In this document: positions 1 through 64,000 of the stretch, in pieces
Numbering within the stretch: the stretch's first letter is position 1
Layout: the number at the start of each line of letters is the position of its first letter
From: Pomacea canaliculata
Taxonomy: Eukaryota
Reading direction: 5' to 3'
Assembly (NCBI RefSeq): GCF_003073045.1
Contig: NC_037595.1
Span: 8,700,345-8,764,344, forward strand
Length of the DNA: 64,000 nucleotides
Made by a program: the position numbers and the translations under genes
The notes under the pieces: model-generated
The model's database searches: none
What the model saw: only the letters and a program-made list of their open reading frames with translations
What the model was told of the DNA's origin: nothing

Positions 1-1289
1 TCCGGTTGAGAATTTTGTTTGGAATATTTTTTTTATTAAACCGTCAAAACAAATTTCATCATATCTCGAATCTTTAACCGTACATATAATCTTTAGACGG
101 ACAAATTTTTCTCAAGAGGGAAATTATCGCAAAAGTAGGAGTAATGTTTTTTTAACCCGCTTTTTTCACAACTTTTATTAATATGCAAGCACATGTATAG
201 CGTGACCACATGTACAGAACAAAGCCAAAGCACAATGTATCACAAATGTTTATTTTGTTGTCAGAATATGCACGAAGTTTATCGTCTCTTGAGATCAACA
301 AATTTTAAATTTTTTTAAATCCACACTTCCTTCGAGGTTAGAGAGAATACCTGGCTCTGCCTGAAGAACACGCTGCAAGTTTGATTAATTAAAACTCTGT
401 TAATCACTTTATATTTGAGAAACAAAGTGATAACAAACATAACCATATTAAATTCAACACAATTATGCAGTTCTAATCACTCACAAGCAAGACGTTTGAC
501 AATTTGCATACAGGAAATGGCAAGTGGAAGAACAAAGTAGGCTTAAACGATAGATACAGATGTGTTGAATTAAGAATTCATTTAGAAAAACAATTTCTTT
601 GAAATTCAGCATCTTGAGTGAAAACTGTACAGACTGCCTATCTTTCAAGTCCAACACATTTCCCAGTGATGTCAAACAGAGAGCATTAGACTATGGAAAT
701 ATTAGGTCTCAAATATCTTACATTTTGTGAGACCATCTACTGAATTCAATGTTTACGATTCGGATATTTTTTAAATACTGTGGCAAAAGCCATTTTGACA
801 GAGTTCCATCGTCGGCTTATTTCAAGGATTATAGTAGTCCGCACTTTAAAGATGTTTGCAGGAGCGGATTGGTTGCCGATATAAAAGAGAGCTTGCCGCC
901 AAAACTTTACATTTCAGAAAACATGAGATATATATTCAAAGAGATTCTACATTATTTTGAAGAATGATTTTTACAAATATTCACGTACAACTCTCTGCCG
1001 ACAAACAAATGAATGATAATGAATTATGGCGCTCACGCAAGTGGGGCGGCGGGACCGTTGTGGTCGCGTATTTCCTCTATTTAGTGTGTCAGTTTTTCAG
1101 TCTCGCTATTCATTTATGCATGATGTTGGATGTGACTATTTATAAAATGTTCAAGTCACGAATCAGCACACCTACTGAGATCTTCCGACCATCCGCTCTT
1201 CTTTTCGACCCCTCATGAACTGATCTCACGGAGAGGTCTGAGAGTACACAGCGTAAATATGGAGTGAATAACCACAGTCTGTGTTACTC

Positions 1290-1915
1290 GCCAACATGCA
1301 GTCTCTGCGCAACAAGGTGGACGAGTCGGAGGCGCTGGTCTTGTGCATGAAAGAGTATCACGAGACATGTCTGTTTACCTGCACCGAAACGTGATTAAAG
1401 GATAACGATGGTGATGAGCTGTTTATTTCCTGATTCGGTCTTCAATATCGCTGTGACCGCTCCGCAACGGTCACCGGTAAATCAATTGGAGGCGGTGTTT
1501 GTTTGTATGTTAACGAAAGATACTGTAAAACTGTTGTATGCGTGAAACAATCTGCACCCCGGATATCGAACTGCTGTCAGTCTCCCTTCGCCCTTTCTAT
1601 CTCCCTAGGGAATTTCCACAACTGTTCTTCACAGTAGTGTATGATTCACCCTAGAGCGAATGCTACGTCATCCAGGAGGGTCATTGCTGATGTGATACAC
1701 AGACACGATTCCTTGTCACCAGATGCACCAAAATTTATTCTGGGCGACTTGAACAACTGTGATCTGCCGAAGACTCTCAAAACCTATAACCAGTATGTGA
1801 CCTGCCCAACAACCCAGAATAATACCAAACTGGATTTATGTTATGGCACAATCCCTGCAGCATACAAAGCCAAGCCGATGCCATCTTTCGGGGCTTCTTA
1901 CCATCCATAGTGTGT
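1290..1915 (+). mobile_element. Degenerate CR1/L2-clade non-LTR retrotransposon fragment (apurinic-type endonuclease domain only)
   Basis: Translation, with frameshifts and stops, reads MQSLRNKVDESEALV ... GGGVCLYVNERY ... SPFALSISLGNF ... PKFILGDLNNCDL ... TKLDLCYGT. These motifs match the N-terminal EN domain of CR1/L2/Rex-like ORF2 (RSLxNKxxEL, GGGVxxYV, PFYLPREF-like, GDFN, IDYI). No RT domain follows. The fragment is present only in unit 1; unit 2 has unrelated sequence at 14770-15400. Confidence 0.6.
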
Positions 1916-3239
1916 TTTTGGGCCCCAGTGTACAAGCCTGTGTGACAACGTATGAAGCCTCCAAGGCACTGGTCGAAAAAAAAAAGATTTTTTGTTTCAC
2001 GTGAAAGCGAGGACTTTTTTGTATCAGCTATTTAGCCCTTTGAATGAAGTTTCTAAAAATGATTTTACTGTACTCGTCGCGCTTATCGGTTGCCATGGAA
2101 AACAATCCAAAATGGCGCCCAAACAAACATTTTAAAAAGCTTATAACTTCGTCAATTTTGTGAGTAGACTCAAAAATTCTTTTTGAAATAGTTACCTAAA
2201 AGATAGATCTACAACCGTAGGAGAGGAATTTTGCAAAATCGGCTTGTTTTTTATATGAATTTTTTTTGTAAAACACTGTGTTAAATTTTAAGAAATTTTG
2301 ATTTAAAACGGTATAGAAGTGATCGCCCTTATTAACTAACTACAAATATTTGCACTTCTCGTGGAACGGCTGAGACTCTCAGCTGCCAGCTGCACAAAGG
2401 ACTGTTAGTGTCCGCCATAGAAGCAAACTCCGAGAAAAGCTCTTGTATGGAAGAACAGAACAGCTTTGCTATCTGCACCGATGGTAACAATTTGAGCAGG
2501 ATCTGATTCTCAACGGCCCTTTCAGTCCAAAGATAGTGAATAGTTGAACAAATGCATTGTTTACATCTGTTTCAAGATCATTGGCATCAAACAGAGGGAC
2601 TTGACTTCCTTCTGTGACCAACAATTAGTAAGGAAAGCTTCCCGCATTCTGTCAATACCTGAACATGTGCCATCAGCAGTCCAGCTGCTCAATCACTGAT
2701 GAACAGTCAGCGGTGTGTGTGTGTAGGTGTGCATAGGAATGTCTTGCCCATATCTCTCATTGCTCCTCTCTATTCCACTGCATTGTAATTGTAATGACTT
2801 ATATATATATATTGAAAACGGAGCACACTTCCCATTTAAATTGCCCATTGGGACAAATAAAGTTGGTTATTGTTATTGGTATTGGTAAATGCACTTTAAA
2901 GGAAGACCAGTTACGACGTCCTAAGTCCAAAGGGAGCCATAAAGGTTGTCGACTGCAGAGACCAATGCGTCTGTCCCAAAATACGTCAGTAAAATGTACA
3001 AAAGTACTTCCTTGGGAGGCGAAATATTCAGAAAATACATATGTAAACGGGTAGATGTCACAATAAATATAATCAATATTGTAATAATCAATATACACTC
3101 ATTTTACTCGCTTCTTCAGTAGAAATCGATCTTGGGTTCACTGGCTCTCCTCTCGTTGATATTTCCTGATCTGAAGAAAGAGTGTCCACACACATCGCTG
3201 GTCTTTACGCTGCTAATACTGAATCTCAGCTTTTTCAAG

Positions 3240-3482
3240 TTAAAGTTTGAGGGCTTCCACAGCAGTTGCCATGCGGATGTTAAGTTCAGGCATGTAATGA
3301 TCCCGAATGGTTGTGTCCTTCACCCAAGAGTCACAGCTCATGTCATAGTCGTCGAGGGCATCCCTGTAGTGGTGTAGGAGCGCCCTCTCGGGGTTAAAGG
3401 GGCGGGACTCCCAGGGATCCAGCAGCTGCTTGCTGACGTGGTGTATTCCCACTTCGAACACACGGCGAGGCATCACCATGAC
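3240..3482 (-). CDS. GT92 copy 1, last coding exon incl. stop
   Basis: Acceptor is ctaag|GTCATGGTG. Translation is VMVMPRRVFEVGIHHVSKQLLDPWESRPFNPERALLHHYRDALDDYDMSCDSWVKDTTIRDHYMPELNIRMATAVEALKL* (minus ORF 3240..3479). The eight exons sum to 1587 nt, giving 528 aa plus stop. Confidence 0.7.
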   Translation of the reverse strand, partial: VMVMPRRVFEVGIHHVSKQLLDPWESRPFNPERALLHHYRDALDDYDMSCDSWVKDTTIRDHYMPELNIRMATAVEALKL

Positions 3483-3787
3483 CTTAGTCAGAACCTAGGA
3501 TAAAGACACAAAACAACCTGCTAACACGTCTTGCAGCAAACTGGATTTTTAATACACGGACTAATATGTCTACCAGTGTTCATATTGTCATTCCATTATG
3601 CCAGGCTGCATTAGTGACAATCTGCATGCATCGTCCATTAAACTGACACTACGTAAACTCTTTTGAGTGGAAACAAGAGATGCAAAAGCCTAATGCATCC
3701 GATGCGAGGCGATTAAAAGAAGAAAAAAAAATCATAATAATCATGATAATAATAAAGTGAACGATTCAAGGAAAATGTTACACGTAC

Positions 3788-3938
3788 TATGCTAATAACC
3801 TCTGTCCTTGCTGTCGAGAAAACGGTCATGACGTCGTCGGGGAGCTGGGTAGCCACCAGAGGGTCGAAAAACGCCGACACAAAGCTGTAGCCACACGTGT
3901 CGTTTGGCAGTTCTGGCGGAATGATCTCGGAGTAAGTT
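3788..3938 (-). CDS. GT92 copy 1, coding exon 7
   Basis: Acceptor is cttcag|AACTTAC, which completes the split Arg codon. Translation is TYSEIIPPELPNDTCGYSFVSAFFDPLVATQLPDDVMTVFSTARTEVISI. Donor is ATA|GTACGT. Confidence 0.65.
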
Positions 3939-4409
3939 CTGAAGCATCCAACATACAAGTCTGACTACATGTGGAAGGAGCGAAGAACGACTTTACCTGG
4001 AGTCATTGTCGACTATCCGCTATCCAGCTAGATGCACCAAGTTTAGTCATTAGTTTGGGATCGTACAGGTACAAATGTCAAACTGACAAATACTAACGGA
4101 AGAGAATGTTGTCACAGTAAGTAAAATTTGTTCATTACTGCACAAAAACATATTGTTAACAATTACGTCAACCTGACAAGCAGAAAAGAGTATGTTTACA
4201 GTATGTTAAATGTGTTATTTATTGCACAAACGCATATTGTTAATTACGTGAAAGTGAGATGCTCAACAAACACACAGAGACAAAAGCAGAAAAATGTAAT
4301 GTCTCACACACACAAGCAATCCTGATAAACACACACCGGCACACACGCAACCGTGAACCATCGCGCCAACCTGCATGCACTCTAAAGTCGACATCGAAAT
4401 GACCCTGAC

Positions 4410-4582
4410 CTTGCATCCTTGGAGTGAGGCACGATGAACTCATCGATGTCGTGGAAAGCAGTGTAGACGGACTGCGCCATGGTGCGGTACAGACAGTCGT
4501 TGTGGACCACCAGTTGACCATGGTACCAGATGTTGCTGGACATCTCCTTCGGCATTCGCCAAGGAATAACCGTAACCCAGCG
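4410..4582 (-). CDS. GT92 copy 1, coding exon 6 (HDIDEF / DxD-like motif exon)
   Basis: Acceptor is cgtcag|CGCTGG. Translation is RWVTVIPWRMPKEMSSNIWYHGQLVVHNDCLYRTMAQSVYTAFHDIDEFIVPHSKDA. Donor is CAAG|GTCAGG, phase 2. Confidence 0.65.
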
Positions 4583-5535
4583 CTGACGCGAGAGGAACAC
4601 AACGATGCACAATGTTTACTAGAGCTTCATGATGTCTTGCAGCGCTTCGAATCCATTCACATGTCTATATGATGTTTGCATCTAACAAAATTTGTTCATT
4701 TTGTATCTAAGTTTGCTGTTGCTTGCAGAATTCGCTCCGCTATTTTGCCCTTATTTACGAGGAACATGTACTTGCTTTGAACTGGGTTAATAAAGATTCG
4801 AATGCTTTAGTACTAGTCGAATAGAAGAACACGATGGGACGATGGTTTTTGTTCCATTCATGTCTGAAGGCGCATTTGCTGAGTTAGTGGTTAGTGCTGG
4901 ATTACTGACGTCGCGGGAGTTACATTAATTATTAGGTTATTGTTATTATCTTTAGCTCTTCACTTTAGTACTAGTCGTAGGGGACACAGCTTGGGTGAAC
5001 TGATGCCAGCCGGGACGGCCATGCGCGCGCGAGAGAGAAAGTCCCCCAGTGGACAGCAGATCCATCCCTTCACGTGTTACGCAGACTTCATGGGTACGTT
5101 GTCATTGGCCGGATGAGGATAACACTGAACTTACAGATACACTCGTACACTGTTGGTTATTTAACTATTACTGCAGATTGACAGCAAACAGAGGCTACAC
5201 AAATCTTACACGTGACTTTGGTCGGTCAGCTAGACTGTCCTGGACTAGACGGTGTACTTAAAGTGGTAAAGAAATAGGAAACATGTTGTGGGTGCAAGAC
5301 CTACAAAGATTTTAAAGTGTTTTATTTTAAGCTTAAGAGTTTGCAATCTAGAACTGTAAAAGGAGACTATTTCTAAATGGATTTTGTCACTCAGATATTA
5401 TAATTGTCGGAAATGAAGGTTTTTTTTCGACTTCAGTATCTTAACCTTGCTGGAACGGAGTAAAATACAAATAAACAAACAATAAGTAACTTCCCTGTTC
5501 ACAATCAACCAATCAATCATAGGAGAGAGACTTAC

Positions 5536-5760
5536 TTTGCCTTCGTAATGCCTGAGCACCCGTCGCACTACCTTTGAGGTAGAGAAGTCGTAGAAGAAGA
5601 TCTGCTGAACACCCAGTAGCCGTGTGAGTTCCAGAAACTCCACAAGTCGCTTGGGGCTCACGGAGCCAAAGAGTGGGGAGACACAGATGCTAAAGTTGTA
5701 GGCGAACTTGTCTGTGCTGACCTGGTCGGACATCAACGGGTACAAGCTATGATGAGTAAC
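5536..5760 (-). CDS. GT92 copy 1, coding exon 5
   Basis: Acceptor is caaaag|GTTACT, chosen to keep phase 0. Translation is VTHHSLYPLMSDQVSTDKFAYNFSICVSPLFG...RRVLRHYEGK. Donor is AAA|GTAAGT, a consensus site. Confidence 0.55.
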
Positions 5761-6062
5761 CTTTTGACGGAGGGTATCGACTACGCCCCACACTCCCTCT
5801 TTACCGCCGCAGAAGGCGCATTAGATTGGATCGCTAAATAAAAGAATCAATCTTTTCAAGATGACAAGAGAAAGTAGTTCTTCTTCCTAGGATGCTTCAC
5901 TTAATAGCTTGTTTTTCTGTTTATTCATGTCTCCTCCACATACACACACTCGCAGAACAAGGTGTCAATCCCAGAAAACACTTTGTAAACGTTTATAAAA
6001 GGTTTAAGTGCTATCAGTGTTCTAAGCAAACCCAAAGTGAGAGACATAGCTACGTCACAGAC

Positions 6063-6236
6063 CTTTGACCGGAAGTGACTGTGGCGACACACGTTGTACA
6101 GGAACCGCAAAGCGTGCCTGTCGTTGCTAGATAAGTGCGACACAGTATCGCCAGCGTATAGATTAAGGTCACGTCCCAACGGCACAGAACAGGAGTAGAT
6201 GAAGCCGAGATATTCCTTACCGTGATTTTCGCACAT
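6063..6236 (-). CDS. GT92 copy 1, coding exon 4
   Basis: Acceptor is ttttccag|ATGTGCGAA. Translation is MCENHGKEYLGFIYSCSVPLGRDL...FLYNVCRHSHFRSK. The donor is weak (AAG|GTCTGT), so the 3' boundary is uncertain. Confidence 0.5.
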
Positions 6237-6546
6237 CTGGAAAATGGGATAGAAAGGAGAGTAGTCGATGAAGGCGGTCACAGGTGTTCAATGGGGTACT
6301 CATGACGGCACTTACACGTCAAAGACGAGTGTGGGTAAAGAGATGGGCGCGCACATCTCCATTGCATCAAAGATAGGATGAAGATTTTACAGAAGTCTGA
6401 GTAAAAATGGTCGTTTGAGTATGTAAAAATTGTTGGAGATAAGTGTGTGTTTACAAAGTAGTATGCGTCTGGCGTTCGTTACAAGTACTCACGAGAGTAG
6501 CGCTCCTGAACAAGCAAAGACAATAACATTTTACACATGCGCGCAC

Positions 6547-6666
6547 CTCATATTGTGCAGCCTCCGTTGTGTAGACGCCATTGTTTTCTCCGTAATCGAA
6601 GTGGCACAGCAGTCCCGCTTTGTTGGTGGAGTTGAGATGTATAATCACCATCATTCGCACCCACAC
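6547..6666 (-). CDS. GT92 copy 1, coding exon 3
   Basis: Acceptor is tatttcag|GTGTGG. Translation is VWVRMMVIIHLNSTNKAGLLCHFDYGENNGVYTTEAAQYE. Donor is GAG|GTGCGC, phase 0. Confidence 0.6.
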
Positions 6667-7479
6667 CTGAAATACCGTAAAAGAAGTCTAAATCAGTAGG
6701 TCTTGTCGTGAAATGCCGTGTGTTGAATCAATATTCATTAGGTTTTGTCATTAAATACGGGTTAAGAGATCATGAAGCGAAGTCGCTGTTCCGTGGAAGT
6801 TACAGGTAAGCGTCTTGACTACCACGGGACTGTAATTGATGCAGCAGCGACGAGTTTTTGTCCCCCTCGATCAATCTAATTTACCTCTTTGTTTTTTCTA
6901 GTTAGCTGCTGTTGTCCTTTCTCTCTCTTGGAATTGAGGACTATATGTAAAAGAACAAAAACTTTGTTTTTTTTTTCTGTTTGTTTTACCCTCGTCATTG
7001 TTATTCCTTCTAATGATCAGAACACTTTTGATGTACAGTCTCAAGTTTTCTTGTATTTAAATCCTACATTAAAGAGGCTTTGATGAATTCCTAAATTATG
7101 CACCGTAACATCATCTTTGAACGAAACTTTTGCTGGTAATTCCATTACCTGTTCTCACTGAAATGAACACTCATTACTCTTTTATTTTTAACTCCTGTTG
7201 CATTATTATTTTAAGAAATGGTTTAAAGAGATTTTTTTTCTACCGATTATAACTACCCTTTTCTTAAATGTGCATCGATCCTGCATTTAAAATATTATGC
7301 TGTATATTAATTTGATTTTTCCCACTTTTTTTTTAAAGTGATTGACCTTTCACTTTTCTGACGTGACAGTTCTGGACGGGCGAAGAGCTGTCATTGCAAT
7401 GTTTTGTTCTGTAATGTTTGTTGATCTTCATGAAATAAAAATTTAATTGAAAAAATATCCCCTCGGTACCGTTCTAGAT

Positions 7480-7610
7480 CATGGGCGAATTGTTTTACTT
7501 TCAATGGGCCGACTGGGTGAACGTTTTCTGCGCTACACGAATATCAAAGCGCTTGACCTTTAGTGCTCTAACCACTCGGCCCTTCGCTTCCCTTTAGCGC
7601 TTGTTATACC
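7480..7610 (-). repeat. tRNA-derived SINE-like element in intron 2 of GT92 copy 1 (ortholog of 19935-20110)
   Basis: Minus strand reads GCGAAGGGCCGAGTGGTTAGAGCACTAAAGGTCAAGCGCTTTGATATTCGTGTAGCG. It sits at the homologous position in both duplication units, so it predates the duplication. Confidence 0.5.
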
Positions 7611-7786
7611 CACCCCTTAATCAATCTCTTCTAACGGTGTAAAACAAATTTAAGTCAAATTTAAGAGTCATTCACTCAACTTGATCATGGCAATGAGGTC
7701 GAAGTTTGCAACATACATTGCGCTTCGTTTTTCCCCACCGCTCTCTCTCACTTCTCCTCTCCTCCCCACCATACACAACCGCTCAC

Positions 7787-8104
7787 CTTGTCCTGGCGGT
7801 CGTCGTGGTAGGCGGAGAAGACAGCCAGGCCGTCCATGACCCTAATTAAAGTGCTTTTGCTATAGTCTAGCGCTTTCTTCTTTTTCTTCTTCACGGCCGA
7901 CAGCATGTCCTGCGACTGCAAGCGGTCTCCAGCGGCGGTGGTGTTGTCTCTGTCAATCCTCATGATGTCGTCGACCAGGCGAAGGCTTGTCCCATTTTGG
8001 ATTATATCCACTGTCGAGATGATGTCGAACACCTGCCTCTCTAACTGCAGTATCCCTTCCTCTAGGCCCTGTAGTTTCACGCGTGTGTCTTCTACGCTTG
8101 GCAC
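7787..8104 (-). CDS. GT92 copy 1, coding exon 2
   Basis: Acceptor is cctgccag|GTGCCAAGC, phase 0. Translation runs VPSVEDTRVKLQ...LAVFSAYHDDRQDK. Donor is AAG|GTGAGC. It sits within minus ORF 7748..8104. Confidence 0.6.
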
Positions 8105-8789
8105 CTGGCAGGAAGGTAGGTAACATCAATCCGGAAAGGTACTCTCGTGACTTTACCGTTGTTGCGGTATGGGGTGTGCTAGAGATACCCGGAGCCAGGC
8201 GCTGAGGGGATCCGGGGACTGGGGCAAATAGAATTCTGGGGCCTTTGGAAGCCCGCAAAGCATTCATAGAAGGGCACTAACTTATTACGGACTGTCTCAT
8301 CCCGACGCTGCACTTTGCGGGGCGAAATGCGGTCCCCCCATGCTCACATCTTCCCCCCCCCCCATCTACTTTAGCGCAGGTGTCACGGTCTGCAACTTAA
8401 CCCGAAAAGTACCTTTATTTCCACAGTGCGCAGGCGCATGGGTCAACAGATGATGCATACGCAAACCGTGTAAAAGGGGAATATACAGTGAGAGGAGCGT
8501 GAGCACGAGAAGAGGTTTTGCTCATGTGCTAGGACAGAATGTCTTTAACAACATTATCAATTGTGGAAGATTCGCGGATCAAAGACGTGTCGATTGTAAA
8601 AGTAAGTGTTACACAAAACTACAAGCTACGGTCATATGACGGACATGACCTCTTAACTCCTGCGCCTGCGCACTGAGAAGTAAAGTTGCTTCTCGTGTAA
8701 CACTCAACCTTTTTTTCGCCGCGATGGCCGCACTGAACATGATAAAAAATCTCGTTCAGAACACGGTGGATTTTTCCAGAACCATGACG

Positions 8790-9050
8790 TTTAAAATTAA
8801 ATTATGTTGTGTCTTGTTAAAGTGAGTGGGCTGGATGAGGCACCCGCGCAGGCCGTACGTTGGGCACCCTGGCTTAGCCTTTGTGAAGTTCTCCGCTGTT
8901 AGGCTCGGCGAGCCGAAACAATGAATGTGACTAAACCGGATGCTTTGTATATTATACACCAGCCCCGTTTTAGTAGTAAACTAGAAAAAAATGTCTGCCA
9001 GCAGTCATGTAATACAAGTTCGTTGTGACCAGGGCCGTGCTTAGGGGCAG
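8790..9050 (+). repeat. Interspersed repeat family 1 (SINE/MITE-like), copy A
   Basis: Shares ...cttgcgaagttctccgctgt(t/c)...ctcggcgagcc.aaacaa..aatgtgactaaaccgga.gctttgta...acaccagcc.cgttttagtagt...aaaaaaatgtctgccagcagtc.tgtaatacaagttcgt with copies at 38330 and 52770. The three copies give pseudo-ORFs with the shared peptide FRFSHI.C.GSP.LT.ENF. Confidence 0.6.
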
Positions 9051-9693
9051 GCGGACGAGGCATCTGTCTAGGGCCCCGCGCTTCAAGGGGCCCCGCGCTT
9101 TTGATTGATATGTGACTTTAGATCCCAACTAAAACCGTGTGATCGTGGCGTGAGGGCCCCGCACATGCCCTTTGCCTCGGGGCCCCGCGGGGGCTAAGAA
9201 CTGGCCTGGTTGTGACACCTCCTCTGCAGTACCCATCTTCACTCTCTCACTGTCGTACCCTCTAAAACTGTCCAAGCTAAGTTGCTGTGAAAAGGAAAAC
9301 GGAAAGGTAGTCTTATGACCTGAGGGCTGTCACAAGGTAAAACAGGGAAATCAAGGGTAAACTTTTTGACTCCATAGTGGGCTTTAGTAGCATTTAGACT
9401 CTACACATGCAGCCTTACCCATGGGTCAAGTTCTAAAACAGTGGCAAATATGCCCTGGGATAGAATAACATAAAGTAATATTTGTGAATTCTTGACAGTG
9501 CGTCGTACTTACAGAGACAAGAAGCTTAATCTTCATTTCTCCATTCAGGCAGCAACTTACCCTTGCTTCATGAATACTGTCTAAGATATATATATAATGC
9601 ATTACTACACGCCACACAAATATATGTGTGTGAGACTGATGTTGGACTGGTTATTGTACCTTTAGCCTGATTGAAACATTTTCGTGCTCTTAC

Positions 9694-9876
9694 TGATCGA
9701 ATAGTGTTGTTGGTAGCGGCTTCTTCATCTGAGTCGCTGTAAACGATAATGACGGGCAACTTGCTGTTGACGCTACTGCTGCTGCTGCTGAGCCGTGAGA
9801 GCGATTGAAAGAAGAGGACTACCCCGGTGACGTATATGGCGAAGAAGAGCATGATGGCACGCAAACCCCGAGCCAT
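9694..9876 (-). CDS. GT92 (DUF23) glycosyltransferase copy 1, coding exon 1 (start codon, signal-anchor, poly-Ser stem)
   Basis: ATG at 9874-9876. Translation is MARGLRAIMLFFAIYVTGVVLFFQSL... The hydrophobic N-terminus is typical of a type II Golgi glycosyltransferase. Donor is TCA|GTAAGA at 9693. A good acceptor (ttttccatgcag) lies immediately 5' of the ATG, suggesting an upstream non-coding exon. Confidence 0.6.
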
Positions 9877-10689
9877 AGTCACACCGCACCTGCATGGAAA
9901 ATCTCACACAGTCAAATGACTCGCAGAAGAGGCCCTTTAAGAAAAGTACAGTCGGACATTTTTTCCCTATATCTTTTTCCCGCACAGATTGAGCCAGTAG
10001 CACTGATAGATTAGTAATCAGCGCTTTTACAATTAGATTAAAATAGTTTAGAAGGGGATAGAAGGATTGGTAATATCGCACTTATCTGCTTTTTGCGTTG
10101 AGAGTAGGGAGTGAGAAGGAAACATGTATCCATCAAAGACTGTGCAAAACTACAAGTAAAGCGAGTATGGGACAGATGATTTTTACAGGTAACACAGTGT
10201 AAAGGTGGTACTATTTCGATAAAACTTTTAGGTAGTGAGAGTGTAAGGATTTGGAATCACTGACCATACTTGCAGGTAGCATGGTAAAAAGAGTGTAAAG
10301 GTATTATATATCTGATCATGCCTACAGGTAAAGATGTTGTGAATCTGAGACTTACGTGAAGGTAAAGATTGGGGCAGATGGTGATGGTGCACAATGTCAC
10401 TTCTCTGCTGGGAACCTTTCACCTCAGCTTCCTGGGAGGTGTACAGCCATGATTACCTGCAACAAAGTGCAGGATTATTCTACAGATAATAGATGCACAC
10501 GGGGAATACACGCAAACATTTATAGTGATTTACAATCATCAGAGAGCACTCTTTCTAATGATATAAGTCACACTTATCTAGGTGTAAAGTTTAAAAATCG
10601 TTGGGTTTTGCAGGTTAAAGGCGACACACGCTGAAACACCCAGCATCAGAATCAGCAGACACGCAGACTAAAGATGACACACGCTTAAC

Positions 10690-10745
10690 GATAATACTTT
10701 GAACGATCTCGTCCGTGCTCTAACTGCCCCTTCGCCTCACATGCT
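10690..10745 (-). repeat. Fragment of the same tRNA-related SINE family
   Basis: gaacgatctcgtccgtgctctaactgccccttcgcctc resembles tttgaacgccagtgctctaacaactcggctatccc at 20055. Confidence 0.35.
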
Positions 10746-12590
10746 GAGGTGATCTGCTCTCCTTGATATTGTTTATGTTTTGTTGTCGTGGTTCGATTTG
10801 GATAAAAATGTTGGACCTTCATGTTTACACGTGCTTTATCTGAGTTTTCTTTCTCTTCTGGTTTGCAACAGGATGTTATATAATGTTATTTTAAAGGGCC
10901 AACTGTTTATATCTATTGGCCTGATTCCATTCCGCCCGCTTCACTCGTTTCGGCAGCGACCTTGAGGTACATTGAATAAACTGAAGTGATGATCACCTTT
11001 TTGCAGTTTCATGTGATAACATTTCTTCAAGATTTATAAATAACCTCCAAGTATTTTCCTGATGTTACTAACCTTATTCTCTGGAGTCGTTACCGTAAAA
11101 TCTACAGTTTTCTTGTTCAGCGGAATACGTTCTCCTTTGGCTGAGATTTTGTGGTTTATAAATTAATTCCCACTTATTATTATTATTACCTGCATTATAG
11201 CTAGGAGCTTGTCATCCGTACTGTTCTTAGCTACTACAAATAAAAATCAAGAAACAGTTGCCTTTCTAGCATGCTGTCTTTCGCCCCGAACATTCTAAAC
11301 TGTGAGACTTAACCTTAGTCACACTACACAATCACTAGAAAGATCTAGAACTGCAGCGAGATCTAGCGCGGTTTTTTTCTTAAATGAAAATAAAGTCTGG
11401 CCCCTTCTTCTGATTGGCCACCTGGATCACATGGCTTAATCTCGTATCTAGATCGAGGCTGATGCCCGTCTGCTACGCTCCCTGAAAAAAGATTGTCTTC
11501 TGCTCAGTTAGAACAGCAGTTTGGGGCACATTTATTAATTAGCCTTTGCTGCGTGTGTTTGACGGTGGAGATATTTTTGAGGTGCTGGTAACGGTATAAA
11601 TTTTAAGGATATCAGTTGCCCCGCGTAGCTTTGACAGGTCGTTAGTACACAGGGAGTTAATCCAATCCTCAACACACTCAATACTTCTCTCCCTTTAGTC
11701 GTTTTCGACGTAGCAGATACGGACGACGGTTTGATAAAAGCCAGGTGTTCGTCTGTTTTTGTCTTGTTCCTAAACAGCTTTAAGTGCGAAATAAACATAT
11801 ATTCTAGCGCTTTTCCATAAAATCAGAATCTTGATAATCATCCACTCCCCTGCTCGGCAGAACTTTAGTGGCTACTAACTGTATGAGCAGGTGGTGGGGA
11901 TCAGAAGGGGCACGAAACAGTAGTTTGTGTGAGGAAGGTCGCGGAGGAGCAGTGCTGCTGGATTTGCATTCTGATGGCGTGAAATTGTTAGGGTTTGAAT
12001 GAACTTCCGTTGAGAATTTTGTTTGGAAAACTTTTCTGTTATTAAATCGTCAAAATAAATTTCATCATATTGTGTCCGACCATACATATGCTATTTAGAT
12101 GGACAAAATTTTTCTCAAGAGGCAAAATATCACAAAAGTAGGAGTAATGTTTTTTTTTTAACCCGCTTTTCCAACCAGGAGAAAGATGTATCAAGCTGTT
12201 TTTTCCAGGGTTTTTTTCTTTTCACTGCTGTCTATTTCGCATCTGTATTTTTGCTCCTTTTTTCACAACTTTTATTATATGCAAGCACATGTATAACGTG
12301 ACCACATGTACAGAACAAAGCCAAAGCACAATGTATCACAAATATTTATTTTGTTGTCAGAATATGCACGAAGTTTATCGTCTCTTGAGATCAACAAATT
12401 TTATATTTTGCAAATCCACACTTCCTTCGAGTTTAGAGACAATACCTGGCTCCCCCCTGAAGAGTTTGATTAATTAAAACGCTGTTAATCACTGTATATT
12501 TGAGAAACAAAGTGATAAACTGTTAACAAACATAACCATATTAAATTCAACACAATTATGCAGTTCCAACCTCTCACAAGCAAGACGTTT

Positions 12591-14370
12591 TGAGTTGTGG
12601 GGAATGTGGAAATAACTTTCACTCAGTTTACAATTCAGCTTTCGTTTAGTCTTCCACTCAAAAACACTTGTTGGAATGTTTGAGAAAATAACAAAAGAAA
12701 AATCCAGGTAGGATATGACACCATTGAACTTGACGATACCATCTGGAATGTTCCTTAAAATCAGTCAAAGAGTTTGGTGACATACCTGAAAAAGGTTTTT
12801 AAGCTCTGGAATGGCTTGGGAATATGTACTGAATATTTTACTTTCATAAAACCATAGGAAATAATTAGCGCTAGGGCCACAACGCATTACAAAAAATATC
12901 CAGCCTGTGATAACCACTTCTCGAGATAGGAATATCCTGTGTAACATTAAGTAACAGTAGAGTGCCAAGCATTAGGAATGAAAGAATTCGCCGCAAGTAG
13001 CAACATAAACACACAAGTGTTTCCATTAGATAAAAAAAAACTAATAACATTATTCTGTTCCATCAGTTTCAAATGTCTGACATGAAAGTTAAAGGAATGT
13101 TGATGTAGGGCTTCACAGCAAGCGTCGCTGTCCAAGTGACCCACAGGCCGAGGGAGTAGAATAGAACAGGTTAAAGACGTAAGTGGAATGTGTTCAAACA
13201 GTCGGGTGGGTCAAAGACCAGGGATAAGGTGTCGAACTCTCTTTGAATCTCACATACAATATCTTTTTTTAAAATACTTGATTTCTGAAGAACTTTACAT
13301 TCTGCCGGTAAAAGCTGAATATAAAAGAATGGCTTAAGATCGAGGGCCTTATCATCATATGATGAATTTTACCACTTGGCTGATTATATTTTTGGTCCGG
13401 AGATGGCATAAACTATCACATTTATGCATTCAGTTCTTTAATATTCACCTCGATTATACAACGACAGACACGACTGCATGACAATCTGGCTCAGTTTTTA
13501 GCTTTACAATTTCTGAGAACCAATGGATTATTTTGGAGAGTAAAAAAGAAGCTCTGCTTGTACGCGAAAATCAGGCAACACAACGAAACAACGGTGTAAA
13601 CTAAAACAGGACATTCAGTATGCCAACAGAAAAGGGGAAAAAACAGCTTTAATGTCTATAGCAAAGATGGGAAAATAAATACTCTTGAATGTCGATAGTT
13701 GACTAGCACCTTTGCGTGCCTTGAAGTTTCAACAGAAATTGCTTTCTACCCATATTGGGCAAGGTAGGAACTGTTTGTCAATGCTACCAAAGTCTACTAT
13801 AGCAGTGATTTCTCGTGATGGAAGAACTGTCAGTCGCATTCACAGCACGTGTCTGACCAAACATGGAAGGACAAGCGCGGGTACAAGACACTGATGACGA
13901 GAACGATGTTTGCAGTAAATCAAAAGCGTCGGGTGGCATGGAGGATGGGGCTACTAGCGGAGGCAAGCAAATATCAACACCATGCCTCCCTTTAGAAGCA
14001 ATGTCACGGAACCTTGTCCTCTCCTGTATCACAATTTAACCAGATCTAGTCATGTGACCCGGGAAGCTAAAAGTCTAGTCACAACCTGGACACGGAAGAA
14101 GTAACATGGAACAGGGAAGATGACCATATGACCATAGATTACACTCACAGCTGCTGTCCAGCTGAGACTTGGCATACAGACGGTATAAAATTAAAATAAA
14201 GTCAGAATCCGTGTGATTCTGTGTACAGTTCCAGCTGCTTTGTAAAACTCTTGTTAATCATGAAGAACCTGTACAGAAAAGGATTAAAACAAAGAACAAG
14301 ACAATATTCTGGTTTAAAGGAATAAATATCAGATAATTATAATATATCCATTGTTTGATCACATTTGTAT
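12591..14370. other. 1.8-kb indel specific to duplication unit 2 (insertion relative to unit 1 position ~490)
   Basis: Unit 1 reads caagcaagacgtttgacaatttgcatacaggaaatggcaagtgg continuously. Unit 2 has about 1.78 kb between acgttttgag and tattgacaattcgcttacaggaaatggcaagtgg. Possible TTGA(C) target duplication. No TIR or ORF was recognised. Confidence 0.5.
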
Positions 14371-17300
14371 TGACAATTCGCTTACAGGAAATGGCAAGTG
14401 GAAGAACAGGGTAGGCTTAAATGATAGATAATGATGTTTTGAATAAAGATTTCATTAAGGAAAAATTAATTTCTTTGAAATCCAACATCATGAGTAAAAA
14501 CTTCACAAAATGCTTATCTTTTAAGTCCAACACGACATTTCACTTGCATTTTCATTTAACACTGACTAGACTGAAAATGAGTTTCAGGATGTTGAATGAA
14601 AACATCGAAAACATGGAGAAAAACTAGACAAGAAACGCAGATGGAAGCAGAAAGATAACCAAAGTTCATTCACACCGTCCCTCAGTGATGCCAAACAGAG
14701 AGCAGAAGACTGTGGAAATATTAGTCCTCGTATATCTTACATTTTGTGAAAACATCTACTAACTTCAATGTTTACGATTGAAGTCATTGATTAAATAATG
14801 TCAATGTTCAAACTGTGTTTAAAGATTAACAAATCCTAATAAGAATGAAGTTTTGTGGTATGTGCATCTTCATTGTTAATATAACAATGTCAATCATACC
14901 TCAATCATTGGAATTCTGTAACATAATCTTCAAGCAAAATGACGGCTCAAAAGGACAAAGCATATTCTGTACCGGCGAGAATTTTGACTGACATCACAAT
15001 GAGCCCTTTACGGGCTTGTGAAAGTCAGAGAGAGGTAAAAGACACAAAACCACTACTGTCCATTGACGGAATGCCAATGTGAAGACAGTTGAAATGCCAA
15101 TGCTTATGCAGATACAATGCTATACAAAAAAACTTAGATCTGCGGCCGCCAAAAATCTATTATAAATAATAATTATATTAAACACATTGTAAAGAATTAT
15201 AAATATTAGTGGGAGTTCTGTTGTCAGGCCGTTTGTTGCTCCAAACATTTGCACAACAAAAAGCGAACACCTGGAAGCTCAGACATTTCAAACCGCGCTG
15301 TTCGTTTCTCTTTAACAAGAGAATGACAATCATTCCCCCTAAACATAAGTGACCCAAAATGTTCTTGCTAACACACACACAAACACAGAGAAAATATATT
15401 GCATTGGAGCAAGCACACCGTATTTGGCTCACGGAAAGCATTCGGCACAGATCGTGGACGAACAGCTCCGTCCGATCCCTGCCGACGAACAAAATGCACT
15501 TTAAAGGAAGACCAGTGGCGACGTCCAAAGTCCATAGGAGCCTTAAAGGTTCTCGACTGCAGAGACCCAAGTGTCTGTCTCAAAGCAAGTCAGTAAAATG
15601 TACAATTCGCTGATTCCTTTCAGTTGACTATTTCCTTGTGAGGCGAAATATTCAGAAAATACATCTGTAGACTGGAAGATGTCGGAGCAAATATAATTAT
15701 TATTGTAATAATCAATATTAGCTCATTTTACTTGCTTCTTCAGTAGAAATCGATCTTGGGTTCACTGACTCTCCGCTCGTTGACGATATTTCCTGATCTC
15801 GAAGAAAGACTGTCCACACACATCGCTGGTTTTACGCTGTTAATACTGAATCTCAGCTTTTTCAGGTTAAAGTTTGAGGGCTTCCACAGCAGTTGCCATT
15901 CGGATCTTAAGTTCAGGCATGTAATGATCCCGAATGGTTGTGTCCTTCACCCAGAGTCACAGCGCATGCCATAGTCGTCGAGGCACTCCCTGTAGTGGTG
16001 CAGGAGCGCCCTCTCGGGGCTAAAGGGGCGGGACTCCCAGGGCTCCAGCAGCTGCTTGCTGACGTGGTGTATTCCCACTTCGAACACACGCGAGGCATCA
16101 CCATGACCTTAGTCCTAACCTGGAAAAAAGACACAAAACTTGCAACACACTGGGTTTTTCTTACACACCGACTAATATGTCTACCAGTGTTCATATTGTC
16201 ATTCCAATAATGCCAGACTGCATTAGTGACAATCTGCATTCATCGTCCATTAAACTGATTGTACGGGCACTCACTGAGTGGAAACAAGAGATGCAAAAGC
16301 CTCTTGCATCCGATGCGAGGCGGTTAAAAGAAGACGAGGAAACAATAACAGCAGTAATAATAAAAGACTAATTATTATTTTACAATAATTATTATTATAA
16401 AGCGAACGATTCAAGGAAAATGTTACACGTACTTTGCTAATGGCCTCTGACCTAGCTGTCGAGAAAACGGTCATGAGGTCGTCGGGGAACTGGGTGGCCA
16501 CCCCAGCGTCGAAAAACGCCGACGCGAAGCTGTAGCCACACGTGTCGTTTGGCAGTTCAGGCGGAATGATGTCGGAGTAAATTCTGAAGCATCCAACAAA
16601 TTAAGTCTGACTACATGTGGAAGATTGACTTTACATGGCATCATGGTTGGCAATCCTTCTATCCAGCATTTACACAGACCAAATAGGTATGATTATGTTA
16701 AACTAGTAGTTACACAACCGAATGTTGCTAGTATTAAGTCGTTTATTATTTATTACACAAAAATCAAATAGTTAACATTACATCAAACTGTTAATACACA
16801 CACATTGAGGTGTACCATCCTGAAAACCTTCATGAATTCCTCGGTGGACACAATTTGTTTTACCAAAATGACCCTGACCTTGCATCTTTGGAGTGAGGCA
16901 CGATGAACTCATCGATGTCGTGGAAAGCAGTGTAGACGGACTGCGCCATGGTGCGGTACAGACAGTCGTTGTTGACCACCAGTTGACCATTGTACCAGAT
17001 GTTGCTGGACATCTTCTCCGGCATTCGCCAAGGAATAACCGTAACCCAGCGCTGACGGTGAGAGGAACAAAACGATGGACTGTATACTATTGCTTCATAA
17101 TGTCTTCATACTCAGTTCCATGACTATAATATTCTCTTTGCATCGAATAGAATTTGGTGTTTAACAGTAGTGCGCATTTAGCAGAATGTTATCTTTAGCT
17201 CATTGTTAGCATTGTTGTCATCGGTCATACGAGAACTACTAAACGTAGAGGTCCCTTCTCTTATATTGCTGGTGCCATTCAACTATTATTATTTTGTCGT

Positions 17301-18545
17301 GGGAGAAAATTTATTTCTAGTTATCCATGCGAAGAAATTTGATTGTCTGACAGCAAACAGAAGTTATACAAATCTTACATGAGTTCGGTCGGCCAGCTAG
17401 ACTGACCTGGTCTGGACAGTGTAATTTTAAGTGGTAAGGAAATGGGAAACAAGCTGTGGGTGCAAGGTCTGGAAAGGATTTTGAATATTTTATTCTGAAT
17501 GTTAAAAGCTTGCATTCAAAGTCTTCTATAAATGACAATTTCTTTGTGAATGGAGCTCTCTAGATTCTGTCACTCAGGTGTTATTTAATTTCCGGAATTG
17601 ATCGCTTTCTTTCAGTCCCAGTAACTTTCCTTTTCACAAACATTTAAACCAGCAAGGGAAAAGGACAATGTGATGAAGTAAATGACGAATGCGATGAATT
17701 TTACACTTCAACACACTTCACGGCTGATGTATAGGCAGTGTATTGATCAGACTTCTTGCCCTCCACATATTTGCTGCTCCATCTGACAGAAAGGCGGACA
17801 CGATGACTTCGCAGATGAGAAAGATTTTCCTCGAGAGAGTGTGACGCACAATTCATCCATCCATCAATAAATTCTAGGGAATTATAACACCGAGACTTAC
17901 TATTGCCCTCGTAATGCCTGAGCACCCGTTGCACTACCTCTGAGGTGGAGAAGTCGTAGAAGAAGATCTGCTGAACACCCAGTAGCCGTGTGAGTTCCAG
18001 AAACTCCACAAGTCGCTTGGGGCTCACGGAGCCAAAGAGTGGGGAGACACAGATGCTAAAGTTGTAGGCGAACTTGTCTGTGCTGACCTGGACGGACACC
18101 AACGGGTACAAGCCATGATGAGTAACCTTTTGACGGAGGGGTATCGAGTATCCTCCTCTTTACTGCCGCAAAAGGACGCATTCGATCAGATCGTTAAATA
18201 AAAAAACAATCTTTCCAAAATGATGAGAAAAGCAGTTCTTCTTCCCAGAATGCTTCATAGTATCTGTTGTTTGTGGTTATTTATCTGTCTCTTTCACACA
18301 AAAACATACAGAGGAGTCAATGCTAAGCGAACACAAAAACACAGAAATATGCTACGTCACAGACCTTTTGACCGGAAGTGACTGGTGGCGACACACGTTG
18401 TACAGGAACCGGAACTTGCCTGTCGTTGCTAGACACGTGCGACACCGCCAGCGTGTAGTCCAGGTGGCGCCCCAACGGCACAGAGCAGGAGTAGATGAAG
18501 CCGAGATATGTCTTCTTGTGATTCTCGCACATCTGCAACATCGAT

Positions 18546-18585
18546 GTGAAATGAGTGAGTGGTGAGTGGGTGAGTGGGTGAGTGA
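18546..18585. repeat. (CACTCAC/GTGAGTG)n microsatellite abutting exon 4 acceptor of copy 2
   Basis: gtgagtgagtggtgagtgggtgagtgggtgagtg. The homologous copy 1 position has unique sequence. Confidence 0.8.
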
Positions 18586-18814
18586 AGGAAGTCACAGGTC
18601 TTAATACGTCACTTAATGACGTCTCTCTGATGTCATGGACAAGACTGCGTAACTGAGATTGGCGCGCGCGTCTCGCTTTTGTTGAATACACTTTGAAGAG
18701 TCCATAGTGAAAAAGTATTAAAAAACATTGTGGAGATACTGGGTTGTTATTTTGTTTCGTGCTCGAGAACTCCAATAGACGTACTCACGACAGTAGTGTT
18801 GTCGAAGGAAGTAA

Positions 18815-19090
18815 AACAACCAACCAACCAACCAACCAATCAACCAACCAACCAACCAACCAAACAAACAAACAAAGAAGCAAACAAACAAACAAGCAAG
18901 CAAATCAACAAATAACAAAAACCAAAAAACCCAACAAAAAACAAAAACAAACCCCCCAAAAAAACAAAAACCTAAAAACCCAACAAAACTCCGAGATTTA
19001 AAAAAAATCCCAACAAAAAAAACAAACAAAAATCAAAACCCAAAACAAAAAACAAAACCAAAAACAAAAAAAACAAACAACAAAACTCCG
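18815..19090. repeat. (CCAA)n/(CAAA)n compound microsatellite, ~280 bp, in intron 3 of copy 2 only
   Basis: Direct reading gives ccaaccaaccaacc...caaacaaacaaacaa... It is absent from the homologous copy 1 intron (6237-6546). Confidence 0.9.
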
Positions 19091-19934
19091 AATTAAAAAT
19101 GTTAATCCTGCACGCCCTCTTGCAAGCACGCGCACCTCATACTGTTTAGCCTCGATGATGTAGGTGGCGGTGTTGTCACCGTTGTAGTGGAAGTGGCAGA
19201 GCAGTCGCTGGCTGTTGACATTTCCGTGTATAATCACCATTATACGCACCCACACCTGAAATACCGTAAAAGAAGTCTAATACTAGATATCAATACAATT
19301 TTAGCGTTTGTTTTCCATCGGTTACCTAATGTTGGCCACGGGTAGTGACTTACCTTTGCTTTATTGTCACGGACCCCTTGCAACTTACAGACGACAAGTG
19401 TCTGTTGAATGTATGGGATAATGAACGAGAACATTAGATGGGAAAGTGTTAACTGTGACGGTATCGTGTAAAAACAGATTTCGTAAGGTATCTGTTGTGA
19501 ACTGCCACAAAAGCAGTCAGAATCTTCAGTTCCTTAATGGCTAAGGTAAAAGAAAGGTCGTGCCCTAATTTTTTTTTCTTTGGTCGTTTATTCCTTCATT
19601 CGTCCCTTGACCGGTATCTGTCGTTGCGTGAGCAAATGGATAGACGACAAATAGATGACAAAGCCCGCCACTCATGCCTGTCTGGGGCGATGATTAGTGG
19701 GTCCTGCACACGACGGTCAGTCCACTACTTCACGTTCACCTTTGGCCACCGCGGTCTCGACCTCCCTCCAAAGCATCTTTGGGCTGACCTTAGCGTTTCA
19801 TCATCGAGTACAACGAGAATGTCTTTTTTCATTACTGCCTTTGTGACCTTATTTAAGTGGGGGTGAAATTCCTCATTTCGAGAGTGTAAGTTATAAAGAC
19901 ATGAGTGTAAAGCTGATGAGGGTTTCGAACCCTT

Positions 19935-20110
19935 CACATCCTCGTGTATTGCATCCGCACCATTTTCCAGAGCTTATGGCCCTCGTCGTTTCCACAGTAT
20001 TTACTCCCTTTGACACCAGGTATCGAACCTGCGCGCCTCTCGGTTTGAACGCCAGTGCTCTAACAACTCGGCTATCCCTCTTTAGCACGTTCACAACCCC
20101 ACTCCCCATC
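19935..20110 (-). repeat. tRNA-derived SINE-like element in intron 2 of GT92 copy 2
   Basis: Minus strand reads GGATAGCCGAGTTGTTAGAGCACTGGCGTTCAAACCGAGAGGCGCGCAGGTTCGATACCTGG. This has an A-box-like GCCGAGTTGTTAGAGC and a B-box-like GGTTCGATACC. A second T-arm-like unit GGGTTCGAAACCC lies at 19921-19935. Too degenerate to call a functional tRNA. Confidence 0.5.
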
Positions 20111-20167
20111 TTTAAAGCAAACAAAATTAAGTATCAAAAGAGTCATACACGCAAACACAGCTTGTTC

Positions 20168-20201
20168 TTTGTTTGTTTGTTTGTTTGTTTTTTTTTTTTT
20201 T
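20168..20201. repeat. (TTTG)n + poly-T
   Basis: ctttgtttgtttgtttgtttgttttttttttttttt. Confidence 0.9.
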
Positions 20202-23200
20202 CACCTCCCCCTCACCCGAGTCCCACACAATACCCGACCTCTCACCTCCTCCTGACGGTCGTCGTGGTAGGCGGAGAAGACAGCCAGGCCCTCGCTGACC
20301 CTGATGAGGGTGCTGTTGGTGTAGTCCAGAGCTTCCTCTTCCTCCTCCTTTTTCAAGGCGGACAACACGCCCTGCGGCTGCGACTGGGCTCCAGCGGCGG
20401 CGCTGCTGCTTAGCTCCCTTTGTTGGTGCGGCCCACGCGTCTTGAGAGCGTCGAGCAGGCGGGCGCGCTTCTCACCCAGGGCTCGCTCTGCTAGTGAGAT
20501 CTTCATGTCGAACACCTGCTTCTCCAGCTGCACCATCCCCACCTCTAGTTTTGCAGCCGCTTGTGCACATCCACCGCGCTTCGCAGCTGGATGACAGGTT
20601 TAAAAAAAAAATGGGAAAGGTCATCTCGTGACCTTACGGTTGTTGGGTTATGGTACTGACGCCATTTCTCACAGAGAAAATATTTTTTCGAGGCGACACT
20701 TATCTTGTCTCATTTGGTCATACACTTCCAAACATTTCAAGTTGAGTTTTAGACAAGGTTTTTTTTTGTTGTAAAAATGGAAAGGTAGTCATCGTGACGT
20801 GAGGTTAAGTCATTGTATCAGTGTAAAACATAGATATCAAGGGTAAACGTTTTGTCTCCATAGTTATATCTAGACTACACGGATACCTTCACCCCTGGGG
20901 TTATAGTTTTAAAGCAGTGGTAACGATGCCACATAACATAATGAAAGATCTGTAGGTTTGTGAAAATGCGTCAAATTTTACAAAGACAAGTTTTTTTCCT
21001 AAATTTGTCAACTTTGGCCTCCGATCAACAACTTACCGTTGCTTCATAAATACGACTCCAGATATATCACAGAACAAGGCAGGACGAACGAAAGAACATA
21101 GAACAGAAATGAGGGTCGGATGAAAATCCTTTACCCGGTCTTACCCATCGAATGGTGTCGTTGGCGGCGTCGTCTTCAGCTGGGTCGTTGTCGCGGACCA
21201 TGACGGGGATCTTGCGGTCATCGACGGCGGTGCTGCTGCTGGAGGGGGACAGCGACTGATGGAAGAGCACGAGCACGATGGCGTACACGACGCAGAGGAG
21301 CATGAGGGCCCGCGAGCAACGAGCCATGGCCACGCCGCCCCTGCTCAGAGAAACACCAATAATATTGTCACATGATTGATAGAAGAAACCACACTTCAGC
21401 CAAGTCTACTTTCAAACTGAATCACTGATTGTGGAAAAGAGACCGGCTGTCGGCGATCAGACACACCTGAATGAGCGGTGTCTTGTTGTCCCCATCCATC
21501 ACACCTTGTCGGACAAACTTATCTATTTTTGTGACTCACATCGTGTTTATATATGCTACTATTTCTGTCACTGGTAGTGAATGCACTTTAGGTCGATCAC
21601 TTTTACAACACTTGTTCTCCGACCCCTTCCTTCCCCTGTGAACAGACTGAAATTTGTGACCTTTAACCCTAAATATCTCTTTAACAAATTTGTTTTAAGG
21701 GTACATTTGAATGACTAAATAAATATATATCGCTGTTTATAATTTGTTTTGTTTTATCAATGCCTTGATGTTTCTTCTCGATTCTTTATTTCTATCCAGT
21801 AACCTTTATTTTTAAGAGAGAGACCATCGTAAGCAATAGATTATTTCAAGACATTTTGTTTTAAAAGAATACTTTCTCGCAATGTTTTGAGTAAATCGTT
21901 ATAATAATCGTTTATAATCGACGTTTTCCTCCCGACTCTCACCTTCTGTTACCTTGGTCGAACCTGAAACTACATTTATTGACACTTCATGCCACATGCT
22001 TTTCAAAAACGGCGAAAAAAAAAATTAAAATTAATTTTACGACACCTGACCCACATGAGGGGGTCGAACTTTAAGGCACATGTTTCTATATAAAAAGTGA
22101 TTACAGCAGAATATACTTTTTATAGACATGAAAATATTGCGGTATTTGCTACACTTTGTAAACCTTGTCAGAGAGTTTTAGTCAACCTCACCTGTCCAGG
22201 AGTTATCGACCCTTGTTTTGTCGAAAATCCACCTTTTCGTACTTCCTACGTTTAGGAGATTTTTTTTTTCTAGCATCGGCATACGAACTCCGGCTTTTCC
22301 CCTTTATATCTCCTCCTTTCCCCGGGATGTTCTTTGGAGACTAAAACTGTTATCTTTGTTATCTGCCTATCGTTGCTCCAACTTTCTAGTCCAGCCAGGG
22401 TGACTGTCGCCTCCTGATACCTTTTATCATTAGAGAACCACAGCTGTCGTTTCCAAGGTAACTACGTTAACTTGTGTATCAAGTTTCTATCTCACATCAA
22501 CGTAGTATTCACACCATGTGTGCAACTTCAATATTTAACACTTGACATCAGACGATCATCGATGCAGTAGACCACCACCCCTAGCCTTAAGTCCATTCCT
22601 GATGAAACTTTCCCAACCTACTCTTTCCAGCTTTAGGTGCTCTTCCTTGATGACAAGAGGTAACATGTGAACAATGATGCTTGATGATGTGATAAAGTGC
22701 ACATCATCGGAACAAGCTCTAAGAAATGTACATAAAAAGTGATGAGAAACACAGAGGACATGTAAACATGTGATGCTTGATAATACGATACAGCATGCAT
22801 TTGCGAAATAAAATAGGAAATGTTCTGATCAAAAACAAAACAAAGCGAGGAAAACAGCAAAAGTCATGTTAAGATGATAAGGCTTGATATTGCAGTTTTA
22901 TGAGCTGGTAAAAATGTAACAGCAAATCAACAGAAGAGCCAAGAAAAGTGGAGAAATATTACGAAAGAATCACAAAATAAGACATAAAAAATTCCGAAAT
23001 ATGGGGACAATGTTACAGAAGCATGAAAACAAAGTTACATAAACATGACCTGAGAAATAAGTTACAGGTAGACCCGTGGTACGTCACTGCGAAGGGAGAT
23101 AATAAAAACCTTTCGGGGCCAGCTTGTTGAATGGAGGGGGATGCCACTCCCCTTCTCCACAGAAACAGAAACATAGAAATATTGTACAGCCATCGACTAC

Positions 23201-24314
23201 GAGTGTACACATAACGGTACGCCTACCCAGCTTCAAAGCCGGCGCCTTTCAACTCTGATGGTGTGGAGGGGGAGGGGAGGGATCAAAGAGGTGGACCGTC
23301 TCTCATTAAAGCAAGAAGGTCACGATGGTTTAAAACACACACACACACAGAGAACACATCATACATCTACCCTCTGATGTGGAGGAAATAATTTTCCCTT
23401 CATTGCTTTTGTTATTCAATGACAATATCATTTGCTCGTTCAACGTTACTGAGCTCTTCACAGTGATGTGATTTATCTCCCAATAAATAAGAAGATGCTA
23501 GAATCCTGTGTCAGGGAGATTGGTGAACTCAGTAAGAAGGGTGAAGATGGATGTCGACGTGCTTTTAGCGAATCAGGACATGGTCAACCGACAAGAAGTG
23601 ATCATTAAGTCCAGTACTGCCGGACAGACCTTGCTGTTTATAAATCAAGGTTGATAGATATACATGCTGGGGTATCTACACTTAGAACTATCGTCAACAG
23701 ACGTTTATTAAATTTTGTTGAAATTTGTCAGAGACCTGACATCTTGGAGAAATCAGTGGGTCCCAAACTAAAAAGTTCGAAGCTTACTGAGTCAGGTAGC
23801 ACAGTACGAAGGTGGTACCTATCCGACCTCACCTTCAGATAAGGAGTGTACCAGGCTGAGGGCTGTACAAGCAGGTAAAAAGAGTGTAAAGGTGTGTACC
23901 TGATCATACCTACAGGTGAGCGTATCGTGAAGCTGAGACTTGCGATGGCAGATGGTGATGTGAGGTCACCTGTCCGCTCACAACCTTTGACCTGCTTATT
24001 GGGACGTGTACAGCCGCTCTCACCTGCAACAAAGTGCACGGATATTGTAAAGATTCTCACATGGAGAATACACATAAATACATATATGAATACATACATT
24101 CACGTAAAACATAATCACACACACACTCATAATGTACACCACACGAATAAACACATACAGACATGACTACATCAATGCAGCATCTGAACACAAAAGCATA
24201 AGGAATCGAGATTATCTGTACAAGGTGTAGTCCTTAATCTTAGTTTAACTTACGGAGGAAATGGTGAGTGTTGAAGGAATGGGAAAAACGAAAAATAGAG
24301 AATAACCTTTCTGC

Positions 24315-24375
24315 AAAAAAAAAAACAAAAAAAAAAAAACAAACAAAACAAACAAACAAAAAACCCCAAAAGACA

Positions 24376-24413
<38 letters not shown>

Positions 24414-24447
24414 AAAAAGAAACCCCCAAAACAATAAAAAAACAACC
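24315..24447. repeat. A-rich (CAAA)n low-complexity tract
   Basis: aaaaacaaaaaaaaaaaaacaaacaaaacaaacaaacaaa... directly read. Confidence 0.9.
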
Positions 24448-25546
24448 GGTCTGTCGGACGGACCGATTTCACCATGGATGACTCAAAACGAGGAGAGACA
24501 AACACGCCCAGCGGGGTGGGTTGGGTGTCAAAGGCCACGTCACCAACCGACGACGAACCGACAGCACTTAGGGGCTCGCCAACTAAGGGAACAGGGTGCG
24601 TGAGTAAAAGTCAGGGCCACCAGAGAGTTCTCGACAGTGTCGTCTGCAAGTGCTTGTCAGCCGTGAGATCTTTGACGACCGACGAGTGAGGGGAGAGTAC
24701 AGACACTCCTGTGGAGTAACGATGTAAATCTGTCAGCTGTCCATCTTGACGATGTGAAGAGGACCGTTCCGAAATGAAGAGTATGTACTTTAGGGACCAT
24801 GGTGTCTGCGGGGTGTCTGTGTCTCTGACATAAAAACACACACACACATATTTGAGGCAAGTACAGGTGGACAATTAGCTTCGTTGCCTATCTTTGCCTC
24901 CTGCCCTTTATACATTCACACATGTTTCAAATAGTTTGAAGGATCTGCGCGGGCCCTCTGGCCCTTTAATGAACAGACAAAATATAAAAACGCGAATCGC
25001 CACCGTCTTAAAAGAAATATGTTGGAGCGACACGTGACCTCGCATCCTCATTGTAGTCGTCATCGTTTTTTTTTGTTTTTTTCATTGTGCACAAACATTT
25101 CCTTTATTTATCGCTTACTCCATCTCTTTTTCAGATATGTGCATTAGGTAGTTTCCTGTGCAGGTAGAACAACATGTCGGGATAATCCAGGATAATAAAT
25201 CATTTTGGGATCACCATAAATAATTAGAATCGATAAGTTTCTCTAAGATAATCGGTCATCTGGGATCAGTATAAAATAAATAAATTAAACCGACGCTCGT
25301 CTTGAGTGATAACATATTCTGGCTTTAGACAAACGGCGCGTCCTGTCCCTTAAATGAAAGGACCACCTGTTTGTCTACCTGACCAGCTGTCGTTGATTGC
25401 GTCCTCAAAACCCTAACAGTTAGCTTTTAAATTAGTTATTAATCATTTTATTAGTAAATCAACAATATTCCACGTGTCTCTCTTTCATATTTCAGCAAGC
25501 GGTTGGGCAAGATAATTCATGCCTCAAGATAAAATCTTGACTTTTG

Positions 25547-25590
25547 AAAAAAAAAAAAAAAAAAAAAAAAAAGACAGAAGAAGAAGAAAA
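25547..25590. repeat. poly-A (~26 nt) followed by (AAG)n
   Basis: gaaaaaaaaaaaaaaaaaaaaaaaaagacagaagaagaagaaaaaaac. Confidence 0.9.
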
Positions 25591-27705
25591 AAACAAGGAA
25601 ATCGGTGGAAAACAGCTCGTGGTAATGAGATCTGCAGACTCTTGTCGATAGCCGATGCATCACAGAAATCCTCAAACACTCTCCTACCAAAGCCAAAAAC
25701 CTCAGAACAAAAACAGGAGAACGACAACCATTTTAGAGAGTGATGGAACTTATTTTTTCCCATGACAACGTGCAGTGGATTTCACCCATCCTTCTTTCCC
25801 TTTTTCTTTCTACCTACCCACCCATCCACCCACTAATCAATCAAGCTCAAAATGCACAGTCATACGATTAAATTTTTTACATTCCATTGAAAAAAAAACA
25901 GCAGCCCCAACTAGGAGTAAATGACAGCCACGTCTGAGGGATCGGAGTTTTTGAAGATTTGAAACTAAAAAATGTTGCCAACACGAAAAGGTCTGAGTTA
26001 AAAAAATTGCTCGGGAACAAGCAGGAGCGGACGAGTGGATCTGATGACAGGCGGGACAAAGCAAACATGATGCAGACCTCTATATAATTGCCTGAACAGT
26101 TGCACCCCTCGATGGGCAGAGAGTGCATTCTCTTGCGAGTCATCCTGCCCCCTTCTCCTCCCAACTCTCGCCGAGTCTCGTCCGGCCCGAGATTTGCTCT
26201 CGCTCGCTCAACTCAAAGTGAAGCAAAGACCAGCGGCATCGAGTAGGAACAATGTGTGGCATCCTAACTTAGCAAACTATGTTTTGTGTTTTGAAAGGAA
26301 AATATTTTCTTCTTGTCATTCTTCCCTATCTTCAACTATTTCTTCTTCGTGATCTTATTAAATTATTATTTCAATGGGTTGATAGTACTTAGTACGGTAC
26401 TGCATCATCTCCCAGAGCTTTGAATACTTACAAGAACCTTAATTAAGCAGTGTAATGACGACCAGGGCATCGTTCGTATACACACTGAATATTATTTCTA
26501 CAAAACCCTTTCTGTTGTAAAGCGAGGTAGATTATAAGTAAAATCAAAATTTGGGAAGATAATACTCTGGATGTATGTGTTCATCATACCATCAAACAAG
26601 TAATTAAAAACATGCAAACAGTCATTTTAAAATATTCCAAGGATTTTTTTTTCATTCGTACTTTAACTTATGTAAAAGCAAGTGTTACCAAGACTTAATC
26701 TTAAAATTCTATTAACAATATTAATCTAGTTTGTAGATGGCTATACTATTGTACCTGCGCATTAAAAGGAATAGTTTTTAGGTAACCAAAAACTGAATGG
26801 TAACTTTCGGTTTCTAAATAATTTTAGTGTAGAATACATTTTGCAAGACCATTTTGCTACTAGGAGTATCTTGCTGACAAGAATTCAGGAGGAACATAAG
26901 TAATAATTCTAATAATCACAAAATACAGTGGTAAGGTGCATATTTCTCTGTGTTGGCCGTTCATTTGTCCCAGAAGGCAGCCAAATCCACGGGACCAGAA
27001 GTCTCAAAAAGACAGGACACAAGACCAATCCGCCAAGCGATCATGGCAGACAAGACAAATAGAGGCGGGGAGGGGACGAAAGAGCTTACATCTGCCGATA
27101 GGATGGAGTCACAACATGTGCGATTTTCTGCCAGGGATATGAACGGGAATAAGGTTGTGACGGAAAGGGGAGCATAAATAGTTAGAAGGTGATACACAGT
27201 AATACCTTGTGTGACCAGCCTGCCAGCCAAGTCCCAGCGCAGGAACAGAACCGCGAGCAGTTAAAATGTACAAACCTAAGCAACCAAGCCACCGACCGAT
27301 AAATGATTCAATCTGAAAGTAAGATTTAATTACAAGCAGACGATACTCGTGTTATCTACATTTCGTATTATGTTGTAGTCCATTACATAACTGCAATAAA
27401 CTCGTTTCAGAGCGCCACCTGTATCCGCAATGTAATAACTGAAAGTTTCCGCGCATGAAAAAGTGAACCCACCTTTCAGTCCGGGATGCAGCAGCAGATG
27501 AGGGCCACACCTGGCCAGGGGGGAGTTCTGCACCTCAAACTGCAGGTAGGGGGCGTAAAAAAAGGTTAGGTCCCTCTTTCTTCGGATTTACCTGTGTTTG
27601 CACCTGGCGTGGTGTTGCAAATGCAGAGAATTTTCAGGCAGAAAGGTCAGACAAGTTACGGAGCAAACCTTGCCCTCACGTACCGCGCAGCCACAGCGCT
27701 CCCCT

Positions 27706-27717
27706 AGCCGGTCACGT
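27706..27717. promoter_or_regulatory. Perfect 12-bp palindrome GGTCACGTGACC (E-box / CLEAR-type GTCACGTGAC motif)
   Basis: Directly read as ccggtcacgtgacctcc. Confidence 0.4.
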
Positions 27718-27846
27718 GACCTCCATCGCTGGCGCTCCCCAAACTGTCCTCGATCTTACCTCCATCTGTTTTCCTGTTTCATTGACAGGATCATTAGAAA
27801 ATGAGAAACGATTGGTGATATATTTGTAGCGTAGAGCGCCCCTACA

Positions 27847-27906
27847 TGTGTGTGTGTGTGTGCATGTGTTTGTGAGAGAGAGAGAGAAAGAGAGAAAGAG
27901 AGAAGA
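27847..27906. repeat. (TG)n-(GA)n compound microsatellite
   Basis: tgtgtgtgtgtgtgtgcatgtgtttgtgagagagagagagaaagagagaaagagagaag. Confidence 0.9.
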
Positions 27907-28466
27907 GGGGGAAGTGATTGCACGCGCAACTGGCGAAATGTAAACGTGTCATGTAGCTAAGACCTTTTCTCCATTTAGAGGAAAATAAAAGTTGAAAATA
28001 AAAATGCCACAGCGCCGTTTAAAAAAATTGAACAAGCAGTATAAAAAAATCTAAAACAGGAAAACAATGATCAGATTGTACCACGGTTCATTTTTATTCC
28101 ACATCAGCACACACATGTTACGAGTTCATTAAAATATAAAGAATAGTCCCATGAGATATAAAACACACCTGTCATTCAATGTACGCACACACACACCCAC
28201 CCATACATGTACTTAGAAACACACACACAGTTCTCTCTCTCTCTCACCGATACCATGGCGACATTGCAGAGGCAGAAAAACGTTACGACAGTTGCAAGTG
28301 GGTGTTGCTACGTCAGGACAGCTTGCAAACTGTTCACACTGTCATCTTCAGCCACAGTGTGCAAATCATTAAAAAATACTTTGAAGCTAAACAGGAACAT
28401 TTCCACCCTCACCCCACGAGTATGTGATGGTGTATGCCGGAGCGCCCAAACACACTAACACACTAA

Positions 28467-28493
28467 CGCACGCACGCACGCACGCACGCACGC
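28467..28493. repeat. (ACGC)n microsatellite
   Basis: cgcacgcacgcacgcacgcacgcacgc. Confidence 0.9.
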
Positions 28494-28789
28494 AGATGGT
28501 TTCCTCAAACCATCCGTTAGCCACGTTCCGGACAGATTCTCTAAGATGTGAAGATCTGCTTGTCATCGAGGCCAGCCAGATGTGGATCTTGCCGACCATT
28601 CACTCTGCCACAAGTAGTGGTGCGATCTGACATTAATAGGGGTTTCCCGGACTCGGTGTGGCCCTAGGTGTCGCCACCGGTAGCTGTGTTGTCGACCCTA
28701 AGAGCCCTAATCGCGTTTACTGTACGCGCGCTGAAAGCGACTCGGCGCGAGGAGCCAGCCACGACCTGTAACTAATCGATGGCGTGCAG

Positions 28790-29480
28790 ACGTCGAGCTT
28801 TCAAAGACCAACGGACCAAAGCCTCTCAGGTCCAGACACATCAACGGCTCGGTATTGGAGGCTCAGATGGACAACAGGCAAAAGTCGTTCGTGTGCAGAC
28901 GGACTAAGGACAACGAAAAGTCTTCCACGCGAAGACAGAAGTTCTGCAGGTTCTGACAGTCGAGTGGCGGGATGTCTTTGAGGTTTAGACAGAATGATTG
29001 TGGGTAATCCTTCAAGCTCAGGCCGACAAACAACACGAGTGTTTTGGGTTCTGACAGACATAACGACTCCAAGTCTTTCAGGTTTAGGTAGAAATATGGA
29101 GCAAAGTCCTTCGCTTTCAGGCAGACCAAAGGGGCAAAGCCTTTTACTTTTAGATAAACCAATGGAGCAAAGTCTTTCAATAGTGAGAGTCTTTCAGACA
29201 AAAATAAGCAAACAAACAAACAAACAACAAACAAACAAACAAAAAAAAAAAAAACGAAAAAAAAACCACAAAACAAAACAAAAAAAAAAGCAAAACAAAA
29301 CAAAAACAAAAAACCAACACAAACAAACAAAAACGGCAAGATGCATTAAAGGTTCAAAGAGGACCAACATAAACCTCTGGCTTCCACAGACCAATGGAGC
29401 AAAATAGCTCAAGTTAAATTAAGACAGAAGATTAGAATTCTTTTCTTTTCAATGAAACCTAGGAGCGAAAGCTTTTCGGT
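28790..29480. repeat. ~33-bp degenerate minisatellite (about 12 units) interrupted by a 140-bp (CAAA)n tract at 29195-29335
   Basis: Recurring unit ...accaa(t/a)ggagcaaagtc(c)tt(t)c...tttcaggc/tagac... every about 33 bp. Reverse-strand pseudo-ORF 28863..29339 shows an 11-aa periodicity (LKDFAPLV.L/LNLKD...). Confidence 0.7.
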
Positions 29481-32400
29481 TGGGACAAACAAGAAACTGC
29501 TTCCTGATCAGTCACACCAATAAAAAGTGTTGACACGAACTGTAGAGACATGAGATATTGTGTCTTAGAGATAAATGGCGTGAAGTGTTTTGTCAACGAC
29601 ATGGGTAGAAGTTCTTATCTGAAACTGTGCACAAGGTTCATTCTCTTTCTGGTCGAACATATCAAGATTCAGCACTCCCTTGGTTTCAGATAAACGTCGA
29701 GCGATATATACAAAGGTTTGTGCTTACGTGTGCGGTAAATAAAGTGTAAACATGGGGTAGGACAGGTGTGTGTGTGAGAGAGAGAAAGAAAGAGAGAGAG
29801 AATGTGTAAGTAGTTCTTAGTACTATACAAATCCAGACATTTTTTCCAGTTCTGACCAAAACTTGCAGGATAAATGGATGCTGACTGTTCCCGTAGATTA
29901 CTCGAGAATCTTTATGTTAACAAGATGAAAACGAGACTAGCAGGAGTGAAGGAGAAAGAGAGAAGTTCACCGTGCTTTCTGCACTCCTGTTAACTGCCAT
30001 CTGGTACACAGCATGCTATCTGTAGTATTAATCTTTCATAAGAGCGTGGGCAGGGAGGCTATACTGTCGTCACTTGCCAACAACAACCTTGTGATACGAC
30101 AGTAAACAACCACAGCTGTGACACTCGTTTTGAGTATTTTTGTCAATCTGTATCTTTATCTCTTCCTCTGTATTTTGGACTTTCCATTTCCTTCATCTCT
30201 TCCTCCCTTCTATGCGTCGGGCTAATGAAAGGGAGAGGAAGAATCCCAGTGTCAAACCCATCACTTAATATTAAAATCCCTAAAATTTGTCTTTAGCTCC
30301 ACAGCTATTGTAGCTTTGCACTGTTGCTGTTACTAGTCGTGTACACGTTGAACTTCACGTACATACATGCAGGAACCTCCACAATCCTTGTACCCTTTCT
30401 ACCCGGATACACCTTCAAAAATGTCACGACAGTAAGAAAGGGGTTAGCAGAAGAAAAAGGGTTATTAGTATTTTTAAAATAAAAATAGCAATAGCAGGGT
30501 ACAATTTCCATGTTAATGTCAATAAAACAGAAAGAAGTGAGAAGCTTTTCTGTTGTCTCTTGAATGTCAGACAAGGGCGAGAACTCTCCTTCCCTTTACT
30601 TCGGGACACAAGTCGATGGCTGGCTGGTAACTTTTCTCTAATTTTTTCGTGATTATGGCTCAATTGATAGGCACAGTTGATTATCTTTGCATTACCGTTA
30701 CGAGGCTGTGGATTTAATAAACACTCGAGAAAAAGTCCTGTACATCAAACAAATCACAAGACACTTACCCTACCGGACGTTTTGAGGTCGTCTCCTCACT
30801 CGGTTACCACCACTTGTTCTGTCAAGTGTTTATCCACAACTTCAGCTTCTCTTCAAATGTTTATCTTCTCTTCTTGTAATTCCTGATTACTTGTTTATTT
30901 TGCTAGGTCACTTAGGTCTCACCAAAAAAACTTCAGGAACCACGAACGTATTTCTCTGAACTACTGGTGGTCTTCCGAGAACAGGACTTAAGCCTTGTGG
31001 GAAGCTGTAGGCTGTCAGGTCTCTGCGAGCAATCTCAGTTTATTATTCAGAACCCCAGTAAAGTTATAAATGTCAACAGTAAAGCTGCAATACCTGTGTT
31101 ACTTTTTGTCTTCCTTTTGTCAAAGTAGTCGACATCCTCTTCTCACGACTGAAGAGCTCATAAACTGAAGGACAACAGATCACAATGCTTGAACTTTTGT
31201 AACTCCACCAACACGAAAGCTCGCATTATCTGGTTACTGATAAACAGGAAGCGAATTCGAACTTAGTTCAAATGTTAATGCGGAAAATGCGTGTGCAAGT
31301 AGACAAGCGATATACATCCGTGCAGGAACTGATGAAACGAGACAGGTTCATGAAATAACCCCGATCATGAAACTTTGACATACCTCCAAAAAACAGGAAG
31401 AGGAGAAATTTGTCTTCCAGTAACTTTCAAGCCAAACAATAGCGAAACCTTTGTGAAAGGGAAGATAAGTATACTTTCTCGATCATTTGCTCACATCATC
31501 ACAACGCCTGCATCATCGTATCCAACACGAGGAGGTCGTAGTGCTCTTCTCCATCTCTCCTTTGCTCCCAGCCAACTCTTCGCTCCTCAACCACAAGATG
31601 GCGACAACATCTCTCACTCTTGATGCCGGCTTTTGAAGTCTCAAATTGCTTCTTAATCCTGTAGTAATGTGTGTAAGGGGATCAAGTTCCGGTTGTGTCC
31701 GTCTGCACTGCAGGCAATGGCCACAAGGAAGTATTGACACTCGAAGTGTTGTGCACCACGACACAGTCCCAAAATAACAATTATAAACCCTAGGGCGAGA
31801 CAGACTGTAGGGGGCAGAGTATGTAATGAAAGGAGGATCGAGCAGAAACTAAGCATAGGGGGAGGAGGAACGCACGCACAACACGGACAAACACTCCAGT
31901 TCATCGCTCAAGACCATGGACTTCCTGACAACCGAGCGATTCTTGATAAAAAAACACACACACCCGCACTCACAGAACGAAAAAAAGGAAACTAATACTT
32001 TCTTAAACGGTCTACACGAATATGACTGTGTGTGTATGCATATAAATAGCCAAACATAATTAACTGTTTATTAATAAGAGAATATAGGGCTCGGCTGCTG
32101 GACTTGTTCTCCAAGCATCTCTGTTCTCTACAATGGCTACCGACGGAGGCAGGACATACACGGAACATTTACAGACGACCAAGCGTTTCATGGCAATAAA
32201 ACTCTCTCCAATGTTAGATATTTGTTCTTAATTTCCTAACTTTAATCTTCGTTCCTGTTTATCCTTGTTGATTGTTGGCTTTGGTGGCTGCGTGTATTGT
32301 GTGTATCCTAGTTTGCTGTTGATTGATTGTCGTGGTGGCTGATTGTGGTGTGTTTGTGTTGTTTACTGGTATTTTTCGTTTTCTTGTGTTTTTATTATTT

Positions 32401-35400
32401 GATGGCGAAGTCTGTTTGGACACGAAGCTGCAGGGTATAAAATTTAAATTAATACTAGTTTAACCCAACTCGGTTAAAACTAGCTTAACACAAAGTTGGA
32501 CAGAATGAAGCTCAATGCGGAAATCCCACTTCAGGCAGGATGTCGCAAACTATGAAATACATTTAATGACATTTTGTAAGTGTTATATTATTTGGCCATT
32601 TAATGTTCTTTTTTCAGGACACTTAGTGTAATTCGGTGATTGACTAAATCATCTGTACTGTAATAGCTGCAGACATACGATAACTTTTTATCTGAATGTC
32701 GCAAAATGTCAATAAACCGAAAACATGAAATTGTATTAAAATTACTGAATGGCTCAAAAACACTAAACGACATTAAAATATAACACTAGGAGGAACGAAA
32801 AAATAACACTAAAGTTCTGAATGTCGTGGCCGACTAGAGTGACATAAACCAGTAGAAAAATGTTGCTGCATGAGGTCACGTGAGGCAGGTTATTCAGCTC
32901 GAGTGAATGCCCTTGCTACTCTTCTCGCGCGGCTGAGATCAGAAAGTATGCTGCTTCCCTGTGATTGGATGCTGTTGCTTTTGCGGTTGGCTAGTTTACT
33001 TCTGGTCAATAGTTGAAGCGATGGCAAACAATAAGGATTTGTTTACATCCCCGTATTTTAGTCTTGCCACCAGCAATACATTAAAGTCTGAGTTGGTTCA
33101 ATTTCTAAAAAAAATTTGTTTAAAATTGATCACATGGTTATAATGACCAGAAATTGCTGATGTAACATAATCGGAAGAGGATTAAAAACTTGATGCTAGA
33201 GAGAATTCATTCCAATAAACTTTATGAGAGGGATAGTAAAATTGGGATGACGGGAATGAAAGTCCAGCTTATTTTTTTTTCTTATTTAATACAATTAAAC
33301 TAGAAAGTTCTAAAATTGTAACCTAAGCTGTTTCATAAAACTGATATCTCAGTAATATTGAGACCTAAAAGTGTTTAAAACTAGTAGTCTGTTGTGCAAC
33401 TGGCCCCTGATCATCAAAACAACTTTCCACGCAGTAGACATTTGAAATGCTCTGGCTCTCACCTGCCAAATGTCAGCAAAACAAGGTCGGCAAGGTCCAG
33501 ACGCCCGATGAAATCAAACTGTGAAAAACAAATTGTCAGACACGAGTCCGCAGAGACATCAGTTTAGTTGAGCACTAAATGTCACTGGACTTTAAAGACC
33601 CAGCAGGAAGGAAAAAGTTTTTAAATGAGTTTTATTTCGTGAAATGATATTCCCGAGCGAATAATCCTTTTCTCTTTCGGAAGACAGAAACCTTTAAATG
33701 TTGTGACCATCATTTGTGGAGGAAAAAGAATTAAAATGTGTGGTGTTCATATTAAGTCTGTTGAACTGTAGGTTAACTATCCCATTGATTGTAGCCTCGA
33801 CACAATACAAAGTTTTACACCACAAACTTAATTTAATTTGAAGATTAAATTCTTAAAAGAGACACAACAGTACATCGATTAGAATAGTAATAGCTTGACT
33901 AATTTTCTGAACTTCTCCATATATCCCAGATAGACAGCTCCACTCTTCGTCTGACGACCGTCTCCTAACTATTCCTGTCACCAGAACAACAACACATGGT
34001 CACAGGATTATAGTTCCAGTGCAGCAAAAAAATGGAACTGTCTCACTTTCCATATCCGCCATCTACCCACTATTGAATCATTCAAATGTGCATTGAAAAA
34101 GCATCTTTTCCTGAAACACTGCTCCTAACACCAGTTCCCACAATGCTGGTCTTTCTCCACATCCATTCCTCCTCTTCTTATTACTCATTTCCTTCTCCTC
34201 TTCCTTTTGCAATCTTCGTGTGGCTTCAGCACCAAAGGATATTATCTCCTTTTTCTCCAGCAGAGAAAGGAAAGAATTCCCTTGAAATCCGTACGGCATC
34301 AAAATCGTTAAAGTTTTCGCTGATTAAGTAACTGTTCAGATGCAGATTAATAAGTATAGAAAGTAAAGAAAGATGAGATGGAGACACAGAAAGACAAAAT
34401 TAGAGACAGTAGAGAAGACGACAAAAGTCGGACGGACGGAGTGCGAAGACACGCGCAGTCCACTCAAATGTATGATTACAGTTCGACTAGTACAGTACAT
34501 TTACATCAAGTGAATTGTCTACGACAATAATTACATACTCTGTCGATGACGATCATCACTGACATTCTCTAACGACAGAAATTAGATATATTGCTGACGA
34601 CAGTAATTAGACGTACGGGAAATAAAAAGTCAGACATCCTCTCCAAACCGAAACTCTCTTATTCTGAAATGATTTACTTACAGAATCGTTGCCAAGTTTT
34701 TGTGGGATCTGAACCCCACGTGCGTTGAGAAACACTGGCTCGGTGACGTCATTTAGCGCGGTGGATGATGGGTAAAGCAGGTGCTAGGGGAGGAAACAGA
34801 AAGGAAAGAGTGCGGAAGTGAAGACCGCGACAATTTTCGAACTTGCCCGTGTACTGTGAGGATAGCGAGTGCTTCCATGTCAGCTGACTGTAAACTCGTT
34901 TGTCCATACAACTATGGATGCTCCATGGACAGCACAGAAGGAATAACAAGACAGAGAGAACGAGGAAATAAATAAAATCTCACAAGACGAGCACAGAAGG
35001 TGGGAAAGGGAGACTACAGGTGGCGACACAATCGGGAGAGGGACAAGGCACTGAAAGAGTGGGAACCAACATGACAAGCGAAGTGTTTGCATCCAGATAG
35101 ATGACAGAGTCAGGTTATTTCTATATTCGTACACAGGCATGCACGCACACATACACATACACCACTGGAAAAAAAAATTAACAGCGAAGGGTCGTAGTCA
35201 TGGACCAGAGGTATCTTCCTATCCCTGTACTTGTTACCTCTAGACCAAACTTATCCCACCCAAAGAACAATTACAAAAATATTACCTTCTCACAATTCCA
35301 CCTTCTGGCAGCAGGTAATTACCGTTAATCCACGTCATCTTGTCGCGTGCTTTGAAATATCACAGCCTATCCCGTCCCGACTGCAGGACACAAGATAATC

Positions 35401-35768
35401 TCATTTACTACACCAGCCGTCCGCGGAGGATGAAGTCTGACTGACGTGGGTCGCTGCACCCCAGCTTCCTGTTTCCTAGACGACTTCTCTCCCCTTCCCC
35501 CTTTGTTGGTGTTGTAAGCGAACTGTCCAGTCGCAGTGCGCGACTCTTTCAGGAGCTGCTTCTTTGAAAGCCTAATTCCTATTGGTTGTGTGTCGACTGT
35601 GTGCGTGTTGTGGTAGTCCTTATTTGCATAAATGTCTACTCTGTTCCCAGACTGGGATCGTTGTGTCTCGTGACAGCAGTAGAAAAAAAGTTCCAAGGTT
35701 AATTGATAATGACTGTAGTGATGGTTTCGTAATACGGAAGTCCTCCTGATTGCGCATTCAGTTCCAGC

Positions 35769-35791
35769 AGTCAGCCAGTCTCCTTCATGTA

Positions 35792-35888
<97 letters not shown>

Positions 35889-35892
35889 GTGT
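35769..35892. repeat. (TGTGTA)n hexanucleotide microsatellite (~20 units)
   Basis: tgtatgtgtatgtgtatgtg... directly read. Confidence 0.95.
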
Positions 35893-36908
35893 AAGCCTTT
35901 AAAAAAAACAAGATAAGTACGGACTTGCCCCTTCTCATGGACACTTCTTCTACACTTCTTCCTCTTTCAACAAGGCCTCAATCTTATCGATAAACGATTT
36001 GAGTTTGAAGGAGCATCATCAAGCAGTACTTATCTTTATTTGGAGCGCGTCACATTTTAGTCTAATCACTAATTCTGAATACGCCTGTGATGAAAAGATA
36101 ATGATCACGGAAATAAAAAAATCTTGAAAACTTAAAACAAGATATTGTTCTGATTACATGTTGAACTTTGTTTTTCCTGCGTTTGAAAAACAAATTTGAC
36201 CCTGTGATTTAGCCTGTGGTTAAAACTCATCACCGGAAGTACAGCACTTCTAGCTGCCAGACTTTTTTTCCATTTCACTACCACAGGCCCCACACCCGCA
36301 CACCCAAGCGTTTTCATTACCAGATGCGTTGCCATTCAATTTACCAGAGTAATTATAGGGAGAAGGGGCATACAGCCACATTTGATGTCGTTTGTTCTCA
36401 TCGTGATGGTGGTGAGGGCAGCACAGCTGACAGAACTGTTTTTGATGATAAAAATAAACGTACTTCCATTGATAACAAGAAGTGCAACCAGTGTGAGAGG
36501 GGACCCGAGATCATCAGTTCACAGAGTGCACTTTATAGGACTTGTTAAGTGAAGAATGAAATATTGTTGCTGTATAATTACTACTGTTGCTGCTCATAAT
36601 TACTAGGCAGTTCTTTAAAATAATTGCCCCTAACAAGTAACTGCAAGAGAAATTTCTCTCGAGGAGTATTAAAGGGTAGACAATTTTCAACGTGGCAGTA
36701 ATTTCATCCAGGTAACAACTTTGCAGAATTAGTGCAATGACAAACTTTATTAGTCCCTGTGGGCATTTAAACTGGTGGGCTCAGATACAAAAATAAACAA
36801 AACAATTAACAAAAAAGTGCTAGCTACAAGATAATGAGATTATGAGAGAACAATGATAACTCCTTCAAGCTAGCCGTTTGTTTTATATATTCTATGTTAT
36901 ATTCTTTG

Positions 36909-36990
36909 TTTGTTGGTTGTTGTTGGTTGTTTGTTGGTTGTTTGTTGGTTGTTTGTTGGTTGGTTTGTTGTTGGTTGTTTGTTGGTTGTT
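36909..36990. repeat. (TTGGTTGTTTG)n 11-bp tandem repeat
   Basis: tgttggttgttgttggttgtttgttggttgtttgttggttg... Confidence 0.85.
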
Positions 36991-38246
36991 TATTGATGTT
37001 GTAGTACGTCCTTCATTCCTTCCCTTAAACAACTCGTTTTAGGTACCCAGTCAGCATCTGAGTCAGATGGAAGAACTACGCTGCCATATGGCATGCAAAC
37101 TTCGGTCATTCCAGCCCTTGGTCTCAGGTCCACCTTCACCACCCGACTGTCAGTCCTGCCCATGGCTCCTGTTAACCACTTTATTGAAGGTTTGTGAAAT
37201 AACATGGCTTTCCCAGGAGATTGCGGGAGGTGGGTTACCACTGGCTTGCCTCCTTAGAATCGCAAATCATCTCCACAGAATGCCGTTGGCGCATTTACAG
37301 ACGGGGATGCATGTTGAGGAAATTTGAATCCCGCTTCACAGGCAACAATAATATTTCAAGCAGAAATTCTCCATCCTAGTTCTCCGTGTGTATTTATAGA
37401 GTTATCTGACGCTGACGCAGTATGTGAGATACAGAGATACTGGAGAGTCTTGTAAAATAAAACATGAAAGTCGGAGGGAGAAGGAAAGTAAGAAGAACCG
37501 CGCACAAGATGATGACGGGAGGAAACTCTTTTCATTTCATTAAGTGGATATAAGACCAGAGGGCATTATTAGCCATAACATCAGATAATAACAATCTCAT
37601 ATGTGCAACAGATGGTGACAACATGGCAAAATATATAGATGAATGCATGACACTAAATATATAGAAACAAGTGAACACTACTAGCCTGGGTTCTACGACT
37701 GTTCACTTCAGTGTGTTTAGAGGAACCAACCAAACCAGACAAAACATCATACCAAAAAAAAAAAACCTACTTACCAGTACATCAGCAAATTACCCCAGAG
37801 GACACACTGCGCGGGGTGGACAGTCCGCTCAACAACAACATCTACACCGACGACTCGTGCACCCCCAGTGTGTCGGGTGACGTTGTGATCACACGCTCAA
37901 GGGTGGCGTCGTCTGCGATACCGTTACGACTGACTTGGCATTCCCGCAACTGCGATGTGGTCTGATGATGAAAACAAACAGGATAAATAAATAAATAATT
38001 CAATGTTATGTGTTGCTTTTTTGCTGGAAGTCTGATGAAATATTCACACATCCACTTTTTTTGTAACTCACCCCTACCTCCTAAATAAATGCACATCACA
38101 GGAGTCATGTCCCTTTCCCATTACTAATTACCACCATATCTCTGACGTCATCGTATTTATCATGTATAGACGTTATGTTAAGGCAGACTATCGTCATAGA
38201 TAGTGCGACGTTTGCCAGCAAAGCTTTCAAAAATATATTAGCTGCG

Positions 38247-38277
38247 CGCGCGTGTCTCTGTGTGTCTGTGTGTGTGT

Positions 38278-38308
<31 letters not shown>

Positions 38309-38332
38309 AGTGTGTCTATCTCTGTGTTTGTC
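38247..38332. repeat. (TG)n/(TGTC)n microsatellite
   Basis: cgtgtctctgtgtgtctgtgtgtgtgtgtgtctgtgtgtgtgtgtgtgtgtgtg... Confidence 0.9.
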
Positions 38333-38600
38333 TGTGTGTGCGCGGACGTGTATAGGTGGACTGCTGTCTGTCTACCGAGACCAACACTTAGCCTCTTGCG
38401 AAGTTCTCCGCTGTCGGTCTCGGCGAGCCTAAACAATTAATGTGACTAAACCGGAAGCTTTGTACACACCAGCCTCGTTTTAGTAGTTAAGCTGAAATGT
38501 GACTTTTACCGGAAACTTCGTATACACCAGCCTCGTTTTAGCAGTTAACTGGAAAAAAAATCGTCTGCCAGTAGTCCAGTAATACAAGTTCGTGGGGTAT
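38330..38600 (+). repeat. Interspersed repeat family 1, copy B (with internal ~50-bp subunit duplication)
   Basis: Reads tgtataggtggactgctgtctgtctaccgagaccaacacttagcctcttgcgaagttctccgctgtcggtctcggcgagcctaaacaattaatgtgactaaaccggaagctttgta... The subunit ccggaa.cttcgtatacaccagcctcgttttagcagttaa is repeated twice. It ends in gtaatacaagttcgtgg and is preceded by a (TG)n microsatellite. Confidence 0.6.
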
Positions 38601-38860
38601 ATATATATGTGTTCGTTAAATCCCGTGCAGCAGAGCCAGCCGCCATCCTCACCCACAAAATAAAGCCAGGTGTGCACCAGGGTATGTTTCAGACTGTAGT
38701 CGTTGAGTGACTATCCATGAGCATCTGTCTCATTACGTCTGTACGTGTATATGACATGTCCATCCATGCGTTGGTTCATGCGTCAACAAGTCTCCTTTAT
38801 TCGTACGTCCGTCTGCCTGTACACTTGCACACGTGTCATTTCAGGTTACATTAAACAGGC

Positions 38861-38910
38861 AGGACCAGGAGGGACCAGGAGGGATCAGGAGGGACCAGGA
38901 GGGAGACGGG
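38861..38910. repeat. (GGACCAGGAG)n 10-bp tandem repeat x~4.5
   Basis: aggaccaggagggaccaggagggatcaggagggaccaggaggga. Confidence 0.85.
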
Positions 38911-39924
38911 GCAGGCTGTTCGCTAAATCGACTGATCAGGCCGGAGGAAATTGTCTCCCATTCAGCGCCAGCAGGGAACACATATTCTACATTTCCAGGT
39001 TAGACTGCGAGGACAATCAGCAATTCACTGCTTTAAAAGTCGGCATCTAAGTGGGGTTTGGGGAGGCTTGTCCATTAGAAATAGACGGTTGGTATTTTTG
39101 TTTTTGTTTTCTCATTTGTGTGTGAGATAGAAAAAGGAGAAAGAGAGAGTGAAAGAGCGTGAGAGAGGTATGAGGGTGTACTTTCTCGACTTTGACCATC
39201 ACCTTCCCCCTAACCTTGTTAGCAATCTTGGTTAATTTTTTAGGATCATGCTGTTTAGCTTGACAGGCACTTTCCTTTAAAATGGAGGAGTACATCGACC
39301 AGGGCACATCACTGTGGCTGTGCTCACCGCCTTATTCGTGTTTACCAAAATGAAAATAGACGACCCACCGAAGTTCCCACGGTACGGTTAATTTTACTCT
39401 TTTCCCCTCTTACTGGTTATCTATGACCATGGGCATCATGAGTCCTATTTATAGCTTTATAAATGACGAAAATTATCTTTAATCTTCAGTTTAATTGAAG
39501 AGCGGAAACTGGCAAAACAAATAACTTATATATAAACCCTGGATTACTTAATTGTTTGAGTGATTTATTTACTGATAATTTCGGGGTTGGTTAGTAGTTA
39601 TTTCTTTACACTTTATGTGTATTTGTAGACAGATGCATAAACATCAAATGTTAGCTCGTTTACAACAAACAGTCACAGACAAACACTATCAATTGAAAGA
39701 TCTTGCTAAAGCTGTTGAAGCTAGCTAGTCACGTTTGGGACAAAACGAAGGAGAAGAAAAGCTCTGTAAATGCCCCGAGTGGCCCGACTGAGCTCCTTAG
39801 TGTAAGAAGTCTCGGAGGCTTTGTGGTAATGGAGGGAATTTAATGGAGAAACCTATAAAGGATTTCCTACAAGGTTTCTCGCATCTGCCGTTCACAGTCC
39901 TTTCACTTGTTTCTGCTGGACCAG

Positions 39925-40040
39925 TCACCACTCTGTCCCAGTGCACCGGCTGAACCAGCCAGTCACCCTTCTTGGACAATTGTACCGGCTGAACCAGCCA
40001 CTCACCCTGCTTGGACATTTGTACCGGTTGAACCAGCCAG
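39925..40040. repeat. ~45-bp tandem repeat x2.5
   Basis: Unit ccggctgaaccagccagtcacccttcttggacaattgta, then ccggctgaaccagccactcaccctgcttggacatttgta, then ccggttgaaccagccagttgac. Confidence 0.8.
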
Positions 40041-41315
40041 TTGACATATGTGACGAGAAAATATAGCCGACCAAGCAAATAAAAAAAGATAAGAGAGAGA
40101 GATAGGGGGGACGAAAAAAAAATGAAAAAAAGGAGATGACAGGCTGCTTGGACTTCATGGTGGAAAATTTGCAGGGATGGGAATCCTCTGATGTGGCTGT
40201 GGCGTTCCCAGGTCAGAAGGCGTCAGATCTGATGTGCTTCACACGAAAGCCCAGGACTGGCTCACTGCATAGCAAGAAAACCAGGCGGCACATTCCCGAC
40301 AGAGGTCTGCCCACCCTGCTGGCGCCGCTTAACTCGCCCATCCCTCGCTGTTGTAACCATCACACAAGTGGACGGTTGGATGGATGCCTCGGTTTCAGCA
40401 GCTATGATATCCCAAAAGGATAAAAACCCATTACTGAATAAAGTTTTCTTTTTGTGTGCTTTGCGGCAAAGGGTTAGATCATGCGTTCCACAAAGTGAAA
40501 CACAAAATTGTGTGCAAGAAACAGAAAAGCCTCTTTTTATATAAATAAAATATACAAACCCCAATAAAAACTACATTGAAATTAGTTAATTTAACCTTGC
40601 AGAAAGTACCGCTACCAGAATTCGTCATTGGTCTTGCTTTTGGTGAGTGGAACTGTCGCAAGAAAAAAAATGTCCACAAAGATGGCAGCAGGAGCACAGA
40701 CATTTCAGGGATCGAGATCATAGAAGACAGAGGTGAAAGGTTGCAGCCGCCATCAGCAGGCAGACGACGTCGTTGATGAGCTTCGCGAATTCCACGCCCC
40801 TCTCCAGATGTCAAGATGTGTGCAAGATGGCGGGCACGGCATCTCCGTACGAAGTGCGCATGGGCGGTGAACGGTCGTCTGCGTGACGTAGACACGGCGT
40901 GATGTCAAGTGCTGCTGCCAGTCAGCCCCACAGTGGGAGGAGGAGGAGGTAGAGACGCTGGCATGGCTGAGAACTTGTTTGTCAGAGAAAACAAGAAAAG
41001 AAAGAAATGAACCCCATACCACCCCACAAAACAAAGAAAGAAAAAAAAGAAGAAGAAAAAAAAAAGCCGCTGAGCCTGCCAAAGGCTGAAAAGAAATGTG
41101 TCACTCGACTCAAAGTCAATAAAGGATGGCTCTCCATTAGTTCTTTTTCGCAGACGTCAGTCTCTTATTTGAGCAGCGAAATGTCGTGCAGCCATATCGT
41201 GAAAAGCCCGGATGTTACAGAGCCGCCATCTTTCAGGCGCTCGTGTCTTTTGACGTCCTCGATGACAGCTATTTATTTCTCTTTTTTTCTCGGAGAAGAC
41301 GCAGCCAACACGCAA

Positions 41316-41360
41316 AGAAATAAAATAAAATAAAAATAAAAAATAAAAATAAAAATAAAG
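41316..41360. repeat. (AAAAT)n microsatellite
   Basis: aaataaaataaaataaaaataaaaaataaaaataaaaataaag. Confidence 0.9.
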
Positions 41361-42663
41361 CGAAATACAAAACAGTGGATTGGACAGTTTGGAAGTGTAT
41401 AGTCTTGGAACACGGGACTAGATTTAGGGCGCATTGAAGCAAGCCATGGAGGTCTGAGAGGGAAGGAAAGTCTGAATCGATGAATAAGGGGGACAGAAAA
41501 GATTTCAGGGCTGGCGACTTACCGTCAGGTAGAGGGCCGGGCGTATATTGATATACACATAAACTCTTTAGACTTCATTGATGTCTCCTCCTTGTCGAGC
41601 AGGGCCCCGATCCTATCGACTTCAGGACGCCGAGGGTTAATGAAGGCCGAGCGCGAGGACCTCGGCCTCCCAGACTTCTTGTCACGCTAACCAGGACGTC
41701 TGGCATCGATAGATGGTCAGGTATTACAGCGGTAATGGCGACTTTGATGTTAGGGTGCTTGCAGTCAGCCGGGTGGATGGTGTGCGTGAGATGAGGAAGG
41801 AGGTCGGGGTGGAGGAGACAAGGTGGGGTATCAACTACTGACCACACACCACCCAGTAATTGCATTAACATCACAAGCCTGTACCTGAAGTTTATGGATT
41901 TGTTTTTCTTCGCAATGTGTTTTTACATCAGTATTTAGTATACTTTAGTATTGTTTCCTTTAAAGTGGTTACTGGTGAGCTCAACTCAGCCCTGAAAACA
42001 CACAAACAAACAAACGTGTGCGAGAGGAGCGGAGGGATTTCGAGGCCTGTGATCAAAAAGGCGTTCGCGCTTTTCTAAAAACTACACCTGACATTCGACC
42101 TGGCGGAAGAAATTTAATCACGACTTGTCTTAAAAAAGGTGATAAATGTGTTTCTATTGAAGAGAGTTCAGGGCGATAAAGATTAGACATTTTTGAAAAT
42201 GGACAGTGGTGTGGAAAGTTCTTACACACACACGCACACACTCACGCACTCACGCATTCACGCGCACCTATAGATCACTAAGGTAAACAAAAGAATGGAG
42301 ATTCTCTCGTGGGCTTGTAAATGCATTAACGGGACACACAAAATTAAGAGGCTGAGAGAGAAAAAGGGAAAAAGGAGAAAGAGTCAAATAAAATTTCCTC
42401 TTAATTTCTTTTTCGAAATCATAATATCTTAATCTCCTTTCCTCACCATACTACTTGAAATAATCACATCTCACCATTCCATGTGATGTAATCCTGCATG
42501 GAAATAATAAAGTATAACAGATGGAACACGGGAGTGCAATAAAGAAGTTGGAGGACACGTGTGATTGATGACAGTGATCTCACACTGCACGTGGCTAATG
42601 TCCATCAACATTTACAGTTACAAAGCTTGGTCTCACACAAATGCACGACCTGGAGAGAGAGCG

Positions 42664-42723
42664 ATGACCACTGGGTTCATAGGATGACCACTGGGTTCAT
42701 AGGATGACCACTGGGTTCATTGA
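42664..42723. repeat. 21-bp perfect tandem repeat x3
   Basis: (gatgaccactgggttcatag) x3. Confidence 0.9.
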
Positions 42724-43539
42724 AGACTGAAGTCACTCAGCCACGGATCCAGGACGAGGATCCTGACAATGCACCGGGTCGCGATTTGAGGACAACGCTT
42801 CCGGTCTCTATCTCCAAGGTATCCTCACAACCTCCTCCTACCTCCAGCCTCTATCATTTTTATTTGGTTACTGCTTGGGAGTAAAGCAATCAAATTGAGG
42901 AAGGAGGGAGAGGAAGAGTATCTGGAAATCGTTGAGGGCTTATGGCCGAGTATCTGATCGATCAGCCTGTCCAAGACTTTATGAGTTTCTTAAAATATTC
43001 TTATTGGAGAAGAGTTATCTAGCTTAATGTCAGGCTAACCAAGGGGATTGGATTATGTCGGGAGGAGAAAACTTGGTATAGAAGTATTCAGTAAAGTCAA
43101 CCACTGAAAGACGCTGGTACACAGGACAACACTTTGGTACAAATCATGGGTACACGAGTACTGTACTGGTTCATAGAATGAGTACACCAGTACTGAGATG
43201 GTACAAAACATTGGTGCACATGTAACACACTGGAATACCGTGCACCGGGAATTACCTTGAACCTTCTCTGCTTTCTGTTTGTCCGTCCGTCCATCCAATT
43301 ATTTTGCACTTTCTAGATCACGTGACAAGAGACACTAGCATTCCCAGCAGTCGCAGACGGTGGAGCAGACAGGCTTTGCGAAATCGCGCAGGAAATTAAA
43401 ACAACCCCTCAACACAAAGCAAAATCAAAGGAATCAGAACAACAAAAAAATGAATGAATTAATACATGAATCAATTAACAAACCAATTCGTCAAGAAAAC
43501 AAACTAAAGAAAAACGAAACAAATAATTAAAAAAAATTA

Positions 43540-43615
43540 TATAACACTAGGACTCTTTTTCAAACAAACAAACAAAAAAACAAACAAAAAAAAAAAAACA
43601 ACAACAATTGTATGG
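43540..43615. repeat. (CAAA)n A-rich tract
   Basis: caaacaaacaaacaaaaaaacaaacaaaaaaaaaaaaaacaacaacaa. Confidence 0.9.
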
Positions 43616-44399
43616 TTTAAAAAAAATGTTGGTAATACGCTGAGCAGAAGGCAGCTGAAAAATCTTATTCAAGAACATGAAGTACAAGCCGGAAATGAAG
43701 GGCACCAGCATCCGTCGTCAACACATGTGGTCTCCCTTTCCCTCTCCCCTCGATACACAGATCTTCCCACTTCCCAATTCTTTCTTAATCATCTCATCAC
43801 TCACTCCCTTATTATGCGTGTCCACATCCCCCATCCCATTCCCACTACAGTGGAAAAATCCCCACATATGGAAATATTTTACCGGAAAGAAAAAGGAACG
43901 GAAAATTACGTGAAGAGTTTGTGATATTGTATTTTTATGATTTGTCTTAAAGAATACAGTTGTATGTCACTGTGTGAAGAGTTGACAGCATTGTATCTAT
44001 TTACTTAATGAATATAGTTATATCTCATTGGATGACGTGTTATCAATACTTAAAGTCCCATGCACTAACTGCCCACAAATACCCACAAATCCACACCGAT
44101 GTTTGTAGTCAGATGAGATAAACACCGTTCATTGCAAAGCAAACGACAGAAATTCTTTATTTGGACAGCTGCTCCTGTCTGTCGTCCCGTTCCCTCCCTC
44201 TCTCGTGTCTCACCCACCCTGCTCAGTGCTCACCCACACCCCGAGCGTTCAAAGCAGACGACTGGAGGCGTTTACTTTGATTGCGTCTCGGCGTCTGGGA
44301 GCGGAATCTCTGACTGTGGCGTGACAGGTGTCACAGACACGTGACAAAAATTACTACGTGCCGCTCTCTCTACGGACCAATCCCTCTCCTCCCCCAACT

Positions 44400-45960
44400 T
44401 CTCCCAGTCCGCCATCTTGACAGGCAACAAGTTGTCGCCCCTGAAGCGCGTCGTGCTCTGAGGTCTGTGCACGGGGTAGGTGGGGTACTCGTAACACCCT
44501 CCAAAGTGGTGAAACGAATTACACTTAAAAAAACTTCTTTTATGTCCGTTATTAATGTCTCAAACATAAAATCGCAAGAGAAATATGCTCAAATCTCTAT
44601 CCGGTCAAAAAAAAACCTGGGGTGACGTCACGCTTGGACATGCCAATGGTCTGCTCCTGGTAAACCTGGTTAAATACTGCGACTGTGCTTTTAGTGTAAA
44701 AGTTGGGCAGAAAACTCGAATATTGAAAACTCAAAGCAAGAATAAGTGTTTATACTTTCTAAACTGACCTGACATGGATGAGACAGCGGGTCGACTTGGT
44801 TTGTGTATACCGACTTCATAGCATCTTCTCCAATGGCTCGTACCTACTGTACAGGTGAATGCATTTCTTGTCCAGCAACACGACAATTTTGCCCGAAACA
44901 TTTCAGTGTTTGTAGTATTATTCTCTCAAAATCCTGTCAAACAGTGATAAATATAAAATTAACCTTTTCATCCTTACGTGTCTCGTAAACAACTCAATGC
45001 CACGTGAGGGGGAAAAAAAAACAACCCCGAGGAAATTCAGACTGTTACTGAAGAAAAAAGATTCGTTGCATCGAATTATATATTTTCTTATCATATTATT
45101 CTTCCTTGGTAGAGCTAGAGATTAAAATCTTACTAGAAATCCGACACATTGCTAGGACCTCCGGCCATTTGCATGCGTGGACTGGCAATACAACGGTGAC
45201 GTAGCACGTTATTCTCGCAGGGGAACGAGATGTTGTAGGACTATTTGATGACAGGTGCAAATCGCCAGCTTTGATAGATAATAATAAATGAACTGGATTA
45301 TTTCAAGCGCTGAAATTTACAGAATTTAACTATATTGTCTCCACCTTCCTGAACGTCTGTGAAACGTGAATCACACGACTGAGTCTTTCAACTCCGTGGT
45401 GTAAACGAGAAGATAAATATTGAATATCTCGTATGATACCACATGACAGAATGATAGGGCGAGAGTCAAATACTCAGCTATATCAGTTAGATGAAGATGA
45501 CGATGATGATGGTAATAATCATTATTATTATTATCTCTTGCTGACGCATATCTGCCGAACTGGATTTGCATGAAGAACAAATGTAGTAAAACTATTTTAG
45601 CTACTTCGTGACGTCACATTCATATAATTCATGCAAATATGGATAAATAATTACAACCGTTCTACATTTATTTCAATATTCCGTCTGCACGCTTCAAAGT
45701 AAAGAATGAAAAAGCAAGGAAACATCGCAAAACCCTTGGAACAGAAAATAGAAAGTTTAGTCTGGATTTTTTTCCTGTCTTCATGGTGATGTCCTATCAT
45801 TCCGGTAATACAAAAAACTGTCTTTCTCTCTCTCCATCTCTCTTAAAACTAGAGCCTGAGACTGCACCGCTTGTTGTATGACAAGATACTATCTACAAGA
45901 CGCTGACTGAGCGCCATGATTTAAGATGGCGGCCCTCTTGAGAGGATCTGAAAACCGTTG
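44400..45960. promoter_or_regulatory. Candidate bidirectional promoter / regulatory module (paired divergent YY1-like motifs, CRE palindromes, octamer motifs)
   Basis: CAAGATGGCGGAC sits on the minus strand at about 44404-44416 and AAGATGGCGGCC on the plus strand at 45921-45932; both match the YY1 core AAnATGGCG. GCGCCATGA lies adjacent at 45908. TGACGTCA perfect CRE palindromes occur at 44623-44630 and 45608-45615, with CRE-like TGACGTAG at 45209. ATTTGCAT occurs at 45167 and 45563, and ATGCAAAT at 45631. CCAAT occurs at 44647. Assignment is motif-based only. Confidence 0.35.
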
Positions 45961-46089
45961 CGGAAGTCTGACGGTCAATCACTTAAATCGGTTTCACACG
46001 CTCCTCCTTCCCACTTCCCTTGTGTTTACGGGAGCGAGGCTGTTGTCGTGCTGTCGTGTAGTCTGTCGGCGGTCGGTAAATATATCAAA

Positions 46090-46166
46090 GAGTTAAGGAA
46101 GAAAGTTAATAGCCTGCAGGAGAGAGCGAAGGTCCAGGGTGAAAAAACTGTTCTGGACATTTATCG
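46090..46166 (+). other. Candidate plus-strand exon ending in consensus donor (unknown gene)
   Basis: Open frame ...SAVGKYIKELRKKVNSLQERAKVQGEKTVLDIY runs from plus ORF 45958..46176 and ends at ATTTATC|GTAAGT. A pyrimidine-rich acceptor (ctgtcgtgtag) lies upstream at about 46070. No homology was recognised. Confidence 0.25.
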
Positions 46167-46184
46167 TAAGTTCTAGTTTGTTTG

Positions 46185-46290
46185 GGCTTTTTGTTTGTTT
46201 GGTTTTGTTTTTTGTTTTTTGTTTCTGTTGTTTGTTTTTTGTTTGTTTGTTTGTTTTGTTTTTTTGTTGTTTTGTTTTGTTTGCTTCAGA
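46185..46290. repeat. (TTTG)n microsatellite (~100 bp) immediately 3' of a consensus splice donor
   Basis: gtttgtttgggctttttgtttgtttggttttgttttttgtttttt... Confidence 0.9.
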
Positions 46291-49200
46291 TTTTATATTT
46301 GAAGAGTAGAGTCTTTCGCTTCTCTGATAAATAAAGAAAATGATAAATCGAGTTTTAATTGTTTTTTAAAGTTATACTTTCAGAGTTGTGACAGGTATCA
46401 GGATTGAATGAAAGTACATATAAAATAGTTTTATTTAAGAAAGGGAAACTTAATAATGCCTTAGTCGTCAGTCTATTTTCCAGTCTAGAAACCAAACCTG
46501 CTCATCGCCAGGACAGAAAGGACAACCTTCATCCACTGGCAGGCAGTTGGCAACCTTTCTCTCAGTTCTCCTGATTACGTATTGTCAAGTCGTTTGTCTT
46601 TCTTCTTCCTGCTACAATTCCCCCATTTACCTCCGTCACTTCGTCATGGCCCACCCTCCATTATCCTCCATGTGTCCCCCACTTCCGCCTGGCTATTCGC
46701 GCAGAAATTTCTCGCAACAATGTTTCAGTCACCTTCACCTTCCTTGTCGTTGTCCGTGGAGTTTATTTCTGAGGGTTTTTAAATTTTCAAGCAAAAGCTA
46801 CTGACCATTGAAATATATCTTTCTTTCGTAAATAGTTGTTTTCTTTTTTCCAGAGCTCATGTTTTCCGAATCCATTATTTATCGCGCGGTCGGAGGCCCC
46901 AGGGCGGCCGGATTTTCGCGAGACGACTGTGCCTCCCGCAAAAACGTGATTTAGTGCCGCATCCAGTTTAGGGAAACAGACTCATAAATAATAAAATAAA
47001 CATTCGTTCTTCACCATCCGCTGGGAGTCTTGAATTCTGCTCCCTCTCCCTTTCTCTCCCACCAACCTCGCTCGCTCCCAGGTGGCGCTGGTGGTCGTCT
47101 TGCGATTTCTAGGATTCTCCAAGGTGCCGATGCTAACAGCTTTTTAGGAATCTACATGCTAAAAGGAAAAGGGATGGAAGAAAACTACACAAACAAATTT
47201 TTGTACAGTCTTTCGTTCTCGCTTGGAGACAAAGGGGCGATGATCAATCTGGATTATTCACCCCACACGCGCACGCGCGCACACACACACACCAACACTG
47301 AATACATTTGCTAATTTGCTACAGAGCTACAATCAGTCTTACAGAGAGGTGAGCAGTCTGATCTCCGATTTAGTTTCTTTGGTGATTACAGGGTAACATG
47401 TTGGAAGTATAAAGAAACTGTACTGCAAGTGATTTCAGGTGATACATGTTAGAGCAAGTGTGCAACATAGTGTTGAGTAATCGTGCACTAGTCTGACGTC
47501 ACGGTAGTACACGTGTATTGCAAGTTCTCAGCATGTGCATAGTGAATTGGAAATATTCAGCAAGTATATTGTAAATATGCGTGAAGTGTCCACCAAAATG
47601 CAGCAAGTATCTCTCAAGTGTACAAGAGGCCACATCACACGACACCTCAATCATCTACCCTGAACCCAACATTCGTGGCGGTTTTCCGGACGACACCTCC
47701 ATCAGAACGCCAGCATGGGTAGAGGAGTGGTCTTCACGCAGGCACAAATGGCTTTTCCTGAATATTCATTAGAAGGGAATTGCTGGGCCCCTGCCAGACG
47801 AACATCCAGTGACAGAATATGACATTTTCTGTCCGTCTGGGCCCGGCACGCAAATATAAGGCACACGTTAATTATGCCATCGATTGTGGCCAAAGCCCCG
47901 GCTGTTGATCATTTCACATTTTATTCTCCCCAATATTATTTCTCAAGCTTTGCTGTTATCTACTACCAAACCCCCCTTCCTCATCCCGAGAAGCAGTAAC
48001 AGATCAGTAAGGAAGTAAGGAAGAAAGAATAAGGAAATCCAACAAATCTTTGCAGGAAAGGAATTAAAAATAACATGACTAGTAGGCTTGGGTCGGAGGT
48101 TTTCTTGGTTGAAGTGTAGAGTGAGGACTCTTCATCGAATAGTCGATGTATGGAGGAGAGAAAGAAGATTCTACAGAGCTGGACGTGCCTTGTCCGTGGG
48201 GGGAAAAATAAATGGCTAAATGGATTTCTTGTTTCTAGCAGAAGCGGTGGAGCTTGATGTATCTGAGAGAGAAAGAAAAGATTAAATTAGAAAAACAATT
48301 GAAGTATCTCTCTCTTGTGTGTGAGCGCTCCTGTTTGTATGTGTGTACGCTTACTTTTGTTTCTTGAGCTTCTGTGTTTTTTTTCTGATAATTTTTGTGT
48401 TTCTGGTTATTTGTTGAGTGTTTGAGTATGCTTCCATGTATACTGTTCGTGTGCATCAATGTCTGTTTGTATTTCTCTGTGTGTTTGCGTGTTTACAGGA
48501 CTTGTTTGCGTGTCTGTGCGCGTGCGTGCGCGTGCGGCGATTGTCATCCAGGGATGTATGTGCGGCGCAGCAAGGTTTTATCTCGCATGGGATGCGCTTG
48601 GAAATGAGTCTGTATGCGCAGCGCCCTCCCAAGGGAGTCGCAAAGCTCAGGACCAAATTTGCTTGATGTCATTTTTCATCCCCGAAAGCCCTGCGTCCCT
48701 CTGGACGTGTCTGTTGTCCTTTCTATCAGTCATTACAATTTTTTCCGGCCACCAGGCGGCGCTGTGATAAATGACACGAGAGACTGCGCGCAAGATAAGG
48801 GCTTTGCAAGGAGCGTGGAAGGTGATTAATCAGGTGAGGGTAGAGTTAGACTACAAGCCATTAGAAGGGTTTAAATAACGGCGAATTTGTTGCAGGAGAA
48901 TCACTATTTCCTCACTTTGATCGATGGTGTGTAAGTGCGTGACACAAGCACAAGAAAAAAAAAAGGAGAAAACTCTCTAGAGGCCTTGATGGCTTCGTAA
49001 AAGGACCTGTGGAATACCCCTTCAATGGTGTCACTTCAAGTTTACGATTCATGGCGAGTAGCTGCCTCATCAATCATTGTACCCGGGGCCTGGTCTTCGC
49101 ATCAGGTCAGAAAACACGGAGACTGGCCTCTCTTGTTCGGATACAGGGTGCGTTGGTGTTGGATTATTCATAATGCGGGTGTTTGGTTACTAGTGTGTTT

Positions 49201-52200
49201 GTATGTGTGTGCCTGTGAGTAATTTTCATTTGCACTTACATATATGATGAATTTTGTACTCACTAATATAATATCGTGTGTTATCCCAAGCACCTGGCGT
49301 CCCATGAGGCTGTCCATATCCTAGAAGAATGTCGGCCAAACTGTATTCTTGTGGAACAGACTTCAGGAGAGGTGAGGGACGCTATTGGCCATTGGCATGG
49401 AAGATGAAGATAATTTCATTGGTGCCAAAAGTTGCCCTTAGTTCCCTCCCTACCCGCTTTGTCTCTGTTTTATGGTTTTGTCATACTTTTAAATTATGGG
49501 TTTGTTCAAGTTTACTCTGCGTAGCAAAGATTTTTCATTTACAGTCACCTAAAAAATTATTAGAAAGGAGAAAAAGTAAACATGTTCCAGAGGAGCATAC
49601 ACCAACCAAACATGGCTTCTGACCTCCCCTCTGTGGAAAGAATTCGGTAAAATCGAATAAACAGTGTAATTTTTCATTGAAGTTTTAGCACATATACACA
49701 AGCACACAGTCATGCAATCACAACCAACGTCACACTGATATATTTATCAGATTTAAATTTTTTCTCATTTTCGAAAATAAATAAGAAAACCAAAAACCAA
49801 ACCATGGCAAACCAAAATCCTAAAGAGAAAAAAAATTAAGCAAACTTAAAAATATTTGCGGGATGGAATCCACCCGGTAACCAGCAACATTCCGCTGTCA
49901 TGCTGTGTCCACATCTGTGTTCCAGAACGTTGCAGCACGTCCCGGAAGTGACAACTCACACTTTCAGAGTTATCCCCCTCTCTTTTCATCCAATCATTTC
50001 AGCTCGGGGTTTCCTGTCCATTCTCTTCCAACCAGTTTCAATATGGATGCCAGCATTTCCATGTAGCTTAGCTCCTAAGCGAAATATGCAATTCGTGGAT
50101 GTTTTTCGACTACAATTATTCATTTATCTCCCTCCCACCATCTGTTTCCGCACACACGCACAGAGAAATAAATTTAGTTAGTTATTGCCCTTTGTTGCAA
50201 ATGAGTGACGGACGGGGGAACTCAATCAGACAACACTGATAGCATCCTTTCAAGACCCTGTATTTCCTTATCTATGTTGGAAAATACTGTGAAATTAATT
50301 AAATTAGTTTGATTTATTTTATTTGTTACTGTCGTGTTTCCTCTCTCACGTTTTATTTATCAGCTCTAACCTTATTAGTTCAAACATTTTTCACCCTGAA
50401 TAAAAGAGTTTCACAAACATAGACTTACTTCTCTTACTTACTTCTCCATCCGGGTTTTTAACGATCGCAATGTTCTCTCTCTTGTCTTTTGCTTGTAATA
50501 TTTTATTGGACATTGTATAGGTTTACAGTAAAATAGAAAGCCTGATAATATTTATAGTAACATCAATAAATTACAGCTGAAACCTGAATTAACGTCCATT
50601 TTCAAATTTGCGCAAGCGAGCGCGCGCACACACATACGAACACACATACACAAGCATTCACGTTTTCATAAATATGCAATTACATAGATGAAATTTTTAT
50701 ATGACAAGGTCTGGAAATAGGAGATACAATTTATTCGCCACAGGGCACTAGATAAAACGCAAAGCAAGAACCGGCGTTCAGTGTTCAGTTAACTATTAAT
50801 ATCATGAGCAAGAAAGTTTGGTTTTATTATATTTGTGGAAATTTTTCGTTACGCAGACATAAATGTCGGTGTTTTCCTTCCAAGTTTTGAAAAGGGCAAA
50901 GTGTTAATGGGAAAAAAAAAAAAAAAGACACACGTGGATACAGGTGGAAATAGAGACGGTTAAAGATTTGTGGACGGTTTCAGACTGGAAGATTTCCACA
51001 TAAACCCAGGCGACTTTTTTTTTCGAAGATGTCTAGCAGCGAGATTCCATTACAATAAAAGTTTAAAGGCCATAAAATGGTTAAGATATCTGAGGGCCGT
51101 GACAAAGAGGCGGTAAGTGTTTCTACATTGGATGGAACACTTTGAAGCCAAGGATGTCCAGACACATTTGTAGTTGGTCTTCTGTCACACATGGCGGCTT
51201 GCTCAGTCGTCCATGGTCAAAGTCTCAAATGATGTGTTATTATAATGATGGACTGGTGTATAGCTGCACACCTTTTTTTATCTATTGCTGTGGATGATGT
51301 TAACGATGTCGACCGAACCAAGTTTCGATTTTCCCACAATGCAAAAACAAAGGCTGGAGGTGATGATGGCGAGGAATACATATCGTGTTCGTGCAGTGCC
51401 GTGCATCACCGTGGCAACCTTAGCTCTTTGCCATATAAAAATAAGTACAGCAGAAAGTGCCTAAAAGGGTGTGAAATAGTATATTTTCCACGGGCATAGT
51501 CCGTGTTTAAAATATCAATGATTCATATTTTTTTTATCTGTAACAACGGAAATAGTAACAAACTTTGAATAATAATAAGAGACAGATAGACAAATGTATG
51601 GTGGAAATCGGGAGAAGAGAGAGAGAGGAGAGAAGGAGGAATGAGGTAGCAGGAGAGAGTAAATAGAGGATAAAACGAATAGAATCGGATTTGACATCGC
51701 CATATGCACGACAGCCGCGTTCCCTAATCCCTCTGTCACGTGATTCCCATCCTCTCCATCGTTCAGTCATCCACTCTCTCCATCGGCACTAACTCAGCTC
51801 TGAACTGACCAAAGGAGATTAGGGGTGTGGTGGTGGGGTGGTGGGATGATGGGGTCGTGAGGTGTGGGGTCATCGATGTAGTGACTGACATGTCGATGTG
51901 GGCAAGCTGCAAGCCAAGCCGGATTAGCTCCCTTGCCCCAGACCGCCAAGACAAGACGGCCGGCAATCAAGCATTACGATCTCATACTAAAACTCAAGTT
52001 TGAAAGCCTCTTATCATAACCCTTTCCCCTCTCACCAAACTGATTGCTATTGTAATCAATTCTCTATTCTCTATACTTTCCTTTTTTTTCAATCGGTCAC
52101 CTTTCTGGTCGCTTTCCATTTGAAGCATAGATGTTTGTGGATTTGAAGGGTTCAAAGGACATATCAGCCTGCTGACACAGGATAAAAAAGTTAAAGAGAG

Positions 52201-52769
52201 TGTTCAAGAGAAAGAGAGAGACCCGTCATCACCAGAGTAAACGATGAACAAGGAAGACAAGAACATGGCAGGTGCTAAGCAACCTGGCAAGAGTAGGAAG
52301 AATTATGTTTCTATCCCCGGTAGAATCCGAACAAATAGCAAGGAATCGCCGCAAGGCCGACATCCTTTCCCCATTAAATAATAACAAAAATCTCTTTCCC
52401 TAGATATGGTTTACAAGTGTGTAGACAGACGGAAGGAAGGACGCAGACAGCTCAACAAACGGACAGGTGTCTATCGAAGATAAGTAATCCCCGGGAGGGA
52501 CAAAGAAAAACAGGTAGAGAGCAGGGAGGAGTGTGTCTCTCAGTGTCTGCAGCTGGAAGACTGACTAGCAGAGCTGTGAAAGTCACTCCTGAGGGGCTCT
52601 TTCAATCTTGCCGCCAAGTGAGAGCTTGTCTGCCCTCGTGTGGTCCTGGCAAGTATGTTCGCCCATCACATGGTGTCGCCACCGTCAATCACAACCAGTC
52701 GCCAGCCCAGGGGCTGATCGATGGACTCCATAGAAAGTGTTTCCACGAACTTGTATTACTGGACTGCTG

Positions 52770-53000
52770 GCTGACGATTTTTTTTTCAGTTAGCTACTAA
52801 AACGAGGCATGAGACTACAAAGCTTCTGGATTATTCATATTTCAGATTAACTACTAAAACGAGGCATGAGACTACAAAGCTTCCGGTTTAGTCACATTGT
52901 TTGTTTAGGCTCACCGAGACTAACAGAGGAGAACTTCGCAAGAGACTGTGTTGGTCTTGGCAGACAGACAGCAGTCCACCTATACACATCCATGGTGTGT
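52770..53000 (-). repeat. Interspersed repeat family 1, copy C (reverse orientation, also with subunit duplication)
   Basis: Reverse complement of 52770-53000 aligns to copy B, including ccatggatgtgtataggtggactgctgtctgtctgccaagaccaacac and gtctcggtgagcctaaacaaacaatgtgactaaaccggaagctttgta. Confidence 0.6.
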
Positions 53001-53699
53001 TGTAAAGGTAGTGAAAGTCTGCTCGGTGTATGCGTGGGTGGCAGGAGGATGGTGGGTGAGAGAGCGAAGACAGAAAGAGAAGGAACATATCAGGGAAGGA
53101 GGCTGGCAATGGCTGTCGGCGCTCTTTGATAGATCGAGTTGTTATCACACAAGGCACAACGATTCCCGTCTTAACAAACCATGGAAATAACATTCCTATT
53201 AATTATAATTGTCGTCTGCTTTTGTTTACATCTGTTCAATCGGTGATTTCAACCATGATGACGGGAGGCCTACTTCATGAAATAGTGTCATGTGACTTAT
53301 GTCTTTCTTCCTGAACTCTGTGTCTGTTCGTCTGTCCAATCTTTTGTCTCTTCTCTTCTTTTATCTTTTTCCCTCTCTCTTTCCATCTATCCAGGCTCCC
53401 CAACCTTTGACATTCGTTTAGAGCGAAGGGAGTTATTGCAAAATTCACTTAGAAATCCAACTTGTAAGCTCTCCTAATGGACAATTTTCTTCACCATTTT
53501 CTTTAGAATACCTACTGCTGGCAACAGAGTGACAGAAACTTCCCGAAAGAATAACTCCCTGATCGAATCCATAACCGCTGATTTTATGGAAAATAGCGGG
53601 CAGGAGAAATGAAATTGTATTGTTGGTCCGGAATCGATGGCGAGCTTTTCTCTCTTCGCCGCAGCTAAGCCATTGTTTGAAAAAATCTTTGAGCCAGAA

Positions 53700-53830
53700 A
53701 CAAGCGGAACAATGCTCTCTCTCACACACACACAGACACACACAGACACACACAAGCACTCACACACGCACACACACACACACAAGCACGCATACACACA
53801 CTTGCAGCATGCACACGCGCACACAACAAA
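53700..53830. repeat. (CA)n / (CACAGA)n CA-rich microsatellite
   Basis: ctctcacacacacacagacacacacagacacacacaagcactcacacacgcacacacacacacacaag... Confidence 0.9.
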
Positions 53831-56800
53831 TTGCAGGATATAGGGTTCAAGAGGAGAGAGAGAGAACGAGGAAGAATGACATAAAGTTAATTTAGCTCAA
53901 CTCGCACCCATGCCGATTAAAAGTATTTACTATAACAGAATGAATTTTCTTTACAACCATTTCATATCATCGATACACTGACACCCTCAAACAAAACCAA
54001 AAATGTATTGATAAAGTGTTCACCTGACACAATGGACAGACATCCTCTCCAAATAAACAAAAAAATACACACTGAAAATATTATTTTGTGATTGTTCACA
54101 TTTATCAAGCTTTTCGCAGCTTTCAACATGTTCAAGGCTGTGGATAAATGATCTGCCAGTAAATTTATTATTTTCAGCCACCGGTGCATTTCACGTCTGC
54201 GTTAACAAAGAATGGTAACGACCACATCCGCCATATATCAAGCTGTTGGGAGTTACGGATGTGGCATCGCAAAAAGGTTTCAGCGGAAACATCTGTGCTT
54301 TTTCAATCAGTGCATAAATTCAATATCTCTGCACGACACTAAAGAATCGGTCGGATCAGGGTGTCAACAGTCGAAATAATAACTAGAGAAAAAGAGATGG
54401 AGAGAGCAGGGGATGAAGAAAGTATATGAGAAAAAGACAGAGAGTCTGAGTTTGGAAGAACAGAGCAGGAAGTAGAAACAGTTTCTGTAGAAAAGCCGTT
54501 GGTCACGTGTTACTGATATGACACCCAGCAACAAACCTCACTGCCTTCGGTGAAGAAGAGGAGATGAAAGGGGCTGTAACTGATTGCCTGTGTAAAGCAG
54601 CCAGCAACCAGCATCACGCCTTGCTGATGATCCTAATGGCTTCTGTCCTGATCACCAGACTGTGGACAGCCTCAGGCCACGTGACTGGCGACCACACGTG
54701 ATCCGCACAAGCCCGCAGACTTACGGTCCACAAGCATTTCCTGTACACGTCCTCATCCCCGCCCCTCACCCTTCATCCCACTTCCCTCCCATCCCTCTCC
54801 CCCCACAAGGCGAGAGAGTTTGAAATGGTGTACAAAGGAATCGTCTTCAAAAGAAAGGGGGTGAACTTTGGTGGCATTTCGATATTTTCAACTCGTACAC
54901 CTTCACAGGGTGGGAACGTATTGGAATCCTGAAATGAAATCAAGTGGAATGAGATTCTAGAAAAGTAGACGAAAGGAAGGAACAAAAGACAGATAAAGAA
55001 GAAGCGAACAAAATAAAGAGCAAGGAAAAAATTGTTAGACGAAACATAGAGGGTATGAAGAAAGGAAAAAGGAAAGAAAGGAAAAAAGACTGAACCACTG
55101 AAAGAAAAAAAAAGAACGAGCGAGAGAATGAACGAATAAAGGAACACACGAAAGAGCAAATGAAAGAAAAAGCTAATATGGTATTTAATAAGCAATAAAA
55201 AAAATCCCTATGAACGAGCAAATTTTAAAAAATGAACAAAACCGTGAACGAATACAGACCAAATTAGCAAATAAAAGAAATTCAAGAAAGCAAAAAAGAA
55301 AGACAGTCAAGCAGACAAACAAAAGCAAGGAATAAAATCAACATGCGAAAGTAGCACAGGAGAAAAGATTAATTGCGTGCATAAAATATTTAATACTCCA
55401 CGGGGCACACGAAAACGCTTGTGAACTTCTTCCGGTCCTTATTTAGGAAAAGAAAAGAAGAAGAAATAAAAGACGATCAACGGGTCGCAACACGGACGTC
55501 ACGAAAACGGCGAGTTCTAAAAAGCGCGAGACAAGGAGAGAGGAGGAGCTTCTCCGGAAAACGAATCTTCGGGAGGCACGAAAAGAAATTTCCACTCATC
55601 AGATCCAAGTTCACACTCCCCAGGCTTCCAGCTCTGGCACTCAAATCAGCATTCAGTTTGGTGCTAGCACCCAAGAGAAATAAGTGGCGACAACTCTCCC
55701 TTGTAATAAAAAAAAAGAAAGAAAAAAGCGAAGCAACCTCCTCCTTCTCCCTCTTCTCGCATCCTCCCCCTACTTCTGTCACTCCCTCTTTTCTCTCTGT
55801 TCGCTGATCTTGGAGTCTGAGGCTCTGAGCTTTTTAATCAAGGGATCCCGTCCGTTTTCTCAGCCCTAATCACCTTAGCGTTTGTGGCGAAATCTTTCAG
55901 ATGGTGCCTGGGATGAGGGCCTCGCGCCGTTTGATGACCTTTGATGACGTCTGGCTTGTGGAGCGGACGGACGTTAGATGGTGGCTTAACAACCCTCGGG
56001 TTGCGCTGCACGGCAGCCTCGGCACACGGTCTCAGCACAATGAAAACGCTGCAGGAACTCTTCTTCTTCAAGAACGAGAATTTAAAGCCGGGCTCAAAGA
56101 TGAGACAGAGAAATCACGGTTGTGTAGGGAGAAGAGGATGGCGGAAAAGCAATTACACATAGTTCATACAGAATGTTTACAAATGTTGTCCAATCGAGGA
56201 AGAAGTAATGTCAAAAAAGTAAACAAATGATACTATCTTCTTGTCTGTGAGTGTCATGGCAGAACTTACTAAGAAGAGTTGTGCCGAGGTGACGGAAAAA
56301 AACTGGGAGAGTAAATTAAATAACAAGATAGCTGATAGGTGGATTAACTGACTGATCCATCGTCGATTAACTAGTTGTTGATTCTTTGACTGGTCCCACA
56401 CCGGGTACGACATCGTGCTAGAAAGTTTTTTTTAATTGATTACATCATCTAAACTGAATGATCGATTAACTAATTGTTGGTTGACTCTTTGGCATATATC
56501 TTCTTCTAAACTCTTGACTGGGCGCCACATTGTCTGTAGGATTATCTAGATAACAGTGACGAAGTAAAGGTCCCGTGGTCTAGTTGCAGTAGGAGCAGTA
56601 AACTGTAAGTGACTCGTCGTGTCTAAAGGGATGTATGTTTAAGATGAAGTCCGGCCTTCTTTTACCACAGCCTTTTCCCTGCAGCTTTCTGCTCCCAGAG
56701 GAGCTCACCCCATTCCGAGGCTTCTCTCCTGATAGTTGAGATAAAGAGTTCAAACTATGGACAGACTTGTTTGTTTTGCTTGCGATGTGTCTGTAAAGGA

Positions 56801-58899
56801 TTGCAAAATATTGTAAAAGCAACATTCTCAGAAAGTGGTGACTTATCTCCCCTTGTATGGCAAAATGTCTTCTCGTACAACAAAATGTCTCTATTCCCAC
56901 AATGCTTTGTCCAGATGATGGCGCGTGTTCTTCCACAAAAGGACGAACTGGTGCCACCCCGGATATCAAACCCTACTCTTTCTACACTCGTTCTCTCTTC
57001 TGTCTGTATGCATCCTTAATGGTGTTGGGCTGGAGAACACGGGATAAAGGTTGAAACAAAAATTCCACTCAGTGATAAAATACTCAACCTTTGTGTAGGA
57101 AACACATTTGACTCAGAGTGACGAGTGCGAGTTAATCTCTCTGCACTCAGAAAATGCAATAAAGCTTCTTGACTCACTGATCATTTCCCGCTATTATCTG
57201 CAATCCATCTTCTGCTGGACCAGGTGCGCAAAAAAGTGCAAAGCTAACAAACAGAAATTTAGAAATTGTGCGGAGAATGATCGGACGCCATTTTCAGCTT
57301 TTCTTTCTTTCTTCTAGGAAGTCACAGCAAGAAGACAGAGCTTGCTGACATGTGAGATGTGGTAGATTCTCTTTGTTCATGCATCAGTGCAACTTGCTGG
57401 ATACTTCCACCGTTTAAGAATACCAAGGCCTCACCAAAAAATACGTTTAATGATATTACTGCCATATAAAACATAAGTGAAAACAATGTTGTATTTATTA
57501 TATATTCTGTGTCATATATTTGATAAAATTCAGAATGGGTGCAACTGTGCTTAACTGACCTCAGCAGCTTTACTGTTTAATTTCCTCTGACCTTTTGACT
57601 CCCTTTTGTCCTGATACAGATGAAACTGAACTCCTTGTATGTCCAAACTATCTGGATCTTTGTAAAGACTTCATCCCTAAAACAGTTGAAGCAATTTTGT
57701 CTTTTTCTTTTCCCACTAATAGCCTGAAACTAATATTTCACAGCAGAACATTAATTTTGATAGTTGTATTTCGCAATAGGTCACACTTGACATTAATGTC
57801 TCACAGCAATTCTATTTCATTATCTGTATTCTACGGGTGAACTCTTTGTATAAAATGTCAACTTTTCTATACCCCTCAAGGGGTGAAGGAACAAAATGTC
57901 TAATGTCTAATGTTACTCGAAAAATGTCTCGAACTTTAAAGCCGTTGGCGCTATTTCTCTGGCCAAGTGTAGCATGAAAGCTGGAGTAAACTCTGATTCT
58001 CAAAACAAAATAAATACATGATTGTGAAAAGACTGTTAATTTGTTTGTTGTGAGTTGTGGAAGAAGAAATCTCCAAGACCCTTTCTTCGGTCGAGAAGAA
58101 AGAATAATATGACATACGTTACTATAAAAAAACTAAACGGTCAATCAAAAAAAAAAATGTTTGTGGTTTGTTCTTGAAGTCACGGTGCGTAGAGACAAAA
58201 CACTTTATCTACAAGACAATAAAAAATCGTAGATCGTCCTTATGGGTCTTGTCTATTCAGCACACAAAAGTCTCTCACTAGGTACAAACAGGGTGGTTAG
58301 CTTACCTAATAGCCGTGATGTAGCTTCAGTTGCTGAATCGGCGTCAAACGACCAAAACCTCGAATGTTTGCAACACAGGCATGAGACATATTGACTACAA
58401 ACGTTTTGAGAAATTGCTGCTGCGATAACATCTAATTGTCCCATTTATTTTATTTTTATCAGAATCAGAACACTGATGAGGCGTTTGATGTAAAGAAGAG
58501 GGACGGGGATGTGGTTTAACGTAGAAACGAAAATATCGACGAAACTGCAACAGCGGACGAAAGACAGGACAAGGCCCCATCAAGTCGAAGAAGACACAAA
58601 TACCTTCTTATACAGCAGACTTCGATCCAATCAATTATTTTCCTGTCTTCCTCCCGTCCCCTAGAAAAAAACCACATTCATACTGATCACTCCAGGCACG
58701 GAGTTCTCCAAACTTACACCTCCGTGGGGCGACCTCTGACCTGCCCCTCGTTTGACGTAGCGCTTAAAATCCAAAAAGAAGTTTTCCAATCGGAGAAGGA
58801 ATAAAAAATGAGAGAGAGAGGGAGGCATCTGCAGCAGCAACTGTTCTGCATAACGTGATGATGTATGCGTAGCCTCGAGCAAGTGGAATCAAATTTCGA

Positions 58900-59420
58900 A
58901 AAATAATAAGAGAGGAGAGAGCGTCATCTCCGGCGTCCTTCCACGTTTAAAACAGTTGCCATGTCTGCTTAGCGCCATTCCCATGCAGGAGACGAGGGCT
59001 GGAAATCAGATGGGAGACGGTGGCGAGAAATCCGAGGATATGAATAACATGGCTGGGAAGTGGTGACAAAGCACGCGGCCATTTTCCACCAAAGCGATGC
59101 ACGATGAATACAGATGAACGCTTCCGTCGTCCTTCGCGAACTTGCGGTGGGTCGAGCTTGCGACAAGCTTGCCACAAGCTTTGCAGCTAGGATGCAGCAA
59201 CTCTGCAGCAAGCTTGCGTCACACGATCCCATCGTCTGTCTGTCCTCGTCTCCGCCTCGGGAGGACCATCACGTGCAAGCTAACAGTGCGCGAAAATTCC
59301 GCCAGGGGGCGCAACAGAGGCACTTGGCATCTAGCCCCGGCTGGATTCTGCTGGTCCCGGTGATTGGCTCGGAACCAAGAGCTGATTAGCGGGGCTGATT
59401 TGGATCTCTAATTGCTGGCC
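58900..59420. promoter_or_regulatory. GC-rich CpG-island-like segment with promoter-type motifs and a cluster of AAGCTTGC palindromic repeats
   Basis: GCGGCCATTTTCC (YY1-like) at about 59078. CACGTG at 59271. GATTGGCT (inverted CCAAT, NF-Y type) at 59362. Four copies of (c/g)aagctt(g/t)gc within 59150-59215, including the 10-bp perfect palindrome GCAAGCTTGC. Confidence 0.3.
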
Positions 59421-60985
59421 TCAGGGGCCGGATTTCAAATAGTTTCAGGTGGAGAGATGGCTTCCCATTTGAGGACCACCTCGCCAAGGGTTGTGGCAGA
59501 CTGAGATGTCGTCTTACGGCACTAACCGTCGCCGTTGGGAACACAAGATGACATTAAGAAAGCTAGAAGTAAGGGTCTTTACTGAGGACCTGTCGGAACC
59601 AACTCTTTTAGCCGGGCTTTGTCACGGGAAAGATTTGGGAATGTCTTAGAGACATCTCACCTGACTTCATGAAGTTAACGAGACACACGTTGTATACAAA
59701 AATATGGTTGGGTGACATTCGGGGTGAAGAAGACAGGGTGATATGAAATCTGGACTTGAGACAGAAACTTTTTAGCATGACTATGAAATTTGTTATCTAC
59801 TGTCTTTCTTACTGAAAATCATCAGATTTCCTCAGGACATCCCACTCATGTTAAATAAAACTTGTGTAACTCATTAACAACGCATGTAATACCAAACCAT
59901 TCAAATACATTTTTGTCTGGGTTTGAACCACCATTTTTTAAATGTTGGAAGCAGATTTAGTGAGAACATTGAGAATGTTTTACTCTTATCATGTTGTCAC
60001 CGTCATATAAAATAATACATTTTTCCATTTCGCTTTCTTGCATAAATAGCTTTCCTTGATACATGAACCCCGTGTATTGAATTTCTTCCATTGCAAAATT
60101 GTATAAAATTACAACTGAAATATCATCATATATCTGCATCTGATGTTAAAATATTTAATATACTTTTATCTGTCGTTATTATGTTACAGATTTTTACGAT
60201 ATGAACAAGGAATGAATTTCTAAAGGTTTGGAGTACGTTAGTCCAGTTTTGTAAGGAGTATTTATAAAACATTTCTAAATGGAATGTCATAGGAAGCAAA
60301 TATTTTAGCAGAAAGATTATTTTACCTCACTGAATTATTTCTAAAATAAATCTCACTGAACCTTTAAAATATTGCCACTACTTCGGTTTGTTCGTCACGA
60401 ATGTGTGAAACTCAAATTTTTGTAGATCAAGAACAATGTCTCGGGTACTGATCAAGAAATCCTCCATTACAGTTAAAGTACAAAGCTCCACCATCCATAT
60501 CCTCGCAAAACTCCAAACAATTATTTCCATTAAAAGAAAAGATAAGCTGCATTTAGCTACAAGAAGCAAGCGACTGAACTGTACTCAGCGCTTGTGGGAC
60601 TTTCGTTTTAAACATTCATTACCCACATTTTTGTTTTATTTTTACTCGTAGAATTAGTGCCTTCTGTGGAGGAATAGCTGTGGACCATTCGCAAGACGAG
60701 GATGTCTAAAGGGGGCCGACCAGCTGACCTCCTATTTCCAGTTCCATGACTGCTTCGTAACTCGTCCCAGAATAGAAGAGCCGACTCGCCCCAGCACGCG
60801 CGTGCGCATTGAGACCGTTATTACAGTGACGGGGACCTGCTGCCATCAGTGCCAGAAACCGAAGAGGGAGGTTTGTCTGCACGGTGTGTGATCACCTAGG
60901 GTTGACCAGACTGGGAGTCAAGTGCAGTTGGATGAGGAGAGGGCATTAGAGTGTTGTCTAACTCGCCTCCTACCTTCTGCTGGTC

Positions 60986-61062
60986 TAATGGCTGTCACCA
61001 GCGTCTACACCAGCGTCTACACCAGCGTCTGCACCAGCGTCCACACCGGCGTCTACACCAGC
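60986..61062. repeat. 12-bp tandem repeat (CAGCGTCTACAC)n x~5.5
   Basis: cagcgtctacaccagcgtctacaccagcgtctgcaccagcgtccacaccggcgtctacaccagcgcc. ORF 60922..61167 shows VYTSVYTSVCTSVHTGVYTS. Confidence 0.9.
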
Positions 61063-64000
61063 GCCAATCGATGCCAGACCACGGTCAACAGCCGCACTAG
61101 CAGGAGAGGAAAGCCAAATGCTTTTTCGTGTTTGTTTGTTTTCTTTAACAGGAGTAGGCGGGCTTAACCTTGGTTATCCACAGGTCAAGGGCGGTGACCT
61201 AACCCATCTGTCCACACGGGTTCTGACAGCGACTTCAGGACAGGTAAACCCAGGGCCAGGGTCAGTGCCATGCGTGGTCGTATGTTTACATTACCCTATA
61301 AACAAAATATTGGTTTTACAAGCCATTAAATCTTACAAAATGATAAAGCGCCAATGATGGATGGTGTAATTGGTGGCATTTTTTAAACATGCCGATGTTG
61401 CTTTTGTAATTGTATGTAAAGTATTTCAGCTCATTATTTGATAAAGGCACCTAACCACAACAATGAACTGTATCTATTATTCAGCTCATTTCAAAAAAGG
61501 GAGAATATTCAGACCCAAATATCTAGCGTGGGACATCTTTAATTGATGAATGATGTTAACAGAAAGTTGTACAATTATACTCTGAATAGTAGATTTAAAA
61601 GTGGGTGGAATTAAATGATACTGGGGGTCAGACTAATTTTCGAAAAGACCGTTCTACAAGTGAACCCATTTTTACATTTTTTTTTCTATCATTGACAAAC
61701 AATTTTCTTGGAATCGTAAATTTATATTATATTAAATATATGTAATATTGTTGTTTTTAGAAAATACAGACTCTTAGCATTGAATGAAAGGTGTATGGAA
61801 TGAAAAAGACATACACTCGAAAGAGATGTTGGGTATGGACACATTTACACCTAACATGATGGATACGGCGAGTTTGTACGATTTCGCTAACATCTGTAAG
61901 TTATGTGAGCCTCTGGCTACAAACAACAAGGTTGGAGCAATGGAGACTTGCATTGAGAGCATACAAAATGTTGAAACCACTGGGCAATAATTGCAAGCAA
62001 AACCATGAAACTTAAATTAGCCTTTTTTTTTCTCTTAAAGTTTGGGTTTGGACCAGTTTGGCTAAATCGAGGAGCGGAAACAGAAGTTTTATTAAACAAT
62101 TAATGTTTTAAGCAAGGGATTATTGATTGCCATTGAAAGGAACGGAATTATATCATCAATAACAGCGACAGATTTAGGTTTTATAAATCAGTTAGGTCTG
62201 AGCCACACAGAAGATGTATTTCAATTTAGATGTTCATGTATTAACTAGAAATGTACGACTACGGTTTGAAATCTTAGACAGTTTGTCACATTCCTTAAGA
62301 TATTCTGAGGATAAAATAAGTAAGAATGCCCTATGTGTCATATCATGACAAGGAAATATTACATTTTATATCATGCTGTCCGCGACTGACAGATCTTTGA
62401 GAAAGTTTTATTCCACGAAAGTATTGCACTAACACTGTACAAGACGACCTGTCGACCACCCTCCAAGGTGTCTTGAAGAACAGTCTTCGAGAAGGTGTCG
62501 TTCCGAGTCACACTGACAAACCAGACCAGATTATTCGCTTGACTGCTGCAAGAAGAGGTTCCTCGTGTCCTACGAGTGTGGCAACCCTGCTTCCTATATA
62601 GTAATTAATTTTATGTCCTCTGTACGAAATCAGCCCCATCAGACATTTGGAGAATTCAAAACTAGGGTGAAACAAACAGGTATGATTAGATGTTGAATGT
62701 ACCTTTACGTCTCATCGCAGTGACTATGATATATCAGTTAAGATTGCTATATTTAAATTTACAAACAAGGACAGCCACTAATCATGATATTTATGCTAAT
62801 GCTAGTCTTTTTGATAGCTGCGATAAAAATTTGACAAGGATCGTTGTCTTCACAAGAAATCAAGGTTCTTCAGGCTATTTTCACACTTCATTGTGTCCCT
62901 CCACCACCACTCCCAACAAAAGAGAAATACATAAAACTACCTTATTTATTTGTTCACTTAAACCAACAGCAGATTCTTTCTTCTCTACATTCAGCCAATC
63001 CAATAAATTATTATTTTTTTGTACTCGTGGCTATCTATTAAGCGTAAGTCACATGTTCTTCTTCTGAACTCTGATTAGACATACGCCTTCTACACAAACA
63101 CAATCAATAATTAATTAACAAATGTTCCGCAAAACTTCAAAAAACCCAGCTTACTTCTTTCGACCAAACTTTTCTTTTCTATCCCACGTGTAATCTCATT
63201 GGCAATTATTGAACCCACGTATCTTTGAAACAGATGTGTACACATAAAACTCGTGGAGACATGTTTATGGAACTAATAAAATCTATTATTAAACCTAAAA
63301 CCACAAATACAGACAACTAAACCAAACTTTAAAAAGTGAAACAGGAGAGAACTCCGATTTACAGTGCGGAACTGAGATTCAAAAAATTGGTAAAATGATA
63401 AATAATGTGTCACAGCTCGAGATTTTCTGTAACTTGAATCCTCTTGCTACCGCAGCCATGTATCAAAAGTAGCTGATGCAAGCTTCAACAGCAACTACAA
63501 AACAAGAAAACCAAAATCCTTAGAAACATCATCGCGGCTGGAAAACAAAACAGAAGGAGGAGTCCAGAGAAGGCGAGCGAAAAAGATTTGGGAGGGTAGC
63601 AGAGAGTAATGCGTTTTGTCTGTCTGTCGTCACCGGACATCCATCTACAGCGCCGCCTGGCGGTGTACAATGCCGACGTGGCAGTCGATGGGACAACTCT
63701 CATGCACTGCACTGGTTCTGTCATCAGAGCCTGGGACGGGAGGATGCAGCACGGTCATACTCGTATGATTGTATCGCTCTTGATTAGTACTACATCTGCT
63801 TATGGTGGCTGTGACCCCGGAGGTCAGCCTGGCTCTCGGCTGTCGTCGCTTTGTCTGGTGTGGCAAAGGCCAGCAAAGACTTCTTCCACGACCTCTTCAC
63901 AATCCGTCTTCACTGATACCAAGTTCTACTGTGTCTAGACACCGGCCACTCTCAAAGACTTTCATGGGAGAGCTCTCATTCTCCTCTACCTTGAGGAGAG

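Follow-up and report, generated by a model that had tools for sequence, protein, structure and literature searches.

Copy 2 of the tandem GT92 gene pair on the minus strand of the Pomacea canaliculata reference assembly (the window, a stretch of 64,000 nt) appears to be a conserved, expressed and functional gene whose frameshifts are artefacts, while copy 1 is an older paralog, converted in part, that is losing function; we give this reading a probability of roughly two in three. The first-pass annotation had described copy 1 as intact and copy 2 as being in pseudogenisation, which is probably inverted: copy 2 is the match of an intact mRNA, keeps the invariant residues and looks constrained, and it is copy 1 that shows signs of decay. 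It had also offered assembly errors in a collapsed repeat as an alternative. Errors are indeed the better explanation, but the repeat is resolved and not collapsed. The locus itself is ordinary and has been annotated before, being a lineage-specific GT92 expansion in a mollusc, and a third GT92 paralog lies outside the window, making a cluster of three genes with two of them in the window.

The tandem duplication has a period of 12.1-12.6 kb (copy 1 unit, about 1-10500; copy 2 unit, about 12009-24086), and the shared architecture described earlier, 8 coding exons on the minus strand, was seen in both units. The assignment to the GT92/DUF23 type II membrane glycosyltransferases is upheld by a structural match to GalS1, detailed below, and by the Pfam profile search that had been proposed for the assembled copy 1 protein, in which the copy 1 model matched PF01697 Glyco_transf_92 with 125.6 bits (cut-off 23; E=3.3e-36) over profile positions 2-238 of 249. 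PF01697 is present in 120/120 homologs among the matches listed. All features claimed for these proteins were found, namely the HDIDEF and LLCHFDYG blocks, a signal anchor and a Ser-rich stem. Each unit would encode a type II Golgi-type protein with an N-terminal signal anchor, a coiled-coil stem, a CBM-like beta-sandwich and a GT-A catalytic domain, whose metal site would be D-I-D-E-F. By homology, the product may be a GALT-1-type beta-1,4-galactosyltransferase that uses UDP-galactose.

A public spliced mRNA contig, L001 (Logan SRR23441711), was aligned exon by exon to copy 2, with the following features, all on the minus strand:

14368..24023, minus strand, copy 2 transcription unit, conserved GT92 paralog (RefSeq XP_025097291-294, 'beta-1,4-galactosyltransferase galt-1-like')
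24023-23900 (approximate), minus strand, copy 2 e0 (5' exon), with an in-frame ATG at 23907-23905, upstream of e1
21340-21145, minus strand, copy 2 e1, MARCS ATG at 21327
20586-20246, minus strand, copy 2 e2
19255-19136, minus strand, copy 2 e3
18532-18365, minus strand, copy 2 e4
18087-17901, minus strand, copy 2 e5
17051-16879, minus strand, copy 2 e6
16583-16433, minus strand, copy 2 e7
16119-15867, minus strand, copy 2 e8 CDS; the 3' UTR reaches at least 14368

The coding exons are 99.4-100% identical to L001, which carries an intact ORF of 532 aa, and all junctions are GT-AG. A GT-to-GC donor change previously proposed for exon 7 came from a misplaced donor: L001 puts the exon 7 end 12 nt downstream, at AGCAAA/GTACGT (the slash marks the exon boundary), and this GTACGT donor is canonical in both copies, the site taken before being no more than an alternative donor of copy 1, in RefSeq isoform X2. 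The copy 2 protein (P0001) holds 39/39 invariant columns, including D385, D387, E388, H466, H467, H489, H490, R450 and C494. Comparison of L001 with the copies gave 4 derived coding substitutions on the copy 2 lineage, 3 synonymous and 1 non-synonymous, where 12.9 would be expected under neutrality from the UTR divergence (P=0.004). The test for relaxed constraint on this lineage, in the form of neutral-like substitutions, therefore came out against it, and no invariant residue is gone. From these few and mostly synonymous changes, copy 2 looks constrained.

The sequence does contain the four 1-nt frameshifts reported for copy 2, near the positions first given for them:

20547..20548, minus strand, lesion 1, exon 2, T absent: mRNA AAAACTTAGAGG, window AAAAC-TAGAGG; the copy 1 base is C
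17901..17903, minus strand, lesion 2, extra T at 17902 immediately ahead of the exon 5 donor: window GGCAA[T]A/GTAAGT, mRNA and copy 1 GGCAAA/GTAAGT
16090..16091, minus strand, lesion 3, exon 8, A absent: mRNA CCTCGACGTG, window CCTCG-CGTG; the copy 1 base is C
15954..15955, minus strand, lesion 4, exon 8, C absent: mRNA GACTCCTGG, window GACT-CTGG; copy 1 GACTCTTGG

Lesion 1 accounts for the 'AAKRGGCAQAAAK' that the GenBank and RefSeq models read out of frame, lesion 2 yields the frameshifted tail of XP_025097291.1, and lesion 3 lies outside any homopolymer. All three coding deletions (3/3), and one UTR deletion besides, fall at bases that differ between copy 1 and the mRNA. Lesion 2, the additional T at 17902, does not coincide with a paralog-variant site of this kind. 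The joint chance that the three coding deletions would do so is 0.465 x 0.078 x 0.078 = 0.003, and 0.0007 with the UTR deletion added. This coincidence of deletions with paralog-variant sites argues that the copy 2 indels are consensus or polishing errors. The P. canaliculata assembly was made with smartdenovo on PacBio reads followed by one Pilon 'fix bases' round, for a genome of 1-2% heterozygosity (PMC6129957), and what would be expected of a polishing artefact was found, namely indels all of 1 nt, deletions at paralog-variant bases and an assembly with a single Pilon round. Most likely, the frameshifts would be residual long-read consensus errors, which the Pilon round probably failed to correct because short reads piled up ambiguously over positions that are heterozygous or vary between the paralogs. 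Against this reading, the density of 1-nt indels in the CDS (4/1600 nt) does not significantly exceed that of the 3' UTR (3/1490 nt; Fisher P=0.09 for the indel-to-substitution ratio).

Another explanation, which we regard as unlikely, is that the frameshifts are real in the sequenced animal, a null allele or young pseudogene segregating beside the intact allele of the mRNA. The reference sequence carries the lesions, as do its GenBank and RefSeq models; they are absent from L001, the sole full-length mRNA contig available, and SRR23441711 could derive from another population or a sister species with an intact copy 2, the reference animal being null. Moreover, the genome has a heterozygosity of 1-2% (PMC6129957), natural 1-nt UTR indels are derived on both copy lineages, the disrupted RefSeq models of all three paralogs would suit a decaying cluster, and nematode GT92 loss-of-function alleles can be adaptive (PMC13520123). 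However, four independent frameshifts on one allele would need long neutral evolution, and an allele with just 4 derived coding substitutions, of which 3 are synonymous, where 12.9 are expected (P=0.004), had too short a neutral time for them. Mutation would also have no reason to favour the paralog-variant bases on which 3/4 indels lie (P ~0.003), and the splice sites and invariant residues of copy 2 are all intact. That the only well-conserved GT92 paralog is null in the reference snail and expressed intact in other animals seems to us quite improbable.

Copy 1, whose exons were placed by homology to copy 2, shows several defects:

3240..10322, minus strand, copy 1, diverged paralog of copy 2
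ends 10312, minus strand, copy 1 e0 remnant
10310..10311, minus strand, 5'-exon donor AT not GT: copy 1 ATGATCAG/ATATAT, copy 2 ATGATCAG/GTACAC (GT 23899-23898)
9889-9694, minus strand, copy 1 e1, ATG at 9876
8104-7787, minus strand, copy 1 e2
6666-6547, minus strand, copy 1 e3
6236-6063, minus strand, copy 1 e4
6063..6116, minus strand, exon 4 segment off the ancestral frame, 'HALRFLYNVCRHSHFRSK' in place of VPVPVQRVSPP..
5801..5835, minus strand, copy 1 cryptic acceptor, TTTTATTTAG/CGATCC (AG 5835-5834, exon start 5833); copy 2 has AA
5721-5536, minus strand, copy 1 e5
4582-4410, minus strand, copy 1 e6
3938-3788, minus strand, copy 1 e7, alternative donor after 3800
3494-3240, minus strand, copy 1 e8
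3489..3491, minus strand, Arg loss (VRTK motif), Leu CTG in copy 1; Arg in 119/119 homologs; copy 2 AGG 16116-14
3357..3359, minus strand, Cys loss (HHYRxC), Ala GCC in copy 1; Cys in 119/119 homologs; copy 2 TGC 15985-83

The ORF of copy 1 is open, as had been described, but with mRNA-homologous, canonical splice sites the path runs for 519 codons from MARGL and not for 528 aa. In exon 4, indels of +2, -1 and -1, with +1 and +5 further upstream, add up to +6, and no stop codons were found in the shifted stretches; this exact compensation suggests that the frame was kept by selection until recently. Copy 2 conserves the VPVPVQRVSPP.. motif, as do other caenogastropods. Use of the cryptic acceptor at 5833 leads to a TAA at 5803-5801 after 10 codons, and the RefSeq 275-aa model takes it, from which we infer that the site has RNA-seq support. 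At the invariant positions of the family, copy 1 retains the DIDEF and HH motifs and departs at the Arg and the Cys (Leu and Ala instead), which copy 2 and the third paralog both retain. Copy 1 also evolved faster than copy 2 in the Tajima relative-rate counts (19 vs 1, 32 vs 12 and 11 vs 3), and the dN/dS between the copies is 0.4-0.7 in e1-e4. The lost residues, the scrambled exon 4, the loss of the e0 donor, the cryptic acceptor and the faster rate together indicate relaxed constraint; by descent copy 1 is still a GT92 member, though probably an impaired one.

These oddities could instead reflect neofunctionalisation, or artefacts of assembly or annotation (the RefSeq split included), with all three paralogs functional. 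The 519-codon path that stays open across canonical splice sites, the stop-free shifted stretches summing to +6, the kept DxD and His motifs, a dN/dS below 1 and two RefSeq isoforms of the 3' half that suggest transcription would all fit. Nevertheless, we find this very unlikely, as the Arg and Cys are gone from copy 1 and present in both other paralogs, the strong upstream acceptor exists only in copy 1 and ends in a stop, the 5'-exon donor is gone and the protein rate is significantly accelerated.

Divergence between the two copies is mosaic. The overall identity of about 90% stated at first conceals, as a single figure, 72-85% in exons 1-4 (dS 0.5-0.9) and 97-98% in exons 5-6 (dS 0.02-0.03), and exons 7-8 have a dS of about 0.1. 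The low dS of exons 5-6 against that of exons 1-4 points to partial homogenisation of the 3' half by gene conversion. Copy 1 would be an older, faster-evolving paralog, homogenised in part, whose reading path is still open while function is being lost.

The public models of P. canaliculata are built on the same DNA but cover it only in truncated or split form (320, 275 and 258/254 aa) or, in one case, as a chimera. Translations of the window equal XP_025097291.1, XP_025097741.1, XP_025097305.1 and XP_025097306.1 residue for residue. RefSeq splits copy 1, with XP_025097741.1 (275 aa) as its N half and XP_025097305/306 (258/254 aa) as its C half, PVD28320.1 in GenBank is a chimera of copy 2 exons 1-4 and third paralog exons 5-8, and none of the public models is the full-length 532-aa protein of L001. 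The main value of this analysis is curation, since the public annotation gives all three paralogs in truncated, split or chimeric form, and L001 lets the full-length 532-aa copy 2 product be restored. It also provides a reusable diagnostic, in which frameshifts at paralog-variant bases combined with purifying selection indicate polishing failure and not pseudogenisation, and a cluster in which one conservative copy stands beside diverging ones with mosaic gene conversion among them. If the copy 2 frameshifts were true, they would represent a loss-of-function polymorphism, segregating in a highly invasive snail and affecting an enzyme that modifies glycans, a null allele within a three-gene cluster in birth-and-death evolution with gene conversion. 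Such a polymorphism might persist through pathogen or parasite pressure on the surface glycan, as reported for a Caenorhabditis GT92 gene.

An AlphaFold (AF2) model of the copy 2 product had a pLDDT of 83, and the top match in Foldseek was poplar GalS1 (8D3T, E=7e-20, target-normalised TM-score 0.68), with the top PDB matches 8D3T/8D3Z at E ~1e-19 over ~410 aligned columns. On this model, the product is predicted to combine an N-terminal beta-sandwich domain with a GT-A fold, like Populus trichocarpa GalS1, the two being alike across both domains. To our knowledge, GalS1 (8D3T/8D3Z) is the only solved GT92 structure. Its sequence match to the snail protein is E=3e-4 and its identity to the copy 2 product only 14-15%, and GalS1 is a galactan synthase of plant cell-wall polysaccharide, not an animal glycoprotein-modifying enzyme. 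Caenorhabditis elegans GALT-1, the founding animal member of GT92, is a beta-1,4-galactosyltransferase acting on core alpha-1,6-fucose; it shares the PF01697/GT92 family and type II topology with the snail proteins, which NCBI names 'galt-1-like'. Unlike the caenogastropod galt-1-like proteins, copy 1 has lost the linker motif and two invariant residues. Those of Babylonia areolata (P0003), Nucella lapillus (P0004) and Littorina saxatilis (P0005) show 49-58% identity to copy 2 and have in common with it every invariant residue as well as the linker motif VPVPVQxVSP.

In a self-comparison of the window, a segment is duplicated in tandem at a period of 12.1-12.6 kb, and each unit carries one gene of the GT92 glycosyltransferase family, referred to as copy 1 and copy 2.

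Tandem units from self-comparison of the window
about 1-10500, gene on the minus strand with eight coding exons, copy 1 unit
about 12009-24086, gene on the minus strand with eight coding exons, copy 2 unit

Both units are resolved and their 5' halves are strongly diverged, so this is not a collapsed tandem repeat in the literal sense, which the first-pass annotation had offered as part of its alternative. The best database match is P0001, a 532-aa protein encoded on the 3183-nt Logan contig L001 (run SRR23441711). Aligned with copy 2, this contig falls into nine intron-less blocks of 98.5-100% identity (99.4-100% once intron overhang is removed), which identifies it as a spliced transcript of copy 2 or of one of its alleles.

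Exons of copy 2 (e0-e8) from alignment with L001
24023-23900, minus strand, e0, 5' exon with in-frame ATG
21340-21145, minus strand, e1
20586-20246, minus strand, e2
19255-19136, minus strand, e3
18532-18365, minus strand, e4
18087-17901, minus strand, e5
17051-16879, minus strand, e6
16583-16433, minus strand, e7
16119-15867, minus strand, e8, followed by a 1.5-kb 3' UTR

Two segments of 9-12 nt found in both window copies are missing from the 5' UTR exon of the contig (L001 1-103 against window 24023-23899). They are derived deletions in the haplotype of the mRNA, so that the sample represents a different haplotype, population or close species relative to the reference.

The introns of copy 2 are GT-AG throughout, including that of exon 7, whose donor reads AGCAAA/GTACGT in copy 2 and AGCATA/GTACGT in copy 1 (the slash marks the splice junction). 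The GT-to-GC donor loss previously described for exon 7 of copy 2 concerns a site 12 nt upstream of the true donor (ACAGAG/GTTATT in copy 1, GC in copy 2). RefSeq isoform X2 of copy 1 splices there, but only as an alternative to the true donor, and the change is therefore not a lesion. Two copy 1 splice models of 531 and 526 aa were rejected, their e1/e2, e4/e5 and e7/e8 junctions being wrong according to L001.

Public annotation of the locus exists but is poor, and the family is well known. Copy 2, spliced at the L001 junctions from the ATG of RefSeq, gives XP_025097291.1 (320 aa) exactly; exons 1-4 of copy 1, joined to an alternative acceptor, translate exactly into XP_025097741.1 (275 aa), and XP_025097305.1 and XP_025097306.1 are exact products of the copy 1 3' half. 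The window thus belongs to the reference assembly of P. canaliculata (golden apple snail), where a 31.5-Mb scaffold carries all four records. The view of copy 1 as unannotated or unexpressed was dropped, as searches with each half of its protein returned RefSeq models 98-100% identical to it.

Frameshifts in copy 2 were scored against L001 and polarised with copy 1 as outgroup. The four 1-nt indels reported earlier are all present, and the derived state of each lies in the window copy 2.

Lesions of copy 2 relative to L001
between 20548 and 20547, minus strand, exon 2, T missing
17902, minus strand, exon 5 end, extra T, GGCAA[T]A/GTAAGT
between 16091 and 16090, minus strand, exon 8, A missing
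between 15955 and 15954, minus strand, exon 8, C missing

The public models of copy 2 are odd because these indels shift the frame: exon 2 is read out of frame ('AAKRGGCAQAAAK') in both GenBank PVD28320.1 and RefSeq XP_025097291, and the tail of the latter is exon 6 in an out-of-frame reading.

We consider the frameshifts to be consensus or polishing errors, with a probability of about 0.7, and four lines of evidence argue for this reading. The transcript itself is intact and, over 1.6 kb of CDS, only 7 substitutions separate it from the window. On the window lineage, 4 coding substitutions are derived, 3 of them synonymous, against a neutral expectation of 12.9 since the split from the L001 allele (from 1.6% UTR divergence; P=0.004); the allele still looks constrained, and there was therefore too little neutral time for four independent frameshifts. 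Furthermore, all three coding deletions and the sole polarisable UTR deletion (15539) fall at bases on which the mRNA and copy 1 disagree (T/C, A/C, C/T and A/T). The per-exon chances of this coincidence for the three coding deletions are 0.465, 0.078 and 0.078, giving a joint probability of 0.003, or 0.0007 with the UTR site, and mutation has no reason to prefer paralog-variant sites. A polisher, in turn, may leave raw long-read errors at such bases where pile-ups are mixed through paralogous mis-mapping or heterozygosity. The fourth line is the assembly method, which fits: the genome was assembled from PacBio reads with smartdenovo and corrected in a single Pilon v1.16 run ('fix bases'), and the heterozygosity of the genome is 1-2% (PMC6129957).

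A real null allele in the reference is an unlikely source of the frameshifts, given the intact transcript, the deficit of coding substitutions and the position of the deletions. As caveats to the artefact reading, the additional T at 17902 does not coincide with a paralog-variant site, and 1-nt indel density shows no significant excess in CDS over UTR (Fisher P=0.09). Other genes were sought in the 24-64 kb part of the window as a control for the indel error rate of the assembly, and none was convincing. With consensus or polishing errors as the favoured reading, the fallback of the first-pass annotation, namely assembly errors in copy 2, gains the preference over its main claim of an intact copy 1 beside a pseudogenising copy 2. 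That claim is probably inverted, as copy 2 has an intact transcript and the defects lie in copy 1, although the underlying observations hold for the most part. The value of the locus lies mainly in curation, and there is a slight possibility that it harbours a genuine loss-of-function polymorphism.

Copy 1 keeps an open ORF of 519 codons with splice sites homologous to those of copy 2, but it is not the clean copy it was taken for, since five defects were found. Across 80 conserved columns, each at least 85% conserved among 119 homologs, copy 1 alone departs at two columns that are invariant in 119/119 homologs.

Substitutions of copy 1 at invariant columns
codon 3491-3489, minus strand, Arg to Leu in VRTK, Arg kept in copy 2 and in a third paralog outside the window
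codon 3359-3357, minus strand, Cys to Ala in HHYRxC, Cys kept in copy 2 and the third paralog

Exon 4 of copy 1 contains five indels (+1, +5, +2, -1 and -1, net +6). These shift 'HALRFLYNVCRHSHFRSK' out of the ancestral frame, and it takes the place of the VPVPVQRVSPP motif common to copy 2 and four other caenogastropods. In Tajima relative-rate tests of the N half with caenogastropod outgroups, copy 1 had the higher number of unique changes each time (19 vs 1, 32 vs 12 and 11 vs 3; chi-squared 16.2, 9.1 and 4.6). The donor of its 5' exon is AT, not GT; a U12 AT-AC intron was ruled out there, as the site (ATATAT) has no ATATCC consensus. Copy 1 also has a strong upstream acceptor, TTTTATTTAG/C, with an exon start at 5833, where copy 2 has AA. 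RefSeq joins exon 4 to this acceptor and TAA is reached after 10 codons, and copy 1 is therefore split into two products, an N half of 275 aa with no GT92 domain and a C half of 258/254 aa with no signal anchor; the RefSeq model suggests that RNA-seq backs the junction. That the exon 4 indels compensate one another exactly, and that dN/dS is 0.4-0.7 in e1-e4, suggests that selection acted on copy 1 over much of its history, and "recently impaired or diverging" fits it better than "long-dead pseudogene".

The pair had been regarded as a recent duplication at about 90% identity, a view that its mosaic divergence does not fit: dS between the copies reaches 0.49-0.89 in exons 1-4, drops to 0.02-0.03 in exons 5-6 and is about 0.1 in exons 7-8. 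Exons 5 and 6 (4410-5721 vs 16879-18087) are 97-98% identical, their flanking introns are much more diverged, and the introns of the 5' half can barely be aligned. Exons 5-6 look like a recent gene-conversion tract, and the mosaic as a whole is consistent with an old duplication that one or more such events would have homogenised in its 3' half. The third GT92 paralog, on the 31.5-Mb scaffold, is represented by XP_025097308 / P0125 (N half) and XP_025097309 / P0123 (C half). Its N half is closer to copy 1 (78% identity), and the reference shows a frameshift there near the start of exon 4. The C half forms a separate annotation, in which the ancestral stop has been lost (EAL----EKAEIQY). The GenBank model PVD28320.1 is chimeric, joining exons 1-4 of copy 2 to exons 5-8 of this third paralog.

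Several repeats and length differences were observed in and around the two units. At 760-2887, copy 1 is about 1.4 kb longer than its counterpart in the middle of the copy 2 3' UTR (14779-15492) and does not align with it; the sequence may have been inserted or replaced, perhaps by a mobile element. A repeat of about 250 nt with an internal 57-58-nt duplication, probably a short interspersed or MITE-like element, occurs at 38344-38595 and 52743-52991 (inverted, 85.7%, 14 kb apart), and a partial copy lies at 8873-9023 in intron 1 of copy 1 but not in copy 2. Low-complexity A/C-rich arrays of the (CAAA)n / (AAAC)n type are located in copy 2 intron 3 (18814-19088), just upstream of the copy 2 5' exon (24255-24463) and 5 kb further on (29157-29375). 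The 40 kb at 24100-64000 yielded neither a convincing protein-coding ORF nor any tRNA or Rfam RNA; they hold only microsatellites, including a perfect (TGTATG)17.7 at 35788-35893 and a perfect 20-nt x 2.9 repeat at 42663-42720, and minisatellites such as a 39-nt unit at 39921-40041.

The assembled copy 1 protein matches Pfam Glyco_transf_92 (PF01697) with E=3.3e-36 and 125.6 bits (cut-off 23), and a protein search placed it among mollusc "beta-1,4-galactosyltransferase galt-1-like" proteins, those of caenogastropods being closest. An AlphaFold prediction for the copy 2 protein (pLDDT 83) has a transmembrane helix at the N terminus and a long coiled-coil stem, together with a beta-sandwich and a GT-A domain, and its best PDB match is poplar GalS1 (E=7e-20), to our knowledge the only solved GT92 enzyme. 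The GalS1 match was weak when the PDB was searched by sequence alone, and confirmation came from the fold search. The Pfam and fold matches therefore confirm the initial family assignment and type II architecture. Family membership would make the active snail enzyme an inverting, Mn2+-dependent glycosyltransferase that resides in the Golgi and uses UDP-galactose. Characterised members of GT92 are GALT-1 of C. elegans, which adds beta-1,4-Gal onto core fucose, and the plant galactan synthases.

What the first reader, a model, noticed from the sequence alone, without database searches (positions are those of the whole stretch)
44400..46170. Divergent YY1-like motif pair with CRE palindromes and octamers: candidate bidirectional promoter feeding a plus-strand exon with a perfect donor
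AAGATGGCGG, the YY1 core AAnATGGCG, occurs on the minus strand at about 44407 and on the plus strand at 45921, with an inverted GCGCCATGA beside the latter. Between them lie two perfect TGACGTCA palindromes (44623, 45608), three octamer motifs (ATTTGCAT at 45167 and 45563, ATGCAAAT at 45631) and a CCAAT box. Downstream on the plus strand an open frame (..AVGKYIKELRKKVNSLQERAKVQGEKTVLDIY) ends exactly at a consensus GTAAGT donor at 46166. On the minus strand a short ORF starts at the YY1 site (MADWEKLGEERDW...). A third TGACGTCA lies at 47493. The 8-bp palindrome is expected about once per 64 kb, so three copies within 3 kb is a mild enrichment. This is the best candidate in the window for a promoter of genes not otherwise recognisable.
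Basis: inference. Interest (0 to 1): 0.5.

Follow-up and report, generated by a model that had tools for sequence, protein, structure and literature searches.

The report
Snail YY1/CRE promoter-like motif island
In this golden apple snail sequence, a 1.5-kb unmethylated-looking island bounded by two outward-facing YY1/TISU motifs and filled with CREB and octamer sites is a statistically real regulatory cluster, most likely a pair of promoters, but no protein-coding gene or exon could be found on either side, so it is an ordinary and unproven promoter candidate.

Summary
The window is Pomacea canaliculata (golden apple snail): RefSeq protein XP_025097306.1 is reproduced exactly by four exons at 5733→3243(−).

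The cluster is not chance. It has 7 sites in 1.6 kb, against a simulated maximum of 4. AAGATGGCGG occurs 4 times against about 0.06–0.2 expected.

All four copies match 11/12 positions of the vertebrate TISU/YY1 element.

The 44.0–46.15 kb interval is one of the three most CpG-preserved stretches in the window. The other two are the 5′ ends of the two recognisable genes. AT-skew also flips sign across the interval.

The exon claim fails as coding evidence:
- The open frame has no ATG.
- The motif ATG is in another frame and stops after 56 codons.
- The donor is perfect only on its intron side.
- Pfam, PDB and three searches of a database that holds this species' proteome found nothing across about 34–63 kb.

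Best reading: head-to-head YY1/CRE-type promoters of non-coding or unannotated transcripts. Rival: a YY1 architectural or enhancer element. This is a new instance of a known kind, of low to moderate interest.

The parts
44408..44419 (-). YY1/TISU-like element CAAGATGGCGGA (11/12 match to SAASATGGCGGC), facing left
45922..45933 (+). YY1/TISU-like element TAAGATGGCGGC (11/12), facing right
45911..45919 (-). Second, inverted YY1 core (GCGCCATGA, read as TCATGGCGC) 3 nt upstream of the plus-strand element
44623..44630 (.). Perfect CRE palindrome TGACGTCA (extended TGACGTCAC), about 205 bp from the 44409 element on its upstream side
45609..45616 (.). Perfect CRE palindrome TGACGTCA(C), about 310 bp upstream of the 45923 element
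45197..45204 (+). CRE-like TGACGTAG. This 8-mer occurs 7 times in the window against 0.85 expected. It is preceded here by a MYB-like CAACGG.
45167..45174 (-). Octamer ATTTGCAT
45564..45571 (-). Octamer ATTTGCAT
45631..45638 (+). Octamer ATGCAAAT
45961..45967 (+). ETS-like CGGAAGT, 29 nt downstream of the plus-strand YY1/TISU element
44001..46150 (.). CpG-preserved island: CpG o/e 0.95, against 0.70 and 0.76 in the flanks. It is among the top 3% of 2.15-kb windows.
45926..46096 (+). 56-codon short ORF opened by the motif ATG (MAALLRGSEN...ISKS*). It has no homologue and is probably a leader or short ORF, not a gene.
44272..44415 (-). 47-codon short ORF opened by the motif ATG (MADWEKLGEERDW...QSK*), with no homologue
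45952..46173 (+). Most likely open by chance.
46166..46171 (+). Candidate 5' splice site ATC|GTAAGT, consensus on the intron side only (PWM score 1.55, about the 95th percentile). It is followed directly by a (TTTG)n microsatellite at 46171-46286.
47494..47501 (.). Third CRE palindrome TGACGTCA(C), 1.57 kb downstream of the plus-strand element
40823..40834 (+). Missed copy: CAAGATGGCGGG (11/12 TISU). Its ATG opens a 19-codon ORF. TGACGTAG lies 60 nt downstream (40884).
41222..41233 (-). Missed copy: AAAGATGGCGGC (11/12 TISU). Its ATG opens MAAL*. ETS-like CCGGATGT lies at 41208 and CRE-like GGACGTCA about 25 nt upstream.
40746..40757 (-). Weaker YY1 core GCTGATGGCGGC (10/12). It faces away from the 40824 copy, whose 10-mer starts 77 bp to the right of this core's start.
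40601..41600 (.). Second CpG-preserved island: o/e 0.93, against 0.58 and 0.70 in the flanks

Best explanation
The interval 44.0-46.15 kb is a germline-unmethylated regulatory island in the Pomacea canaliculata genome. It most likely carries two head-to-head RNA polymerase II promoters.

Each promoter would be marked by a YY1/TISU-type element that sits just downstream of its transcription start and points in the direction of transcription. The inferred starts are near 44.42-44.45 kb (leftward) and near 45.89-45.92 kb (rightward).

The 1.5-kb spacer between them carries proximal activator sites: two CREB/ATF palindromes, a TGACGTAG variant, three POU octamers and an ETS-like site.

The transcripts are most likely non-coding, or carry only short ORFs of 47 and 56 codons from the motif ATGs. 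This would resemble TISU-initiated lncRNAs such as vertebrate Cyrano.

A similar smaller island at 40.6-41.6 kb, with three to four YY1-type sites, probably does the same job.

Shown: the motifs, their enrichment and clustering, their outward orientation, the CpG preservation, the skew switch, and the absence of detectable coding sequence.

Inferred: YY1, CREB and POU binding, the start-site positions, and transcription itself.
For: - Four perfect AAGATGGCGG copies against about 0.06-0.2 expected. All lie within 5.1 kb, have unrelated flanks and are not in any repeat family.
- All four match 11/12 positions of the TISU consensus SAASATGGCGGC.
- Seven canonical sites fall within 1.6 kb; the simulated maximum is 4.
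- Literature. In human, TISU/YY1 lies at +5 to +30 in a single orientation. In 36% of human cases its ATG is not the start codon (PMC2518114). In coral and Nematostella, YY1-family, CRE-palindrome and NFY motifs form the constitutive-promoter repertoire within +/-200 bp of the TSS. The Cyrano lncRNA starts with a perfect TISU and a 2-3-aa ORF. The 41223 copy here opens MAAL*.
- CpG o/e is 0.95 in the island against 0.70 and 0.76 in the flanks (p=0.004). The three highest 2.15-kb windows start at 20351, 44851 and 5951; the first and third are the 5' ends of the two galt-1-like genes.
- AT-skew is +0.10 left of 44409 and -0.09 right of 45923. The sign matches that of the known minus-strand gene.
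Against: - No transcript evidence of any kind could be obtained.
- No coding exon was found on either side. YY1-type constitutive promoters usually serve housekeeping protein genes.
- The CREs and octamers lie 200-340 bp from the inferred starts, further out than a core promoter.
- In the second cluster, the 40824(+) and 41223(-) copies face each other 400 bp apart, which is awkward for a simple promoter model.
- The donor at 46166 is unexceptional, and an AATAAA follows at 46330.
- The skew calibration on the known genes is weak, +0.03 to +0.07.
Confidence: 0.5

Rival explanations
1. The island is an architectural or distal regulatory element. Clusters of YY1 sites would act as loop anchors, domain-boundary elements or enhancers inside a gene-poor stretch or a long intron. 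Any transcription would be incidental and enhancer-RNA-like.
For: - In annelids, which are fellow spiralians, a YY1-like motif is enriched at TAD boundaries and loop anchors. These are mostly intronic or intergenic, and stripe anchors are 1.7-2.3-kb accessible regions carrying YY1 motifs (preprint 10.64898/2026.05.18.725834).
- All eight GATGGCGG cores in the window lie between 34 and 57 kb, in mixed orientations, where no coding exon was detected.
- The 40824(+) and 41223(-) copies face each other.
- The first AATAAA follows 257-407 nt after three of the four copies, which would give short unstable RNAs.
Against: - The extended 11/12 TISU match is the form described next to transcription starts, although it is also simply the high-affinity YY1 site.
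- The strictly outward orientation of the 44409/45923 pair fits promoters.
- The CpG island and the AT-skew switch extending several kb on each side suggest sustained germline transcription away from the island.
- No Hi-C-derived information specific to this locus or species motif was found.
Confidence: 0.22
2. The island holds promoters of real protein-coding genes whose coding exons were missed. The exons might be too short to appear in open segments of 30-45 aa, might have been removed by my low-complexity filter, or might lie beyond the window after long first introns. The 45.92-46.17 kb segment would then be a non-coding first exon.
For: - Composite queries used only stop-to-stop segments of at least 30-45 aa, and some low-complexity segments were dropped.
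- A plausible 43-nt plus-strand micro-exon with a good acceptor and a TTG|GTGAGT donor lies at 40602-40644, showing that short exons would escape the search.
- In 36% of human TISU genes the TISU ATG is not the start codon, and the median 5'UTR of those genes is 192 nt.
- No composite query contained a sequence known to be in the database, so none had a working positive control.
Against: - Three composite searches covering both strands of 40.7-53 kb, plus the downstream directions to 34.2 kb and 63.2 kb, found nothing at E<=0.01. The database holds this species' RefSeq proteins.
- Pfam found nothing in the open segments of the plus strand 45.9-51.5 kb or the minus strand 41.25-44.43 kb.
- Exact look-ups of six window ORFs found no record.
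Confidence: 0.15
3. The cluster has no function: chance co-occurrence of short words noticed after the fact, or decayed remains of retrocopies or transposons that carried TISU-type 5' ends.
For: - At least 14 other 10-mers in the window have equal or lower p-values, mostly from repeats.
- The motif set was selected post hoc.
- CCAAT is not enriched, and octamers are not enriched window-wide.
- There is an A-rich run about 220 nt downstream of the 40824 copy.
Against: - The 10-mer is a pre-specified, well-known element, so it needs little multiple-testing correction.
- The four copies have unrelated flanks and belong to no repeat family.
- The cluster coincides with independent compositional signals, CpG o/e and the skew switch.
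- No homologue of any retrocopied gene was found.
Confidence: 0.1

Closest known systems
[quoted passage not shown]
   Same: - All four window copies match 11/12 positions.
- The copies of the reported pair face outward, as expected for an element that works in one orientation just downstream of the TSS.
- The ATGs that do not open long ORFs match the 36% class of human TISU genes and the Cyrano lncRNA case (PMC7798263).
   Different: - The position relative to a TSS is unknown here.
- None of the four ATGs opens a recognisable protein (ORFs of 56, 47, 19 and 4 codons).
- The organism is a gastropod, where the element has not been characterised as far as my searches show.
- No housekeeping gene is attached.
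Conserved metazoan constitutive-promoter repertoire (YY1-family + NFY/CCAAT + CRE palindrome within +/-200 bp of the TSS) described in the coral Pocillopora damicornis and in Nematostella (preprint 10.64898/2026.09.10.745915)
   Same: - A YY1-family motif occurs together with perfect CRE palindromes.
- The DNA is CpG-preserved.
   Different: - CCAAT is not enriched here.
- The CREs are 200-310 bp from the YY1 sites.
- The octamers are not part of that repertoire.
- No chromatin marks or expression data are available for this locus.
Bidirectional promoters of animals (divergent TSS pairs less than 1 kb apart)
   Same: - Two outward-facing promoter-type elements share one CpG-preserved intergenic region.
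- The 40747(-)/40824(+) pair, 77 bp apart, fits the classical spacing.
   Different: The reported pair is 1504 bp apart, beyond the usual definition. It is better described as two head-to-head promoters.
YY1-motif loop anchors and TAD boundaries of spiralians (annelids Owenia fusiformis and Dimorphilus gyrociliatus; preprint 10.64898/2026.05.18.725834)
   Same: - Clusters of YY1-type motifs lie in 1-2-kb non-coding intervals.
- The setting is gene-poor, intergenic or intronic, in a lophotrochozoan.
   Different: - No contact-map evidence is available here.
- The annelid motif logo centres on the CCAT core, whereas the full extended motif is present here.

Membership tests
TISU / promoter-proximal YY1 element | Sequence match to SAASATGGCGGC | tested here: met
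   Four copies match 11/12: 45922-45933(+), 44408-44419(-), 40823-40834(+), 41222-41233(-). Consensus taken from PMC9658832 and PMC2518114.
TISU / promoter-proximal YY1 element | Strict location +5 to +30 downstream of a mapped TSS, in the sense orientation | not testable with these tools
   No CAGE, RNA-seq or annotation was accessible. Only the outward orientation of the pair is consistent with this feature.
TISU / promoter-proximal YY1 element | [quoted passage not shown] | tested here: not met
   The ATGs open ORFs of 56, 47, 19 and 4 codons with no homologues. This is compatible only with the 36% non-initiating class.
TISU / promoter-proximal YY1 element | Bound by YY1 and required for transcription | not testable with these tools
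   Needs ChIP or EMSA and reporter mutagenesis.
Bidirectional promoter | Two divergent TSSs less than 1 kb apart | tested here: not met
   The two 10-mers of the reported pair are separated by 1504 bp. The missed pair 40747(-)/40824(+) would meet the spacing, but its TSSs are unknown.
Bidirectional promoter | Annotated or detectable genes on both sides in a head-to-head arrangement | tested here: not met
   No coding exon was detected on either side. Non-coding genes could not be tested.
Constitutive (CpG-preserved, unmethylated) invertebrate promoter | Local CpG o/e peak relative to flanking transcribed DNA | tested here: met
   CpG o/e is 0.95 against 0.70 and 0.76 in the flanks, MWU p=0.004. 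The interval ranks with the 5' ends of the two known genes.
Constitutive (CpG-preserved, unmethylated) invertebrate promoter | YY1-family + CRE + NFY motifs within +/-200 bp of the TSS | tested here: inconclusive
   YY1 and CRE motifs are present and enriched. CCAAT is not enriched. The CREs lie 205 and 310 bp from the YY1 sites. The TSS is unknown.
First exon with 5' splice site | Strong donor and coding continuity from a start codon | tested here: not met
   The donor ATC|GTAAGT scores 1.55, about the 95th percentile of all GT sites. The open frame lacks an ATG, and the motif ATG frame stops at 46094.
YY1 loop anchor / boundary element | Insulation or loop anchoring in contact maps | not testable with these tools
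   No Hi-C data were accessible. The only paper found that used P. canaliculata Hi-C gives no locus or motif detail for this species.

The most novel reading that the evidence does not exclude
The two YY1/TISU clusters (40.6-41.6 and 44.0-46.15 kb), together with four further GATGGCGG cores spread over 34-57 kb of non-coding DNA, could form a YY1-dependent architectural hub. Alternatively they could be the bidirectional promoter of a long non-coding (for example piRNA-precursor-type) transcription unit in a mollusc. Either way, the TISU element would be used at the 5' ends of non-coding RNAs outside vertebrates.
Probability: 0.2. Interest if true: 0.45.

Novelty: new member of a known kind. 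Interest (0 to 1): 0.22.

Why it matters
If confirmed, this locus would be one more example that the YY1/TISU + CRE promoter vocabulary, worked out in vertebrates and recently seen in cnidarians, also operates in gastropods. It would also show the element heading transcripts with no protein-coding capacity. That is useful for annotating promoters and lncRNAs in the genome of an invasive snail that is becoming an experimental model, but it does not change any current view. The practical lesson for the scan is that perfect AAGATGGCGG copies combined with local CpG preservation look like a cheap promoter flag in this genome.

Tried and rejected
1. Coding exons. Pfam was run on all open segments of at least 30 aa on the plus strand 45.9-51.5 kb and the minus strand 41.25-44.43 kb, with no hits. 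Three composite searches of the 5.8-billion-protein database found nothing at E<=0.01.

2. Control exon. The control exon I added (7748-8104) also failed. This turned out to be because the RefSeq isoforms start further downstream and the only other relative aligns over 24 aa. It was a poor control, not a tool failure.

3. Exact look-ups. Look-ups of six window ORFs, and of the RefSeq proteins P0001 and P0151, in the contig collection found no record. The annotated gene neighbourhood therefore could not be retrieved.

4. RNA genes. No Rfam family reached the gathering score in the window. At E<=1 in 40-48 kb there was one noise hit, WT1-AS_5 at E=0.5. No tRNAs were found. An snRNA-type octamer/PSE gene is therefore unlikely.

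5. Repeat origin. The interval belongs to no repeat family.

6. A supposed promoter vocabulary. I first took the ETS + TGACGTAGC + GTGGCGAC combination at 6.05 and 18.35 kb as an independent promoter vocabulary. I rejected this because the two sites are paralogous copies lying inside a conserved coding exon of the galt-1-like genes.

7. Donors and poly(A) signals. The pattern of donors and poly(A) signals downstream of each motif copy did not discriminate.

8. Individual peptides.

9. Environmental contigs. A metagenome scan for the 22-mer spanning both YY1 cores gave 0 hits.
Full report
**Source of the window.** The DNA is eukaryotic: about 42% G+C, CpG o/e 0.78, microsatellites, and no tRNA or Rfam hit. 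An ORF at 17704-18111(−) matched XP_025097306.1, 'beta-1,4-galactosyltransferase galt-1-like isoform X2 [Pomacea canaliculata]', at 94% identity. That exact protein is reproduced at 100% by four GT–AG exons at 5733→3243 on the minus strand. The window is therefore golden apple snail, and this species' RefSeq proteome is in the protein database I searched. The left 25 kb is a tandem duplication of this gene with a period of about 12.4 kb.

**Checking the observation.** All listed motifs are present within 0–2 nt of the stated coordinates.
- AAGATGGCGG lies at 44409–44418(−) and 45923–45932(+).
- The inverted GCGCCATGA lies at 45911.
- TGACGTCA lies at 44623, 45609 and 47494.
- Octamers lie at 45167, 45564 and 45631.
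- CCAAT lies at 44377, 44643 and 44830.
- GTAAGT lies at 46166.
- Both described reading frames exist.

**Statistics.**
- The 10-mer occurs four times in the window against 0.06–0.22 expected, depending on Markov order.
- TGACGTCA occurs five times against 0.8–1.3 expected.
In 400 simulated sequences the maximum was 4. Even with the 15 observed sites placed at random, P<5×10⁻⁵.
- CCAAT is not enriched, and octamers are enriched only locally.
- The motif set was chosen after looking at the region, so these figures are somewhat optimistic.

Two more perfect copies of the 10-mer lie at 40824(+) and 41223(−), with weaker cores at 40679(+) and 40747(−). All eight GATGGCGG cores in the window lie between 34 and 57 kb. 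The four perfect copies have unrelated flanks and lie in no repeat family. They are therefore independent occurrences, not duplicates. Each matches 11 of the 12 positions of the vertebrate TISU/YY1 element SAASATGGCGGC.

**The exon claim.** This part does not hold as coding evidence.
- The ATG inside the motif (45926) is in another frame and stops after 56 codons, inside the supposed exon.
- The donor is ATC|GTAAGT: consensus on the intron side, but C at −1. With a generic donor matrix it scores 1.55, about the 95th percentile of all GT sites. The three true donors of the galt-1-like gene score 3.9, 3.6 and −1.0, so the score does not discriminate in this species.
- The ATGs of the other three copies open ORFs of 47, 19 and 4 codons.
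- Neither the peptides nor any other open segment has a Pfam domain or a credible PDB relative.
- Three composite queries found nothing at E≤0.01. Together they covered both strands of 40.7–53 kb, the minus strand down to 34.2 kb and the plus strand up to 63.2 kb.
- Exact look-ups of window ORFs found no record.
- Caveats: only open segments of 30–45 aa or longer were used, some low-complexity segments were dropped, and the control exon I included proved uninformative. Very short exons could have escaped.

**Independent sequence signals.**
- CpG o/e is 0.95 across 44.0–46.15 kb, against 0.70 and 0.76 in the flanks (Mann–Whitney p=0.004). It is 0.93 across 40.6–41.6 kb, against 0.58 and 0.70 (p=0.018).
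- The three highest 2.15-kb windows in the whole 64 kb start at 20351, 44851 and 5951. The first and third are the 5′ ends of the two galt-1-like genes.
- In molluscs, expressed gene bodies are methylated and lose CpG while promoters do not (established knowledge). The pattern therefore fits an unmethylated island flanked by transcribed DNA.
- After masking microsatellites, AT-skew is +0.10 over 41.3–44.4 kb and −0.09 over 45.9–49 kb. The window mean is +0.04±0.06.
- The sign of the skew on each side corresponds to T>A on the strand that would be transcribed outward. The known minus-strand genes show the same sign but only weakly, +0.03 to +0.07. I count this as weak support.

**Literature context.**
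- TISU is a YY1 site at +5 to +30 from the start, in one orientation. In 64% of human cases its ATG starts the protein. In 36% it does not, and the 5′UTR is then of normal length (PMC2518114).
- The vertebrate lncRNA Cyrano starts with a perfect TISU, a 2–3-codon ORF and strong YY1 binding (PMC7798263). The 41223 copy here opens MAAL*.
- In a coral, and by citation in Nematostella, YY1-family, CRE-palindrome and NFY motifs within ±200 bp of the start characterise constitutive promoters (preprint 10.64898/2026.09.10.745915).
- In annelids, YY1-like motifs are enriched at TAD boundaries and loop anchors. These are mostly intronic or intergenic, and include 1.7–2.3-kb accessible anchors (preprint 10.64898/2026.05.18.725834).
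- I found no promoter-motif or contact-map statement specific to this snail.

**Interpretation.** The most likely reading (about 0.5) is two head-to-head promoters marked by outward-facing YY1/TISU elements. They share a 1.5-kb CpG-preserved region with CREB/ATF, octamer and ETS-like sites, and drive non-coding or short-ORF transcripts. A similar island lies at 40.6–41.6 kb. Because the two elements are 1504 bp apart, this is not a classical bidirectional promoter.

The main rival (about 0.22) is a YY1 architectural or enhancer element. It is favoured by the gene-poor setting, the mixed orientations of the eight cores, the facing pair at 40824/41223, and early AATAAA signals.

Less likely readings are promoters of protein genes with undetected exons (about 0.15) and a non-functional coincidence (about 0.1).

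**Verdict.** The promoter interpretation is partly supported. The coding-exon element is not supported. This is a new instance of a known kind of element and of low to moderate interest. Expression, chromatin or comparative data, all publicly obtainable for this species, would settle it.

Noticed in passing
It has perfect 10-mers at 40824(+) and 41223(-), and weaker cores at 40679(+) and 40747(-). TGACGTAG lies at 40884, ETS-like CCGGATGT at 41208, and the interval has its own CpG-preserved island.
   Followed up: partly
window 1-25000: Tandem duplication, period about 12.4 kb, of a GT92-type galt-1-like galactosyltransferase gene on the minus strand. RefSeq XP_025097306.1 maps exactly to 5733->3243. 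Upstream N-terminal exons that align to a full-length relative (P0005) exist at about 6180-6242 and 7796-7867, and at about 18383-18571 and 20207-20326. The RefSeq isoform may therefore be 5'-truncated.
   Followed up: partly
window 28300-28800: The most CpG-dense stretch of the window: 35 CpG per 400 bp, 56% G+C. It contains an (ACGC)n run at 28466-28490, TGACGTAGCA at 28306 and GTGGCGAC at 28670. This could be another promoter-like island.
   Followed up: no
window 38260-38600 and 52740-53800 (also 8881-8949): Inverted copies (85-88% identical) of a dispersed repeat. It carries a 58-nt internal tandem unit and adjacent (TG)n, and is probably a transposable-element fragment.
   Followed up: no
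window 40602-40644 (+): A possible 43-nt micro-exon on the plus strand: acceptor ttaaccttgcag| and strong donor TTG|GTGAGT. It suggests that short exons could exist in this region undetected.
   Followed up: no
window 1661, 18350, 28306, 45197 and 6081, 18385, 28668, 35020, 52673: Two other non-repeat 10-mers are over-represented: TGACGTAGCA (4 copies against 0.06 expected) and GTGGCGACAC (5 against 0.17). Some copies are paralogous and lie inside a coding exon of the duplicated gene. The others are unexplained.
   Followed up: partly
window 42663-42720: A perfect 20-nt tandem repeat, 2.9 copies, unit GATGACCACTGGGTTCATAG, inside the putative leftward transcription unit.
   Followed up: no
window 46171-46286; also 18814-19088, 24255-24463, 29157-29375: The same imperfect (TTTG)n/(CAAA)n microsatellite family recurs four times. 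The copy at 46171 starts immediately after the GTAAGT and inflates the T-richness downstream of the candidate donor.
   Followed up: yes
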